From: an uncultured bacterium
GTDB lineage: Bacteria; Verrucomicrobiota; Verrucomicrobiia; Verrucomicrobiales; DEV007
Length of the DNA: 64,000 bases
Direction: 5' to 3'
Assembly (NCBI GenBank): GCA_963977015.1
Contig: CAXBMO010000028.1
Span: 1 to 64,000, forward strand
Shown: piece by piece, positions 1-64,000 of the stretch
How positions within the stretch are numbered: the first letter of the stretch is position 1
How the letters are laid out: every line of letters begins with the position of its first letter
Notes under the pieces: generated by a model
What the model was told of the DNA's origin: nothing
Database searches by the model: none
Seen by the model: the letters and a program-made list of their open reading frames with translations, nothing else
Translations under genes and position numbers: made by a program

Positions 1-88
1 CTAGCTGTGACGATGGGACATCACCGACCCCACGATCCCGCGTCAGCAGCGGGACACGCCCTCATTTCAATCGCTCCACAGCTATGAC

Positions 89-1135
89 CTAGCGTTTCGC
101 GAAGGAGCCGTAGGACATCAGCAGGTAGGAGGCGGCGAAGATCGCAAAAAACACTGGCAAGGTAAACAGCGCGCCGATGCAGAGGGCAACGAAGCCCAAT
201 AGGTAAATTCCCAGCCCGGCGATGTAGACGACGATGATGCGCCACCAATTCCCATTGGTCAGTTCCCAACTCGCCTTCATGGCTGCAATTGGCCCCATCT
301 TCCGATCGACAATCGCATAGGGAAACCAGAAGAGCCGAATGCCCAATCCTACCGCAACGAGCGACCACAGAATGACCCCGATGATCATGGCTTCCTCACC
401 GATGGCCGCGCTGATTCCGACCAATGGAAGCGCGGGCAAACTCAAGGCAAGCGTCAGCAGAATACCGCCTCCGATCGTCGAAAAAAAGTAGGGAGCACCG
501 CCAAACAGGTCGCCGAGATTCGAAACATCGTCGCGAATCAGACTGATCGTGTATTTGATAAAACCAATGCCCATGAACGTGGAAACGACGATGTTGACGA
601 CGTAGAGAATCGCAAAAACGCCAAACATCGCAGGGTCCAACTCTCCGCCCTCCATCTGGGGAGCAACAACCTGCATGGGAATCGAAACCACCATCGAGAT
701 CCCCAGATAAATCAACGCAGCGGCAATCACTCCGCCAATGTGCTTCACACAACGTCCCCACCCCAGCTTGATCGCCTCTTCGATTTCGAGGGTATGGTTT
801 CCGGGCTCGCCCACCACCATTGGCGTATCGCGCGGAGAGGATTGCGGTGCCGCGTAGGGATTCAGCGATCCGGTATCTGCGGAAGGAGAGGCTGTCGGAA
901 TGGGAGAGTTGAAGACATTTGGAGAATCGGAAGGGCTGGATGACGCGGCGGGCGCAGGCGTTCCGTCCAGCAGTCCCGGAACTTTCTCGGGAGCGACCCA
1001 CTCGACCGTGCTGGCCGACCAGACCAGGGTGCCCGTAGCCCCGGGATCCAACGACTGAACCTTCGCCTGCAACTCGGCAAATGACAGGGGACCGGATTTA
1101 TCGCCGTTTGCGTAAAGAAACCATTCCTCGTTCAT
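89..1135 (-). CDS. GYF_2 (DUF4339) domain membrane protein
   Basis: N-terminal WFLYANGDKSGPLSFAELQ...TLVWSASTVEW GYF_2 pattern, P/S-rich linker with NPY motif, then several hydrophobic TM segments. Confidence 0.8.
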   Translation of the reverse strand: MNEEWFLYANGDKSGPLSFAELQAKVQSLDPGATGTLVWSASTVEWVAPEKVPGLLDGTPAPAASSSPSDSPNVFNSPIPTASPSADTGSLNPYAAPQSSPRDTPMVVGEPGNHTLEIEEAIKLGWGRCVKHIGGVIAAALIYLGISMVVSIPMQVVAPQMEGGELDPAMFGVFAILYVVNIVVSTFMGIGFIKYTISLIRDDVSNLGDLFGGAPYFFSTIGGGILLTLALSLPALPLVGISAAIGEEAMIIGVILWSLVAVGLGIRLFWFPYAIVDRKMGPIAAMKASWELTNGNWWRIIVVYIAGLGIYLLGFVALCIGALFTLPVFFAIFAASYLLMSYGSFAKR

Positions 1136-1267
1136 AGATCGGTTCTACCCTTTTTCGGGAATGTTGTCAGGTAAAGTTAGCAATTTTTCCGTCAGACAAA
1201 GGCAAAAACTTGTGGTTGGCCTTCATCCCAACCCTGTGGAAGACTTCTCAAGATTATAAACCATAGC

Positions 1268-2293
1268 ATGGATCCATCAACGAACGCCCCCCTCCCCGAA
1301 CTCGGAGACGACGACGTCGCCGCCATCGATAATTTACGGAATTCCTATCACCAGTTGAAGGATGAGATTGGCAAGATCATCGTGGGTCAGGAATCGGTGA
1401 TTGAGCATTTGGCGATTTGCCTTTTCGCCCGCGGCCATGCGCTCCTCATGGGCGTCCCCGGCCTCGCCAAAACGCTGCTCGTCAAACGCCTGTCCGAGAC
1501 CATGCATCTGGATTTCAGCCGGATTCAGTTTACGCCCGACCTCATGCCGATGGACATCACCGGCACCGACATCCTTCAGGAAGGTCAGGGCGGTCGCCGC
1601 GAGTTCGAATTCATCAAGGGTCCCGTTTTTGCCAACATCGTCCTCGCCGACGAGATCAACCGCGCCCCCTCCAAAACGCAGTCTGCCATGCTCGAAGCGA
1701 TGCAGGAACACCGCGTTACCGTCGCGGGACGCACCTTTGAGCTGGATCCCCCGTATTTCGTGCTCGCCACGCAGAACCCGATCGAGCAGGAAGGCACCTA
1801 CCCGCTTCCCGAAGCCCAGCTCGACCGCTTCATGTTCATGGTCGAAGTCGAATATCCCAAGCGCAGCGACGAAATCGAGATCGCGCGTTCCACCACCGGA
1901 GAAACGCCGCCACCGCTCGATGCCGTCATCAACGCGGAACAAGTCATCGCCTACCAGCAGCTCGTTCGCCGCGTCCCCGTTCCCGATCACATTTTCGAGT
2001 TCGCCGTGGATCTCGTTCGCCGCACCCGTCCCCGGAGCGAAGAAGCGCCCGAGTGGATCAAGCCGCTCGTCGGTTGGGGAGCCGGCCCCCGTGCCGTCCA
2101 GTGCCTCATTCTTGGCGCCCGCGCCCGCGCCGCGCTTCACGGCAGCTACATGGTTCGTCAGGAAGACGTCGAAGCCGTCGCCGAGCCCGTCATGATCCAT
2201 CGTGTCCTCACCACTTTCGCCGCCGAATCCGAAGGCATCACCAGCCGCGACGTCGTGAAACGTTTGGTGAAGGAACTCGGCGAAGAAGCCTGA
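1268..2293 (+). CDS. moxR: MoxR-family AAA+ ATPase
   Basis: GVPGLAKT Walker A, RIQFTPDLMP, LADEINRA, ATQNPIEQEGTYPLPEAQLDRF. Confidence 0.95.
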   Translation: MDPSTNAPLPELGDDDVAAIDNLRNSYHQLKDEIGKIIVGQESVIEHLAICLFARGHALLMGVPGLAKTLLVKRLSETMHLDFSRIQFTPDLMPMDITGTDILQEGQGGRREFEFIKGPVFANIVLADEINRAPSKTQSAMLEAMQEHRVTVAGRTFELDPPYFVLATQNPIEQEGTYPLPEAQLDRFMFMVEVEYPKRSDEIEIARSTTGETPPPLDAVINAEQVIAYQQLVRRVPVPDHIFEFAVDLVRRTRPRSEEAPEWIKPLVGWGAGPRAVQCLILGARARAALHGSYMVRQEDVEAVAEPVMIHRVLTTFAAESEGITSRDVVKRLVKELGEEA

Positions 2294-2309
2294 CGGTGAG
2301 GGGGTCACA

Positions 2310-2580
2310 ATGATAATTATTGAAGAGACAAAGAACTTCCCGAAAGAAGAAATCGATTCGTTGACCGACCAAGTCAGACAGCCTCCTCGAAGCCGCCGAA
2401 ACCCAGGTTTGGATCGAATTCGCGGTGAAAAGCGGCTATCTTTCCGATCAAACCGCCCGCCATCTCTTCAAATCCTACGACGAAGTCATCGGCACCCTGG
2501 TCGGCATGATTAACCACAAGGAAACCTGGCTTCTCCCGCATCCATCGACACCCAAGTCACCCCTTCCCCCCTCCACCTAG
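2310..2580 (+). pseudogene. Four-helix-bundle (23S rRNA IVS-type) protein remnant with internal deletion/frameshift
   Basis: ETKNFPKEEIDSLTDQVR in one frame, then EAAETQVWIEFAVKSGYL...YDEVIGTLVGMINHKETWLLP in another; the central RRSSRSVCANxAE segment typical of the family is absent. Confidence 0.8.
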
Positions 2581-2595
2581 TCACCCCCTCACAAC

Positions 2596-3501
2596 GTGTC
2601 CCCTCCCACCAAGCACGACTTCCTTGACCCGAAGGTCCTCTCCCGTCTGGCCGGGCTCCCGTTGTTCGCGCGCCAACCCATGCTGGGAAACGTTTCCGGC
2701 CGGCATCGGAGTCCGATTCGGGGATCGAGCCTGGAATTCGCCGAGTATCGGAAATACGTGCCCGGTGACGATACGCGCCGTCTCGACTGGCGCGCCTGGG
2801 GACGCAGCGACCGCTTTTACATCAAGGAATTCGAGGCCGACACCAATCTCCGCATGTGCATCATCGTCGATACCAGCGGATCGATGAAGTACGGGCCGAA
2901 GGGCGGCACCAAACTCGACTTTGCCCGGCAACTGGCCGGAACGCTCGCCTTTCTCGCGGTGCGTCAGGGCGATGCCGCCGGCCTCTATTGCGCGAGCGAA
3001 GAATTCACCAAAGAGATTCCGCCCAAGCGTTCCGCCGCCCATTTGCGCGTCATCCTCGATGAGCTGAAAGACATCAAGGCCGAAGGCGAAACCGGGCTCA
3101 TCGCCGCGCTTCACCAGGCCGCGGAGAAGATCCAACAACGCGCCCTGGTCGTCGTCATATCCGACCTCTTTCTCGACACCGCCGAGTTGAAGGAGGCGAT
3201 GCAACACCTCCGCTTTCGCAAGCACGACGTCTCCGTCTTTCACCTGCTCGAGCGGCACGAAATCGACTTCGACTTCGAGCGCCCCACCCGATTCGTCGAT
3301 CTCGAAGGCGGCGCCCCCATGCTCGTCGATCCCGACATCATCGGCCCCCAATATCGCAAGGCCCTCGCCGAGTATCTCAACGCCGTCACCGCCATCGTGA
3401 ACGACGCCGCGATCGACTATCACCGCGTCAGCGTCGACGAAAGCGCCGAGACCGTCCTCGCCCGCTTCCTCCTCGGTCGCATGCCGAAGCAGGCGAAGTA
3501 G
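2596..3501 (+). CDS. DUF58 / vWA-like MoxR-associated protein
   Basis: GRHRSPIRGSSLEFAEYRKYVPGDDTRRLDW, VDTSGSM MIDAS-like motif; downstream of moxR. Confidence 0.92.
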   Translation: MSPPTKHDFLDPKVLSRLAGLPLFARQPMLGNVSGRHRSPIRGSSLEFAEYRKYVPGDDTRRLDWRAWGRSDRFYIKEFEADTNLRMCIIVDTSGSMKYGPKGGTKLDFARQLAGTLAFLAVRQGDAAGLYCASEEFTKEIPPKRSAAHLRVILDELKDIKAEGETGLIAALHQAAEKIQQRALVVVISDLFLDTAELKEAMQHLRFRKHDVSVFHLLERHEIDFDFERPTRFVDLEGGAPMLVDPDIIGPQYRKALAEYLNAVTAIVNDAAIDYHRVSVDESAETVLARFLLGRMPKQAK

Positions 3502-3507
3502 CGGTCG

Positions 3508-3558
3508 GGTTTCAGGTTTCAGGTTTCAGGTTTCAGGTTTCAGGTTTCAGGTTTCAGG
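3508..3558 (+). repeat. Tandem heptamer repeat (GGTTTCA)x7
   Basis: Seven perfect copies at 3508-3556 plus GG, directly after the DUF58 stop. Confidence 0.97.
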
Positions 3559-3593
3559 CTTTGGGGTGTCTCCGCACTTTTTTTGCCAACGTT

Positions 3594-3625
3594 TGTAACT
3601 CTGATTGGCGGGCCGGTAAGGAACC
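3594..3625 (+). promoter_or_regulatory. Putative ECF promoter P1: TGTAAC-N15-GGTAAGGAACC
   Basis: One of six copies with identical spacing, each upstream of a gene; followed by hairpin GGTGGAA-CGCAA-TTCCACC (3626-3644). Confidence 0.75.
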
Positions 3626-3678
3626 GGTGGAACGCAATTCCACCACCTTCAAACCAACCTTACCAACCTACCAATCCG

Positions 3679-4053
3679 ATGAAAAACGCTACTTCTTCCT
3701 TCTGCCTGATCGCTTCTGTCTTCGCCCTCATGCTCTTCGGCGCCACCAACTCCGCCCAGGCCGTTGACCAAATCCTCATCACCCTCTCCTACACCACCGA
3801 CGGCGACGTCACCGAATACCTGGACGGCCTCAAAGCAATCGAAGCCAAGTTGGCCGACAAGTTCGACCTGAAATTCGACTGGAACGGCAACACGATCACC
3901 GTCAGCAACGACACTGGTTCGGTCGGCGGAACGATCACCTTCGCCGGCAACAAACTGGATGCCAACATCACCCTGGCTCCAAAACTGAAGTTCTTTTCAA
4001 AAGTGATCAAGAGCGGCCTGGACAAGGAGTTCCGCAATAAGCTGAGCGCTTGA
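3679..4053 (+). CDS. Secreted small protein, PHA_gran_rgn-like fold (paralog A)
   Basis: ATG 3679, Sec signal peptide MKNATSSFCLIASVFALMLFGATNSAQA; mature part highly similar to 9000-9383. Confidence 0.85.
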   Translation: MKNATSSFCLIASVFALMLFGATNSAQAVDQILITLSYTTDGDVTEYLDGLKAIEAKLADKFDLKFDWNGNTITVSNDTGSVGGTITFAGNKLDANITLAPKLKFFSKVIKSGLDKEFRNKLSA

Positions 4054-4086
4054 TTTTCGAATACCCCAAAACCTGGAAAAACCCGG

Positions 4087-4117
4087 AAGGCCGCCCACTG
4101 AGGCGGCCTTTTCTTTT
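4087..4117 (+). terminator. Rho-independent terminator between convergent genes
   Basis: AAGGCCGCC-cactga-GGCGGCCTT followed by TTCTTTT. Confidence 0.85.
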
Positions 4118-4123
4118 GGTTCG

Positions 4124-6154
4124 TCATTTCACCGGCTCGATCCAGAGCAGCGTCGCTTGCTCCTGTTCATTGTTAGAATTCACCTTGAACTCGATATCAA
4201 CAGCTGGCCCGAGGGCCTCGATCCGTTCGAACAATTCACCGGCGCCAGCCACGGGGTTGCCGAGTCGTTGCCAGTGGTTTTTACCCCACGCGCGCCACGA
4301 GCCATCTTCCAGCTGCGCCGCAGCGCCGCGTCCGTAAGCGCGAATCGCATACACCTTTGGCAAATCCGTTGGAATTTGGGCGCCGGAATGGTCAAACGTG
4401 GCGCCCGGAGCCAAAAGAGCGTGCGGAACGCCGTCCCGGTCGAGCGCGAGAGCGAACATAGCTCCAACAGCAACTTCGACGATGGATTGGCCGGTCAACT
4501 CCGTGAATTCGCCCGTATTGAAGTTCCAGAGCGAAACCGATCCGTCCTGAGCCAAGAAGGCGCTGAAATCACCTTTGCTGTCCACTGCAACGATGTCTTC
4601 CAGTGCTTCAAGTTTCCGGATCATCTCGTCACGCCACACTGGGGCGTCTGTCGAATCGGCGAAAGCGATCTTGATTCGGCCTTGGTCAGTCACGAAAATC
4701 AACCGACCGTCTGCGCTATTAACGGCGCGGGCTTTGGCGACGGAATTTCTCAATGCTTCAAAATCCGGAGGCGTAGGCGTGCCCGAGAACGGTAGAATTG
4801 TGCCTTCCCGACTTACCACGAAAAAGTCCGACCATGAAGCTGGGTCAGGCAACCGAAGAGTTCTGTTTGTCTTGTAGATCAGGCCGCTGGCGGATGCCGC
4901 CTTGTACTGCCACGAAGTCGGAGCAAAGAAGAGCCTTTGAAGATCGTCTACCCCTTCGGCCTGAGTCAGGTCGAGAGGCTCCCCATCCGATGTCCAAGCC
5001 CGCAACCGCCCGCCGCGCTCCTTCATCGCAGCCAACGCTGGCGGCAGTTCGAGCGTAAGTTGAGCACTCGTTTCCGTTAGGACGACGTTCTCCCAAGGTT
5101 TCCAAATCAATCCCGACACCGCCAAAGTAGCAGCCAACAATGCGGCTCCAAATCCCAAAACCGCCCTCTTCGAGCCTGACTTTCCTCCCGATCTCACCTT
5201 TTTTCCGTTTTTCTCCATTCCTGCGATCGTTTTCCCCTTCGGATTGCTCCGTATCACCGTCACATCGCTCTCCACGTCCTTGGCACTCTGGTAACGCCGC
5301 TCGGGCTTCTCCTCCATCGCTTTGAGAACAACATCGTCGATCCTCACATCAACCTGGATTTTGCCGGAGGGCGGCGCGAAATGGCCACGCGGAATTTCAC
5401 CGGTGAGCATTTCGTAGAGCATCACGCCGAGGCTGTAAATATCGGCGCGGTGATCGACTTCGCCGGTGCCGCTCATTTGCTCCGGCGCGACGTAATTCGG
5501 GGTCCCCATGGAGATGCCGGTCAGGGTGATGCCGAGTTGCTCCGTTTCGGAACCCTGCTTGGGATCGACCAGCTTGGCGAGGCCGAAATCGCCGACTTTG
5601 ACGACGCCTTCTTCGTTGAGGAGGATGTTGGCGGGTTTGATGTCGCGGTGCACGTAGCCCTTGGAGTGGGCGTAATGGAGCGCTTCGCAAATCTGGATGA
5701 CGACCTTGAGCGCGGTTTCCGGCTGGACATGGCCTTCGCGAATCAGGGAATGAAGATCGCCGCCCTCGACGAATTCCATCACGAAAAAGTAATGCCCGCC
5801 TTCAGTTTGCCCGAAGTCAAAAATCTGGATGATATTGGGGTGATTGAGCCGGGCCATGGATTGGGCCTCGCGGCGAAACCGGGCCTCGAATTCGAGATCC
5901 TGGCCCAATTCGGGCGGGAGGACCTTGATGGCGACGGGGCGTTTCAGGCTGATCTGGATGCCCTGATAGACGGCGCCCATCCCTCCCCTGCCGAGAATCT
6001 TCTCGACGGTGTAGTCCGGCATGAAGCGATCCAGTTCCTCGGCGGAAACAGGCTCCCACTGCCCGGGAGGCGTGGCCATGGCCTGACGCAGGAGATCCGC
6101 GTCGGTATCGCGTTTTGGTTGATGAGGCTGGGTTGGTTCCTGCTCCGGGTTCAT
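4124..6154 (-). CDS. Membrane Ser/Thr (Hanks-type) kinase with C-terminal RCC1-like repeats
   Basis: GRGGMGAV, VAIK, HRDIKPANIL, DFGLAK, GTPNYVAPEQ; TM AVLGFGAALLAATLAVSGLIW; C-terminal IVEVAVGAMFALALDRDG / AAAQLEDGSWRAWG repeats. Confidence 0.92.
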   Translation of the reverse strand: MNPEQEPTQPHQPKRDTDADLLRQAMATPPGQWEPVSAEELDRFMPDYTVEKILGRGGMGAVYQGIQISLKRPVAIKVLPPELGQDLEFEARFRREAQSMARLNHPNIIQIFDFGQTEGGHYFFVMEFVEGGDLHSLIREGHVQPETALKVVIQICEALHYAHSKGYVHRDIKPANILLNEEGVVKVGDFGLAKLVDPKQGSETEQLGITLTGISMGTPNYVAPEQMSGTGEVDHRADIYSLGVMLYEMLTGEIPRGHFAPPSGKIQVDVRIDDVVLKAMEEKPERRYQSAKDVESDVTVIRSNPKGKTIAGMEKNGKKVRSGGKSGSKRAVLGFGAALLAATLAVSGLIWKPWENVVLTETSAQLTLELPPALAAMKERGGRLRAWTSDGEPLDLTQAEGVDDLQRLFFAPTSWQYKAASASGLIYKTNRTLRLPDPASWSDFFVVSREGTILPFSGTPTPPDFEALRNSVAKARAVNSADGRLIFVTDQGRIKIAFADSTDAPVWRDEMIRKLEALEDIVAVDSKGDFSAFLAQDGSVSLWNFNTGEFTELTGQSIVEVAVGAMFALALDRDGVPHALLAPGATFDHSGAQIPTDLPKVYAIRAYGRGAAAQLEDGSWRAWGKNHWQRLGNPVAGAGELFERIEALGPAVDIEFKVNSNNEQEQATLLWIEPVK

Positions 6155-6259
6155 TGCTATTCAAGTTCAGGACTACCGGGATTTGAGGCGGAGGGCAAGT
6201 TTTCAGTGGGACAACCAACGGCAGTGCCTTCTGATCACTGTTTTACTGACTACCAACCC

Positions 6260-7141
6260 TCACTTCACGCCCCAGGCTTGAACATAAGTCGGGCTCAGCA
6301 CGCGGGTATTCGGATCGGCGAGATGGGCGGCCAAATCACGCTCGAAGGTGTCGATCTCGGTTTCGCTCAGCAATCCGGCTTCAGCGATGTCATTCCGGAT
6401 GCGTTTGAGAATGGCGAGGAGGAAGGTGTGCTTGATGTCGCCGGCGCGCCAGACGTAGCAGCGGCGCTGAACCTGAATGTTGGTGATGCCGGCTTTGCCC
6501 AGCATCTCGGGCAGGCGATTCCCGATATGGACATCCAGGCCGTTTTGGCTCCAGACGTTTCTGGCAGCGTCTTTGATGCGCGTCCAGGATTCGGCGAGGG
6601 GGTCGCACGTCCACGAGGACCAATCCACCTCGTGAAGTGCAACCGTCCCACCAACCTTGGTGACGCGTACCAATTCGTTCACCACTTCTTGTGGCCGGGG
6701 CACGTTCACCAAAAGGAGACGGGCATGGGCCAGATCGAAATTCTGATTCGGCAGATGCGTGTGGCGGGCATCGCCGGCAATGACATTGACGTGGTCGAAC
6801 CCGCCACGGCGGACCTCGGCTTCGGCGTAGGCGCGGTAGCGATCCTCGCGCTCCAACCCGGTGACGTGGCCGGTCGAGCCAACCCGCTTCGCCATTTCGT
6901 CGAGTATCCCGAGCGGGCCGCATCCCAGATCCAACGCGCGTTCCCCGGGCTTCAGGTTTACCGACTCCAGCATCTGGCGCGCTTCCGGGCGATAGAGCTC
7001 GGCCTGCTTGATGAGCCGCTCCGGCTCTTGGGTACTTTTCCCAAGAAGGTAGGCACCCTGACTTGCGTCCTTCGGCGCCTGAGGGTTCTTCGAAAAGGAC
7101 CGGTTGAGATGCGGAAGAGGAGCGAGCGTTGCAGGATTCAT
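6260..7141 (-). CDS. Class I SAM-dependent methyltransferase
   Basis: ALDLGCGPLG motif I, VIAGDA, FDLAHARLLL, LVRVTKVGG. Confidence 0.92.
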   Translation of the reverse strand: MNPATLAPLPHLNRSFSKNPQAPKDASQGAYLLGKSTQEPERLIKQAELYRPEARQMLESVNLKPGERALDLGCGPLGILDEMAKRVGSTGHVTGLEREDRYRAYAEAEVRRGGFDHVNVIAGDARHTHLPNQNFDLAHARLLLVNVPRPQEVVNELVRVTKVGGTVALHEVDWSSWTCDPLAESWTRIKDAARNVWSQNGLDVHIGNRLPEMLGKAGITNIQVQRRCYVWRAGDIKHTFLLAILKRIRNDIAEAGLLSETEIDTFERDLAAHLADPNTRVLSPTYVQAWGVK

Positions 7142-7170
7142 GAGATGGGTTGGATGGAAGTTCGTTCTAC

Positions 7171-7203
7171 GGATTCCTTTCCGAAGCGGAGGAAAAGGTT
7201 ACA
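7171..7203 (-). promoter_or_regulatory. Putative ECF promoter P2: TGTAAC-N15-GGAAAGGAATCC
   Basis: Reverse complement of 7171-7203; about 30 nt upstream of the methyltransferase ATG. Confidence 0.68.
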
Positions 7204-7414
7204 AAGAAACTTCTCTTTTCTGAAATCGCGCCAGGATGGTGCGCTCGTTTTCGAGCACCAGAGCTGGTGCGCCGATCTGCACAAGCTTCGCGAGGCGACG
7301 CTCCTGATTTCGAACCTGCCCGAGAAATTGGCTTGGCTGTTTTGGGAAGGAGGCGTTCTTTGTTGCAGCAGCCATTCCTACATAAGCTGCGGTCGTGAGA
7401 TGAACGGTATTCAT
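7199..7414 (-). CDS. Small 71-aa hypothetical protein
   Basis: ATG-started ORF about 30 nt downstream of promoter P3; its TAA stop lies inside the -35 box of P2. Confidence 0.5.
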   Translation of the reverse strand: MNTVHLTTAAYVGMAAATKNASFPKQPSQFLGQVRNQERRLAKLVQIGAPALVLENERTILARFQKREVSL

Positions 7415-7442
7415 TGGAGTCGTAGTTGAAGATTTCGTTACT

Positions 7443-7475
7443 CCCTTCCTTTCCCAACCCGGGGAAAAGGTTACG
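7443..7475 (-). promoter_or_regulatory. Putative ECF promoter P3: CGTAAC-N15-GGAAAGGAAGGG
   Basis: Same spacing as the other five; shares GTAACCTTTTCC with P2. Confidence 0.62.
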
Positions 7476-7617
7476 ATCTTTCTTTAAAATCCTGCCAAGG
7501 GACCAACCGGTACCCATGAGAAGCTTTTTTCGCAATGACTTGCGCCTTTCGCTCGAAATCGAACCATCCCTCAGGTTGGCAACTCTGATTGGCGATGCGA
7601 CAGGGACAACCAGACCG

Positions 7618-7643
7618 AAAAAAAAGCCGCCCGGAGGCGGCTG
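7618..7643 (-). terminator. Rho-independent terminator of paralog B
   Basis: Minus strand AGCCGCC-tccg-GGCGGCT then a T run. Confidence 0.85.
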
Positions 7644-7690
7644 CTTTGAACATGGCGCATTGCGAGACGCGCCTTTGGTGAGAGGTTTGA

Positions 7691-8066
7691 CTACCGGGTC
7701 ATCAAGCGGCGGGAAAATTCGCGATTCAACTTGCCGCGAACGATTCCGGTCGCGTGGTGAAGTTTACCCGTCAGAGTCAGCCGAACGGAAACCTTCGACT
7801 TCGAATACTGGATTTGGCCATTGATTCCCTCACGAGTGACCGTGATGGCAGAGGTTCCCCCACTGGCTCTTCACCTGATGCTGCTGCTCCAACATCTTTC
7901 CGATTTCCTGGAGAGCGCTCTTCACCTGCGCCAAGTCACCAAGTTGCGGTTGATAATCCAGCGAAATCTGGCCTGCCGATGCGCCGGACGGTAGCGAGAT
8001 CACCGCTGCGATGGCAACGAGGAATGTGCGGATGGCGCCGGAGAGTTGAGGAGATGAGTTAAACAT
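7691..8066 (-). pseudogene. Frameshifted secreted PHA_gran_rgn-like paralog B
   Basis: Signal peptide ORF 7830-8066; removing one G from the G5 run (7857-7861) gives ...KSQWGTSAITVTREGINGQIQYSKSKVSVRLTLTGKLHHATGIVRGKLNREFSRRLMTR* (124 aa), colinear with paralogs A and C. Confidence 0.85.
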
Positions 8067-8116
8067 GATCTTGGTTGGCTATGGTTGCGAAGTTGAAAGT
8101 TCTTTTCGGGTTCGCT

Positions 8117-8148
8117 GGTTCCTTACCGACCCAGAGATCAACGTTACA
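8117..8148 (-). promoter_or_regulatory. Putative ECF promoter P4: TGTAAC-N15-GGTAAGGAACC
   Basis: Exact motif upstream of ATG 8066. Confidence 0.75.
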
Positions 8149-8190
8149 AACATTGGGAAAAAATGGTTCTCTCGGATTGAGGTTTCCAGG

Positions 8191-8332
8191 AGGCGGAACG
8201 ACCGGTGGGCCGGGACACCGGTTGTCGGTCCCTTTCAGGGCCCATTTTTTCCTTCGGCTGATCCCAGGGCCGCGCTCGTTCCTTGCTTGCCCGGGGCTGA
8301 CATATCTCAGCCCGTTGGGCTGGCACGATGCC
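8191..8332. repeat. REP/REPIN-like palindromic element, copy 1 (partially deleted)
   Basis: About 120-bp direct repeat of 8551-8671 (GGGACACCGGTTGTCGGTCCCTTTCAGGGCCC...AGCCCGTTGGGCTGGCACGATGC). Confidence 0.8.
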
Positions 8333-8453
8333 TCCGGCATTGGGACATCATCGGTCTTACGATCCCACGTCAGCAGCGAGGCGCGCCCTCTTTTTAATCG
8401 CTCCACAGCTTTCTCCCTAGCGTATCGCAAAGTTTGCCATCTTTCGGCCCGCG

Positions 8454-8671
8454 TCCAGCCTGACAGGTTGAGATAGGCCAGCCCCGGCCGAAGGGCGGAA
8501 CGACCGGCGGGCCGGGGTAACGATCGATGAATCGGGTGAGATCTGGAAGGCCGGGACACCGGTTGTCGGTCCCTTTCAGGGCCCATTTTTCCCTTCGGTG
8601 ATCCCAGGGCGGCGCTCGTTTCTCACTTGCCCTGGGCTGTCATTTCTCAGCCCGTTGGGCTGGCACGATGC
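8454..8671. repeat. REP/REPIN-like doublet, copy 2
   Basis: Two oppositely oriented multi-hairpin units (AGCCTGACAGG / AGCCCCGGCC..GGCCGGGG and CCCTTTCAGGG / CCCAGGG..CCCTGGG / AGCCCGTTGGGCT). Confidence 0.78.
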
Positions 8672-8939
8672 ATTTCTGCTCGAAAAGTAGATTGGAAAAC
8701 CACCACAAATCCTGGAGCACCAAAAATTGGAACGTGCTCGCCCGTCTGGATTGCTCAAGGACGCGGTCACCCCCAGAAATGGTAAGGCCGCTCAATTGGG
8801 CGGCTTTTTCGGGCGCAGCCTTATTCCCACATCAATGTTCCGGATTGAAATCCGGCGCTGTTAAGGTGGGTGCTTTCAGCATCCTGTGGGAAGGAAATTC
8901 TTCATGTCCTTCAGGCACTTCATGGTGCATTTGCGGAGC

Positions 8940-8972
8940 AAAAAGAAAAGGCCGCCTTGAGGGGCGGCCTTC
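8940..8972 (-). terminator. Terminator of paralog C, near-identical to 4087-4117
   Basis: Minus strand AAGGCCGCC-cctcaa-GGCGGCCTTTTCTTTT. Confidence 0.85.
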
Positions 8973-8999
8973 CGGGTTTGGGAAGTTCCGGTTGGTGAA

Positions 9000-9383
9000 T
9001 CAGGCGTTCAGCTTGTTGCGGAACTCTTTGTCGAGGCCGCTGCGGATGCCTTTGGCAAAGAAGCGCAACTTGGGGGCGAGCTTGATGTTGGCGCGCAGAT
9101 TGTTGCCGGAAAACGTGATCGTTCCGCCGACCGAACCGGTGTCGTTGCTCACCGTGATGGTGTTGCCGTTCCAATCGAATTTCAGATCGAACTTGTCGGC
9201 CAACTTGGCTTCAATCGCCTTGAGGCCGTCCAGGTATTCGGTGACCTCGCCATCCGTGGTGTAGTTCAGGGAGATGAGAACCTCGTCCGCGGCTTGAGCC
9301 TGAGTAGCGGTTCCGAAGATGGCGATGGTTGCGAAAGCTGCAGAAAAGAAGAAGCGGATGGAAGAAGAAGTGATGTTTTTCAT
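9000..9383 (-). CDS. Secreted small protein, PHA_gran_rgn-like fold (paralog C)
   Basis: Signal peptide ending AQA; EYLDGLKAIEAKLADKFDLKFDWNGNTITVSNDTGSVGGTITF identical to paralog A. Confidence 0.87.
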   Translation of the reverse strand: MKNITSSSIRFFFSAAFATIAIFGTATQAQAADEVLISLNYTTDGEVTEYLDGLKAIEAKLADKFDLKFDWNGNTITVSNDTGSVGGTITFSGNNLRANIKLAPKLRFFAKGIRSGLDKEFRNKLNA

Positions 9384-9436
9384 GAGATTGGTAGGTTGGT
9401 ATGGTTGGTTTGTAGGTGGTGGAATTGCGTTCCACC

Positions 9437-9468
9437 GGTTCCTTACCGACCCGCCCGACAGGGTTACA
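9437..9468 (-). promoter_or_regulatory. Putative ECF promoter P5: TGTAAC-N15-GGTAAGGAACC
   Basis: Exact motif followed by the same GGTGGAACGCAATTCCACC hairpin and leader as P1. Confidence 0.75.
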
Positions 9469-9622
9469 AAGTTTTGGGAAAAAAAGTGAAACCGCGCATT
9501 TCACAGGGAGGTTTCGCCGCAAAGACACGACTTCAAAGTTACTCGCGGAGGATTCGATACCGCCATTCCTCGGGATGGCTGCCTTGGAATGTTCACCTTG
9601 CAATTCCGATGATGGAATCCCC

Positions 9623-9661
9623 AAAAAACAAAAATCCCCGACTTCGAGGTGAAGCCGGGGC
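9623..9661 (-). terminator. Terminator of 9701-10159
   Basis: Minus strand CCCCGGCTTC-acctc-GAAGTCGGGG then ATTTTTGTTTTTT. Confidence 0.8.
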
Positions 9662-9700
9662 CTTGTGGGCAATTTGACTGGTGCTGAGAAGCTTACGGTT

Positions 9701-10159
9701 TCAGCGTGTCAACGTCCTTTCGATGTAGTCATTACCATGCACAAATGGAGTGATGTCGTAGGTGTAGATGCGAGATGAATTCGAGAGATGGCGGTGGAAT
9801 TTTTCCAGGTAAAAGGTGAAATCTCCGTAGTGATTTGGGACAACCGTAACCGGAACGCCATGATTCTCCCGGCCTGTTTTCGGTATTCCGTTGGTATCAA
9901 TGTTGATTGCAAGCCAATAGACTGCAGTGATTTTGTTTTTGGACAACGTGACACGATGGACGGTCCCTTTCTTGTAGAGATAGCTTTCGTCAAAGTAGAG
10001 TTTTGAGCTGCCACGTTCTTTCCAAACAATCAGCGTTTGATACTCGGAATTGGATTCAGAGACAATTCGGATCTCGATTTCTTCGGCTTGGGTTCCGGAA
10101 ATACCGGCCACGGACGCGAGAACGAACAGGAAGGCCGTGATGGATTGATGTGCTTTCAT
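9701..10159 (-). CDS. Secreted hypothetical protein (beta-rich, lower GC)
   Basis: ATG 10159, signal peptide MKAHQSITAFLFVLASVAGISGTQA; own promoter and terminator. Confidence 0.75.
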   Translation of the reverse strand: MKAHQSITAFLFVLASVAGISGTQAEEIEIRIVSESNSEYQTLIVWKERGSSKLYFDESYLYKKGTVHRVTLSKNKITAVYWLAINIDTNGIPKTGRENHGVPVTVVPNHYGDFTFYLEKFHRHLSNSSRIYTYDITPFVHGNDYIERTLTR

Positions 10160-10212
10160 CGGATAATGGGAGTTTGGTTCTGGATGGATGGTTGGAAGCA
10201 TCGCGTTCCACC

Positions 10213-10244
10213 GGTTCCTTACCGGCCCGCCTGACGACGTTACA
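10213..10244 (-). promoter_or_regulatory. Putative ECF promoter P6: TGTAAC-N15-GGTAAGGAACC
   Basis: Exact motif, followed by GGTGGAACGC as in P1/P5. Confidence 0.75.
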
Positions 10245-10350
10245 AAGTTTTGGGAAAAAGTTGGAGATCGGGAGATTGCGGCCAATCACTCCGCCCCGCT
10301 CCAAAAGCCCTGCTTTCCCCGATGAAACCCGCAATCCTCCACGGAATCTC

Positions 10351-13300
10351 ATGGCAGAGTCCGGCATTCCAAGTTCAAAATATTGCGTCCAATGCGCTGC
10401 TCCACTTCCGGCGAAGACGAAACGCGGAGAGAACACCTGCCTGAAGTGTCTCTTTTTAGGAGTGCTCGGTGAAAAAGCGGACGAAACGCTCGTCGATCGG
10501 AATTCCGCGCCGGACGACACCTCGACCGAGAATGAACGCCAAATTGGCCCCTACCAACTCCTCGACTCGGTCGCGGCCGGCGGGATGGGCGAAGTCTTCA
10601 TCGCGGAACAACGCGAACCGGTCCAACGCCTCGTCGCGCTGAAGATCGTCAAAGCCGGGATGGACAGTCGCGAAGTGCTCCGCCGATTCGAGGCTGAGCG
10701 CCAGGCCCTCGCGATTCTGGATCACCCGAACATCGCCCACGTTTACGACGCCGGCACCGCGCCTTCCGGCCGGCCGTTTTTCGTGATGGAGTTGGTCGAT
10801 GGCGATTCAATCACGGATTACTGCGATCGCAAACGCCTCAATTCCCGGCAACGTCTCCAGCTCTTCGTCAAAGTCTGCGATGCGGTCCAGCACGCTCACC
10901 AACGCGGCATCATTCATCGCGATCTCAAGCCTTCCAACATCCTGGTGGAAGAAGATGACCACGGCCATCCCACGCCCAAAGTGATCGACTTCGGGATCGC
11001 CAAAGCGATGGATCGTGAGCTGACCCAGCGCACCGTGGAAACCCAGGTCGGCGACCTGCTCGGCACGCCGCAATACATGAGCCCGGAGCAGGCGCTCGGC
11101 GACAACGACGCGATCGACACCCGAACCGACATCTATTCGCTCGGCGTGATTCTCTACGAATTGCTCACCGGTCATCCGCCGATTTCCGCGCAACAAATCC
11201 AGAGCGCGGGGATGCTCGGAGTTGGCAAACTCATCCTGGAAACCGAACCGGAGCGCCCCAGCGCAAAGCTTCGTACGATGGGCAAGGAAGCTGAGACCGT
11301 GGCGGATCGGCGGCGGACCGATTCCGCTCAATTGACCAGCTCGCTTCGCCAAGAATAGGATTGGGTGACGCTGAAGTGCCTGGAAAAGGAAAAGGAGCGC
11401 CGCTACGCAACGGCCAACGCCCTGGCCCGGGAATTGGAACGCCATCTGAGCGACGAAGTCGTCGAAGCGCGCCCGCCGACCGTCAGCTACCGGCTCAAAA
11501 AGACGATTCGGCGCAATCGGGTCGCGGTTACCGCGGGATCGTTGGTCCTGTTGGCGATTTTCGCAGGGGCGGGATTGGCAGTTTGGCAGGCGATTCAAGC
11601 CACTGAGGCAAACCAGGAGACCAGCGTCCTTCTGGCGGGAGGCTATGTGGAGAAAGGTTGGGAGTGTCTGGAAAAAGGTGACGCTTCACAAGCACTACTT
11701 TGGCATACCAAGGCGCTGGAGGTCGCGGCAAACCGAGGTGGCGTTGCAAGGAACGCGGAATTGCCATACCGGCAGAGCGCGGGCTGGGCTTGGTCGCTGG
11801 CACCTAAACCGGTTGGCGTTCTCAAACCCGGAATTCAGTTCAAGGTGGACCATATTTGGAAAGATCCCAACAGTGACCGCGCTATTTTGGTAAGTCCAAC
11901 TACGGGAATCGAAGTCTGGGATCTCCGGAAGGGGAAAGTGGTGATTCCGCGGCACTCCATCAAGTTCGAACTGGTTGCGGCTGATGAGGATCGGCGGCGT
12001 TTTGCTCTACTCGCCAATGGGGAAGTCGCCCTCCATCACTTTGATCAGCCGATGAAAGCCATCTGGACTACGCAGCTGGAGGGCAATGAGGATTCCACCT
12101 TTCAACAACTCAAATTTTCCCACAATGCGAAGCTATTGGTGGTTGCGAGCGATCAAATGGTATTGACAGTGCTGGATAGCGAAAGTGGGACAGTCTTACG
12201 AAAACTGGATCTTGGTGACGGGCTGAAAAGGCAGAATGTCGAACTCCAGATGAGCGAGGTCGATGATCTTGCGGCAACCCATTCCAGGTCGCGTGGGCCC
12301 AACCATGTGGGAATCGGAAATCTCCATACGGGCAAAGTGCTTTTTTCCAATCTTTACGCGACCAATCAAAAAAGCACGGCATCGGCCTTTTCAATCGATG
12401 GGAAACAATTTGTCTTGGGAGAAAATTTTAAGGAATTGAGGATTCTTGATCTCGCGACGGGGCGTATGGAGCCCTCTTCGCTCAAACTGGTGAACAGAAT
12501 TTCCCCGACCAGCGTCTTCTTCAATTCGACGGGCCGAAATCTCTTTTGCCGCTATGGCGGGGGAAGTATTACCGGTTGGAATTGGCGGGAGAAGGATCGT
12601 CTCTTTGCCAGGACGCCCGGGTTCAAAAAACTCGAATTGGAAGCGAATAGGGAAGAGCTACTCTTGACTGCGGTAGATCGCGCGGGACTGCTGCTCAATG
12701 CCCAAACCGGAGAAACCACGATGCTGTTCCAAGATTCAACTGATCTCCGTGGGGCAACATTTCTTCAAGAACTCGTCGTAACAGGCGGGCAACCTGGTCC
12801 ATCGAATCCGAGGCCTATTCCGACCGTTTGGAAAGTGCCCAACAACAGACGTGGGCAGCCGTTGACAAACTCCGGTGGAGGCACGGGACAGAGTATGTCC
12901 TCGCGTATTCAGTCATCCCAATATGATCCGGTAAACAACCTGATCTCGACCGTGGTTGCAGAAGGTGCAACCATTTGGGATTCGGACACGGGAGAGGTCG
13001 TTTTCCGTTATTACGACGCCAACGATCCGATTTATTTCGCCCGCCTTTTTGCCGAAGGCAGGCTCTTGGCTGTGGTTGGCGCACAGAACATCATCAAGGT
13101 TATCGAGATCGAGAGCGGGAAACTCAAAACATCGATCAAACCGGAGCGGCCAGTGTATCGCATTGATGTCTCACCCAACGGAAAATGGCTAGCCGCCCAA
13201 GATTATCTTGAGACGAAACCTGAAAACTTGGGAGAAACGATTCGGTTTTGGCGCTTGCCTGGTGGAGAGCTGATTCATTCCATTCCCGCCAAGTTGGTTT

Positions 13301-14739
13301 ATGCGGAGCGAAGCGGCCTCCGATTCACTTCTGATGAGCGTTTTGCTCTTATGCAGAGTAAGGATGCGCGTTACAGCGATTCCGAACAGAACGAGGCCAC
13401 GCTTTTGGATTTGGAAACGGGCGAGACGTGGGAGTATTCAGCGGATCCTGAGCGGGAAATGGAAATGAGTTGGGATACGCTCGTATATAAAAGTGCCTAT
13501 TTTTGTGCCAATCAACTGACGTTCATCGATGAGCGCACCCTTGTCCTCGGCCGTTCCATTTGGAGAATTCAACCCGAGGGAGGCATGGAGCGAATCGGGC
13601 GACTTCGCAAGCCAGAGGATGCCACGACTTCCACGAAAATTCCCGGGACCAGCCATGTCCTCGTTGACCATGGCGTAGAGGGAGTGTTTCAAGCTTTTGA
13701 TGTAGAGACTCAAGCTCCGGTTTCAATTCCGATCTCTCATGGAGGCAAAATCACCGCCCTCGCAGTCGACCCAACCGGACGAATTGCGGCTTCCGGAGGA
13801 TTTAGGGGCCGCATCCGATTATGGGATCTGGGCACGGGCCTACCGGTGAGTCCGTGGATGGGAGAACCGGAATCTCCCGAGATCGTCCGTCTGATTTTCG
13901 CTTCAAATGGGAAAACCCTGATTTCCATGGATCGGGAGGGGAAGATCAGGCTATGGCGAATACCGACCCCGGTAGAGTTGCCGTTGGAAGATCTACGCGA
14001 GGTTTCAGAAACGGTCGCTCGGCGTAAAATTCTAGAAGGGGGGCGTCTGCAACCGTTCAGCTCGGAAGAGGTTGTCGAACGATGGGAAGAAGGCAGGCAC
14101 CCACAATGGACGCGTGCTGATCTGCCGTTGATCGAGGATGGTGGTTCGATTTCATTGTTTGATGGAAACAGCCTGGGAAACTGGGATGCTCGGTTTTCGA
14201 ATGATCCCGGATTTTCGATCAGGAATGGTCTTCTGAAGCTGAGTCGCCCCGACGATGAGACTCCCCAATGGATATGGGCGGTCGATCAGAATGGAAAAGA
14301 ACTGCAATTCCGGGATTTCCAACTTCGGCTGAAATATTGGGCGGAACCTGATGGACATGGCTACGTGTTTTTTCACTCCAGCAAGGTTAAATCGGGTCAA
14401 CCAGTGCCGGGAAATGGAGTTGCGATCGGCGGAGCGACGACGAATCCTCTGTTTGGCGATCACGCCGGTTCCATTCCTTCCCTCTATGCCTGGAAAGGCG
14501 ATGCGCTGGTTTCTGGGCCAAATCGATGGCATGAGCTGGAGATCGAGGTTCGCGGAAATCGCATCGTGACGAGAATTGATGGAACCACCGTCGCCTTCTG
14601 GGAAGAACCTGAGAATTGGGAAGGCTTCTCGCAGCCGTATCTGTTCACCAAAAAATTGGGTTCAGGAACGTTCGGGCTGCGCCTTGTTCGGGGAACGATT
14701 TTTCTGAAGGACATCCGTGTTAGGCGGCTGGATGACTAA
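10351..14739 (+). pseudogene. Ser/Thr kinase-TM-WD40-DUF1080 protein interrupted by one in-frame TAG (11356-11358)
   Basis: CxxC...CxxC N-terminus, GGMGEV, HRDLKPSNIL, DFGIAK, GTPQYMSPEQ; SLRQE*DWVTLKCLEKEKERRY matches the family pattern LRGELDWIVMKALEKDRxRRY; WD40 repeats; SLFDGNSLGNW...WHELEIEVRG...GTFGL..FLKDIRVR DUF1080. Confidence 0.88.
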
Positions 14740-14823
14740 AACCCGTCCGGCTCTCGCACGCCACCAACCGGTTCCCCTGGGCATCTCTTGAAGGCGGCTT
14801 TTCTTTTGCCCTGCGCCCCCGGC

Positions 14824-15309
14824 CTACAACGCTCGTTCCCTTTCCCAATCCTCGCAGATACGCGTCCTGGTTTCCTGATCCTTTTTCCGGAGTTCATTGA
14901 GTTTTCCTTCTTTCTCAAGCTTCATCAGCACCTCGATACTTTGCCTCCCGTTTTGAATCGCCAGATCATCGGCCTTCCATTGGTTGGCCTCGCGGTAGAG
15001 ATTGGCCACTTTCCAGAACAGGCTGCTCAGGCTTTCCCGGTTTCCAACGTGCGATGGCCGAATCTCAATCTGTTTTTCCGCTGTCTTGACCGCGAGGAGC
15101 GCGGCTTCGATGGCTCCGTTCAGATCTTTCCGGGCCTTGAGAATTTCCGATCTCCGGATGTAGATATCCTTGAGTTCCCTCCACCGCTTTTGCGACTCCG
15201 TGACCTGGGGATGGAATTCCCGGACCAGAATTCGTTCCGCTTCGGTGATGTAGCTGAGAGCGAGGTCCAGTTGCTGTTCCCAACGGACTGTGAACGCACC
15301 AACTGCCAC
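14824..15309 (-). CDS. Helical (TPR-like) hypothetical protein, possibly a truncated C-terminal remnant
   Basis: Amphipathic helical pattern, RPSHVGNRESLSSLFWKVANL; directly downstream of the ECF gene. Confidence 0.5.
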   Translation of the reverse strand: MAVGAFTVRWEQQLDLALSYITEAERILVREFHPQVTESQKRWRELKDIYIRRSEILKARKDLNGAIEAALLAVKTAEKQIEIRPSHVGNRESLSSLFWKVANLYREANQWKADDLAIQNGRQSIEVLMKLEKEGKLNELRKKDQETRTRICEDWERERAL

Positions 15310-15321
15310 CTCCTGATGCCG

Positions 15322-16092
15322 TCAGCCCAGCGCCGAGAGCAGATGCCGCAGTTCCTGATCAATTGAGCCAGCTTCCGATTGATCCATGGTTTGGCGGACT
15401 TCGTCTTCGAGCAATTCACGGTAACGCGCCCGCAGGCGGTGCACCCGGACCTTCAGATTTCCTTCGCTGATCCCGAGTTTCGAGGCAGCGTCGGCGTAGC
15501 TGATTTCGGCGGAATTCCAAGCCATGAAATCCTTCAAGACCTCGAACTCCTCTTCCTTACCCTTTTTGGAAAAGTCTTCTCCGAGCCGTTTCATCACGGA
15601 TTCAAGAAGCAGCCGAGCCCAGCTGCGATCGAGGATTTGCTCCGGCGTCAGGTTGTCGACCGGCTCCGCCTCGTAGCGCCCTTCCGCCCATTCCTGATTG
15701 ATGGAAAGGTGGGTTTGCCCGCCACCTCGTTTCTGCGCTTGTTTGGCGCGGTATTCCTTGGCTCGATATTTCTTGATGGCGTCAATGAGAAAGGTTCTGA
15801 GTTTGCCTTTGTCGCGATCCGCCGCCTCAAGAAAATCTTTCTCGACCAAGGCCGCGAAAAAGCCCTGCACCTCGTCCGAGGAATCGTCGGGCGGCGCCCC
15901 CTGACTGCGAACAAAGGCATACAACGGATACCAATAGTCTTCGCAAAGTTTACTGAGGGCCTCAAAGGAATCCGGCTCACTCACATCCGAGGCGCGGCGA
16001 ACCAGCGTCCAGCGAGTTTGCGGAAAGGAACCCGGACTCGCCTGGGCGAGCGTTTCCTGGGAAAGTGGAATGTTACCTGTCTCACTCATCAA
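15322..16092 (-). CDS. ECF sigma factor of the Ser/Thr-kinase-associated PVC type
   Basis: FPQTRWTLVRRA...EALSKLCEDYWYPLYAFVR, KGKLRTFLI, region 4 SYADAASKLGISEGNLKVRVHRLRARYR. Confidence 0.92.
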   Translation of the reverse strand: MMSETGNIPLSQETLAQASPGSFPQTRWTLVRRASDVSEPDSFEALSKLCEDYWYPLYAFVRSQGAPPDDSSDEVQGFFAALVEKDFLEAADRDKGKLRTFLIDAIKKYRAKEYRAKQAQKRGGGQTHLSINQEWAEGRYEAEPVDNLTPEQILDRSWARLLLESVMKRLGEDFSKKGKEEEFEVLKDFMAWNSAEISYADAASKLGISEGNLKVRVHRLRARYRELLEDEVRQTMDQSEAGSIDQELRHLLSALG

Positions 16093-16253
16093 TGACTAGA
16101 CTACCCAAATCTTTGAGAGCGGGAAGACAATTTCACCTCGAATGTCCGGTTTTTGCGGTCATTGCCCCCATTTCTCCAGTCTTGCCCTGCCCCAAAACCT
16201 TGCTAACATGTCATGGAATTCTGTAGCCTCCCCCGAAGCTTCGGTTTCTCCGC

Positions 16254-19200
16254 ATGAATGCTTCCTCCCATGGTCCTGCCTTGACGCGCAAGCGTGCCCT
16301 GGTCGTGCAAAACGACGCAGGAACACGGAAATTGATCTGTGAGCAGTTGATGAATTTCGGCTTTGATGTCGATGCCGGGGCAACGGTTGCAGACGGCGCT
16401 TCGCTCTATCGCTACCAACCTCTGGTCGTAACCTCAACCGAACGCGACCCGATGATGCCCCGCGGCTTCATTGCGTGGTTGCACGAAAATCACCAGGACG
16501 AAAGCAGCCGCCCTTACATTCTCGCCATTTCCGATCGGGAGTCGTCGCTGAGTACGCCGCCGCAGAACCGGGCTTGGGATGAGCTGCTCACGCTTCCGCT
16601 CAAAGCTTCGGAGCTGAAACACCGGATCCAGGCCATCGGCACCTGGGTGGACAGTTTTCTGGAGGGTCAAGGCAAGGGGAACAGCGACGTCCGGGCTTAT
16701 CCCGAAGAAGCCGTTGAGGCGGTTCCCGTTGCCGAGCCCCCGGAGCGGGAGCGGATTGTGGTGCGGGCAAAGTTTCCCAATCGCAAGGCTCAGACGGTTG
16801 AGGCGGCTCCGCAGCAACGCCTTGCCGAATCTTCAACGTCAAATCCCGGCGTGGCGACCAAGCCGGTCATGAAGGTGCCGCCGCCGCCCAGCCTGGTGTC
16901 GCCCAAAACGGCGCCGGTCAAACCGATTACCCCGCCAACCGGTCCGGTTGCAGAGCGAACCAAGCCGCGGCCCGCGATGCGCAACACGGGGTTGATGTCG
17001 CCGACCGAGCAGTTTCAAGCGTTGGTCGACAACGCGCCCGTCGCTTTGGCGATGCTGGATCTGGATCTGCGATACCTGGTGGTGAACCGAAGGTGGCTCC
17101 GCGATTTCCGATTGGAGAACGTGGAGGTGATCGGACGGAAGCACCTGGAGGTGTTTCCCCAACTTGGCGAAAACTGGTCGCACATTTACAACCGTGCCCT
17201 GGAGGGGATGCCGGATCGAAGTCAGCCGGATATCTTCGTGCATGCGGACGGAACCCAGGATTGGGTGCGCTGGGAGGTGCAGCCGTGGACGAATTCCTCG
17301 CGCGAGATTCAGGGCATCACGATCAGCTGTGAAGCGGTCAATCAAAATCCCTCCACCAATTCCCCTTCGGAACTTGAGTTGGTTGGACATTCCCTGCTCA
17401 AGGGCAAGGTAACGCCGGTCATCAGCCTGAATATGGAAGGCACCATTGAAGGTGCGAGCGAGGCGTGCCTGGGATTCGCCTCCAACACGGTGACCACGCT
17501 GAAGGGGGAGCGATTCTGGGACATTTTTGTCAGCAACCATCAACGCGACGACGTCAAGCTGAGCTATCTGGCTGCGGCGAAGGAAACCCGCGAGAACGAA
17601 TACTTCGCGTTTCCACCGACGTTCGTCACCGAGGTGAATCTCAGCTCGGGCGGCGAGACAACGATGGCGTGGACGAACTCCCCTCGTTATGATGGCACGG
17701 GCCGCGTTTCCGGCGTCGTCTGCCTTGGCATTCCAATTGGCGATGGTTCCGCCCTGCTCGGCGACATCGACAAAGCGCGCAAAGGCCGGCAAAGCCTGTC
17801 GGGCGCCGCGTCCTATTATGCGACTGAACCCTCGGCGATTCTGGAGCAGATTTCGTTCGGGATCGTTCTCCTCGATCCTCAGCGCAACACACTTTACGCG
17901 AATCCGGAACACCGCCATCTGCTCGGTTACGATGTGGAGACGTTTGACGACATTGAAGACTGGATTCGTCAGGCGGCACCCAATCCCAATCACAGCCACA
18001 CTTTGCTGGAGGAGTGGCGCACGAGCGTCTGGCAGCAACAGGTTACCAAAATCTTAAGCCTGAGAACCCGCGATGGCGTGATGCGCGAAATCGAGTTTCG
18101 CCCGCGGCCGACGTCCGACGGCGGATTGATGTTGACCCTTTTCGACGTCACGGAGCGACGACGCGGCGAGGAAGCTCTGCGGTCGAGCGAAGCGAAATTC
18201 CGCGCGTTGTTTCAAGACGCCGGCGTGGGAATTGTTCTGGAAGACACGACCGGGGCGATTTTTGACGCAAACCCGATTTTCGAATCAATCATTGGTGCTT
18301 CCCGGTCCGATCTGCGGCGCAGCGGGATGCAGGATTGGGTCGAACATTCCGACCGCCCGCAAATTGGGTTGGCGCTGCAAAAGCTCGATCCGGCGGAAGC
18401 GTCGCGACGTCCCGTGACACTCGAGATTCGACTTGTCCGCCAGGATCAATCCCAGCTGATCGCCCGCACCACCATCTCGCGAGTCTACGATGGAAATGAG
18501 CGGCTGCTCTACACGGCTTACTTTATTCAGGACGTCACGGCCGAGCGCGAAGCGACTTCCAACTTCCAATTGGCCGAGCAACAGAATCGGGCACTCTTCC
18601 AGGCCATCCCGGATTTAATCCTGCTGCTCGATTCGACCGGCCGCGTCATCGACGTCATCCCGGCCGCCAGCGGCATGTTGCTGAACGATGCGGCCCAGGG
18701 CATTGGGAAGCGTCTCTCCGAAATCGCACCCGCTCTCGCCGAACATGAAAGCAGGCTCCTGCAGCAGGCCATTGGGCAGGACGGGATCGTGGTTCAGGAA
18801 TTTGTCCAACCGTTCGCCGATGGAAGTTCCAAAGCCCTGACCGCGCGTTTGGCACGTTGCGGAACCGATCACGTGGTTGCGGTGATTCAGGTCAACACCG
18901 ATTCTCGCGATTCCAACAACGAGCTGCGAAGACTGGCACTTACTTTTGGCCTCAGCCAGGACGCCGTCATCATCACGAACCTCGCCGGCAAAATTACCGA
19001 ATGGAATCCGGCGGCGGAACGAATGTTCGGCTATCGCACCGAGGAGATCATCGGTCACGGCCTTGCGACGTTGTTCAGCCCCAACGACCGTCCCGCCTTC
19101 AACAACGTGATCGCTGACAGCCTCACCGAGCAGGGCGAATGGGGCGGCGAAGTCGACTACTTCCGCTCAGACGGCAGCCAAGCCCGCGCCAACGTGATCT

Positions 19201-19268
19201 ACTACGCGATCGACGAAGTCGGCGATGGCGAGCCGACCGCGATTCTGGGAATCAATCGGCCCCTCTAG
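16254..19268 (+). CDS. Multi-PAS sensor protein with degenerate N-terminal receiver domain and no output domain
   Basis: ALVVQNDAGTRKLI REC-like start, Pro-rich linker, about 6 PAS/PAC units (NAPVALAMLD, DVTERRRGEEALRSSEAKFR, WNPAAERMFGY). Confidence 0.85.
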   Translation: MNASSHGPALTRKRALVVQNDAGTRKLICEQLMNFGFDVDAGATVADGASLYRYQPLVVTSTERDPMMPRGFIAWLHENHQDESSRPYILAISDRESSLSTPPQNRAWDELLTLPLKASELKHRIQAIGTWVDSFLEGQGKGNSDVRAYPEEAVEAVPVAEPPERERIVVRAKFPNRKAQTVEAAPQQRLAESSTSNPGVATKPVMKVPPPPSLVSPKTAPVKPITPPTGPVAERTKPRPAMRNTGLMSPTEQFQALVDNAPVALAMLDLDLRYLVVNRRWLRDFRLENVEVIGRKHLEVFPQLGENWSHIYNRALEGMPDRSQPDIFVHADGTQDWVRWEVQPWTNSSREIQGITISCEAVNQNPSTNSPSELELVGHSLLKGKVTPVISLNMEGTIEGASEACLGFASNTVTTLKGERFWDIFVSNHQRDDVKLSYLAAAKETRENEYFAFPPTFVTEVNLSSGGETTMAWTNSPRYDGTGRVSGVVCLGIPIGDGSALLGDIDKARKGRQSLSGAASYYATEPSAILEQISFGIVLLDPQRNTLYANPEHRHLLGYDVETFDDIEDWIRQAAPNPNHSHTLLEEWRTSVWQQQVTKILSLRTRDGVMREIEFRPRPTSDGGLMLTLFDVTERRRGEEALRSSEAKFRALFQDAGVGIVLEDTTGAIFDANPIFESIIGASRSDLRRSGMQDWVEHSDRPQIGLALQKLDPAEASRRPVTLEIRLVRQDQSQLIARTTISRVYDGNERLLYTAYFIQDVTAEREATSNFQLAEQQNRALFQAIPDLILLLDSTGRVIDVIPAASGMLLNDAAQGIGKRLSEIAPALAEHESRLLQQAIGQDGIVVQEFVQPFADGSSKALTARLARCGTDHVVAVIQVNTDSRDSNNELRRLALTFGLSQDAVIITNLAGKITEWNPAAERMFGYRTEEIIGHGLATLFSPNDRPAFNNVIADSLTEQGEWGGEVDYFRSDGSQARANVIYYAIDEVGDGEPTAILGINRPL

Positions 19269-19317
19269 GGGCAATCGGAAAGATTGGTAGCAGTTGCCAT
19301 GACGGACTGATCATAGT

Positions 19318-19668
19318 ATGATGAATAAGATGATTGCAACCACTACCAACTATCCTCACCTGACGTTTCGTCAAGAGGATGGCTTGCCTGTAATCGAGCG
19401 ACTTCAGTTCAAAGCCATTCATCTGATTGCAAATCATGTCGCTCATGGCTGGAGTGCCGAAGAACTTGTTGTCAACTTTCCTCATCTAACACTCGGAGAA
19501 GTCTACTCTGTTCTCGGCTGGCTTTCGGATCACCGCGAAGCTGTCACGGAGCATCTTGAAATCGGTGCGGCCAATGCACGCGGCCTTGCTCTCGAAGCCA
19601 GACATCACCAAATCGCCGACCGATTGAGGGATTCTGGCGAGCTTATTAGGCCACACACCGCCGCTTAG
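19318..19668 (+). CDS. DUF433 antitoxin
   Basis: GLPVIE...HGWSAEELVVNFPHLTLGEVYSVL. Confidence 0.85.
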   Translation: MMNKMIATTTNYPHLTFRQEDGLPVIERLQFKAIHLIANHVAHGWSAEELVVNFPHLTLGEVYSVLGWLSDHREAVTEHLEIGAANARGLALEARHHQIADRLRDSGELIRPHTAA

Positions 19669-19683
19669 CTGCTTCCCGGACAG

Positions 19684-20033
19684 ATGGCGATCAGTTTGAT
19701 GATGGACCAGCACATCCCGGCCTCAATTACTCGAGGACTTCGGGTGCGAGGAGTCAACGTGCTGACGGCCTTTGAAGATAGTGCCCATCAGCTACCCGAC
19801 GAAGAATTGCTGCAACGAGCAACCGAACTCAACCACGTGTTGGTGACGCAAGACGATGATCTTTTGCGATCGCTCACCGGTGGCTTGAAGGTGGAAATTC
19901 CTTCAGTGGAGTTATCTACTGTCATCAATTAAACATCACCATTGGAAAGGCTATTGAGGATCTGGAGCTGTTGGCTCACTGCGGTTCGACCGAAGATTTC
20001 GCAAACAAAGTGGAGTTTCTACCTCTTCATTGA
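19684..20033 (+). pseudogene. DUF5615 PIN-like toxin, frameshifted
   Basis: MDQHIP...DEELLQRATELNHVLVTQDDD; a 1-nt shift near 19866 restores AIAHRWLEGGNSFSGVIYCHQLNITIGKAIEDLELL...VEFLPLH*. Confidence 0.85.
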
Positions 20034-20073
20034 GTTTGCAAATTCGGGAACTCCTCCCGGGCAATAGAAAGAC

Positions 20074-21027
20074 CTACTTGCTCCACTCCAACATCCGCAA
20101 AATCGGCGCTTCGGCGCGTTTCCGCAATTCCTCTTCCATCTCGATTGCGGGGCTCAGGTCGCGAAGGCACGCGTGAAGTTTTTCCAGCGTGTTCATCTTC
20201 ATGTAGCGGCAGTCGCTGCAGGCGCAGTTGTCGGTCGGGCCGGGAATAAAATTCTTGTCCGGACACTCCTGCTTCAACCGGTGCAGCATCCCGCTCTCGG
20301 TCACGATGATGAGATTCTTGGAATCCGTCTTCTGACAGAAGTGAACCATTTTTTCGGTCGAGCACACTTCGTCAGCCAGCAGGCGAACCGCCATGGTGCA
20401 TTCCGGGTGCGCAACGACTTTGGCGTCGGGATACTGGTCCTTGATCCTGGCGATGCTGTCGCGGGTGAACTCGATGTGGACGTAACAGGCACCCCGCCAC
20501 ATGTCCATCTTCCGGCCGGTCTTGGATTGAACCCAGTTCCCGAGATTCTCGTCGGGAACAAAGAGAATGTTGCGGTCCTCAGGAACATTCTGAACAATCT
20601 GAATCGCGTTGCCACTCGTGCAGATCACGTCGCTCAGCGCCTTCACGCCTGCGCTGCTGTTGATGTAGCTGATCACGTAATAATTCTTCTTCGCCTGTTC
20701 GAAAAGGAACTGCTCCAGCTTCTGGGCCGGGCAACTTTGCTCCAACGAGCATCCCGCGTCGCGATCCGGCAACACCACCGTTTTCTGCGGATTAATGATC
20801 TTGGCCGTCTCCGCCATGAAGTGAACGCCACAAAACGCGATCACCTCCTGATCCGCTTCCTTGGCCTTGAACGAAAGCCCCAGCGAATCCCCCACAAAGT
20901 CGGCGAGATCCTGGATCTCCGGAATTTGGTAATTGTGAGCCAGAATAATGGCATTCCGCTCTTTCTTGAGCTCCAGAATTTCTTCGCGCAGATCGACGCC
21001 GGCGGTAGGGGAATACATCGTTTTCAA
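20074..21027 (-). CDS. nadA: Quinolinate synthase
   Basis: ILAHNYQ, GDSLGL, FCGVHFMAETAK, AGCSL, YINSSA, AHPEC, CRYMKMNTLEK; start may be ATG 21018. Confidence 0.96.
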   Translation of the reverse strand: MKTMYSPTAGVDLREEILELKKERNAIILAHNYQIPEIQDLADFVGDSLGLSFKAKEADQEVIAFCGVHFMAETAKIINPQKTVVLPDRDAGCSLEQSCPAQKLEQFLFEQAKKNYYVISYINSSAGVKALSDVICTSGNAIQIVQNVPEDRNILFVPDENLGNWVQSKTGRKMDMWRGACYVHIEFTRDSIARIKDQYPDAKVVAHPECTMAVRLLADEVCSTEKMVHFCQKTDSKNLIIVTESGMLHRLKQECPDKNFIPGPTDNCACSDCRYMKMNTLEKLHACLRDLSPAIEMEEELRKRAEAPILRMLEWSK

Positions 21028-21221
21028 TAGGGTTGAAGAACAACTTAGAGTAGACCTCCCGAAAGATCTAATCGAAATCCAAACGTGTGGCAGGGCCGCG
21101 AAGGATCGGTTTGCAGTTCAACGAGGGATGGGACCCGGGAAGCCTTGACGAATCCGCGAACGCGGTGTCGCGGCGGGGCTCGAAAGAGCTTCGGAATCAA
21201 TTAGCGGCTGCACCGCGGTCC

Positions 21222-21548
21222 TCATTCCTCCAGATTGCGCAAGTCTTCCGCCAGTCGCTCGGAGAATTTCATCGCGTGATGGAGAACGGTGATGATCCCG
21301 ATGCCGGTGGAAATCCTTTTGAAGATGACGTAGTGCTTTTCATAGCGAGAAAGAAAGACCTCATCGCCTGCCATGTGCTCCGGCGGCAACTGCTTCCAGG
21401 GCAATGTCTCATCCGCCAGTCGAGCGAAATGGCTGTGAAGGCCGGTGATGTAGTCGACCGCCTGGTCGGTGCCCCACTTCGCAACGGTGTAATCCCAGAT
21501 TTCGTCCTCCCGAATCTGGGCTTGATGAGAGACCTTGTATTCAGCCGT
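21222..21548 (-). CDS. ParE-family toxin 1 with ACG in place of a canonical start (possible pseudogene)
   Basis: Open frame ACG-AEYKVSHQAQIREDEIWDYTVAKWGTDQAVDYITGL...RYEKHYVIFKR..IGIITVLHHAM; in-frame TGA four codons upstream of the ACG. Confidence 0.8.
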   Translation of the reverse strand, partial: TAEYKVSHQAQIREDEIWDYTVAKWGTDQAVDYITGLHSHFARLADETLPWKQLPPEHMAGDEVFLSRYEKHYVIFKRISTGIGIITVLHHAMKFSERLAEDLRNLEE

Positions 21549-21792
21549 TTCCGCTGCTCATCCGGGCTTTCCCCCGCCGAATCACATCCTCGGCGGTTTC
21601 CGGGTGAAACTGTGATTCGTCGGCCTCAATTCCTGGGCGGAGTTGCTCGTAAAGCCAATCCCAGCCATGAGATTCGCGCTCCTTGTGATTGGCAATGAGT
21701 TGGACGACGAAATCCGAGCCCGTGGAGAATCCGTGCCGGCGTGCTTGTTCGCTGACGAATTCGTCGAGATCAGGAGTGAGGAGCAAATCCAT
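21541..21792 (-). CDS. ParD-like RHH antitoxin 1
   Basis: MDLLLTPDLDEFVSEQARRHGFSTGSDFVVQLI; overlaps the toxin start. Confidence 0.8.
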   Translation of the reverse strand: MDLLLTPDLDEFVSEQARRHGFSTGSDFVVQLIANHKERESHGWDWLYEQLRPGIEADESQFHPETAEDVIRRGKARMSSGNG

Positions 21793-22110
21793 GAAGATTA
21801 CCGTAGCAGTGGGAGGAGAGAATTCAAACTTGGGAAGCTTCGGCATGATTTCGACCTTGAAGAGTTACGACGAAATTCGCTGCCTTCGCCTTCATGATCC
21901 CCATGTCCTTCAAGGTTCAAAACCCAAAAGCCACGCTGCCTGCCCCGTCGCCTTCCGACACCGGCCCAGTGCGTCGAGTGCCAGCATTTCCAGGCAATCG
22001 GCCCCAACGCCTTCAAATGCTCCTCGCAATCGGAGGGATGCACGACTTGCGGGATTTGAAGCCGTTGAGGCAACCAAGTTTCGGGGCAGAGCGGGTTAGT
22101 TAGGAGGGCG

Positions 22111-22444
22111 TCAATCAACCCGATCTTCCAGGAATCCAGCCAATTGATCCTTGCTCGTTTCGTGAACGATCGAAAGGATGTCGATGCTGTCCGATTGGTT
22201 CTCCGTTGGAGCTAAGATCACATAGTGACGCTCGACGTGATTGGTAACGAATTTCTGCCGGAGCGGCTGCGAAAAACCGTGTGCAGGGATGAGTCGCGGC
22301 ATTTCCGTCAGCGATTCGCTGGAAGGCGGCCTCCAAGTTGTCTTGATAGGTGTCCGCCTGTTCCGGTCCCCAAGTTCGGGCAATGTAAAGCCAGATTTCC
22401 TCCAAGCGTAGATCGGCTTCCTTGGTGCGTTGAAACTGCCCCGT
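22111..22444 (-). pseudogene. ParE-family toxin 2, frameshifted, ACG at the expected start
   Basis: (T)GQFQRTKEADLRLEEIWLYIARTWGPEQADTYQDNL...EIRY then shifts frame to HVERHYVIL...IDILSIVHE. Confidence 0.8.
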
Positions 22445-22457
22445 GCGGGTTGAGCTG

Positions 22458-22724
22458 CTAGGCGCTCTCGCGCTGCTCAGCCTCGAACTTGGCACGAGCC
22501 TCGCGCTTGATGTCGTCCAAAGAACGATTGGAGAATTCACCCGCTTTAGCCTGACGGTAGCTTTCCATGATGCTGGTCTGGGCTTCAGCGGTAGCCAATG
22601 GGTGGAGCTGTGACTGAAAGACCTTCAGACTGGCCGCGACCAGGGCACCCGGTGAATCGAAGGCTCCGGAAGCGACCTGTTCGCCAACAAAGGACTCAAA
22701 TCCCGCGGGGATGGTGACTTCCAT
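22458..22724 (-). CDS. ParD-like antitoxin 2
   Basis: MEVTIPAGFESFVGEQVASGAFDSPGALVAASL. Confidence 0.82.
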   Translation of the reverse strand: MEVTIPAGFESFVGEQVASGAFDSPGALVAASLKVFQSQLHPLATAEAQTSIMESYRQAKAGEFSNRSLDDIKREARAKFEAEQRESA

Positions 22725-23085
22725 GGGTTCATGGTACTGGGTATTGCAAGGATTTCAACCGCCCAATCCTCGTAGCGAGTTCCTCAGCCAAATTGGGAAA
22801 CGATCATTCGGTCTCCGCACCACCCAGCTTCGCCAGCCAAGCCGCCTCCGCCTCCCGCCCTTGCTCTTTCGCCCTTCTTGGCCCCCTCGGAATTCTCCTG
22901 GACGCCTGGTGGATGAATCGCCGAAATTCCGCCCAGAAGTAGGCCGGATTCGGGGTCGCAACCGGGATTCCGGCCATCCGGTGGCGAATCGCCAACCTCC
23001 GCAGGCCATCGTCCTTGCCTGGCAGCAGAGTGAAGCAGCAGTCACAGTCGGGTGTCGCGCAGGTAGCGAGACTGGAAATGCAGAA

Positions 23086-23767
23086 AATCCCAACGGGATT
23101 TCGCACGTCGAGCCCAGGGTTGGCGCAGCCTACCCTGGGGTCCCGGAAGCCAACCGAATCAATCCTGAAAGGATTGCGAAACCGTTCAATCCCAAACGTA
23201 TCGTTCATCGTATTCGACCCCGTGTTTCTCCAGAAATGCCCGAAATTCATCCTGAAACGATTGATTCCGATGCTGTTCGGCCTGGTTGGCGACGTATTGT
23301 TTCACCCGGGGAACGTTGGATTCCGATACGGAAAAAACACCGTAGCCGGATTGCCAATGAAACTGCGACCACTCATCACCCCGATCCTTCAGCCAAAGAC
23401 TCGATACGCGCTTGGTTTCCTTGACGAATTCCGCGATAGAAATCGTGCGTTGCAATTCCGTCAGCAAATGGACATGATCGGCAACACCGCCAATTTTGAT
23501 GGCTGGACAATCGAGATTGGCCGTCACACTTGCGAGATAGGCCGCCACTTCCCGTTGGTGCTCGGCGGACGCGAAGAATGGGAATCTGTCCCTGGTCGAA
23601 AAGATGGTGTGAAGGTAGACTTTGGCGAGGGATTGCGGCATGGCCCATCAATTTTGGAGGGTTGGGGACGATTTCGCAATCCTTTCAGGATTGGTTCCTT
23701 TGGCGGTTGCTGACCCAGGGTAGGCTGCGCCAACCCTGGGCTCGACGTGCGGAATCCCGTTGGGATT
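23086..23767. mobile_element. Y1 transposase (IS200/RAYT-like) unit with ~100-bp inverted REP-like flanks
   Basis: 23086-23185 and 23668-23767 are near-perfect inverted repeats, each with three hairpins; direct repeat AGACTGGAA at 23069-23077 and 23770-23778. Confidence 0.85.
23186..23641 (-). CDS. tnpA: IS200/IS605-family (Y1, HUH) transposase
   Basis: MPQSLAKVYLHTIFST, DHVHLL HUH motif, WQSGYGVFSVS, YVANQAEQH. Confidence 0.93.
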   Translation of the reverse strand: MPQSLAKVYLHTIFSTRDRFPFFASAEHQREVAAYLASVTANLDCPAIKIGGVADHVHLLTELQRTISIAEFVKETKRVSSLWLKDRGDEWSQFHWQSGYGVFSVSESNVPRVKQYVANQAEQHRNQSFQDEFRAFLEKHGVEYDERYVWD

Positions 23768-23979
23768 CAAGACTGGAACTTGCCAGCCGGGACAGTGCAG
23801 CCCTCCAGTTCCTTGTGGAGCCAGTTGCCCCATTCGATGCGTTTCGGCGGAAGCGGCGATTGGGACTGGTCGCCTTCGCGGCGGACGCGGTTGTCCAGGT
23901 GGGAGTAGCTGATAAATGCGCGGTAGTGGCGCTTTTGGATGGAGGCGGATGTTGGCCTGGGTTCCTGCGAATCTGCCAT
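23767..23979 (-). pseudogene. TIR-domain N-terminal fragment truncated at the transposase element
   Basis: YRAFISYSHLD...WGNWLHKELEG resembles the start of bacterial TIR_2 domains. Confidence 0.7.
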
Positions 23980-24142
23980 TAATCTGGTCTTTCAGTTTTC
24001 GATCAACGCGAACGCCACCTGCGGAAACGAACTTCGCCCACGATAGGTTCGAAGCAGAATTCTGGGCCGAACGGACCCGGAAAGTCAACCTCGTTGGAAC
24101 GGTTTGTCCCGACCGGAATCAGGTGGCGGGTTTCTCCAGGAT

Positions 24143-25150
24143 TCAGAACAACCCGGGATTCTTCATCTCAATGGCGCGTTTGCCCCGAGTGAACCCGTAG
24201 TAGAGAAAGGCGATGCCGATCCCGATGAAGAAGAGGGAGTAAAATTGCCCTTTGGAGATGCCGGCAAGGTGTCCGGAATCGGCGTGGCGAAAGACTTCGC
24301 CGATGATGCGGAAGATGGCGTAGTTGATGAAAAAGAGGCCGGTGAGGATGCCGTAGGGCAGTTTCTTGAAGCGGATGCGCACCAGAAAGAGAATGACGAA
24401 GAGGAGGAGCCCTTCCATCAGGCCCTGATAAATTTGCGAAGGATAGCGAGGGTTGAGCGTTTCGCGCAGGACGTGCTCGACGGCGGGATCGGAACCAATC
24501 GCCGCCTGAATCGCATGGAAGCTGCCATACAGGTCGACCTGGCCATTGGGAAAGTAGGCTTTGTAGTCCGGAAGTTTGTCCAACACCGCTTGCCCGATGC
24601 TGTAGGGAAAGTCGCGCATTTCGTTGGGAAATTGCCACGCCCATTTGAACTGCGGAGCGGGTTTTCCGTAGAGTTCGCCGTTGATGAAGTTGGCCATTCG
24701 CCCGAAAAAGATGCCGAGCGGTGCGACGGAAACCAGGTTGTCCCCGACCCCGGCCCAATTGTATTTCTTATGGCGGGCGTAAAAGAAGGTGAAAGCGACG
24801 AGGCCCAAAATGCCGCCGTGGCTGGCCATGCCGCCTTTCCAGATCTTGATGAACATCAGGGGATCTTCCTGGAGCTGGCCTTCGGGCAGGGCGTAGAGCA
24901 ATACATAGCCCAGGCGGCCGCCGAGCATGACCCCGAGCAAGGCGGCGAGGGTGATGAAGTCGCTCGTTTCATCGGGTTTCAACTGACCATAGTCGCGTTT
25001 CGCGAGCCAGGTCATGAGGAGATACGCCGCGACGAATCCCAGCACGTAGGCGAGCCCATACCAACGGATGGCAAAGCCCTCCGAAAATTGGACAATGATG
25101 GGATCGAGATTGTGAAGATGGTAGGCCAAAAGCACGGGCCCATGAGACAC
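24143..25150 (-). CDS. lgt: Prolipoprotein diacylglyceryl transferase
   Basis: IRWYGLAY, GGRLGYVL, GGMASHGG, GRMANFINGELYG, YPSQIYQ. Confidence 0.96.
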   Translation of the reverse strand: MSHGPVLLAYHLHNLDPIIVQFSEGFAIRWYGLAYVLGFVAAYLLMTWLAKRDYGQLKPDETSDFITLAALLGVMLGGRLGYVLLYALPEGQLQEDPLMFIKIWKGGMASHGGILGLVAFTFFYARHKKYNWAGVGDNLVSVAPLGIFFGRMANFINGELYGKPAPQFKWAWQFPNEMRDFPYSIGQAVLDKLPDYKAYFPNGQVDLYGSFHAIQAAIGSDPAVEHVLRETLNPRYPSQIYQGLMEGLLLFVILFLVRIRFKKLPYGILTGLFFINYAIFRIIGEVFRHADSGHLAGISKGQFYSLFFIGIGIAFLYYGFTRGKRAIEMKNPGLF

Positions 25151-25208
25151 GATTCGGTCAATCGAGGCAAACGAAAGAATCGTCGCTCAAATCAACCTCC
25201 CTCTCTTT

Positions 25209-25529
25209 TCAACCGGCGGCCGGCAGTTGGTCGAAGTTGAACGTGCAACATCCCAAATTGAGGATGTTTTCGTTTTCCTCCAGTTTCTGGCGAAATTCTT
25301 CGGCCAACGCGCATACCTTCGCTTTCCCGGCTTTTTCCATGACAATCAGCTCGGCCTCGCGCAGCACGCGCAGATGTTTCGAGACATTGTAGGTCGAAAC
25401 GTTGAGGGATTCCGAGATCTCGCCAACGCGCATCGAGTCATCCAGCAGGAGCTTCACAATCCGCAGTCGGGTATCATCCGCCAGGGCCTTGAGAAGATGG
25501 ATCCAATCGTCTGTTGAAGTCGTCGACAC
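25209..25529 (-). CDS. ArsR/SmtB-family regulator
   Basis: LKALADDTRLRIV...VSKHLRVLREAELI; GTG start inferred. Confidence 0.88.
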   Translation of the reverse strand: MSTTSTDDWIHLLKALADDTRLRIVKLLLDDSMRVGEISESLNVSTYNVSKHLRVLREAELIVMEKAGKAKVCALAEEFRQKLEENENILNLGCCTFNFDQLPAAG

Positions 25530-25575
25530 GCACCAACAAATACCCCGGGTCATCCTGCGAGCAAGAAGATTGAAA

Positions 25576-25980
25576 CTAGCCGGGCGTTTTCTTTTTGGGG
25601 GTGACAGTTCTGTCACCTTTGTCGACAAAATCGACGATTTTCGCGAACGTTTTTAACCCAATTCCCTTCACCGTCACCAAATGCGCCGAGGAATCAAAGG
25701 GCCGGGCCGAGATGATCCGATCGGCCGTGGCCTCGCCAATTCGGGGTAAATTCATGAGATCCTCTTTGGTGCCACTCTTCACTAATCGGGTCAGTTTGCC
25801 CTTCTTGTAGGAACTCAGCTTTTGAGTTAGTTTTGTGGCTTCCGCGATTTCCGCTTGTTGCTCGGTCTCCGCCGCCGTCGGTTCGTTTTTCGCCGGTTGA
25901 TCGGCCGCGGAGAGGGTCACAACTCCCAGGGCCAACAGGGCTACGATCTCCAACCTCATTCTTGCTCGCATCAGTTTCAT
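25576..25980 (-). CDS. ComEA-like helix-hairpin-helix protein (secreted)
   Basis: LPRIGEATADRII...VKGIGLKT, N-terminal signal peptide. Confidence 0.85.
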   Translation of the reverse strand: MKLMRARMRLEIVALLALGVVTLSAADQPAKNEPTAAETEQQAEIAEATKLTQKLSSYKKGKLTRLVKSGTKEDLMNLPRIGEATADRIISARPFDSSAHLVTVKGIGLKTFAKIVDFVDKGDRTVTPKKKTPG

Positions 25981-26000
25981 TTTTCGAATTGGAGGGTGAT

Positions 26001-26375
26001 CTATTCCACCGAAATCAACTCCCGAATTTCCTCGAGGGTCCCAGCTCCCAAACCTTGCACTTCGAGAAGATCCTCCACCGCCCCATACGGCCTACCCTCG
26101 ATAATGCGCGTGGCGAGAACACCGCCGATTTTCGGAAGTCCCTCCAACTCCGTTGCGGTAGCCTCATTCACATTGATGACGGGAACCGTTGTGTTCTTTG
26201 AGTTCGCAACCTCGGGCGGGGGATCCGAAACCGCCGCCAACGAATTGACCTCGATGACCGGCTCTGCCTTTGCGGACGCATCTTCCGACGCGTCCTCCTT
26301 CTGACAACTCAACGTCGCTCCAGCCAACAACACGGCCAAAACCCTGAATATCCTGCGGGAATACCTCCTATTCAT
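26001..26375 (-). CDS. ComEA-like HhH lipoprotein
   Basis: ATLSC lipobox, INVNEATATELEGLPKIG...VQGLG. Confidence 0.85.
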   Translation of the reverse strand: MNRRYSRRIFRVLAVLLAGATLSCQKEDASEDASAKAEPVIEVNSLAAVSDPPPEVANSKNTTVPVINVNEATATELEGLPKIGGVLATRIIEGRPYGAVEDLLEVQGLGAGTLEEIRELISVE

Positions 26376-26554
26376 CCCAAACTTTTTAGAAAACCTTCCC
26401 AACAAAGCAAGCCTAAAACCTCGGGACCCCAATATTTGCTCGGGATTTGTTGCCAATCCCGCTTCCGTTCGACGACTCCGACCGCTTTTGGCGATCACGC
26501 GGACTCCGCTTTTCCTTGTCGCCCTGGCTTCCTTCCCCAAGACTATCGTCATTC

Positions 26555-27829
26555 ATGAGCGATCCCTCCCGACGTCGAAGCCTGATTCTCGTTCTCGGTC
26601 CCGGTTTGATGCTGGCGGCAACCGGTGTCGGCGCAGGAGATTTGGCGGGCGGAGCCTTCGCCGGAATGAAGCTGGGGGTCGCGGTACTTTGGGCCGTCAT
26701 CGTGGGGGCCTTCTTCAAGTTCGTCATCACCGAAGGCCTGACACGCTGGCAATTGGCGACGGGAACCACCCTGCTCGAAGGCACGGTGCTTCGACTGGGC
26801 CGGGCCGTTCAGTGGGGATTCCTCATTTATCTGTTGGTCTGGTCGTTCGGCGTCGGCACCTCCCTCATCAGCGCCTGCGGGGTTGCCGCCCATGCGCTGT
26901 TTCCCGTCTTCGAGGATCCGGCCCGGGCCAAGACCGTCTTCGGAATCATTCATTCACTGGCAGGGCTGGCTCTGGTCTGGGTCGGGAGTTTCCGATTTCT
27001 GGAACGCACCATGGCCGTCCTCGTGTCGGTGATGATTGCGGTCGTCCTTATAACCGGCGCCCTGATTGGCGCGGATTGGGGAGCGGTGATGCAGGGGCTT
27101 CTGGTCCCCAAAGTTCCGGATCAGGAAGGAGGCGTTGCCTGGACGCTGGCCTTGATGGGCGGCATCGGCGGAACGTTGACCGTTCTCTGCTATGGCTACT
27201 GGATCCGCGAGGAAAACCGAACCAGTTTTGAAGATCTGAAAACCTGCCGAGTCGATTTGGGAATCAGCTATTCGCTCATGGCGCTCTTCGGGATTGCGAT
27301 GGTCATTATCGCGAGCGGAACGGTGTTGAGCGGCAAGGGCGCGACGCTGATCGTCGATCTCGCCGATCGTCTCGGGGAACGAATGGGCGGTCCAGCGCGG
27401 ATGATTTTTCTGGGTGGAGCCTGGGCCGCGGTCTTCAGCAGCCTACTCGGCGTCTGGCAGGCGGTTCCCTATCTGTTTGCCGATTTCTGGCACCTCTTTC
27501 GCAGCAAACGGCTCGATCCGAAAACGTTTGAACCCTATCACGTCGACACCAACGGCCAGGTTTACCGCGTTTACCTGGTGGCGTTGGCGATCGTTCCGAT
27601 GTTGGGACTGGGCTACGATTTTCAGTTCGTGCAAAAGGTCAATTCCGTCTTTGGCGCGTTGGTCATGCCGATGGTCGCCCTTGCCCTGCTCATCCTCAAT
27701 GGCAACGGATCCTGGGTCGGAGCCCAATTTCGGAACCGTTGGTGGACTGCGGCAACCCTCGTCACCATTCTCATCTTCTTCGCCTGGGTTGGAGGACCGA
27801 AGCTTGTCAACGTGTTCTCGGGAGGGTAG
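26555..27829 (+). CDS. Nramp-family divalent cation transporter-like protein
   Basis: LGPGLMLAATGVGAGDL, about 11 TM segments. Confidence 0.85.
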   Translation: MSDPSRRRSLILVLGPGLMLAATGVGAGDLAGGAFAGMKLGVAVLWAVIVGAFFKFVITEGLTRWQLATGTTLLEGTVLRLGRAVQWGFLIYLLVWSFGVGTSLISACGVAAHALFPVFEDPARAKTVFGIIHSLAGLALVWVGSFRFLERTMAVLVSVMIAVVLITGALIGADWGAVMQGLLVPKVPDQEGGVAWTLALMGGIGGTLTVLCYGYWIREENRTSFEDLKTCRVDLGISYSLMALFGIAMVIIASGTVLSGKGATLIVDLADRLGERMGGPARMIFLGGAWAAVFSSLLGVWQAVPYLFADFWHLFRSKRLDPKTFEPYHVDTNGQVYRVYLVALAIVPMLGLGYDFQFVQKVNSVFGALVMPMVALALLILNGNGSWVGAQFRNRWWTAATLVTILIFFAWVGGPKLVNVFSGG

Positions 27830-27960
27830 TCGCCAACTTTGCTTGCGTCGTAAGTTCTCACGATCCACGACGCCAATTACGCAATCTCGAAGTGGATAGT
27901 TGCCACCTCGCGCAACAAAACAGTTGCCAACTCGCGCAACTGTCATCTACACAAGAACCA

Positions 27961-28776
27961 ATGCGTTTTTCCCGGCACGCCCAACTCCTTTTTCTCGCCA
28001 CCCTCACTCTCGTTGGTTGCGAAGAGTCTGTACGGCAGAAGATCACCGTCACCGGCTCTTCAACCATCGCCCCACTCGTCGCGGAAATCGCCAAACGCTA
28101 CGAGTCGGAGCATCCCGGGATTCGGATTGACGTCCAGACAGGCGGCTCGTCGCGCGGCATCAATGATCCGGTGAAGGGACTCGCCGACATTGGCATGTCA
28201 TCACGCGCGCTCAAGGAATCCGAAATCGATGGCCGCGTTACCCACCTACTCGCGCGAGACGGCGTCGGCTTCATCATCCATGCATCCAATCCGGTCGAGG
28301 AACTCTCCGACGAGCAGATTCTGGGGATCTTTACCGGAACCCTCAACGATTGGGAGGAAGTCGGAGGCGTGGCTGGCGAAATTACCTCTGCCAATCGCGC
28401 CGATGGCCGCTCAGAACTGGAATTGATCATGGAATTCTACGACCTGAAGCGGGCGGACTTCCAGGTGGATCTCATTTCCGGCGAAAACCAGCACGCCATC
28501 AAGACGGTGGCCGGGGATCCGAATGCGATCACCTACCTGTCGATTGGCGCTTCGGAGTTTGATATCGAAAATGGCGTTCCCATCAAATTGCTTCCGCTTC
28601 GTGGGGTCGCGGCTTCCAGCGAAACGGTCGCGTCGGGTCAGTTCCCGTTGGGGCGTCCGCTCCTTCTGGTCACGGCGCCTGAGCCCGCACCTCACATTGC
28701 CGCCTTCATCGAGTTTGCGCGTTCCTCCGAGGTTCATGATTTGGTGAAGCAACAATCTTATGTCCCGGTACAGTAA
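27961..28776 (+). CDS. pstS: Phosphate ABC transporter substrate-binding lipoprotein
   Basis: LVGC lipobox, TGSSTIAPL, GGSSRG, ADIGMSSR. Confidence 0.9.
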   Translation: MRFSRHAQLLFLATLTLVGCEESVRQKITVTGSSTIAPLVAEIAKRYESEHPGIRIDVQTGGSSRGINDPVKGLADIGMSSRALKESEIDGRVTHLLARDGVGFIIHASNPVEELSDEQILGIFTGTLNDWEEVGGVAGEITSANRADGRSELELIMEFYDLKRADFQVDLISGENQHAIKTVAGDPNAITYLSIGASEFDIENGVPIKLLPLRGVAASSETVASGQFPLGRPLLLVTAPEPAPHIAAFIEFARSSEVHDLVKQQSYVPVQ

Positions 28777-29626
28777 GGACTGGTTTCTCGTTTGGAGCCT
28801 GCGGATCTGCGCCTTTGTCGCCGGCGCGATCACGCTGTTGGTTGCGGTCTTCATTGTCGGCGAAAGCCTCCCCGCGTTGCGACACGTCGGCGTCTCCCGT
28901 TTTTTCACCGATCCATCCTGGCATCCTGACGAATTTGCTGCGCAGGGAACGTTCAACCTCGTTCCCATGCTGGCCGGCACCCTCATCATCATGACGGGAT
29001 CGGTGCTTCTCGCGACTCCGTTTGGAATCGCCGCCGCAGTCTTCTGCCACTACTATGCGCCGCCGTTCATCGCCCGAATCTACCGGCGAATCCTCGAGCT
29101 CCTCGCCGGAATTCCGTCGGTCGTCTTCGGATTCTGGGGGCTCGTCGTGCTCGTGCCGATCATCAATCAAATCCAACCACCGGGGCAGAGCGTCCTCGCC
29201 GCGACGCTCATTCTTGCCCTCATGATTCTGCCGACCATCGCGCTGATGGCGGATGCCGCGTTGGCCAATGTGCCGGTCGATTTTCAGCGGGCCGCGGCCT
29301 CGCTCGGCCTCACGCACTGGGCCACGATTCGCGGAGTCATTCTTCCGGCGGCGCGTTCCGGACTCTTCACCGGAGTCATCCTGCAAAGCGGACGCGCGAT
29401 TGGCGAGACGCTGGCCGTTCTCATGGTCGCCGGCAATATTCCCAAGATCCCGAGCAGCTTCTTTGAGCCCGCCCGCACCCTAACCGCAAACATCGCCCTG
29501 GAAATGGCGTATGCGCTCGGCGATCATCGGTCGGCCTTGTTTGTGACCGGCTTCCTTCTTCTCCTTATCATCATCGCGTTGGTGGCTGCGGCAGAGTGGA
29601 TCAGCAAAGGGAGGATTTATGACTGA
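28760..29626 (+). CDS. pstC: Phosphate ABC transporter permease
   Basis: ELLAGIPSVVFGFWG, GRAIGETLAVLMVAGN. Confidence 0.92.
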   Translation: MSRYSKDWFLVWSLRICAFVAGAITLLVAVFIVGESLPALRHVGVSRFFTDPSWHPDEFAAQGTFNLVPMLAGTLIIMTGSVLLATPFGIAAAVFCHYYAPPFIARIYRRILELLAGIPSVVFGFWGLVVLVPIINQIQPPGQSVLAATLILALMILPTIALMADAALANVPVDFQRAAASLGLTHWATIRGVILPAARSGLFTGVILQSGRAIGETLAVLMVAGNIPKIPSSFFEPARTLTANIALEMAYALGDHRSALFVTGFLLLLIIIALVAAAEWISKGRIYD

Positions 29627-30485
29627 TCTCACGTTGCGTCAGACTTCCAATTGGCAGGATCGCGTCGCCGCCGGGGTCATGTGGCTCATGGCGTCGTTGG
29701 TCATGGCGGTCTTTTTCTGGCTCATTACCAGCATTGTCCGACACGGGCTTCCCGCCCTTTCCTGGGAATTCCTCACGGCCGCCCCCTCAAACCAGGGTCG
29801 TTCCGGCGGAATTGGCCCCATCCTGGTTTCGACCCTGCTGATCCTCATCGTCTGCATGGCCGTATCGCTTCCCATCGGACTGGGTAGCGCGATATTGCTG
29901 GCGGAGTTCACCCCGGAATCACAATGGTATGGGCGGTTGGTGCGGTTGAGCCTCGACGTTCTCGCGGGAATTCCTTCGATCGTCTTTGGTCTCTTCGGAA
30001 CCGTCTTCTTTTGCCAGGTTCTCGGCATGGGCTACTCCATTCTGGCGGGTGGGCTCACCCTTGCCTGTATGGTGTTGCCGATCCTGATTCGCACCTCCGA
30101 GATGGGGCTCAGTTCCGTTCCGCAGGAATACCGGGCGGCCGCCGCATCACTGGGGATTTCGAAAACCAGTTCCCTGATTCACCTGTTGTTGCCCGCCGCC
30201 ATTCCCGGACTGCTTGCCGGGTTCATTCTCGGGCTTGGTCGCGCCATTGCCGAGACCGCCGCGCTGCTCTTCACCAGTGGTTACGTGGACCGCATGCCGG
30301 AGTCCCTTCTCGATTCCGGGCGATCGCTCACCGTCCACATTTTCGACCTGGCAATGAACATTTCCGGCGGCAACCAGAACGCCTACGGCTCGGCCCTGGT
30401 CCTCCTTATTTTCTTGCTGATCATCAATGGCAGCGCTTCCTGGATTGCCAACCGTTGGCTTCACCGCCGCATCATCCGCACATGA
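29619..30485 (+). CDS. pstA: Phosphate ABC transporter permease
   Basis: GGIGPILV, LAGIPSIVFGLFG, GRAIAETAALLFT. Confidence 0.92.
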   Translation: MTDLTLRQTSNWQDRVAAGVMWLMASLVMAVFFWLITSIVRHGLPALSWEFLTAAPSNQGRSGGIGPILVSTLLILIVCMAVSLPIGLGSAILLAEFTPESQWYGRLVRLSLDVLAGIPSIVFGLFGTVFFCQVLGMGYSILAGGLTLACMVLPILIRTSEMGLSSVPQEYRAAAASLGISKTSSLIHLLLPAAIPGLLAGFILGLGRAIAETAALLFTSGYVDRMPESLLDSGRSLTVHIFDLAMNISGGNQNAYGSALVLLIFLLIINGSASWIANRWLHRRIIRT

Positions 30486-31276
30486 GTTCCGCGCACCCAA
30501 CCCTTTCCAATTCGCCGATTCTGTCGACTGAGAAACTGTCGCTCCGCTATGGAGTAAAGACAGCCTTCCGCGAGGTCTCCCTGGGCCTTCATCCCGGGCA
30601 GATCCTGGCTCTGGTTGGCCCGTCCGGATGTGGGAAATCCAGCCTCCTGCAAAGCCTCAATCGCTTGACCGATCTCATCCCCAATTGCCACGTTCAGGGC
30701 TCCATTCTGTTCGCGGGAACAAACGTGGCGAATGGAGACACCGATGTGGTTCAACTGCGCCGTCGCATTGGTCTCATCTTTCAGAAACCGAACCCGTTTC
30801 CCTATTCGATTCGCCGGAACCTGGAATTCCCGCTCAAGGAACACGGCGTCAAACCCGCGGCGGAACGCGAAACCATCATCGAAAAGTGCCTTCAGGAGGT
30901 CGGTCTCTGGAACGAGGTCAAAGACCGGCTCGACAGCCCGGCGACCGCGCTTTCCGGAGGGCAGCAGCAGCGACTCTGCATTGCCCGCTCCCTTGCTCTC
31001 AGTCCGGAGATTCTGCTCCTCGACGAGCCGTGTAGTGCGCTGGACCCGCTTTCCAGCGGAATGGTCGAAGACCTGATTGCCCGGCTTCGCGGCAGCTACA
31101 CCATCGGGATGGTAACGCATAATCTGGCCCAAGCCCGCCGCATTGCGGACCACGTCGCTGTCATGTGGGTCCAGGATGATGCGGGGCGACTGGTGGAAAG
31201 CGGCACAACCCGCGAAGTCTTCGAAGATCCGCAACACGATTTGACGAAAGCCTACATCAGCGGCCAGCGCGGCTGA
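30482..31276 (+). CDS. pstB: Phosphate ABC transporter ATPase
   Basis: GPSGCGKS, FQKPNPFP, LSGGQQQRLCIAR, DEPCSALDP. Confidence 0.94.
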   Translation: MSSAHPTLSNSPILSTEKLSLRYGVKTAFREVSLGLHPGQILALVGPSGCGKSSLLQSLNRLTDLIPNCHVQGSILFAGTNVANGDTDVVQLRRRIGLIFQKPNPFPYSIRRNLEFPLKEHGVKPAAERETIIEKCLQEVGLWNEVKDRLDSPATALSGGQQQRLCIARSLALSPEILLLDEPCSALDPLSSGMVEDLIARLRGSYTIGMVTHNLAQARRIADHVAVMWVQDDAGRLVESGTTREVFEDPQHDLTKAYISGQRG

Positions 31277-31371
31277 CGGCTTCAACAGAATCAAACGTTC
31301 TTGGGAAAACATCGCGATGTCGTAGTCGACTCAGCGAAACGCAATCCCTTATGATTGCCCGATAGTTCAGG

Positions 31372-32748
31372 CTAACTTGGTTCCTTGCCTTCCGAAGCCG
31401 AGATTCGCTGAAATTCATAGATCGCGCCCAGCTCAAGGATTTGCGTCAAAAGGTCCAGTGCGACATTGGATTCTTCGATCAGTTGGGGATCGACGAGATC
31501 GTTGAAACGAAGCTCCTCGCGATAGTGGGTTTCCACCCAACGCCGCAGTTCGCCATCCAGTTCCGGGGTGTAGCGGATCCCGGCGTGCATTCCCGCCAGG
31601 GCCTGGTCGTCAAGTGCGACCCGAAGCCGGAGACAGGCCGGCCCGCCCCCGTTCTTCATGCTTTCGCGCAGCGGAACGTAATGCACCTCGCTCACCGGAT
31701 TGGTTCCGGCGAGGATTCGCTCGACGCAGTCGCGGGCCCGGTCGTGGTTGCGGCATTCCTCGGGAAGGAACAGGGCGAATTCGCCTTCCCGGTCCGGCAG
31801 GCTGAGAAGCAGGCTGTTAAAGAGGTAAGTCTGCACGGCTTCCTCCACACTGAGTTCGTCGCGCGACACCCGGACGGTGACGAGGGCCGGGAACGCGTTC
31901 CGGATCTGGTCGACGGCGTCTTCACCGGCGGCAAAGGCGTCCTCGTGGTAGAGCAGGAGATGCTCGTGGGCCACGGAAATGACGTCGTTGTGAAAGACGC
32001 CCGCGTCGATCGCGGCGGGGTTCTGCTCCAGAAAGAGGGTGCGCCTGGAGTCGAGCCCGTGGCGGCGAGCCACCGCCTGTGACGCTTCCAGGGTCTGTCG
32101 GGCCGGGAAACGCGACGGAGCCCGGCTCTGGCCGGATGACGGATACGCCGCTGCGCCATAGACGAAAACCTCGACGCCCGGCGAGTCGCCGTCGTTTGTG
32201 ACGTCCCAAAACCGGAGGTGATTCGCCGCGCCTTCGTCCCGCAGTGCGGCGTTGGCCGGTAGCGGTGGGTGATGGGCAAAGTGCGGTCCCGGTGGAAAGA
32301 TGCGTTTCAAGAGCCGGCTGGTGAAGTCCGCTTCGAGTGCGCGGTGAAACTGGCTCACGAGGTTGGCCGGGGAAAAATGGACCCGTCCGTCGCGACTGTC
32401 CGCCGCGGGGGAAACGGTGGCGGCGTTGGCGCTCCACATCGCGGAGCTGCTCCAGGCGCCGTAGAACAATTCCGGGGCCTCGCGCCGCGCCGCGCTGAGC
32501 AGTTCGCCGTCGGAGCCGGAAAACCCGAGTTCGCGCAAGACCGGAAGGCAGGGCCGCTGATGCGGCGGCATCACCGCCACGGGAATCCCGAGATCATAAA
32601 CCCGTTTCATCTTGTCGAGCCCCTGCATCGCGGCGAGCCGGGGCCGCGACGTTTCGAAGCGATGCTTCATGGAAGCCAGATTGCCGGAGGCCAATCCACC
32701 GAAATTGTGGCTCGGCCCGGGAAGGCCGTCGAGATTCAGTTCATGCAT
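31372..32748 (-). CDS. astB: N-succinylarginine dihydrolase
   Basis: ELNLDGLPGPSHNFGGLASGN, SSAMWSANAATVSP, DEGAANH, GVFHNDVI, SMKNGGGPACLRLRV. Confidence 0.96.
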   Translation of the reverse strand: MHELNLDGLPGPSHNFGGLASGNLASMKHRFETSRPRLAAMQGLDKMKRVYDLGIPVAVMPPHQRPCLPVLRELGFSGSDGELLSAARREAPELFYGAWSSSAMWSANAATVSPAADSRDGRVHFSPANLVSQFHRALEADFTSRLLKRIFPPGPHFAHHPPLPANAALRDEGAANHLRFWDVTNDGDSPGVEVFVYGAAAYPSSGQSRAPSRFPARQTLEASQAVARRHGLDSRRTLFLEQNPAAIDAGVFHNDVISVAHEHLLLYHEDAFAAGEDAVDQIRNAFPALVTVRVSRDELSVEEAVQTYLFNSLLLSLPDREGEFALFLPEECRNHDRARDCVERILAGTNPVSEVHYVPLRESMKNGGGPACLRLRVALDDQALAGMHAGIRYTPELDGELRRWVETHYREELRFNDLVDPQLIEESNVALDLLTQILELGAIYEFQRISASEGKEPS

Positions 32749-33117
32749 GGTAGGGATTTTAAGGAGTTGTGGTCACGGGTTTCCGGAATCAATCAACGCA
32801 TCATCATCAACGTTGGACGTAGCAGAGTGAATCGCCCTTGCTCAATTCGCGAACTTCGGAACCTGGGTCAGGATAACCAATTCGAAAACCGGTACGCTCG
32901 GGGATGGAGCGAACCCTGGAACAAAACGCAGGCCGCCCATCGAAGATCAAGCGACCGAATTCAACCGAACCGTTTTTGCAACATTTTTGCAGCAACAGCA
33001 CTTTTTTGAGACAGAACCCCCGAGCCGCATCGCTTAAAGAGATGATAGGCGAAGTTTGACAGCACACACCGTGACTTTCCGTCCACCCTTCATGTCAAAC
33101 CTTAGCACATCGGAATC

Positions 33118-33795
33118 TTGACCCGAACCTCATCCCCTCCCCCAAGGACCCTGAACGAGACCAGCGATACTGAGCTGGTTGAATACTGCCAACAAGAAAT
33201 CAGCAAACGACAATTGAGCGCCTACCAGGAACTCTTGCGACGACACGAAACGCTCGTGTTCAGTACCTGTATCAACATGCTCAACAACGTCCAAGATGCC
33301 GAGGAAGTCTGCCAGGATGCCTTCCTTCAAGTCTACAACAAGATCCATCAATTCGAGGGACGTTCCTCGTTCAAAACCTGGCTCTACCGCATCGTTTACA
33401 ACCTTTGCCTGAATCGGCGCAAGTCCTCCATGGCACGGCGAAACCGGGAACACACGGCCGGGGAAACCTACGTTCAAGAGGTCGAAACTCAGCAATTGGC
33501 CTACTTTGCCGCGACTCCCGATGACCGGGTACCCATCGCGTTAAGCAAATTGGGTGAAAAAGAACGACAGATCTTGCGCCTGCGCTTCGTGTCTGACCTG
33601 AGCCTGAATGAAATTTCCGACTTCCTCGGACTTGGATTGAGCGCCACGAAGATGCGTCTCTACCGAGCGATGGACGAATTTAAGAGAATCTACACCGCCC
33701 TCCCAGCGACCCAGAAAACAGACACACGAAATGACCCCAGCGACGGAAAACCCATCCTACGAGGAGCTCGAATGCGAGCTAAGCCACCTATTTAA
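33118..33795 (+). CDS. ECF sigma factor, SigX-like
   Basis: DAEEVCQDAFL..FEGRSSFKTWLYRI, LRFVSDLSLNEISDFLGLGLSATKMRLYRA; start uncertain. Confidence 0.9.
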   Translation: MTRTSSPPPRTLNETSDTELVEYCQQEISKRQLSAYQELLRRHETLVFSTCINMLNNVQDAEEVCQDAFLQVYNKIHQFEGRSSFKTWLYRIVYNLCLNRRKSSMARRNREHTAGETYVQEVETQQLAYFAATPDDRVPIALSKLGEKERQILRLRFVSDLSLNEISDFLGLGLSATKMRLYRAMDEFKRIYTALPATQKTDTRNDPSDGKPILRGARMRAKPPI

Positions 33796-33918
33796 ACCTC
33801 TCCAACAACATCAGCCCCAGGCGTCGTCCATTGACGTCGTGATGTTGAAGTGCATCGCGAAGCACCAGAGTGTGGGGATCATCAAACCCGTCTCGGGAAA
33901 TCCGACCCAACGTTCGAA

Positions 33919-35277
33919 CTAACCCGACTCATTCCGCAGCGCCTTGGCTGCATCCATGCGGGCCGCGAAAAAGGCGGGCAACAGGGAAGAAAACGCGCAG
34001 GCGAGAAACGCCGCGCCGGTGATAAAAGCGATATCCACGGTGGTGAGCTTGGCGGGTAGCTCATAGAAATGGTAGACATCCGCGGAAAAGATTTCGATTC
34101 CGGAAAGGTCGCCCATCCATTTCAGGAAAAACTGGCGGAAGTAGAGGAAGAAGAACGCGGCGAGAACTCCTGAAACGGCTCCAATCGCTCCGACGGCAAA
34201 TCCCTGCCCCAGGAAGACGCCGATGATCTGATCGATCCGCGCGCCCAACGCTTTCAACAAGCCAATTTCGCGGCGGCGCATTGTCGTGACCGTGATCATC
34301 GTGTTCATGATGCAGAATCCGGCGACCACGATGATGATCGAGAGCAGGACATACATGATGAGCCGCTCCAACGCGACCAGCTCAAAGATATTGCCGTTTC
34401 GCTCCATCCAAGTGTTCACATTGAGCGGAGGCTCGATCACCTCGAACAATTCGCCCTGCACGATTTCGGCGCGATACGGATCCTCCAGATGGAGCATGAG
34501 TCCGTGAACGCCGAAGCTGAGATTGTAGAGCACTTGACCAATCTCGAGAGGAACAAAGACAAACTCCTCATCGTAGTCCTGGCGCCCGGAATCGAAAATG
34601 CCGGTCACCCTTAATTCGATCGAGGGGATATATTCCTCCATCTCCACTTCCTCGCCATCTTCCTTGAGCGCGTTGAAGATTTCGCGACCATTGGCCAGCG
34701 AATGCACGATGACGCTATCGCCCAGACTGATTCCCATCTTCTCGGCAAGCGCCTTTCCCAGCACAACATTGTCGTCAGTCAGATCGAATTCGCCTTCCTT
34801 GATCAGATTGTGAAGCTTGCGCTCAATTGGCGGAAGATTTTTGACCGCATCCGGATCCCCGGGATCGGGCGGAAGCGCTTCCGGGTAAAGTCCCTGAACC
34901 GTGACCACCCAGAGTCGGCGATCGAAATCGAGAACGACCTGACCGTGAGAGAACGGCGCGACTCCCACGACTTCCGGATGCGTCTCCGCCGCTTCCTTTA
35001 CCTCCGGCCATTCATAGAGCACGCCGCTATGCCCGACGACAAGGTGAGGCTGAAACCCCAGCACCGTTTCGCGCATCTTGATGCTGTAGCCGGTCATGAT
35101 CGCGATGACCGCCGTAAGAATTCCCACGCCGAGCATCACCCCAATGATGGAGACCACCGTGATCAGCGAAACGAAGTTCCGCTTGGGACGAAGGTAGCGC
35201 AGCCCGAGAAAGAAACTCACCGAGGAGTTGAGATACCGGAACACGGATTGAAACCACTCGCGAATCTTGCTGATCAT
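33919..35277 (-). CDS. LolC/E-family ABC permease
   Basis: LRYLRPKRNFVSLIT..IGVMLGV, RREIGLLKALGA. Confidence 0.9.
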   Translation of the reverse strand: MISKIREWFQSVFRYLNSSVSFFLGLRYLRPKRNFVSLITVVSIIGVMLGVGILTAVIAIMTGYSIKMRETVLGFQPHLVVGHSGVLYEWPEVKEAAETHPEVVGVAPFSHGQVVLDFDRRLWVVTVQGLYPEALPPDPGDPDAVKNLPPIERKLHNLIKEGEFDLTDDNVVLGKALAEKMGISLGDSVIVHSLANGREIFNALKEDGEEVEMEEYIPSIELRVTGIFDSGRQDYDEEFVFVPLEIGQVLYNLSFGVHGLMLHLEDPYRAEIVQGELFEVIEPPLNVNTWMERNGNIFELVALERLIMYVLLSIIIVVAGFCIMNTMITVTTMRRREIGLLKALGARIDQIIGVFLGQGFAVGAIGAVSGVLAAFFFLYFRQFFLKWMGDLSGIEIFSADVYHFYELPAKLTTVDIAFITGAAFLACAFSSLLPAFFAARMDAAKALRNESG

Positions 35278-35278
35278 A

Positions 35279-36571
35279 TCAGGTAACAGCCTCATTTCGA
35301 AGAGCTTCGGCGGCATCGAGCCGCGCGGCAAAATACGCAGGCATGAGCGAAGCCAGCGCGCAGCATAAAAACGCGCCGCCCGAAATCACGACGATATCGA
35401 CAATCGTGATCTTGGCCGGCAATTCATAGAGCATTCGCATCGCGGGAGAAGAGAACAGATCCACGCCGGACACTGCAGCGATGAGTTTGGCGAGGCTCTT
35501 GCGAAGCAGCAGCGTGAGGAAGGCCAACAGCAATCCCCCCACCGTTCCCACCAGCCCCACGATGATTCCCTGATAGAGGAACGGGCCGACAACCTGGCTC
35601 GTGGTCCCGCCAACGGCTTTCATCAGGCCAATTTCTCCCCGCTTTTGGGTCGTCACCGTGATCATCGTGTTCATGATGCAGAACCCGGCCACGACCATGA
35701 TCATGAAGAGCAACAGATACATGTTGAGACGCTCCAGGGCGACGGCGTCAAACAGCGCTTTGTTTCGATCGGTCCACGTTTCCACCACCAGGGGACTCAC
35801 CGCCGTTGCCAGACTTCGCTTGATCGCCTTCATCTTGTGAGGGTCTTCAACCTGAACCGCGATGCCGCTCGCGCCACGTCCCAAATCGTAGAGGCGCTGT
35901 CCGATCTCGAATGAGACAAACAGGATCTTGCCCTCAAAATCCGGACGATCGGCGTCGTAAATGCCGGTCACGGTCAACTCGGCAGGCTCAACCAGATTAT
36001 CCCGTTTGGGATCCCGGCTTTCGCTCTGCGCATCGAGCAACTCGCGACCGTTCACCAGGCTGTGAAGCAATAGCTGGTCGCCCAGCGCAATCCCGAATCC
36101 GTTGGCCAGTTCGCGACCAATCACCACCCCGTCGCCTTCCACATCAAAGCTCCCCTGTCCCTTCTCGACGAGCGTCTCATACCGCTTCCAAATCGATCCG
36201 GATTCATTGCCGGGTTTCACGCCCTTCAACTCGACGACCCAGACGCGGTTGTCGTAATCCAGAACCGCCTGCCCGTAACTGAAGGGCGCCGCGTCAACCA
36301 CTCCGGCTTGCGTCCGGACCTTCTCAAAAACCGGCTCCCAATCGTTCATGGGATCGTCTTTCTCTTGTTTGACGATGACGTGAGGTTGGAACCCGAGGAT
36401 CGACTCTCGCATGTCGATGTTGAACCCGGTCATTACCGCGATCACGACCGTGAGCGCCCAAACTCCCAGCATCACCCCCAAAACCGAAACAATCGTGATA
36501 ACGGAAACGAACGTCCGCTTGGGACGCAGGTAGCGCAGGCTTAGAAACAGGCTGAACGATCGTTTTAGCAA
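35279..36571 (-). CDS. LolC/E-family ABC permease (paralog)
   Basis: LRYLRPKRTFVSVIT, GEIGLMKAVG. Confidence 0.9.
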   Translation of the reverse strand: MLKRSFSLFLSLRYLRPKRTFVSVITIVSVLGVMLGVWALTVVIAVMTGFNIDMRESILGFQPHVIVKQEKDDPMNDWEPVFEKVRTQAGVVDAAPFSYGQAVLDYDNRVWVVELKGVKPGNESGSIWKRYETLVEKGQGSFDVEGDGVVIGRELANGFGIALGDQLLLHSLVNGRELLDAQSESRDPKRDNLVEPAELTVTGIYDADRPDFEGKILFVSFEIGQRLYDLGRGASGIAVQVEDPHKMKAIKRSLATAVSPLVVETWTDRNKALFDAVALERLNMYLLLFMIMVVAGFCIMNTMITVTTQKRGEIGLMKAVGGTTSQVVGPFLYQGIIVGLVGTVGGLLLAFLTLLLRKSLAKLIAAVSGVDLFSSPAMRMLYELPAKITIVDIVVISGGAFLCCALASLMPAYFAARLDAAEALRNEAVT

Positions 36572-36658
36572 AATGGACGGGTCTTGGCGCAGCGGTGAGC
36601 GGCGGGTTGCGAACTAAGAAGGAGAAGTTTCAGCCTTTCACAAGCAATTCCCGTTGCC

Positions 36659-38890
36659 CTAAACGCCCGCTTCGAATCCGAGAAGATGACCATGAAACTG
36701 CAGATTATAGAGTTTCTGGTAGGCCTCGCTCTTCTCCAGCAATTCCGCGTGCGAGCCTTTGTCGATAATCCGCCCCTGCTCCATCACCAAAATCTCGTCC
36801 GCATTGAGAATCGTGGAAAGCCGATGGGCGATCGCGACCACGGTTTTTCCCTGCGCCAATTCTTCCATCGCGGCGTGAATCTTCTTCTCACTCTCGGAAT
36901 CGAGGGCGGAATAGGCCTCGTCGAGAAGCAAGATCGGCGCATCGCGCAGAATCGCCCGGGCGATGGAAATCCGCTGCTGCTGGCCTCCCGACAACGTGCA
37001 CCCCTTGTCACCGACAATCGCGTTGTATCCGCCTTCCTTCTCCATGATGAACTCGTGGGCGTAGGCGCGTTTCGCGGCTTCGTAGACCTTCTCATCGCTC
37101 GCCTTGGGATCTCCGTAGCGAATGTTGTTCAGAATGGTGTCGTGGAACAAAAACAGCTCCTGATTCACAATGCCGATGTTGTCGCGAAGGCTTTGCTGCT
37201 TGATGTCACGAAGGTCGATGTTGTCGAGCTTGATGTGCCCCTCGATGGGATCATAAAAGCGCATGATCAACGAAAGCAGGGTCGACTTTCCGCTGCCACT
37301 TCGTCCTACGAGGGCGTAATTCTTCCCGGCTCGCAACTTCGTGCTGATTTGCCTCACCGCCATCTCGTCAGCGCCCTTGTACTTGAACTTCACGTTGAAG
37401 AACTGGATTTTGCCTTTCGCATCCTTCAATTCGACCGCGTCCGGCTTGTCGCGAATGTCCGACTCCAGATCAATCAGCGAAAAGACCTTCGTCGTCGCAA
37501 TCAGACACTTCTGAAGATTGACCTGCACCCGGCTCAACGCTTTGGCGTGGGGATACATGCTCATCAGCGCCATGTTCAGCAGCAGAAACTCCCCTGCGGT
37601 CATCCCGGTGATCTTGGCGTAAACCAAACCCGCCGCGATGCCGACACTCGCCACCGTCTCGACCAACGGCCCGACGATTTCCATCGCCTTGCGCCACCGC
37701 ATGATCAACGCCAGCATCCGGCGATCCGCCGCATTGAACTTCTCGCGCTCAAATTCCTCACGCGCGCTGCTCTTCACCACGCGAATGCCGCTGAAGGTCT
37801 CCTGCATCGTCACCATCAGCATGCCGGCTTCCTCTTCCTCCCGTCCACCAGCCTTGCGAACCCGTTTGCTCACCGCCATCACCGGCAGGATGCACAGGGG
37901 AAAGACCACCATCGACGCAAGCGTGTAAATCGGGTTAATCAGCAAGAGAAACAGCACGATCGAAAGGATCGAGATCGGATGCTTGATCAGGTCACTCGCC
38001 AGCTGCGTTCCGGCGGTTTGCGCCATGCGGGTCTGGTTGAAGCAGGTTTGCATCAGCTCCCCCGTCTTCGCCTTCCCGTAAAACGAGAGCGACTGGCTCA
38101 ACAAATTCGAGAACACCTGATCGCGAAGCTGATAGAGCACCTTGTTGCCGACCCACAGCATGCAGTACTGGTGCAAATACGTCCAAAGCCCGCGCAACAG
38201 GATCAAAAATGGAACGATCGCGCAAACGCCGGCGACCCAGATCCATTCATAGCCGGGCGGCAACTCCGGCGGCCTCACCACCACGTGTTCCATGCCCGGA
38301 ACCTTCTTAAACGGTTGAAATCCTTCTCCCTCCGGAATCGGCAACGCCTTGACCGAGGATTCGGTCAGCTTTTTGGCGCGGGCGATGGCCAGTTTCGCCT
38401 CTTCCTCCAGTTCGACGTTTCCGGCCTCAATCGCGCTTGCCTCGAGCTTTTTGGCGAGAAATTCAAGCCGCTGCGTGCTCCCCGTCAGCGTCAGGGTCTT
38501 TTCCGTCGCCGAAGCCACTTCAACGGAGGATTCCGAGAGAATGCGAGACTGCTCCGCCCACTTTTCCTCACCCAACTGATCCGCCAACACCCCGAGCTGA
38601 GCCGCTTCCTGAATCATCGCATGCGCGACCCCCTCGGCTCCCGCCGTGGGATCGGGATCCAAAATCACCGCAAAGACGAACTTCAACCCGAACAGGATGA
38701 TCATGTTGAAGAATCCGGCAACGATCCCGAAAAACACCCCCATCGCGAATCGCGACTTGTAGGGTTTCACGTAGGTTAAGAGCCGCTTGTAAGGGACCTT
38801 TGCCGACTCAAAAAACTCCAGGTTGGACATGGATGACACGTCCTTGTGGGAAAGCTTTTTTTGAGGCTGTTGGTGATTTTCCGAGGCCAT
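36659..38890 (-). CDS. MsbA-like ABC exporter (TMD+NBD)
   Basis: GRSGSGKST, LSGGQQQRISIARA, LLLDEA, IAHRLST. Confidence 0.9.
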   Translation of the reverse strand: MASENHQQPQKKLSHKDVSSMSNLEFFESAKVPYKRLLTYVKPYKSRFAMGVFFGIVAGFFNMIILFGLKFVFAVILDPDPTAGAEGVAHAMIQEAAQLGVLADQLGEEKWAEQSRILSESSVEVASATEKTLTLTGSTQRLEFLAKKLEASAIEAGNVELEEEAKLAIARAKKLTESSVKALPIPEGEGFQPFKKVPGMEHVVVRPPELPPGYEWIWVAGVCAIVPFLILLRGLWTYLHQYCMLWVGNKVLYQLRDQVFSNLLSQSLSFYGKAKTGELMQTCFNQTRMAQTAGTQLASDLIKHPISILSIVLFLLLINPIYTLASMVVFPLCILPVMAVSKRVRKAGGREEEEAGMLMVTMQETFSGIRVVKSSAREEFEREKFNAADRRMLALIMRWRKAMEIVGPLVETVASVGIAAGLVYAKITGMTAGEFLLLNMALMSMYPHAKALSRVQVNLQKCLIATTKVFSLIDLESDIRDKPDAVELKDAKGKIQFFNVKFKYKGADEMAVRQISTKLRAGKNYALVGRSGSGKSTLLSLIMRFYDPIEGHIKLDNIDLRDIKQQSLRDNIGIVNQELFLFHDTILNNIRYGDPKASDEKVYEAAKRAYAHEFIMEKEGGYNAIVGDKGCTLSGGQQQRISIARAILRDAPILLLDEAYSALDSESEKKIHAAMEELAQGKTVVAIAHRLSTILNADEILVMEQGRIIDKGSHAELLEKSEAYQKLYNLQFHGHLLGFEAGV

Positions 38891-39114
38891 TCCGAAAGGA
38901 ATCTTGATCGAGCCGCTCTGGGCGAGGGGCTCCGAGTCTATACGAGACGCCCGAAAGGGGCAAAATCTTTATGTCAGGAGATTTCGTAGTTCAAGGCGGG
39001 GATTTCAGGTTCCACCACCCACCGCAACGGGTCCAATCCCGTGCGGCGTTTGTAAGTGAACCCTTCGCCCTAATTTTGTAGAATGTAAGTATAAATCCTT
39101 AACCCCCTGTCAAA

Positions 39115-39609
39115 ATGGAAACTGAAACTGTAGTCTGGCACGCCAAACCCTCGAATTGGTGCAAATTCAGCACCTACGCCGTTTGTCTCCTCCTCGCAGG
39201 AGGCATCGTCTCCGCCGCGATCCTGCTCGTGGAACCCCTGATTTACGCTGGAATCGCCCTGCCACTGCTCATTGCGCTGAGCACCTTCATCGCCATCAAG
39301 AGCACCACCTACAAACTCACCGATCAGCGCTTCTTCGTTGACGAAGGCATCTTCACCCGCATCTCCGACGAGCTCGAACTGTACCGGATCAAAGACATCA
39401 CCGTGGTGCGCCCGTTTTTTCTCCGCCTGGTAGGACGCGGAAGCATCATTCTTCATACCAGCGACAAAACGCATCCTCGATTACGGATTCGCGGCGTTCG
39501 CGACATCGACCATGTCCGCGACCAAATCCGCAACCTCGTCGAAATGTGGCGCGAGCGAAAACACGTCCGCGAGATCGACCGTTCCGGGGATCTGGAAATC
39601 GCCGGGTAG
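39115..39609 (+). CDS. Bacterial PH-domain membrane protein
   Basis: TTYKLTDQR...GIFTRISDELELYRIKDI...GRGSIILHTSD. Confidence 0.85.
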   Translation: METETVVWHAKPSNWCKFSTYAVCLLLAGGIVSAAILLVEPLIYAGIALPLLIALSTFIAIKSTTYKLTDQRFFVDEGIFTRISDELELYRIKDITVVRPFFLRLVGRGSIILHTSDKTHPRLRIRGVRDIDHVRDQIRNLVEMWRERKHVREIDRSGDLEIAG

Positions 39610-39637
39610 TTCTTTGCCGTTGAAACCCGTGAAGCGA

Positions 39638-40882
39638 CTAAGTCGGCCCCAACCCCAATGCACGCCGCCGCACCAAGTCCAACGCCATGCGCGTGACCCG
39701 TTGCTTGAAGCTCAGGCGATCGCCGGAAAAGCGGTAGTGACGGACCCAGGTTTCGCCGCCTTTTGAGGCTTGGCCGACATAGACGGTGCCGACCGGCTTT
39801 TCTTCGGTGCCGCCGGTTGGCCCGGCGATTCCGGTGACGGAGACGGCGTGGTCGACGTTGCCGCGTTCGAGACAGCCTTCGGCCATGGCGCGGGCGACGG
39901 GTTCGCTGACGGCGCCGTGTTCGTCGAGCATGGACGCGGGAACGCCGAGCATTTCCATCTTGGCTTCGTTCGCATAGGTTACGTAACCCTGACGGAAGAC
40001 GCCGGACGAGCCGGAGACGTTGGTAACGGTATGGGCAATGAAGCCGCCGGTGCAGGATTCCGCGGTGGCGAGCCATTCGCCCTTTTCCGCGAGCAATTGA
40101 ACCACCGTTTCCTCCAGAGTCCGTCCATCGCAGTTGATGAGGTGTTCCCCAAACTCGTCGCGAACCAATTTCTCGGCACGGTCGAGGACGTCAGGTGTCG
40201 CGATGACGCGGATATCGACTTCGCCAAGTCGCGCACAGTAGCCAATCTCGACATCTTCGAGCTGGCGCAACGGCTCTTCGATCACCTCGGCGATGTGACT
40301 TTCGCCAACGCCGATGATTCGGAAATTGCGATAGGTCGGAACCTTGCCGGACACAGCCGCAACCATCTCGGCCAAACGCGGCTTCACGAGATTCTGAAAC
40401 ATGGGTTTCAGCTCACGCGGCGGCCCCGGCAACACGAAAATGTGGGGATTGCGGCCTTCGTGGGCCGGAAAGTAGAGACCGGGGGCCGTTCCGTTGGGAT
40501 TGTCGAGCACGATGGAGCCGATCGGGACCATGGCCTGGCGTTTGTTCGTCTCCGGCATTTCTCGGCCAAACCGACGAAAGATGCGCCGAATCTGATCGAC
40601 GATTTCTTCGTCGATCTCGAGGTCGAGCCCGAGCATCCCGGCAATGACTTCACGGGTGACGTCATCGCTCGTTGGTCCGAGGCCGCCGGTGACGAGGAGG
40701 ACATCGGCCCGCGGAAAGGCTTCCGCCAACATCTCGGCGATCGGGTCGCCATCCGGAATGCAGGTCTGCCGCTGAATCCGCAACCCCAACGGCAGCAATT
40801 CTTCCCCGAGGTAGGCGACGTGCGTGTTCACCACCTGACCAAGCAAAAGCTCGGTTCCCGTGTTGATAACTTCAATTCTCAC
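39638..40882 (-). CDS. cinA: CinA competence/damage-inducible protein
   Basis: GTELLLGQVVNT, GGLGPTSDD, NGTAPG, AESCTGG, TGIAGPTGG. Confidence 0.94.
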   Translation of the reverse strand: MRIEVINTGTELLLGQVVNTHVAYLGEELLPLGLRIQRQTCIPDGDPIAEMLAEAFPRADVLLVTGGLGPTSDDVTREVIAGMLGLDLEIDEEIVDQIRRIFRRFGREMPETNKRQAMVPIGSIVLDNPNGTAPGLYFPAHEGRNPHIFVLPGPPRELKPMFQNLVKPRLAEMVAAVSGKVPTYRNFRIIGVGESHIAEVIEEPLRQLEDVEIGYCARLGEVDIRVIATPDVLDRAEKLVRDEFGEHLINCDGRTLEETVVQLLAEKGEWLATAESCTGGFIAHTVTNVSGSSGVFRQGYVTYANEAKMEMLGVPASMLDEHGAVSEPVARAMAEGCLERGNVDHAVSVTGIAGPTGGTEEKPVGTVYVGQASKGGETWVRHYRFSGDRLSFKQRVTRMALDLVRRRALGLGPT

Positions 40883-40896
40883 AGAACCACCCTAGC

Positions 40897-41838
40897 CTAG
40901 CTCTTCACCGATGCCAGCTTTGCGCGCACCAGCTTCGATTGCGCGGCGTCGAGGACCTGCCAGCAGGCGAGGCCGTTGCCAACCAGCTCCCATTCATCGA
41001 ATTCCCAGACGACGGTCTTGTCGCGGGTGATTTCGAAAATCTGCGGGTTCCCCTCCCCTGCGTGGCAGTTGCCGACGATGAAGTTGCCGTTGGGAAGCTC
41101 CTGGAGACAGGTCGTCCATTGGAGTTCGATTTCGGTGCCGGGCACCTGCTTGGTGATGTCCCAAACGACTTCCCTGGCCGGCGTGACTTCGATGACGCTG
41201 TTGCCGCTTCCCGTTCCAATCAACGTGTTGCCGTTCTCCAGCCGGATCGCGCCGTAGACGCGGGTGTTGACCGGATACTCCCACACGATGTTGCCCTCCG
41301 GATCATACTCGGTGACGACGCCGGGATTCTCGGCGCAGGCGAGGTAGTTCCCGTTTGCCAACATCCGCATCAACCGGGTATTTTTACGTCCACCCTCCCC
41401 CAGAGGAATGGACTTGGTGAGTTCACCGGCCGGGTTGACGTGAATGATGCGCCCGACACCGCTCTCGACAATCACGGTCTCGCCGTTCGCGAGCCGGGCG
41501 AAGGCGTGCACATTCACCTTTTTCCCTTTGTTTCCGTTCGCGGTTTTGCAGTCGTATTCCCAGACGACTTCCTGGTTCAACGTGATCTCCTTGAGCGTCG
41601 TCCAGGTGTCGTGAAAGAGAATGTTTCCGTTCTCCAGCAAATGGACGTCGTGATGCCCGGCGTGGCCTTTGGCCGGACCTTCGGTATCGAATTTCCAGAG
41701 CACCTCACCATCCGCGTCACAAATCGCGAGGACGTTTTTTCCATACGAGGCACTGACAATGACGAGCCGATCTTCCTGCGCGGAGCCGAAGGCCGCGAGC
41801 GTCAAACTCAACAACGAAACGAGGCAAAATCTGGTCAT
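40897..41838 (-). CDS. Secreted beta-propeller protein (arylsulfotransferase/PQQ-like)
   Basis: Signal peptide; repeated LENGN...E....G.VVW units. Confidence 0.75.
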   Translation of the reverse strand: MTRFCLVSLLSLTLAAFGSAQEDRLVIVSASYGKNVLAICDADGEVLWKFDTEGPAKGHAGHHDVHLLENGNILFHDTWTTLKEITLNQEVVWEYDCKTANGNKGKKVNVHAFARLANGETVIVESGVGRIIHVNPAGELTKSIPLGEGGRKNTRLMRMLANGNYLACAENPGVVTEYDPEGNIVWEYPVNTRVYGAIRLENGNTLIGTGSGNSVIEVTPAREVVWDITKQVPGTEIELQWTTCLQELPNGNFIVGNCHAGEGNPQIFEITRDKTVVWEFDEWELVGNGLACWQVLDAAQSKLVRAKLASVKS

Positions 41839-41960
41839 GAAACGAGCCTAGAGAGCCGAAAAGCGGATTGCACGACTTTTCGGTGTCCGGCGACCACCGC
41901 GTCACCTTCGCATCAAAATCCTTGCTTGCCGATTCGAGCGAAGCCGCCTAAGCCTCAGTC

Positions 41961-43511
41961 ATGACCGCGTTTCGCCTCCTCCTTCCGTTCCTCCTGGTTG
42001 GCTCCTTGTTCGGGGGCCCGAATGAGGATTCGCAAACCGCCAATGGAAGCGTCTTTCACGACTTCAACGACAACGGAGTTCGCGATGCCGGCGAACCCGG
42101 AATTGGCGGCGTGCTGGTTTCGAATCAGATTGAGGTCGTCAAGACCGACTCTGACGGAAACTGGCAACTTCCGGTCCGGGAAGACTGCATTTTCTTCGTC
42201 AACAAACCCAGTGGTTGGATGACGCCGGTCGACTCCAGGATGCTTCCGCGCTTCTACTACAATCATAAGCCCAATGGTTCACCCAAGACGAAGTATGCCG
42301 GGGTGAAGCCAACCGGACCGCTGCCGCAATCGATCGACTTCCCGCTCACCAAACAAACTGAGCCGGGCTTGTTCAAGGCCGTCTTCCTGGCGGACCCGCA
42401 GTGTCGCGATCAAAAGGAGTTGGACTACCTGGCCCACGACGTTGTCGAGGAGCTGATTGGCACGGAAGGGCGGTTTGGCGTGACGCTCGGCGACATCCTC
42501 TTCGATGACCTGTCGTTGTATGATAACCACAACGCGTTGGTCGCTCTGATCGGCGTTCCCTGGTACAATGTGATTGGGAATCACGATCTGAATTTCGACG
42601 CGCCCAACGACACGCTCTCGGACGAAACCTTCGAACGCGTTTTCGGCCCCGCCTATTACGCCTATTCCTACGGCCCGGTGAATTTCATCGTTCTCGACAA
42701 TGTGAACTGGCGCGGACGGGAAAACGGCTATGACGGAAACCTCGGCGCGGATCAACTGACCTTCCTCAAAAACCTGATCCCGCAGTTGCCGGAAGACGAG
42801 ATGCTGGTTCTCCTCATGCATATCCCGCTCGGCTTGACCAAGGATCGCGAGGAACTGTTTCGTCTGATCGAACATCGTCCCTACACCTTGTCGCTCGCTG
42901 GACACACCCACTGGCAGGCGCATCAGTTTCTCGACGCGAACGATGGCTGGCGCGGCACGAGCCGGCATCAACATGTGATCGCAGTGACGGCTTCGGGAAG
43001 TTGGTGGGGCGGCGAACCCGACGAAAACGGAATCCCCCACACGATGATGCGCGATGGCGCGCCGAACGGGTATCTGCTGGTAACCTTCAATGGTCAGCAA
43101 GCCATCGTGGACTTCAAAGCGGCACGGCGCCCCGCCGACTACCAGATCCGGGTCGTTTCTCCGGAGCGAGTTTCCGCGGCGGACGCTCCCAAGCACGAAG
43201 TGTTTGCCAACGTCTTCAACGGATCGGAGAAATCGACCGTCCGGTTTCGCGTGGGGGCCGAAGGAACCTGGCTCGAAATGACGAAGACGGTCGAACCCTC
43301 GCCCGCTTTCCTCCGCCTGAAGGCCAACGAGGAGATCGTGGGTCCGGACAATCTCCAGGGCCGCCCGCTCGGCGGAGTCGTCAAGAGCGCGCATCTGTGG
43401 AAGGCCGCGTTGCCGAGCGATCTGAAACCGGGACTACACCGGATTTTCGTTCAATCCAACGACATGTACGGTCGGGTTTTGCACGCCAATCGCTCGATCC
43501 GGATCGAGTAG
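41961..43511 (+). CDS. Secreted calcineurin-like metallophosphoesterase
   Basis: ADPQ, LGDI, GNHD, GHTH motifs; DGAPNGY. Confidence 0.9.
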   Translation: MTAFRLLLPFLLVGSLFGGPNEDSQTANGSVFHDFNDNGVRDAGEPGIGGVLVSNQIEVVKTDSDGNWQLPVREDCIFFVNKPSGWMTPVDSRMLPRFYYNHKPNGSPKTKYAGVKPTGPLPQSIDFPLTKQTEPGLFKAVFLADPQCRDQKELDYLAHDVVEELIGTEGRFGVTLGDILFDDLSLYDNHNALVALIGVPWYNVIGNHDLNFDAPNDTLSDETFERVFGPAYYAYSYGPVNFIVLDNVNWRGRENGYDGNLGADQLTFLKNLIPQLPEDEMLVLLMHIPLGLTKDREELFRLIEHRPYTLSLAGHTHWQAHQFLDANDGWRGTSRHQHVIAVTASGSWWGGEPDENGIPHTMMRDGAPNGYLLVTFNGQQAIVDFKAARRPADYQIRVVSPERVSAADAPKHEVFANVFNGSEKSTVRFRVGAEGTWLEMTKTVEPSPAFLRLKANEEIVGPDNLQGRPLGGVVKSAHLWKAALPSDLKPGLHRIFVQSNDMYGRVLHANRSIRIE

Positions 43512-43625
43512 CTGCGATGCAACCATCGTCGGCCAGTCATTCCTGAAAGCTCACGACTCAGACGAGCCTTCGCCATGACGCCTCCAAACCGATCCGGGAT
43601 CGTCCCCGGATCGCCCGATTGCTGT

Positions 43626-43641
43626 TGGCACGCAATCTGCT
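43626..43641 (+). promoter_or_regulatory. Putative sigma54 -24/-12 promoter
   Basis: TGGCAC-GCAAT-CTGCT. Confidence 0.55.
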
Positions 43642-43644
43642 CCA

Positions 43645-45813
43645 ATGGCCCCTGTGTCGGACCCATCCCCATCCTCTGATTACAGCAACCTGGTCGATCC
43701 TTTTATCGGTTGCGAAGCCACCCAACTTCCTGCCCCGGAGGGAATTGCCGCCACCTGGTGGTGTGCCAAGCCTGCAATCGGAAACACCCACCCGGGAGCA
43801 ACCCTCCCCTTCGGCATGGTCTCGGCCTGCGCCTATTCCGGAGCTTATGTCACCGGGTATGGTCAGTATCCGGTTTCGCTCGATGGTGGACCGCCTCCCA
43901 AGTGGCTGGAACGGCATGAAGCGCGGGGGATCGCCCACTTTCAGCAAAGTGGCACCGGGCGCATCCGCATGTATTACAATTACCTGCTCACGACACCGCT
44001 CGTCGGCGAAGGCTTGGAGGGATTGGGTGACGCGTTTGGGCTCATCGAGGAGAAAGCGTCTCCGGGTTACTATGCGGGGAAGTTTGAGGAATCGGATGTC
44101 GCCTTTGAAATCACGGCCAGCGCGCGGGCCATCCATCATCACTACCAGTTTCCGGCCTCGAAAACGCCGAAAATCGCGATCGACATTTCGGCCGGCGGAC
44201 TGAGGATCGAAGGGATGGAGACAAGGCCTTCCCAGGCCAGCTTTGGCTTCGTCAGCCCGCAAGCCTGCCGAGGTTGGGCGACGATGGAGGGCGTCCCGAT
44301 TCACTTTTGTATCGAGGCCAAAACGCCGTTGGCCACCGGGGGAATTTGGGTGGACAACAAGATCCTGGAAGATTCGGAGTCCTGGTTCCTCAACGCGGAA
44401 GCGCGGGAGAAGGGAAGCCGGTTCGGAATCTGGTTTGAGGCGGAATCAGGTTCGGAAATCGAGTTTCGGATCGGATTCTCGCTGCAGAGTCTGGAACGCG
44501 CCGAAAACGCGCTGGCCGCCGTCCATCACGAAACCTTCCCGGAGTTGACGGACGACGCGTCCCGTTACTGGAATGATCGTCTCTCCAAAATCGAGGTTTC
44601 CGGCGGGACCGAGGACGAACGACAGATTTTCTACACCTCCTTTTACCACGCCATTCTCAAACCGGCGGATTTTCATGATGAAAATCCATTTACGAAACTG
44701 CCCGGACCTTTTTTCCTCGATCTTTCGACGCTGTGGGATCTCTACAAGACGCAGTTGCCCCTGGTAATGACGTTGTGGCCGGAATGGGGACGCGATTTTG
44801 TGGAGTTCCTTACCGAGGTTGAAGAGCGGGAAGGCGCGTTTCCGATCAGTTACCTGATGGATAACGTTCCGGAACGCTTCGCCAAACAGGCGACCGGGCT
44901 TTGTCACCTCATTCTCTACGATGCGCATCTTCGCGGCGTCGAAGGCGACTGGGACCGCGTTCTCAACGATCTCTGGCGCGCCAGCCGCAAAGGCAAGTTC
45001 CGCGAGTTCCGCAATAAACACGTGGTTCAGCCGCTTTCGCACTCGCTCGATCTCTCCACCGCCTATTTCAGCATGGCACAGCTCGCCAAGCAGCTGGGTG
45101 AGCAGCTGATCTACGACAAATCGATCGAGCGCGCGCCCTACTGGATCAACGCGTTTGATGATCGCACCGGCCTGCTCAAACCGGATTCGACCTATTACGA
45201 GGGCGAAAACTGGAACTACTCGTTCCGCTTTCTTCACGACATGGCGGGCCGAATCGAGATCGCGGGCGGCGAACGTTATTTTGTCGAGTTGCTCGACCTG
45301 TTTTTCGGCTTCTCCGAACCTCAGCCAGGCCAGCAGGTCCATCGCTTTGAGGGATTGAACAACGAGCCGGACATGGAAGCGCCGTATGCCTATATTTATG
45401 CGGGCCGGCACGATCGCACGGCTCGGGTCGTTCGCCGCGTCATGCGGAATCAATTTGCGACCGGGCGCGGCGGTTTGCCCGGCAACGAGGACTCCGGGGC
45501 GCTTTCATCCTGGTTTGTCTGGAACGCGGTCGGGATTTTTCCGGTGACCGGTCAACCCGTCATGCTGATCGGCAGTCCCTTGTTCGAACGCTCAGTGATT
45601 CATCTGCCAAACGACGCGGTTTTCGTGATCGAGGCGGAAGACCACACGCCGGAAAATGTCTACGTCGCCTCGGCAACCCTCAATGACGAGCCGCTGGATC
45701 GCGCGTGGCTCAGACTGAACGAATTTCAGGATGGAGGGGTTTTGAAGCTGGTGATGAGCGCGGAATCCTCCGGCTGGGCCTCACAAACCCGCCCGCCCTC
45801 CGTCACCACCTGA
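43645..45813 (+). CDS. GH92 alpha-mannosidase-family protein (no signal peptide)
   Basis: VDPFIG, GNTHPGATLPFGMV, YYEGENWNYSF, NNEPDMEAPY, GLPGNEDSGALSSWFVW. Confidence 0.92.
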   Translation: MAPVSDPSPSSDYSNLVDPFIGCEATQLPAPEGIAATWWCAKPAIGNTHPGATLPFGMVSACAYSGAYVTGYGQYPVSLDGGPPPKWLERHEARGIAHFQQSGTGRIRMYYNYLLTTPLVGEGLEGLGDAFGLIEEKASPGYYAGKFEESDVAFEITASARAIHHHYQFPASKTPKIAIDISAGGLRIEGMETRPSQASFGFVSPQACRGWATMEGVPIHFCIEAKTPLATGGIWVDNKILEDSESWFLNAEAREKGSRFGIWFEAESGSEIEFRIGFSLQSLERAENALAAVHHETFPELTDDASRYWNDRLSKIEVSGGTEDERQIFYTSFYHAILKPADFHDENPFTKLPGPFFLDLSTLWDLYKTQLPLVMTLWPEWGRDFVEFLTEVEEREGAFPISYLMDNVPERFAKQATGLCHLILYDAHLRGVEGDWDRVLNDLWRASRKGKFREFRNKHVVQPLSHSLDLSTAYFSMAQLAKQLGEQLIYDKSIERAPYWINAFDDRTGLLKPDSTYYEGENWNYSFRFLHDMAGRIEIAGGERYFVELLDLFFGFSEPQPGQQVHRFEGLNNEPDMEAPYAYIYAGRHDRTARVVRRVMRNQFATGRGGLPGNEDSGALSSWFVWNAVGIFPVTGQPVMLIGSPLFERSVIHLPNDAVFVIEAEDHTPENVYVASATLNDEPLDRAWLRLNEFQDGGVLKLVMSAESSGWASQTRPPSVTT

Positions 45814-45860
45814 AGCGTGACGAGAACGTTTCATTAACTTTTCCTTAATTTCTCCCATTG

Positions 45861-45876
45861 TGGCACATCATCTGCT
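45861..45876 (+). promoter_or_regulatory. Putative sigma54 -24/-12 promoter
   Basis: TGGCAC-ATCAT-CTGCT, 28 nt before ATG 45904. Confidence 0.6.
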
Positions 45877-45903
45877 CAAAACCGTTCCCACCCACATAAG
45901 ACC

Positions 45904-47253
45904 ATGAAAACCCTACCACGCCACCAGCCTGGAAAGAGACGTGACTTCGATCATCGCAGTCCGTCAAAAAACGAAGATGTCTCCAACCTCATCCTGGTCG
46001 TTCGAGCAGACCCCATTATCTGCGGCCATTCGACCGAGGCGCGAAATCTTGCCGAAGCCGCGATCGAAATGGGAATGAAGTCGGTTCACATCGTCAGTTA
46101 TCCCATCGAAACGCTTCAGGGCAGCGGTTTGCCGCTCAAACCGCTCGAAACCATCTCCCACTACTCGCAAGGAATTTCCGTGGATCGCCCGGAACCGATT
46201 GGCGACTACAAGATTCTCGACCAGCGACTCTCGCTCGGTATCGCCGGTCACCTCACCGACCTGCTCTATCAGCTCCCCGGCCGGACGATGCTGATGGATC
46301 TTTACCTCGTTCCGCATGGTCAAATGGTGATATCCGCAGTGTCCAGCTTTGAACACTCTGGCACGAATCCGTCAGTGTTCACGGTTGGAGAGGCGGTCGG
46401 CTCTGACATCACCAACGTGGTTTCGAACGCGATTCAAGCCGGAAAATTCGGTGCGGCCCAGATGGTGCTTTCCAATTATCTGGCCCACGATCTCCCCGTC
46501 GCCGTCAGCGCGTTTACCCGCGACATGATCGTGGAGGCGGGTCAGGAAGTCGACAACGCGCTACACACCACATTTGCGGAACAACTCCGCCGTCGCGTCC
46601 AAATCAGCTTTCCGGCCATCGACACGAAAGCCTACACCACGATCGAAAGTCGGTCCTCCGAGCAGGCCGAGATCCTTCGCCAACGCAATTTGACGCCGGA
46701 CGGCTATCTGATGTTCCTTTCGCGAATCGCCCCGGCAAAGGGCGTCGACGATTTGATCGAAGCCTACAAATCCAGCGAACTTTACGGGCGAAAACAGCTC
46801 GTCATCTGCGGAAACGGCCCTTCCAAAGCAGCCATCCAGGCCCTCGCGGCGACGGATTCCAACATCCGCGTTCTGGACGATGTGAGCGACGATGAGAAAG
46901 GATTCCTGATGCACGGCTGCTTCGCCTGGTGCCTCCCGAGCAAGCCTCAACCGGAATTTATCGAAACGTTCGGCATCGCCGTCGCGGAGAAGATGCTGGC
47001 GGGTGGTCTCGGCCCCGTCATCACGACCCGCACCGGCGGAATTCCTGAAGCCAGCGGGGGTTTTTGCCTCGAACACGAAGCCGGAAACGTCGGCGAACTC
47101 CGCAATTGCCTCAATCAGGCGGCTGCGATGTCTCCGACGGATCGCGAAAATCTCAATCGCGCCGCCCGCGACTTCGCTCTCACCTTCGACCGCCAACGGG
47201 TTCTCCAGAATTTGCTGGCCAAAACGAAGGTAATGGGTGGGTTGTTGGCCTGA
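45904..47253 (+). CDS. GT4-like glycosyltransferase
   Basis: FLSRIAPAKGVDDLI, ETFGIAVAE, TRTGGIPE. Confidence 0.88.
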   Translation: MKTLPRHQPGKRRDFDHRSPSKNEDVSNLILVVRADPIICGHSTEARNLAEAAIEMGMKSVHIVSYPIETLQGSGLPLKPLETISHYSQGISVDRPEPIGDYKILDQRLSLGIAGHLTDLLYQLPGRTMLMDLYLVPHGQMVISAVSSFEHSGTNPSVFTVGEAVGSDITNVVSNAIQAGKFGAAQMVLSNYLAHDLPVAVSAFTRDMIVEAGQEVDNALHTTFAEQLRRRVQISFPAIDTKAYTTIESRSSEQAEILRQRNLTPDGYLMFLSRIAPAKGVDDLIEAYKSSELYGRKQLVICGNGPSKAAIQALAATDSNIRVLDDVSDDEKGFLMHGCFAWCLPSKPQPEFIETFGIAVAEKMLAGGLGPVITTRTGGIPEASGGFCLEHEAGNVGELRNCLNQAAAMSPTDRENLNRAARDFALTFDRQRVLQNLLAKTKVMGGLLA

Positions 47254-47384
47254 TTCACCTGGCCGCCTCATCAACCTTGAGCCAAACCGGAATCCTCGCC
47301 ACCCGCCAAAACCAGTGATCGGGGCGCAAGCTGACGTGATTCCAAGTTGAAAGCACCCGGACACGTGCTTAAGAAGTGCGCATC

Positions 47385-48476
47385 ATGGCCGACGAAGTCG
47401 ATTCCATTTCCAAATCCAAACCGGGCGACTTTGCTGACGCTCCCATCAATCAGTCCCTCACCAAGGAGGACAAGATCGGGTTACTCAACCAGATGCTGCG
47501 TATTCGCCGCTTCGAGGAGACCGCGAACAAGTATTACAGTGCCGGGAAAATGGGAGGTTTCCTCCACCTCTACATCGGTCAGGAAGCCGTCGCGGTTTCC
47601 GCGGCTTCATTGATGGGGGACGATGACCACATGATCACCGCGTATCGCGATCACGGTCATGGATTGGCAGTCGGGATGACGATGAATGAGTGTATGGCCG
47701 AGCTTTTCGGACGCGAGACCGGTTGTTCCAAGGGCAAGGGCGGATCGATGCACTACTTTGCGCCGGACAAGAACTATTGGGGTGGCCACGGTATCGTTGC
47801 CGGGCAAACTCCGCTGGGGCTGGGAATCGCCTACGCGCTGAAATACCACGAGAAAGAGGGTTGCTGCATGTGTTTCCTCGGCGATGGCGCGGTCAACCAG
47901 GGCGCGTTTCACGAATCGTTGAATCTGGCTGAACTCTGGGATGTCCCGGTCATCTACATCATCGAGAACAACGGTTACTCGATGGGAACCAGCCAGGAAC
48001 GTTCCTCAGCCCATGGAGAACACCTTGCCCAACGCGCCGAAGCCTATGGCATGGAGTGGGCCGTGATGAACGGATCCCACATTTACGAGCTGCGCGACGG
48101 AATCGGCAAAGCGATTGAGCGGGCCCACAAAGAGTCCCGCCCAACCATGCTGGAGGTCGATACCTATCGTTATCGCGGTCACTCCGTGGCGGATGCGAAC
48201 GCAACCAAGTATCGCACCAAGGACGAAATCGAGGACTACAAGAACAATCACGACCCCCTCAATCTGTGGAAACAGCAGTTGGAGGACGAAGGTCTCCTCA
48301 CGGAAGAGGACTACAAGCAGATGAACAAAGACGCCAAGCTCGAGGCTGAAGCGTCCGCTGAATTTGCCGAGCAGAGCAACTGGCCACCGGAAAGCGACAT
48401 CATGAAGGACATCTACTACGAGGTGGATGAGCAGACTGAAGCTGGATTGACCGGACAACACTTTTTCAACCACTAA
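47385..48476 (+). CDS. pdhA: Pyruvate dehydrogenase E1 alpha
   Basis: GFLHLYIGQEA, GKGGSMH, GDGAVNQG, YRYRGHS. Confidence 0.95.
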   Translation: MADEVDSISKSKPGDFADAPINQSLTKEDKIGLLNQMLRIRRFEETANKYYSAGKMGGFLHLYIGQEAVAVSAASLMGDDDHMITAYRDHGHGLAVGMTMNECMAELFGRETGCSKGKGGSMHYFAPDKNYWGGHGIVAGQTPLGLGIAYALKYHEKEGCCMCFLGDGAVNQGAFHESLNLAELWDVPVIYIIENNGYSMGTSQERSSAHGEHLAQRAEAYGMEWAVMNGSHIYELRDGIGKAIERAHKESRPTMLEVDTYRYRGHSVADANATKYRTKDEIEDYKNNHDPLNLWKQQLEDEGLLTEEDYKQMNKDAKLEAEASAEFAEQSNWPPESDIMKDIYYEVDEQTEAGLTGQHFFNH

Positions 48477-48477
48477 G

Positions 48478-49452
48478 ATGCCCGAGATCACTTATCGCCA
48501 GGCCCTGAATGAAGCGCTCGCCGAGGAAATCGAGCGAGATCCCAACGTCTTCATCATGGGAGAAGAAGTTGCCCAGTACAACGGAGCCTACAAGGTTACC
48601 GAAGGCTTGTGGAAGAAGTATGGCGACAAACGCGTCGTCGATGCGCCCATCAGTGAAGCCGGTTTCATCGGCATGGGTGTCGGCGCCTCCATGTTGGGCC
48701 TTCGCCCCGTGATGGAGCTGATGTTCTGGAGCTTCGCTTACGTCGCGTTCGACCAAATGATCAACAACGCGGCAACCGTTCGCTACATGTCGGGCGGCTT
48801 GATCCACTGTCCGATCGTGGTTCGCGGCCCCGCAAACGGCGGCACCAACGTGGGAGCCACCCACAGTCACACGCCGGAAAACCTGTTCGCCAACATGCCT
48901 GGACTGAAAGTCTGCGTCCCAGCAACGGCGTATGATGCCAAGGGCCTCATGAAAACGGCGATTCGGGACAACGATCCGGTTTACGTCATGGAGAACACGC
49001 TTCTATACGGCGAAACCTGGGAAGTTCCGGAAGGCGAATACACCATTCCGCTCGGCGTGGCAGATGTGAAGAAGCACGGTTCCGACATTTCCCTGATCGC
49101 CCACGGTCGCGCAGCCCTGACCTGCCTGAAAGCGGCAGAAATCCTCGCGGAGGACTACAATATCGATGCCGAAGTCGTCGATTTGCGCTCCATTCGCCCG
49201 TTGGATGAGGCGGCCATTCTCGAGAGCGTCAGAAAAACGAATCGCGCTGTGGTGGTTGAAGAGAACAAGCCATTCTGCGGCGTTGGCGCTCAAATTGCCT
49301 CCCTCATCAGCGAAAAAGCGTTCGATGATCTCGATGCTCCCGTGATGCGACTTTCCGCCATGGATGCACCGGCGATCTACAGCCCAAAACTTGAGGAACT
49401 CCAGCTTCCTCGTCCCAACGACGTTGTCGAAAAAGTACTCGCAATATCCTAG
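48478..49452 (+). CDS. pdhB: Pyruvate dehydrogenase E1 beta
   Basis: GEEVAQYNGAYKVT, DAPISEAGF, DLRSIRPLD. Confidence 0.95.
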   Translation: MPEITYRQALNEALAEEIERDPNVFIMGEEVAQYNGAYKVTEGLWKKYGDKRVVDAPISEAGFIGMGVGASMLGLRPVMELMFWSFAYVAFDQMINNAATVRYMSGGLIHCPIVVRGPANGGTNVGATHSHTPENLFANMPGLKVCVPATAYDAKGLMKTAIRDNDPVYVMENTLLYGETWEVPEGEYTIPLGVADVKKHGSDISLIAHGRAALTCLKAAEILAEDYNIDAEVVDLRSIRPLDEAAILESVRKTNRAVVVEENKPFCGVGAQIASLISEKAFDDLDAPVMRLSAMDAPAIYSPKLEELQLPRPNDVVEKVLAIS

Positions 49453-49473
49453 GGAAAGTCCCATCCTGACATT

Positions 49474-49836
49474 GTGTCACAGACAAGGTTGGACAATGAC
49501 ACTTTAGAGGGCCTCACGGTCACTCCGAAGGAAGAAACGGATCTCGACCTGCGATATGTCGTTCAATTGAGCGGCGAAGCGCTGGAAGGGGAATCTGTCG
49601 ACCATTGGCTGCCGGTCGTTTCCTATGAGGAACCGCTCGACGCCGTTCGCGGTTGCTCCAATTTCGTCAACACCCTCAAGAACGTGGTGGGAATCGGCGT
49701 TTTGGATGATTTACCCGTATTTACACGGGTGTTGCGGGTCTTTGACGCCGAAGATGAGAAGATCGTGCTGTGGGAGGAGGACGGCTCACTGCACTTTGAT
49801 CCCAATATGTTCGACTCCAGCACTGAGCGAAGCTGA
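49474..49836 (+). CDS. Acidic hypothetical protein within the pdh operon
   Basis: Co-oriented 120-aa ORF filling the pdhB-pdhC gap. Confidence 0.65.
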   Translation: MSQTRLDNDTLEGLTVTPKEETDLDLRYVVQLSGEALEGESVDHWLPVVSYEEPLDAVRGCSNFVNTLKNVVGIGVLDDLPVFTRVLRVFDAEDEKIVLWEEDGSLHFDPNMFDSSTERS

Positions 49837-49905
49837 AAAGCAGTTCGACGGCGGCCCCATTTCCGATTGCAAACCGGCGGAGACCGTCTTAACTCGCCCT
49901 GACCT

Positions 49906-51180
49906 ATGGCTACGTTTATCGAGATGCCCAAACTGAGCGACACCATGACGGAAGGGACGCTCATCAAGTGGCACGTCAACGAGGGAGACACCATCTCCTC
50001 GGGCGACGTGCTGGCTGATATCGAGACCGACAAGGCAACCATGGAGATGGAGGCGTTTGACGAAGGAATCCTCGGCAAACTCTACATTCAGGAAGGTGGC
50101 AAAGCACCGCTCGGAGCGATTTTGGCGGTTTTGGTGGATGACGGGGAAGAAGTTCCCGCTGAGCCTCCCGCTGCCAAGGTTAGCGCTCCTGCCCCGGAAG
50201 AGAAAAGTAGCCCATCCGGAGGTTCCCCCAAAAAGCCGGGCGCGAAAGCCGCTGCTTCCGCTTCCACCGTTCCCGTCGCGCAAAAGACTTCAAGCGGGCG
50301 CATCAAGGCATCGCCGCTTGCCCGGAAGATCGCCGCGAGCCGCGGAGTGGATTTGCAATACATCGCGGGATCCGGCCCTGGCGGACGAATCGTCAAAGCT
50401 GATGTCGAAGGCGCACCAACCGGCGGCGGATCAAACGGTTCAGCAGCTGCGGCGCCTCAAGCGATTCGGCCAACCATGGATTTCGATCCGGATGCCAAAC
50501 GCATTCCGTTGACCGGCATGCGCACGATCATTGCCGAGCGACTTTCAATTTCCAAGTCAACGATTCCGCACTTCTACCTCAATGTGGAATTGGATGCCGA
50601 GCCGCTCATGAAATTGCGGAAGCAGGTGAATGAAACGGCCGAGCAAACTGGCAACAAGTTCACCGTGAACGACTTCATTTTGAAGGCCACGGTCATGGCT
50701 GCGGTCGACGTTCCCGAAGCGAATGCCGCGTGGGACTTTGAAAGCATCATCCAGTATTCCAGCGTCAATCTGGCGGTCGCGATTGCGGTTCCGGATGGTT
50801 TGGTCACGCCCGTGATCAAAAACGCGCAATCCAAAACGATGCTGGAAATCAGCAAAGAGGTCAAAGACCTCGCGAATCGCGCGAAAAACAAGAAGCTCAG
50901 CCCTGAACAGTTTGCCGGTGGGACGCTCACGGTTTCGAACCTCGGTTCCTATGGAATCGACAACTTCGACGCCATCATCAATCCGCCGCAGTCGGTCATC
51001 CTCTCCATCGGATCGATCAGCAAGAAGCCGGTCGTCAATGACGCCGGTGAAATCGTTCCCGGTCTTCGCTTGATGGTCGGAATGAGCTGCGATCACCGCG
51101 TGGTCGACGGCGCCGTCGGCGCGACCTACCTTCAGGCGTTCCGGAAGTACATCGAGAATCCGGCGCTGATGGTCGTCTAA
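49906..51180 (+). CDS. pdhC: Dihydrolipoamide acetyltransferase E2
   Basis: IETDKATME lipoyl site, ASPLARK, CDHRVVDG. Confidence 0.95.
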   Translation: MATFIEMPKLSDTMTEGTLIKWHVNEGDTISSGDVLADIETDKATMEMEAFDEGILGKLYIQEGGKAPLGAILAVLVDDGEEVPAEPPAAKVSAPAPEEKSSPSGGSPKKPGAKAAASASTVPVAQKTSSGRIKASPLARKIAASRGVDLQYIAGSGPGGRIVKADVEGAPTGGGSNGSAAAAPQAIRPTMDFDPDAKRIPLTGMRTIIAERLSISKSTIPHFYLNVELDAEPLMKLRKQVNETAEQTGNKFTVNDFILKATVMAAVDVPEANAAWDFESIIQYSSVNLAVAIAVPDGLVTPVIKNAQSKTMLEISKEVKDLANRAKNKKLSPEQFAGGTLTVSNLGSYGIDNFDAIINPPQSVILSIGSISKKPVVNDAGEIVPGLRLMVGMSCDHRVVDGAVGATYLQAFRKYIENPALMVV

Positions 51181-51196
51181 AAACGAGGAAGCGCGC

Positions 51197-51610
51197 TTAC
51201 TCGAAATTCTTCAAGATCACCCGTCCGCCGCTTTTCACGACGTGGGTGGCTTGGTTGGCCTCCGCGTTGACGGTGAATTGATCTTTGCGGTCCCAAGTAA
51301 TGCGCTTGGCATTGGTGGGAATCCGGGGCTTCGTTGGCGCGACGGTTGCCCGGCGCTTGTAGCTGCGGGTTCGCTTGGAGCGGGAAAACAACTTGGGAGC
51401 AACCGGGTCAATGACGACCTTCAGTTCGCCTTCCGGCATGGATCCCTTCACATTGAGCGAAGCCGGATCCACACGACGACCAAAGAGATCGAACAATCCA
51501 CCTCCTCCTTCATCTTCAGGGAGAGCAGCAAAAACGGGGTTCATTCCGACGACAAGTCCGCAAAGGACCGTGAGGTGTCGGCACATCTTGGGGAGTAGGG
51601 GCCTATTCAC
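51197..51610 (-). CDS. Hypothetical secreted protein
   Basis: Possible signal peptide; fills the gap co-oriented with the neighbouring gene. Confidence 0.5.
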   Translation of the reverse strand: MNRPLLPKMCRHLTVLCGLVVGMNPVFAALPEDEGGGGLFDLFGRRVDPASLNVKGSMPEGELKVVIDPVAPKLFSRSKRTRSYKRRATVAPTKPRIPTNAKRITWDRKDQFTVNAEANQATHVVKSGGRVILKNFE

Positions 51611-51669
51611 GCAACGGTTAGTCTCTCACAAATGGAGTCTAACCGTCAATCCTGGAACGCTTCGCCGAC

Positions 51670-52581
51670 CTAGTTTTCTGCAAACAACGTCTGTGCGGCC
51701 TCGCGAACGCGACTGCGATCCGCCTCTTCGACATCGCTCAAAAGCGGCAACATCGGACCAACGTCTGAAATTCCCGCGTAGGTCACGGCATCGTGCAAAA
51801 CACGAATCGGGTTGATCTCATTCCGTAGATCTTCGAGTCGCTTGAAAATTCCGCGCGTTTCCTCTGCGGCGGTGTAATCGCCGTTCTTGATCTGCTTCAA
51901 CATCGTCATCGACAACCGCGGAGCCAGGCAAACGCAGCCGGAGGTGAATCCGCCAACCCCGAAGTCCCGCAGATGAACAATGGCAGGCTGCTCGCCGATT
52001 CCGCTGACTACGATATTGGGATCCACTTTGTCGACCAGCTCGCTGAGCACGGCGTCTTCCGATGGATTGTCACGCACGATCGCGTATTTGATCCAGGACA
52101 CCAGTCCGTCGTCGACCAGTTCCTTGGTTTGATCCACGGTCAAATATCCCTCGTTCTTCAAATAGACGACAACCGGCTTTTCAACCGCTTCAGCAAAGTG
52201 GCGGATTCCACGCTGAACCCCTTCTTCAGTGGTTAGACCAACCTGCGGGAGAATCATCACGGTTGGGTAGTCGCTTCCCCGCAACATTTCCGCCTGATCC
52301 ATCATCACGCCATACGAAGGTCCCACGGCGGGAACAACGGTCGTCCCGGCACTGCTGATCTCCTCCAGCATTTCCAACAACGCCAAGTATTCGCTCGGCT
52401 TGATGTGGTAGAGATTGGCGTTTCCACCATACAGAAGCGTGGTTACGCCACCTGCTTCCAGGTGTTTCACCAAACGCAGGTTCTGGGCTTTGCTAAGGGA
52501 ATAATCCTCGTCACGAGCCAGAGGCGGAACGGCAATAACCGAGCTGGCGAGGAGTTCAGGCGTAATGGGCTGGGTGTTCAT
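51670..52581 (-). CDS. DHDPS/KdgD-like aldolase family protein
   Basis: VIAVPPLAR, LYGGNA, VVYLK, WIKYA, FTSG. Confidence 0.85.
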   Translation of the reverse strand: MNTQPITPELLASSVIAVPPLARDEDYSLSKAQNLRLVKHLEAGGVTTLLYGGNANLYHIKPSEYLALLEMLEEISSAGTTVVPAVGPSYGVMMDQAEMLRGSDYPTVMILPQVGLTTEEGVQRGIRHFAEAVEKPVVVYLKNEGYLTVDQTKELVDDGLVSWIKYAIVRDNPSEDAVLSELVDKVDPNIVVSGIGEQPAIVHLRDFGVGGFTSGCVCLAPRLSMTMLKQIKNGDYTAAEETRGIFKRLEDLRNEINPIRVLHDAVTYAGISDVGPMLPLLSDVEEADRSRVREAAQTLFAEN

Positions 52582-52781
52582 TCCTGAGATGATCTTTGAG
52601 CCATATCGCTACCCCGATTTCGCAGGGATCGAAAGCGGAATTCGCCACTTTGAGACAGGCTTTTGCGGGAAATCCCACACTTTTCGAAATTTTGAGAGAA
52701 TTTTCTTTTGCGCAACCACCTAAGCCGCTAAAAGGGTGAATTCGATTCAAAAACCCATAAACACTGAGTCATACAGGACCC

Positions 52782-53222
52782 ATGAAACACAACCGTACTT
52801 CTACAATCAGCACAATTATTGTCGCTATCGCAGTAGCCTTCAGCGCTACCTCTTCCTTCGCCATCGGCGGTGCCTGCTCCGAATGCACGGGCGGCCCCAA
52901 AACGACCGACTGGACCGGTTGGTACACCATCAAGACCGTCTGTGGTGTAAAACTTCAGGCTCGTTACTACATGAAGTACTACCGTTTCGGGACGCGGACC
53001 GAGTCCAACATCCAGTATCGCTACTGCAACCACTCCTCCAATGACATGACCGCTGATCTGAGCAATGTCATCCTTACCACCGTCAACGGTCAGGTCTTCA
53101 ATGTGGGTGGCGAATCCGTTCTCGTTCCCGCCGGCAGCGCCGTGGAAGGTCAGGTCTTCACGATCAACACCGTGGCTCCAGACAAGCTCTGCACACACGC
53201 CGAAACGTTGCACGTTCGCTAA
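52782..53222 (+). CDS. Secreted Cys-containing hypothetical protein
   Basis: Signal peptide ending SFA, then GGACSECTGG; own terminator. Confidence 0.72.
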   Translation: MKHNRTSTISTIIVAIAVAFSATSSFAIGGACSECTGGPKTTDWTGWYTIKTVCGVKLQARYYMKYYRFGTRTESNIQYRYCNHSSNDMTADLSNVILTTVNGQVFNVGGESVLVPAGSAVEGQVFTINTVAPDKLCTHAETLHVR

Positions 53223-53251
53223 GCGAACCTTTCAAAAACCATCAATTTGGA

Positions 53252-53288
53252 GCGAGTCCACCGGCAACGGTGGGCTCGTTTTTTGTTT
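53252..53288 (+). terminator. Rho-independent terminator
   Basis: CGAGTCCACC-ggcaac-GGTGGGCTCG then TTTTTTGTTT. Confidence 0.8.
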
Positions 53289-53303
53289 GCGGGCTGAGCG
53301 CGT

Positions 53304-53960
53304 TTACAGTTCCCGTCCCGCAATCTGGCCAAGCATTTCCAGCTCCGGCGCCAAAACTTCGCGCGCGGGTTTCCCACATGGCGCGATGCGTCCACAGTGC
53401 GTTTGGCTGACGAAACCCGGGTAGCCGGGAAGGTTCTGCGGATCGGATTCGCGATTGTGCAGCGTCAAAACCGGCGTCCCGGATTGCGATTGGTCGATCG
53501 AAAGCGGATGCATCCAGCAGGTGAAGGGCTTGAAGTGCCACGGGTGAAGATTCTGGGATTCGGCAAGCCGCTGCAGTGCGCACCGACCGTCATCGGCCAG
53601 AAACACACAGTTGGTTTGGGCAAAATGCGCCGGGTAATCCGATACCCGTTCGGCCATCGCCACGGGCTTGGTCGCGGTTTTGGGGCCTGAAGTCGTCTCC
53701 GACTTTCCGTAGACAATCGGGCGCTCCGGCAACTCCACTCCAAATCGTTCGAACTCGGACGCGTGGTCCACGACGAGCCCCCGAAGGATTCGCGCCTCGT
53801 CGGAATTCAGGTAAACGCCGTCGTGACAGCAGGTTCCGCCGCAACGGGCAAGGTCACAACGCGCGATCGGTTGGGAAAGTGCCTCCTCATCGATCTCCAT
53901 CTCGCGGACGAGGCCACGCACATGCTCTGCCGTTTCGCCAAAAGCAGTCGTCGCCTTCAT
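53304..53960 (-). CDS. DUF3109-like Cys-rich protein
   Basis: CDLARCGGTCCHDG, CVFL...CALQ, KPFTCWMHPL. Confidence 0.8.
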   Translation of the reverse strand: MKATTAFGETAEHVRGLVREMEIDEEALSQPIARCDLARCGGTCCHDGVYLNSDEARILRGLVVDHASEFERFGVELPERPIVYGKSETTSGPKTATKPVAMAERVSDYPAHFAQTNCVFLADDGRCALQRLAESQNLHPWHFKPFTCWMHPLSIDQSQSGTPVLTLHNRESDPQNLPGYPGFVSQTHCGRIAPCGKPAREVLAPELEMLGQIAGREL

Positions 53961-53961
53961 C

Positions 53962-54927
53962 TCAGCTTCGCAGCCGCAACACCGGATCCAGAACCGGCAG
54001 CGCCCCCGAATCGACTGCCACGGCCCGCAAATTCGCCACCGCTGGTGAAATATGCTCTAGAAATGCGGTCTTTTTCTTCACCAATCCAAGGAAACCGTAG
54101 GCGCCGAGCGCCTGCATAAGCCGCTGACAGGCGCATTTGTAAAACTGCGACCGAAAATTCGGCGTCGTGCTCCGTGTTTCTGCAAACGCGATCAAATCCT
54201 CGCGTTCTTCCGGCTTCATCGGGACGTAGGGATCAAAAATCAGCGAAGCAAGATCATATTCGGCGAGACCAAACCGCAATCCCTGATAGTCGATAAACAC
54301 CGGGTTGCCGTTCTGGATGAGAACGTTCTGGCTCTGGAAATCGCGGTGAATCAGGCAGCGCGGAGGCAAGACCAATTCCTGCTTGAGAGCGGCGAGATGG
54401 GGACTGGCCCGAATCTCCGCGACTTGATCCGGCGCCACATCACTGAAATTCGCGACGAAATTCTCGAAAAAGTAGTCCTGCTCCCAACTGTACATCCCTT
54501 CGTTGAACTCCGGGCCCAGTACCGGCAAATTCGTGGCGCAGCTTTCGCTCAACGCATGGATTCGACTGACCATTTCGAGCGTCTTCTCATACAATTTGCG
54601 TCGAACGGGCCACGCTTCATTGCGAAACGACCACAAATCCAATTCGCCAAGATCCTCGATCCAAAGGCGGCGATTTCCCGGGTCACGCGCCAGGATGGTG
54701 GGCACCGCCACGTTGTTTTCGGCGAGGTAATCCGTGTGTTGGGCGAACCGCGAATTTTCCGGAGTTTCCGACCCATACTGACAAAAAATGAGCGATCGAT
54801 CGCCCGTTTTCATGCGAAAATAGCGCCGGTCCGAGCCTCCCTTGGCAATTTCGGAAACGGAAACCGCATCTCCATTCAGATTCGGGATTTGCTGACGGGT
54901 CAGCGTGATAATGGTGTCGATTTCCAT
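53962..54927 (-). CDS. amgK: Anomeric MurNAc/GlcNAc kinase-like phosphotransferase
   Basis: GSDRRYFR, EDLG, HRDFQSQN, IDYQ, YDLASL; adjacent to a nucleotidyltransferase. Confidence 0.78.
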   Translation of the reverse strand: MEIDTIITLTRQQIPNLNGDAVSVSEIAKGGSDRRYFRMKTGDRSLIFCQYGSETPENSRFAQHTDYLAENNVAVPTILARDPGNRRLWIEDLGELDLWSFRNEAWPVRRKLYEKTLEMVSRIHALSESCATNLPVLGPEFNEGMYSWEQDYFFENFVANFSDVAPDQVAEIRASPHLAALKQELVLPPRCLIHRDFQSQNVLIQNGNPVFIDYQGLRFGLAEYDLASLIFDPYVPMKPEEREDLIAFAETRSTTPNFRSQFYKCACQRLMQALGAYGFLGLVKKKTAFLEHISPAVANLRAVAVDSGALPVLDPVLRLRS

Positions 54928-54973
54928 AAGGTGCGTAGCGTGGAAACGCGATTCTACGCCCTACGGCCGGTTT

Positions 54974-55921
54974 TCACAAATCCTCGCGCTGATAGCTTCC
55001 CAAAACGGGATTTTTCACGCCGGTCGCAATGCAATGTTCGAGTCTGGAGCCCGCTGCGATTCTGGTGCCCGGCCAGAGAATGGACTTCCGCAACACGACG
55101 CCGGCACCGATGACACAGCCCTCGCCCACGATGCTGAACTCGTCGATTTCCGAATCGGGATTGATCCGCGAATTCTTATGAATTCTCACGGGTGGAACCT
55201 CCATCTCAAACGACGGAAAATCGTGCGCCAGGGTCACGAAATTGGCTTCGACATACGCCTCCCGATCTCCCAAATCCCACCAATAACCTTCGTCGATGAC
55301 GATTCCCCCCAGCCGGTTGTGGTCGCGGATCGCGGTCAGAAACGCAGGAACGACGGATTGCGGATTCGGCTGCAGAAATCCAAGGAATTCGGGATCGACG
55401 ATGTAAATGCCGGTGAACTGGTAAAGATCGCTGGAATCGCTGTTGAGCGCGTTGCGCAAATCCACCATTTTCCCGGTTTTGGGATCCAACGCCGCGTTCC
55501 GGTTTGGTCCTCCGGATCGAAGAATCAGCGTCGCCAGATTTCCGGACTCTCGATGCGCGTCCATCGCCTTCTGGATCGGCAAATCCGTCAAAATATCGCC
55601 ATTGTAGACCACAAAATGATCGTCACGAAAATGGCTCCCGGCATTGGCCAACCCGCCGCCGGTATCGAGAATTTCCGGCGTTTCGTGGACAAAATGAATC
55701 GGAGACTCGGCGTATCGGCCTTCGGGAAACGCGGTTTTGTAGGCTTTGGCCAAATGATGCGTGTTCACGACGAACTCCTCCACCCCGGCACTTCGAAGCA
55801 AATCGAACGCATAGGTCAGGAGCGGCTTGTTGGCGACGGGAATCAGCGGCTTGGGCAACACCTCGGTGAGAGGTCGCAGTCGAGTCCCGAATCCAGCGCC
55901 GAGGACGAAGGCCTTTTTCAC
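54974..55921 (-). CDS. murU: Sugar-phosphate nucleotidyltransferase (MurU-like)
   Basis: AFVLGAGFGTRLRPLT..PKPLIPV, LDTGGG, YNGDI. Confidence 0.78.
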   Translation of the reverse strand: MKKAFVLGAGFGTRLRPLTEVLPKPLIPVANKPLLTYAFDLLRSAGVEEFVVNTHHLAKAYKTAFPEGRYAESPIHFVHETPEILDTGGGLANAGSHFRDDHFVVYNGDILTDLPIQKAMDAHRESGNLATLILRSGGPNRNAALDPKTGKMVDLRNALNSDSSDLYQFTGIYIVDPEFLGFLQPNPQSVVPAFLTAIRDHNRLGGIVIDEGYWWDLGDREAYVEANFVTLAHDFPSFEMEVPPVRIHKNSRINPDSEIDEFSIVGEGCVIGAGVVLRKSILWPGTRIAAGSRLEHCIATGVKNPVLGSYQREDL

Positions 55922-56078
55922 GGGCCATTCTCTAGGCTCAGGTCTCCCGACTCGCAAGCGGCTTGTGAGGGTTAAACGAAGCACCTTTTTCACAAAAAAC
56001 TTTTCCGTCCATCAAATGGAAGAGCGGTTGAAAACGTCTCTAACCGACTCCCTATTGCCTGCCCCTCACATCCCCCTA

Positions 56079-56714
56079 ATGAGCGAAATCACCCTACCCG
56101 ATCGTTTCCCCACCTTTCTCATCTTTGGCGCCCCCGGCTGCGGCAAAGGCACCCAGGGCGCCATCATCGCACAAATCCCGCGATTTCATTACTTTTCGTG
56201 TGGCGATGCCTTTCGCTCGTTGGATACGCGATCGCCCATCGGGAAGAAGTTCGTGCAGCATTCGATGCGAGGCGAGTTGGTGCCGGATGAGCTGACCATC
56301 GAACTTTGGAAAGACCAGATCGACAAGCAAATCGCCGCTTCCACCTTCAAACCCGACATCGACTTTCTCTGGCTTGACGGCATTCCGCGCAACGTGGAAC
56401 AGGCCAAGCTGTTGGAATCCTTCATCGAAGTGGAAACCATCATTCATCTTTCCTGCCCGGATCGGGATGAATTGGCCCGCCGGATTCGTAAACGGGCCCT
56501 CAAGCAGAACCGAATCGATGACGCCAACGAGGAAATCATCCGGGCGCGATTCAAGACTTACGAAGACGAATCGAAACCGATTCTCGACTATTACGGACCG
56601 GAACGGACCAAGAACATCGATGCCTCTCAACCTCCCGTTCGCGTTCTCGCCGATATTCTCGACGTGATCATGAAGACGGATCAATGGCGCGAGCTCTCCA
56701 AAACCGTGGTCTAA
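56079..56714 (+). CDS. adk: Adenylate kinase (short, LID-less form)
   Basis: GAPGCGKGTQ, GELVPDE, LDGIPRN, RIDD. Confidence 0.85.
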   Translation: MSEITLPDRFPTFLIFGAPGCGKGTQGAIIAQIPRFHYFSCGDAFRSLDTRSPIGKKFVQHSMRGELVPDELTIELWKDQIDKQIAASTFKPDIDFLWLDGIPRNVEQAKLLESFIEVETIIHLSCPDRDELARRIRKRALKQNRIDDANEEIIRARFKTYEDESKPILDYYGPERTKNIDASQPPVRVLADILDVIMKTDQWRELSKTVV

Positions 56715-56735
56715 ACTCAACCAACCAACAAGCCG

Positions 56736-57680
56736 ATGATAAACGTCGTTTTTATGGGAACTGGAGATATCGGCCTGCCCTCGCTGCGCTGGCTGATTGA
56801 GAATGACGCCACCAACGTCGTTGGAGTTTTTACCCAACCCGATCGCCCATTTGGCCGCAAGTTGGTGATGACACCGCCGGAGGTCAAAACCGTGGCGCAA
56901 GCAGCGGGCATCCCCGTTTTTCAGCCGGAGAAATTGCGAGACTCCAGTGCGCTGACCCAGCTTCGGGAGCTGAAGCCGGATTTGATCGTGGTCATGGCTT
57001 ACGGCCAGATCCTCAAACGGGCCGTCATCGACCTTCCGACGATCGCCTGCATCAATCTTCACGCCTCCATCTTGCCACGCCATCGCGGTGCTTCGCCCAT
57101 TCAAGGCGCGATCCGCGCCGGAGACCGCGAATCCGGCGTTACCGTGATGTATGTCGACGTCGGGCTCGATACCGGCGATATCCTCCTGAGCGAGACCTGC
57201 GAACTCACGGTTCATGAGACCGGAGGTTCGCTTCACGACCGGTTGGCGGAAATTGCGCCAGTCGCCTTGTCCAAAGCGGTTCCCCTGCTCGTCGAAGGCT
57301 CGGCACCGCGCACCAAACAAGACGAAACCGAAGTCACCTACATCGGAAAACTCAATCGCGACCACGGCAAACTCGACTTCACCGCATCCGCGACCGAGTT
57401 GGAGCGGCTGATTCGAGCTTACCATCCGTGGCCAGGCACCTACGCCTTGCTCAACCATCAGAAACTGAAGATTTTCCCGCAAACCGAGGTGGTTCCCGCC
57501 CTGCCGGAGTTTCAACCGGGAATGATTCAGGAAGCGGAGGGAGATCGACTCGTCATCACCTGTGGCAAAGGCGCGTTGGCGCTTCACCAGGTGCAACAGG
57601 AGGGACGAAAGCGTCTCGATGTGAAATCCTTCCTCGCCGGTCACGGTGATCAGCTCAATCCTGGAGTTTTGCTGGGTTGA
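56736..57680 (+). CDS. fmt: Methionyl-tRNA formyltransferase
   Basis: VFMGT, TQPDRP, AYGQIL, INLHASILPRHRGASPI. Confidence 0.96.
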   Translation: MINVVFMGTGDIGLPSLRWLIENDATNVVGVFTQPDRPFGRKLVMTPPEVKTVAQAAGIPVFQPEKLRDSSALTQLRELKPDLIVVMAYGQILKRAVIDLPTIACINLHASILPRHRGASPIQGAIRAGDRESGVTVMYVDVGLDTGDILLSETCELTVHETGGSLHDRLAEIAPVALSKAVPLLVEGSAPRTKQDETEVTYIGKLNRDHGKLDFTASATELERLIRAYHPWPGTYALLNHQKLKIFPQTEVVPALPEFQPGMIQEAEGDRLVITCGKGALALHQVQQEGRKRLDVKSFLAGHGDQLNPGVLLG

Positions 57681-58585
57681 TCGCCTCCCATCCGCTTCGG
57701 GACTACGCCAAGCTACACTTCATCATTCTTCTCTGGGGCATCACCGCGATCCTCGGAAAGATGATCGATTTGCCGTCGATCGAGCTCGTCTTGCTTCGAA
57801 CCGGGCTCACCGCCATCGGCCTTGCCTTCTTGCTGCGCATCAAGGGAATCTCCCTAACTTTGGAGCTGAGTTCCGCCCTGAAGTTCATCGGGATTGGCTT
57901 CCTCATCGGCGTTCACTGGATTCTCTTTTTCCTCTCCGCCAAGATCTCCCACGTTTCCGTTTGTCTCGTCGCGCTCGCCACCACCGCGTTCTGGACCGCG
58001 TTGCTCGAGCCTCTGATGACGCGCGGTCGCAGCATTCGTGGTTATGAGCTGCTTCTCGGCTTGATCATGATCGGGGCGATCGCCTGGATCTTCCAGGGCG
58101 GCTTTCAGCACATCACCGGCTTCCTCGTCGGGATCGGCTCCGCGCTGGCCGGAACCGTTTTCTCGATCCTGAACGGCCGTTATGCGCCCAGGCATCATCA
58201 CTGGGTCATCACGTTTTATGAGATGTCCGGCGCGGCCCTGTTCTGCCTGCTTTGCCTGCCACTCTCAGCCACGTATTTCACGAACGGCGGCGGCCTCGAT
58301 CTCGTCCCCTCCCCGATGGAGTGGGTGTGGCTCCTCATCCTCGTCTTCGCCTGCACCATCTACGCCTACTCGGAATACGTGGAGCTTCTCAATCGACTCT
58401 CGGTGTTTACCATCAACCTCGCCTACAACCTCGAACCGGTTTACGGCATTCTCCTCGCCGCCATTCTCTTTGCCGAGCACAAGGACCTGGGGAGCCGTTT
58501 CTATCTCGGCGCGGTCATCATCCTTGCCATGGTCATCGCGCATCCGCTTCTCGAACGAGCTTCGCGACAACGCTCCCTAGCCTAG
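57677..58585 (+). CDS. DMT/EamA-family transporter
   Basis: About 10 TM segments, LWGITAILGK, NLEPVYGI. Confidence 0.88.
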   Translation: MIASHPLRDYAKLHFIILLWGITAILGKMIDLPSIELVLLRTGLTAIGLAFLLRIKGISLTLELSSALKFIGIGFLIGVHWILFFLSAKISHVSVCLVALATTAFWTALLEPLMTRGRSIRGYELLLGLIMIGAIAWIFQGGFQHITGFLVGIGSALAGTVFSILNGRYAPRHHHWVITFYEMSGAALFCLLCLPLSATYFTNGGGLDLVPSPMEWVWLLILVFACTIYAYSEYVELLNRLSVFTINLAYNLEPVYGILLAAILFAEHKDLGSRFYLGAVIILAMVIAHPLLERASRQRSLA

Positions 58586-59445
58586 CCTGACGGAAGCAGC
58601 AGCGCGACCAGCCAGGGCGTCAAAAGGCACCAATCCGCGATCGCCCGCACCGAATCCGGCGAAACCCGGTTTGCGAGTCGATGCAAAATCACCAGGCTGG
58701 CGAAGGCGAGGCCCAGCGAAAGGTAAAACCGGGAATCGTGGCCAAGAACGATCATCACCGCAGAACCCAGGACACCGATCATCCCGAAAATCGGCAACTG
58801 GTGATGCATCTGCTTCCACCACCGCGAGGCTCCCCCGGGATCGTTGGCCCGGTCGATTTCCCGGTCCCGGGCTGCGATCACAAAACAGTTCAGCATCACA
58901 ACGAGGGCAATGCCGGTCAACAGCGGCCACAACCCGGCTTGATTGCCCAGTGCCGCCCAAATTCCCAGGGCGGAAAACAACCCGATGCCGACTTCCTTGC
59001 CGGGAAGCTTCTCCCGGAAGAACACCGGAATCACGAAAATCAGCCCGTATCCCAAAACCCCGATCGCGACCCACAACCCGCGGATTGCGGTCTCCGAAAC
59101 CGCCCCCAAAATGAGCAAACCAGCCAGCAGAACACCATTCAACGCCAACAGGACCATCAAGAGCGGTTGGAACCGGCGGCCAAACTCCAACCTCCCATTC
59201 ACGCAACTCCAGTCGCGACAACGCGCCACATCAATCAAGCGATCCGCCAGGTAAACCGACCAACACGCCAGAAACTGCGCCGCATAAACTTCCCAACGCA
59301 GCCTTTGCTCAAGAACCTGGGAAACGGCCCACGTCCACGTCGCGACCACAAAGGGCGAATCCAGCCCAAACCAGCTGGGAATCCACCACCAACGAAGATT
59401 GGGCCTCAAAACCGCCTCAGAAGTTGCCGAAGCTCGATCCGCCAT
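58582..59445 (-). CDS. UbiA-like integral membrane protein
   Basis: YLADRLID and RDREID Asp-rich motifs, multiple TM segments. Confidence 0.65.
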   Translation of the reverse strand: MADRASATSEAVLRPNLRWWWIPSWFGLDSPFVVATWTWAVSQVLEQRLRWEVYAAQFLACWSVYLADRLIDVARCRDWSCVNGRLEFGRRFQPLLMVLLALNGVLLAGLLILGAVSETAIRGLWVAIGVLGYGLIFVIPVFFREKLPGKEVGIGLFSALGIWAALGNQAGLWPLLTGIALVVMLNCFVIAARDREIDRANDPGGASRWWKQMHHQLPIFGMIGVLGSAVMIVLGHDSRFYLSLGLAFASLVILHRLANRVSPDSVRAIADWCLLTPWLVALLLPSG

Positions 59446-59498
59446 GGTTTTTTCACTTTGTGCTGGCGAGGAGCCTGCGTTCGATCAATTCTAAATTC

Positions 59499-59942
59499 AT
59501 GAGTGAAGTAGGCATACCTAGCGGCGAAACCAGTGAGCGCCAAGTGCTTCTGGTTCACGAAGATGTGGCAACGATGCGTCTTGTCCGCGAGGCCCTGGAA
59601 AGTTTCACCGTCAGCACGGTCGATTCCAGCCCAAACGCCGTCTACGCATTCGAGCGCGCGTTGCAGAAACCTTACGACCTGTTCGTCTTCAGCCTTTCGC
59701 TTCCGGAAATCCACGGCGAGCTGCTCTACGAATTGATCGCCAAGGCCTACCAACATTGTCATGCCGGATCGCGAACCGCTCCCGCGATCATCTACCTGGG
59801 CGAACAACGCCACGCGGCGCGGGTCGATGAATTGCAACGCGATGCCCGGGTCAAAGGCGTCGTAATGCGTCCCATCCGGCTCGACACGTTCCTCAAAAAG
59901 GCGCACCAAGTCTTGCCGGCCAAGGATCCGGCCCAGTTCTAG
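59499..59942 (+). CDS. Atypical (pseudo-)receiver domain protein
   Basis: VLLVHED...YDLFVFSLSLPEIHG...RPI; phospho-Asp and Lys replaced. Confidence 0.72.
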   Translation: MSEVGIPSGETSERQVLLVHEDVATMRLVREALESFTVSTVDSSPNAVYAFERALQKPYDLFVFSLSLPEIHGELLYELIAKAYQHCHAGSRTAPAIIYLGEQRHAARVDELQRDARVKGVVMRPIRLDTFLKKAHQVLPAKDPAQF

Positions 59943-59949
59943 AGGGAGC

Positions 59950-60999
59950 CTACTTCCCGCTTTCCGTCGCCGCATCGTCCGTCGCCAACTCAGCGATTTT
60001 CTCGACGTCCCAGACCGCACCCTGCCCTCGACGCTGTGACGCAAGCCAGTTGAGCGCCGCCTCGTGGATGATTTCGTGCCCGCCCTCAAAAATCGTCAAC
60101 CGCGTGTTGCCGTTGGCCTGACGGAACACCGGTTGGCGGCTCCCGTAGAGCTCATCCGTTCCGGCAAAGGGCACTGGAGCCTTTTGCGTTTCGTAAAAAC
60201 CCGCCATCACTGGCGCAGAAAGCCTCCCGGACTCCGGGACCACCGCGTTCCAGGCCTGAAGAGAATGGGAAAACGGAACACTGCCGATTCGCCCGTCGTG
60301 AACCCCGTGATTGATGTCGAGCGGAACCCCCGACGCCGCGCTCAGCCACGTCAACGGCGATCGATTCCGGGCGGATTGTAGTCGATCCGGATCGTCGGCC
60401 GGCGATCCCCCCAGCGCCAATTCAATGTGTTCGGCGTAACGCACAAATTGCTCGTTTGCGGTGCATTGCTGATGCCACGCCGCGATATCGGAGATCCCGC
60501 ACCACGCAGAAACACCCGCCCACAATTTCGGCGCGCGGCCCGCCATCAACAGCGACATATGTCCACCCCCGGAAACTCCAATCAGATAGATCCGCGCTTC
60601 ATCGATCGAGGCTTCCTGCTTCGCAAATTCGACGGCGCTGAGCACGTCCGCCACGGCCAGATCGGAACCCATCGCCTCCGGCGTCCAGTTCGGGCCCCGG
60701 AAATTCGGATGAATGAAGGCCCAACCCATTTGTTGGCACCAGTCCGAGTAATAAACCTCGTTCCCACTTTGCGTGAAATCGTAAGACCACGTGTGCAGCG
60801 CGACCAGCAAGGGCACCTTGCCCGACTTCTCGGCGGGCTTCCAGAACAGCGCCGGTTGCAGGCTCTTGTCGCCAGCCGAAACGAATTCGACCCTCTCCAC
60901 ACTTTCCGGATACCCCCTGGTGACCGGCTGATCTGCGATTGACGACATCTCCATGATCATGACAACAAGGAATACGGCGGGGAATTGGAAAACTCTCAT
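59950..60999 (-). CDS. Secreted alpha/beta hydrolase (peptidase S9-like)
   Basis: GVSGGG nucleophile elbow, HGVHD, FEGGHE. Confidence 0.85.
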   Translation of the reverse strand: MRVFQFPAVFLVVMIMEMSSIADQPVTRGYPESVERVEFVSAGDKSLQPALFWKPAEKSGKVPLLVALHTWSYDFTQSGNEVYYSDWCQQMGWAFIHPNFRGPNWTPEAMGSDLAVADVLSAVEFAKQEASIDEARIYLIGVSGGGHMSLLMAGRAPKLWAGVSAWCGISDIAAWHQQCTANEQFVRYAEHIELALGGSPADDPDRLQSARNRSPLTWLSAASGVPLDINHGVHDGRIGSVPFSHSLQAWNAVVPESGRLSAPVMAGFYETQKAPVPFAGTDELYGSRQPVFRQANGNTRLTIFEGGHEIIHEAALNWLASQRRGQGAVWDVEKIAELATDDAATESGK

Positions 61000-61078
61000 G
61001 CGTTCCTTTCACTCACGGAAGCCACTTTCTTCTTCAACCGAATGACAAAAAAATTCGTCAAACCCACGACTCCCCGGT

Positions 61079-62326
61079 TTGATGATTGCTTCAGATCCAG
61101 AGAAGTCTATCGTTCCACCCGCATCCATGGCCTCGAAAGATTCGCAACCCTCCTCACCCAACCATTCCTCCAAAGGGCCATCTCTCGCCGAGGCACTGCA
61201 GAACCCCCAAAGCGCGGTTCTCATCATCCTCTCCGCGCTCGGGTTGATCATGTTCGGCGTGCTCCTGGGCGAAGCGGTTGAAGGCCTGAAATCGGCGACT
61301 CAACCCGGCGATCGCATCTTCATCATTTGGCCGACAATTCTCGGGATCGGACTTTGGGGCTGGATGCTCATCGAACGCAGTTTCGTCCATGCGGACCCCA
61401 CCTTGGAAATCATCGTGCGCCGCGCCGGCGTCCTGGGATTGGGCATCGTTCTCTGTCGCGACATGGATCCCGGCATCATCCTCGCCGCCATGGCAGGCTA
61501 CGCGATTTGCGGCGTCCGCACGCGATTCCTCCTCACGCTCGCCGCCCTCACCGCCCTGGTCCTCTTTCCCACTTTGCAATCCTGGCTCCAAACCGGGTGG
61601 CTCAACAAGATTGGCGTTCGCGACTTTGCCGGCGATTCCCTCCACATCCTCGCCGGAATGATCGGCGTCGTCGTCCTGACGGGAACGCGATGGGCCAATG
61701 GTCAGGCGATTCCTCGTGAAAAAATGCGCAAGGACCGCGCCTTCTCCGCCATTCTCGGGCTCATCCTCATTCAACTCGCCTTCGCCGCCGTCCTCGGCCG
61801 TCAAGCCTACCGCGAATCCTACCTCCTCGCGCAAACCGTGGTCACCAACGGAGTCGCCGCCACGCTCGCGGGTGGCATCGTCGCCTGGCTCTTCCACCTT
61901 CGCCTTCCGATTCGCCCCCGGATTCACATGATCCTCTTTGGCAACATCGCCGGATGGGTCGTCATCTCCGGCGGCGCGAACCATTATTCGGTCAGCCAGT
62001 CGCTCGTTTTCGGCGGGCTGGCCGCCGCGACCATGGTGATGATTCTCTTCATCCTCGATACCCTGGAACTGCGCGACCCCTTTGCCCTCGTCCCGATCCA
62101 TCTCGCCTGTGGAACGCTCGGCCTCCTTCTCGTTCCCGCCGGAGCCGGTTCCGACGCCCACCTCGTCATGCAGCTCGTCGCCGTCTTCTCGATTGCCGTC
62201 CCCGCCTTCGCCATCGGCTGCCTCGTCGTGCTTCCCTTCGTCAAGACCAAGCTGCTCTCCAAATATGACCCCACCCTGCTGAGCAAAAAACGTCAGGCCA
62301 AGGCGGCGGAGGCGACCTCTTCGTAA
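61079..62326 (+). CDS. Divergent ammonium transporter (Amt)-like protein
   Basis: GWL...RDFAGDSLHILAG, GNIAGWVVISGG, DPFALVPIHLACGTLG. Confidence 0.7.
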   Translation: MMIASDPEKSIVPPASMASKDSQPSSPNHSSKGPSLAEALQNPQSAVLIILSALGLIMFGVLLGEAVEGLKSATQPGDRIFIIWPTILGIGLWGWMLIERSFVHADPTLEIIVRRAGVLGLGIVLCRDMDPGIILAAMAGYAICGVRTRFLLTLAALTALVLFPTLQSWLQTGWLNKIGVRDFAGDSLHILAGMIGVVVLTGTRWANGQAIPREKMRKDRAFSAILGLILIQLAFAAVLGRQAYRESYLLAQTVVTNGVAATLAGGIVAWLFHLRLPIRPRIHMILFGNIAGWVVISGGANHYSVSQSLVFGGLAAATMVMILFILDTLELRDPFALVPIHLACGTLGLLLVPAGAGSDAHLVMQLVAVFSIAVPAFAIGCLVVLPFVKTKLLSKYDPTLLSKKRQAKAAEATSS

Positions 62327-62393
62327 TGTCGCAGCGGCTAACTAACCGGTTGGCTGCTCCTCCTCGAGAAAGCGCTTCTCGGCTGGCGCAGGT

Positions 62394-62783
62394 TCAAAAC
62401 GCGAGTTCGCCTTTGATGTCAGGCGTCCACCTATCCAGTGACTTCTCGCTTCCTTCCAACACGTATTTCACATCGATACTCGTCCCCTTCGGCCGAACAA
62501 AAATCGTCTCGTGAACCGTGACCTCGCCGTGATCCTCACCACCCAACGCAATCCAATCATTCTCATGGCCGCTCGGAGTGATATACCGAAAGGAAAAATC
62601 GGTCACCGCCATGGCGCTGTCGTGTTGGAAGCTCAGCAGGTTTCCTCCGGGTGTAAAGGTCAATGATGCCGTGATCCCCGCATCCGCCCATTCCATCCTC
62701 GCCAACGCATCGTCACCCGGCGATTCCCGGTCCGAGCAGCCACAAAACGGTAGAATCGCCAACACTAGCAATAGGGATTTCAT
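62394..62783 (-). CDS. Hypothetical lipoprotein
   Basis: MKSLLLVLAILPFCGC lipobox. Confidence 0.7.
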   Translation of the reverse strand: MKSLLLVLAILPFCGCSDRESPGDDALARMEWADAGITASLTFTPGGNLLSFQHDSAMAVTDFSFRYITPSGHENDWIALGGEDHGEVTVHETIFVRPKGTSIDVKYVLEGSEKSLDRWTPDIKGELAF

Positions 62784-62819
62784 GAGGCCAAGCTAGCAAA
62801 CGGGCGAGAGCCGCGACAA

Positions 62820-62990
62820 GACAATCCGGGTAAGGAACCGCAGAAACTCCTCGCGTTCTCTCGCCGAACGTCCAACGGCAGTTCCTCAATGTGCAATTGG
62901 CAGTCGTGTCAGCTTCACCAAACAACCCAACCCTCAGAGACTTTTACCAACAGTTGATCACGGTCCTTCACAAGCTACTCGCCACCCCTT
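62820..62990 (+). pseudogene. IS110-family transposase C-terminal remnant
   Basis: AVVSASPNNPTLRDFYQQL..VLHKLL resembles the IS110 pattern AALSAxRxNPxLRxFYQRL...RKLL. Confidence 0.55.
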
Positions 62991-62992
62991 CA

Positions 62993-63568
62993 TTACTCTG
63001 GCCCGGAGCCACCACTGCTTGTTCGCCTTTTTGTGGGGTTGGCGAGAATGCTCTGAATCTTCGATGTGATCTCTTCTAAACTCTGAGAATGCCGCACCTC
63101 AATGAAATGATCGCAATGCCCGATTAGGAAATCTCTGTCCATGACTCTGTTGCGGGTTCTTCCAGAACGGTCTTCGTATGCCAACGCCCACTCCATAAAA
63201 AGCGTTTTCTCTGTGTGCATATCCCCACCCACGTCGATCCTGTCCCCGAAACGTTCGCGCTCCCGTAATTCAAGGCGTCGCATGCGAACCTTCTTCGGGA
63301 TATCCATGAATACTCCGAAATGGATGGTCGGCAGGTCAACATCCCATGTCGCGATCGAACCGCTGAGAATCCAGTCCGACGACTGAGCCAGTGCCTCGGA
63401 GAGCAACCGTCTTCTCTCGACCGGTGAATACTGTTCTTGGAATGGAGGGTTGGTAGGCTTGTGGAAGAAGGAATCCGAATCCAGGACTGGAATCCCCAGC
63501 CTGTCACCGAGTAGCTTCGCAGTGGATGTGCATCCTGAACCTGGGCCGCCGCTGATCAAGACGCACAT
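62993..63568 (-). CDS. P-loop nucleotide-kinase-like protein
   Basis: ISGGPGSGCTS (Cys at the Walker A Lys position), LDSDSFF, WILSGS. Confidence 0.75.
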   Translation of the reverse strand: MCVLISGGPGSGCTSTAKLLGDRLGIPVLDSDSFFHKPTNPPFQEQYSPVERRRLLSEALAQSSDWILSGSIATWDVDLPTIHFGVFMDIPKKVRMRRLELRERERFGDRIDVGGDMHTEKTLFMEWALAYEDRSGRTRNRVMDRDFLIGHCDHFIEVRHSQSLEEITSKIQSILANPTKRRTSSGGSGPE

Positions 63569-63579
63569 TTTCTTAGCCT

Positions 63580-63875
63580 ATCAAGGTAGGAACACCGGTT
63601 GCCCGACGCCCTTTCACAGATCCCGAAGTGCGGATTTCCCGCACCGGGCTCCTCGGAGAATCGCGCAGGTTCACGCAGATTCGTTCTGAAGTCCTTTCGG
63701 CTTCCCATTGGTTGATACGATGGCTGGATTTCGTTCACAAGGCAAGACGGGGTTGATAGGCCAGGTCGATTTCTTCCAACACCCTTGCAGGTAGCAGTTG
63801 CCAGATCGCAGTCCACCGTGCTTTCAGCATCTCCCAGGTCAAGCTCTTGCGCTGGCTTCGCCGGTTGAGCCACTT
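63580..63875 (-). mobile_element. Group II intron 3' remnant (domains V/VI plus maturase fragment)
   Basis: Minus strand GAGCCCGGTGCGGGAAATCCGCACTTCGGGATC (DV), GGCGTCGGGCAACCGGTGTTCCTACCTTGAT (DVI/3' end); upstream codons WLNRRSQRKSLTWE. Confidence 0.85.
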
Positions 63876-64000
63876 AAAGATCAAATTATCTCCCCGTGTC
63901 ATCACATCTTCGTCTTTCTCCGCTCGGACTTCCAGCCCGGCGGGTCTGACGCCTCATCCTGTGTACGCCTCCTCCATGCTGTTTCGCCAGCCATCCGCTG

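Follow-up and report, generated by a model that had tools for sequence, protein, structure and literature searches.

Six copies of a two-box motif lying near a kinase-linked ECF sigma factor gene are probably promoters read by that sigma factor (encoded at 15322-16089), and would drive a set of small cassettes together with an operon containing the Ser/Thr kinase gene STK1 (Table 1). The assignment of sigma factor to promoter rests on position and on comparison with other genomes. In the model that we propose, GTAAC would be the -35 box and GG(T/A)AAG, exactly 15 nt further on, the -10 box, with transcription probably starting ~8 nt past the -10 box. The ECF would drive four stand-alone cassettes for small secreted proteins, each with its own terminator, and, via two tandem promoters, the operon orf71-methyltransferase-STK1. 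A membrane Ser/Thr kinase would sense something extracellular and phosphorylate the sigma factor, turning it on; the likely partner kinase is one of the ECF's own targets, which would give positive feedback. Because the same promoter is found beside related sigma genes in other genomes, a little-studied class of sigma factor gains a testable promoter and target set. "The window" below is the whole stretch of DNA analysed (64,000 nt).

Table 1. Features of the motif-bearing block, in order of position in the window
Feature	Position	Strand	Remarks
Promoter copy 1, class A	3594..3623	+	TGTAAC-N15-GGTAAGGAA; 55 nt 5' of sp1 ATG
sp1	3679..4053	+	124-aa secreted protein; signal peptide; PHA_gran_rgn-like domain (Pfam PF09650)
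Two-way hairpin terminator	4085..4112	.	closes sp1 (+) and the orf71-methyltransferase-STK1 operon (-)
STK1	4124..6154	-	intact Hanks-type Ser/Thr kinase; 105 nt downstream of methyltransferase
Methyltransferase	6260..7141	-	SAM-dependent, 293 aa
Promoter copy 2, class B	7174..7203	-	TGTAAC-N15-GGAAAGGAA; 32 nt 5' of methyltransferase ATG; overlaps orf71 end
orf71	7199..7414	-	71-aa ORF without family match
Promoter copy 3, class B	7446..7475	-	CGTAAC-N15-GGAAAGGAA; 31 nt 5' of orf71 ATG
Third paralog of sp1/sp2	7691..8066	-	secreted, divergent, frameshifted; located by tblastn of sp2; terminator 7625-7642
Promoter copy 4, class A	8119..8148	-	motif scan; 52 nt 5' of ATG
sp2	9000..9383	-	127-aa secreted paralog of sp1; terminator 8946-8973
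Promoter copy 5, class A	9439..9468	-	motif scan; 55 nt 5' of ATG
sp3	9701..10159	-	152-aa secreted protein, unrelated to sp1/sp2; terminator 9636-9660
Promoter copy 6, class A	10215..10244	-	motif scan; 55 nt 5' of ATG
STK2	10351..14739	+	zinc-ribbon start, kinase domain, one membrane helix, WD40 repeats, DUF1080
orf161	14824..15309	-	helical ORF immediately 3' of the ECF gene; no family or relatives found
ECF sigma factor	15322..16089	-	kinase-linked FPxTRWxxV...LCxxYWYPLY type; ATG at 16089

The two-box motif and its target genes

A pattern scan of both strands for YGTAAC-N15-GGWAAGGAA gave six exact matches and no seventh full copy in the 64-kb window, and none of 100 dinucleotide shuffles of the window contained any match. 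Position-weight scores were 43-59 bits for the six sites and 23.9, 18.9 and 14.9 for the runners-up. The gaps from motif end to ATG, measured from the sequence, are 31-55 nt. An earlier note on this DNA had described the six copies, their absence elsewhere in the window and an ATG about 30-55 nt downstream of each, all of which stands. It had also proposed a genome-wide scan. Across 6,885,723 bases the core GTAAC-N15-GGWAAG matched nine times, with six of the matches inside the window (a reversed control pattern matched 16 times). One further good site, on contig C12, lies 5' of a small lipoprotein gene, so that not quite all of the regulon is local; the note's description of it as self-contained is nearly right. 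When the strict 17-base motif was searched in a collection with one genome per species, in which the source genome is possibly not included, there were 24 single matches in unrelated phyla, at about chance level. No published description of the motif was found in the literature searched; Jogler et al. 2012 and Iyer et al. 2020, which may cover the family or its promoters, lay outside it. Rfam gave no match in positions 1-20000, and no RNA run was listed for positions 3400-11400. The sigma-54 and sigma-28 promoter types were rejected, as neither their boxes nor their spacing match the motif.

The spacer is 15 nt in all six copies. The note's observation that its letters vary is correct, but the variation is not free: the spacers sort into two related sets, class A (four sites) and class B (two sites). 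Class A sites also have common flanks, being alike over ~75 nt with the flanks included, and the two class B sites are alike, whilst class A and class B have in common only the two boxes and their spacing. The six sites are thus not six independent inventions, and the common flanks indicate that the four in class A arose in part by copying from a single ancestral site. Such relatedness invites the reading that the repeats are not promoters but operator or recombination sites, or remnants of cassette duplication. Two of the cassettes are indeed paralogous, and the same block contains a dispersed repeat of ~125 nt and a 7-nt tandem array. We find this reading hardly credible. What the two classes retain in common (boxes and fixed spacing) precedes unrelated genes; the motif is asymmetric and non-palindromic, and every copy is aimed at a gene; and a search for sigma-70-type promoters gave nothing better (2 matches versus 4.2 expected). 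In relatives, moreover, the motif stands at the position of a self-regulated ECF promoter, and ends so close to kinase start codons (8-11 nt) that there is no room for a separate promoter.

Read as promoters, the sites would serve the two sorts of target set out above. Strong hairpin-plus-T terminators end four cassettes, as had been noted, and the gap between methyltransferase and STK1 contains no terminator. The unrelated secreted protein, the 71-aa ORF and the methyltransferase that the note had listed as targets were confirmed as gene content, as were two of its three secreted paralogs: sp1 and sp2 are intact and 74-76% identical. The third is frameshifted in this assembly near 7845-7862, where the ORF ends at 7830 and the similarity runs on in another frame to 7691 (tblastn with sp2, matches in two frames, combined E 7e-06). 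A second copy of orf71 was not found in the genome, and relatives of sp2 were not found in 60 related genomes.

The sigma factor and its relatives in other genomes

The ECF scored 25.9 bits against Pfam PF07638 (Sigma70_ECF; cut-off 21.1) and 38.9 bits over residues 44-226 against TIGR02937, under the 42.9 cut-off; PF04542 was missed (E 0.001). The sole match in a PDB sequence search was a marginal alignment of region 4 to the sigma factor 5uxx. By these sequence comparisons it is a divergent member of the ECF (group 4) class, whose proteins have only regions 2 and 4 and are about 200-250 aa long. Searches with Pfam and NCBIfam found no anti-sigma domain in its neighbours, although orf161, which is without a family, might still encode an anti-sigma factor. 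Neither the motif nor GTAAC was found upstream of the ECF gene in the window, so that self-regulation is not indicated here.

The genome contains other possible readers of the six sites, with ~56 sigma-70 region-2 matches that include six paralogs of the window's ECF. By our estimate, a random 7-kb stretch has some sigma gene within 5 kb about 14% of the time. The sites could therefore be ECF-type promoters read by another sigma factor (the candidates being the six paralogs and the ordinary ECF at 33118-33795), their closeness to 15322-16089 being coincidental. We judge this distinctly improbable. No GTAAC-N15 promoter-like site was found within 400 nt of any of the six paralogs in the source genome (0/6). 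A search for two-box repeats around these paralogs returned only coding or chance repeats, and a genome-wide enumeration was dominated by tandem and coding repeats.

Comparison with 134 genomes of the same family as the source also argues for the local ECF. ECF orthologs (50-70% identical) occur in eight other genomes. GTAAC-N15-GGTAAGRA is found in seven of the nine ortholog-bearing genomes versus 15 of the 125 others, so that motif presence tracks ortholog presence, although related genomes are non-independent samples. Eight of the 27 foreign matches lie <1 kb from an ECF-family gene, where the upper estimate for chance is ~0.8. Across genomes, the only recurrent neighbour of the motif is an ECF-family gene, in five different gene settings. 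In four genomes (G115, G072, G103 and G090), the full GTAAC-N15-GGTAAGGAA stands 0.67-0.86 kb from the ECF ortholog; the gene that follows the site encodes a LuxR-type regulator in three of these and, in G090, an unrelated 124-aa secreted protein with no similarity to sp3. In four more (G031, G016, G136 and G060), the motif separates a paralogous ECF gene from the zinc-ribbon kinase gene that belongs to it, with GGTAAG at the short distance from the kinase ATG given above; in G031 and G060 it is also upstream of the ECF gene itself. In a sister clade, GTAAC-N15-hexamer occurs right after the ECF stop and before the kinase gene at 17 of the 19 loci returned (background 0.04 per search window), and upstream of the ECF gene at 14 of the 19 (background 0.11). 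As judged from the sequences, this layout is the classic self-regulated ECF arrangement.

Three orthologs fit less well and favour another sigma factor. G001 contains the closest ortholog (70% identical), yet the neighbours there are not conserved and the ~30 kb on either side contain no motif; only two duplicated near-matches (GGTAAGGCC) occur elsewhere in its genome. The orthologs in G087 and G088 also lack an adjacent site, and the best sites in these genomes precede secreted proteins elsewhere. Taken with the other genomes, the motif nevertheless has the properties of an ECF-type promoter: AAC in the -35 box, a fixed spacer in the 15-17 nt range, a short -10 box, orientation towards a gene and conservation beside a sigma gene. 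The earlier note had proposed a check for enrichment near related ECF/kinase loci, and this is what the counts give; its reading of the motif as the promoter of the adjacent ECF gains comparative support, with the exception that the ECF gene itself has no copy.

More tentatively, and with rather less confidence than in the promoter assignment, we suggest that the promoters of this large kinase-linked ECF family may be governed by a readable code in which GTAAC and the 15-nt spacer are constant whilst the -10 hexamer is clade-specific and tracks region 2. The -10 box may run GGTAAG, then CTGAAC/TTGAAG, then CTTATC by clade, and this change may track sigma region 2 (G[KR]LRT versus GRFRT). As part of the same idea, the source-genome ECF may have given up self-regulation, the promoter having spread by cassette duplication to a new group of small secreted proteins and to its kinase. 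If true, the family would offer naturally occurring sigma/promoter pairs that do not cross-talk, and its kinase mRNAs would be nearly leaderless. Kinase-linked ECF sigma factors abound in these genomes, with up to 43 matches in a single one.

The kinases and the proposed switch

STK1 has a single membrane helix (residues 332-350) and an outer part that is weakly RCC1-like. As an intact kinase in a motif-driven operon, it implies feedback. STK2 is one reading frame in which CVQC...CLKC, the membrane helix and the WD40 repeats were recognised (the last as Pfam matches), with an in-frame TAG at 11356-11358 within the kinase domain in this assembly. Four DNA runs that bear on the TAG and on the frameshift of the third paralog yielded just short contigs of low depth. 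The two membrane Ser/Thr kinases described previously are both single-pass, but the one with WD40 and DUF1080 is interrupted. A Hanks-type Ser/Thr kinase gene stands beside the ECF gene, as in the kinase-linked ECF groups: STK2 ends 583 nt from it, STK1 9 kb away. Since STK2 looks broken in this assembly, the switching kinase would be STK1. The case for a kinase activating the ECF at all is one of analogy to ECF sigma factors that are known to be kinase-switched.

An alternative, which we think rather unlikely, is that the ECF reads these promoters but phosphorylation is not the switch; the kinases would then be targets or neighbours, and control would be exerted by, for example, the ECF's own transcription, orf161, orf71 or proteolysis. 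Several observations agree with it. The acidic patch of region 2.2 is only partly lost: it reads DSSDEVQ in the window, DAADEVQ in orthologs and DAEDLTQ in most paralogs, and most ECF-family members keep it intact (DAED/DAQD). The interruption of STK2 points the same way, as do the absence of a kinase domain within 1.5 kb at all six loci of the g2-genus orthologs (L065-L070) and the two unexplained small ORFs at the flanks of the system. According to the review PMC8999054, a different mechanism is possible in groups outside ECF43. Against this, a kinase domain lies within 1.5 kb at 20 of the 29 best-per-genome loci of the ECF family, the sister-clade kinase gene follows the ECF gene behind a shared promoter, in G088 the gene immediately upstream of the ECF ortholog encodes an STK2-like kinase, and no anti-sigma domain is recognisable among the neighbours.

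Comparison with known systems

The ECF43/Hanks-kinase pairs include EcfP/PknT of Vibrio parahaemolyticus and EcfK/PknS of Xanthomonas citri, in which region 2.2 is without the acidic DAED patch and has a phospho-acceptor Thr there (PMC13147305, PMC8999054). The system in the window is similar in that an ECF without a recognisable anti-sigma partner lies near single-pass Ser/Thr kinases, fits Pfam Sigma70_ECF and not the region-2 model that is usual for such proteins, and controls (here, by prediction) a nearby gene set. In contrast to ECF43, the window's ECF keeps two acidic residues and has no Thr in DSSDEVQ; its family is mostly DAED, and its orthogroup DAAD or DSSD. The ECF43 entry of the classification supplement lists Proteobacteria only. 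ECF62, ECF59, ECF61 and ECF217 are kinase-linked groups given for Planctomycetes only in their entries in the supplement of PMC7826278. They resemble the present case, where no anti-sigma factor is recognisable, in having none, and in a kinase whose N-terminal zinc finger, single membrane helix and WD40 repeats recur in STK2 (its gene TAG-interrupted); STK2 is likened to the ECF62 partner kinase by description. The same entries give predicted promoter motifs that are not conserved, whereas here a clear promoter is common to many loci, the comparison again being by description.

The promoters are also similar to the classic self-regulated ECF promoters with AAC in the -35 box (SigF, SigD and SigW type): the layout is two-box, GTAAC at -35 being followed after 15-16 nt by a short -10 box, and the sister-clade promoter likewise precedes the sigma gene itself. 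The Bacillus SigW promoter is TGAAAC-N16-CGTA. Caulobacter SigF and Corynebacterium SigD are entered in the classification supplement with GTAACC...CGTA and GTAACA/G...GAT, respectively. Unlike these, the -10 box here is GGTAAG(GAA) and not of CGT type; and unlike a self-regulated ECF, the source-genome sigma gene is not self-regulated, its promoter having apparently spread to duplicated secreted-protein cassettes.

For one kinase-linked ECF there is now a precise predicted promoter, together with a likely position for the transcription start and a short list of targets, where the entries for comparable groups in the supplement of PMC7826278 offer no conserved target promoter. A constant -35 box with a clade-specific -10 box would provide a way into the question of -10 recognition by ECF sigma factors, and a possible source of orthogonal expression parts.

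The predicted targets sp1 and sp2 scored 29.2 and 27.6 bits, respectively, against PF09650 (cut-off 26.6), and are family matches; TIGR02610 gave 24.5, under its 40.25 cut-off. We know of no function for the PF09650 family. The Atlas model is similar to a PF09650 (PHA_gran_rgn) cluster (TM 0.68).

A two-box motif and the genes behind it

The window holds exactly six copies of the pattern YGTAAC-N15-GGWAAGGAA, all where the earlier note had placed them; 100 shuffles gave 0 matches. Its core, GTAAC-N15-GGWAAG, has nine matches in the 6.89-Mb assembly, of which six are in the window, compared with 16 genome-wide for a reversed control pattern. When a position-weight matrix built from the six window sites was scanned over the genome, these sites scored 43-59 bits and the next best places 23.9, 18.9 and 14.9. 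The distance from motif end to ATG is 31-55 nt, in agreement with the claimed ~30-55 nt. In four copies (class A: 3594, 8148, 9468 and 10244) the likeness extends to a T-tract upstream and to part of the leader, and the other two (class B: 7203 and 7475) have similar spacers; from one class to the other, nothing but the two boxes and their 15-nt spacing is shared. A seventh good site lies on the minus strand of another contig of this genome (C12:2599-2626, locus L038), where a T-tract is followed by GTAAC-N15-GGTAAGAA, a CA-rich leader of ~80 nt and a gene for a 113-aa lipoprotein-like protein. Our literature search found no description of the GTAAC-N15-GGWAAG motif.

Gene layout of the block, from Pfam and NCBIfam matches and the sequence itself (sp, small secreted protein; STK, Hanks-type Ser/Thr kinase)
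Feature	Position	Strand	Description
sp1	3679-4053	+	secreted, sp2 paralog; PHA_gran_rgn match just above Pfam cut-off
STK1	4124-6154	-	kinase with a single membrane helix; outer part weakly RCC1-like
methyltransferase	6260-7141	-	SAM-dependent
orf71	7199-7414	-	no family
third paralog	7691-8066	-	~25% identical to sp2; frameshifted near 7845-7862
sp2	9000-9383	-	secreted; Atlas model in agreement with PHA_gran_rgn
sp3	9701-10159	-	secreted, unrelated to sp1/sp2
STK2	10351-14739	+	zinc ribbon, kinase, one membrane helix, WD40, DUF1080
orf161	14824-15309	-	no family
ECF sigma factor	15322-16089	-	

The secreted targets are PHA_gran_rgn-like proteins and one protein resembling unnamed periplasmic clusters; no sp2 relatives were found in 60 related genomes. 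The claim of three secreted paralogs stands for sp1, sp2 and a third copy, with the amendment that the third is broken: one frame encodes its signal peptide and first half, a different one its second half, and since the similarity to sp2 runs on in the second frame, we read it as frameshifted. STK2 is one reading frame broken inside the kinase domain by a TAG at 11356-11358, from which the frame resumes at 11365; it may reflect a genuine nonsense mutation or an error in the assembly. The ORF that directly follows the ECF gene, orf161, is helical and has no relative in its own genome or in the fetched loci.

Strong terminators follow all four small cassettes, as had been claimed, and a two-way terminator (4085-4112) ends both sp1 and STK1. 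Because the 105-nt gap between the methyltransferase and STK1 genes holds no terminator, orf71-methyltransferase-STK1 looks like a single operon with two tandem motif promoters.

At 3626-3644 and 9418-9436 there is a 7-bp hairpin (GGTGGAA / TTCCACC, -10.1 kcal/mol) that would lie at the extreme 5' end of the predicted sp1 and sp2 transcripts; beyond it, both leaders are CA-rich, unstructured and without a Shine-Dalgarno-like sequence.

The motif in related genomes

Orthologs of the window ECF are present in 8 of 133 other family genomes (50-70% identical, E <= 1e-72). In four of these (G115, G072, G103 and G090) the ortholog has a full GTAAC-N15-GGTAAGGAA at a distance of 0.67-0.86 kb, aimed at a gene that converges on the ortholog; this gene encodes a LuxR-type regulator in the first three, and in G090 its product is a 124-aa secreted protein, unrelated. 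The best sites in G088 and G087 are away from the ortholog, intergenic and before secreted-protein genes. The genome with the closest ortholog, G001, has no site near the ECF gene, and elsewhere just two duplicated near-matches.

Over all 134 family genomes, GTAAC-N15-GGTAAGRA is present in 7/9 that bear the ortholog vs 15/125 others, counts that overstate independence as the genomes share ancestry. The enrichment near related ECF loci that the earlier note had proposed to look for was found: 8 of 27 foreign matches are <1 kb from an ECF-family gene, representing ~5 lineages or gene settings rather than eight independent events, against a chance estimate of at most ~0.8 of 27 that assumes <=43 ECF-family genes per genome. 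A strict motif scan of one genome per species gave 24 scattered single matches, which is chance level.

Half of the eight near-ECF matches adjoin paralogs (40-46% identical) in a sister clade, in genomes G031, G016 and G136. In all three the motif occupies the space that separates the ECF gene from a zinc-ribbon kinase gene, with the kinase ATG 8-11 nt past GGTAAG; at this distance a separate promoter would not fit, and the predicted transcript start lies ~8 nt downstream of the hexamer. G031 has a second copy ahead of the ECF gene, and the same pair of sites is present in G060, which belongs to a different family of the order. Searching the G136 protein against 401 genomes of the order gave 19 loci, ten from a single genus. 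Around the ECF stop (-15 to +70 nt) GTAAC is present in 17/19, and in the 220 nt ahead of the ECF gene in 14/19 (background expectation per window, 0.04 and 0.11); excluding the already-known G136 and G060, the counts are 15/17 and 13/17, and by genus the site after the ECF gene occurs in 7/9. Each of these GTAAC has, exactly 15 nt on, a hexamer of the type GGTAA(G/T), (C/T)TGAA(C/G/T) or CTTA(T/A)N. On sequence grounds this arrangement is what a self-regulated ECF operon typically shows, which makes GTAAC the predicted -35 box and the hexamer the predicted -10 box.

Across loci L107-L124, L022, L088 and L089, which share ancestry, the -10 type accompanies a difference in sigma region 2 (G[KR]LRT at GGTAAG loci; GRFR[TS] at CTGAA, CTTAT and GGTAAT loci); neither the region-4 helix nor the -35 box varies.

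The ECF paralog at L088 (G031, contig C204) seems to be split: an ATG 43 nt past the first base of the motif opens an 89-aa frame carrying the family N-terminal motif, and the main alignment, in a different frame, begins at query residue 48.

At ~3-10 nt past GGWAAGGAA, most sites of the window and of relatives have a third element, the semi-conserved G-T-G-(R)-A-A-C, which should coincide with the expected transcript start. At the kinase-gene sites of the relatives, the start codon (ATGAAC, ATGGAC) takes its place.

The sigma factor and the kinases

The window ECF is one of a large family of paralogs, with seven copies in its own genome and up to 43 matches in one relative; a kinase domain lies <=1.5 kb from the ECF gene in 20/29 best-per-genome loci. 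Region 2.2 reads DAEDLTQ in most family members. Orthologs of the window ECF read DAADEVQ; the window ECF itself reads DSSDEVQ and therefore departs from the defining region-2.2 feature of ECF43 as given in PMC13147305 and PMC8999054. STK2 matches the partner kinase described for ECF62 in the supplement of PMC7826278; the same text describes the promoter motifs of ECF59-62 as conserved barely or not at all.

The comparisons establish the motif as the predicted promoter type of the window ECF's family, with the GGTAAG form accompanying its orthogroup and the nearest sister clade. We infer that the window ECF reads the motif in its own genome: no other family member lies near the sites, and the six other paralogs have no such site within 400 nt. 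Upstream of the window ECF gene there is no GTAAC. What would set this case apart is that self-regulation was lost, that the promoter spread to duplicated cassettes for secreted proteins and that the -10 boxes are clade-specific.

That a kinase switches the sigma factor on, as the earlier note proposed, may be supposed by analogy only. The intact STK1, being downstream of two motif promoters, suggests feedback, as in the sister clade. STK2, interrupted in this assembly, resembles the kinase directly upstream of the ECF ortholog in G088.

Repeats near the predicted promoters

Just upstream of promoter copy 1 is a perfect tandem array, (GGTTTCA) x 7.3 (3508-3558); sequencing contigs of two runs have joints inside it, which hints that its copy number varies. 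A repeat of ~125 nt without an Rfam match has copies between cassettes at 8208-8331 and 8540-8680. It has nine more matches on six other contigs (80-93% identical, two partial), one of them at C12:174-303, near the extra C12 promoter site.
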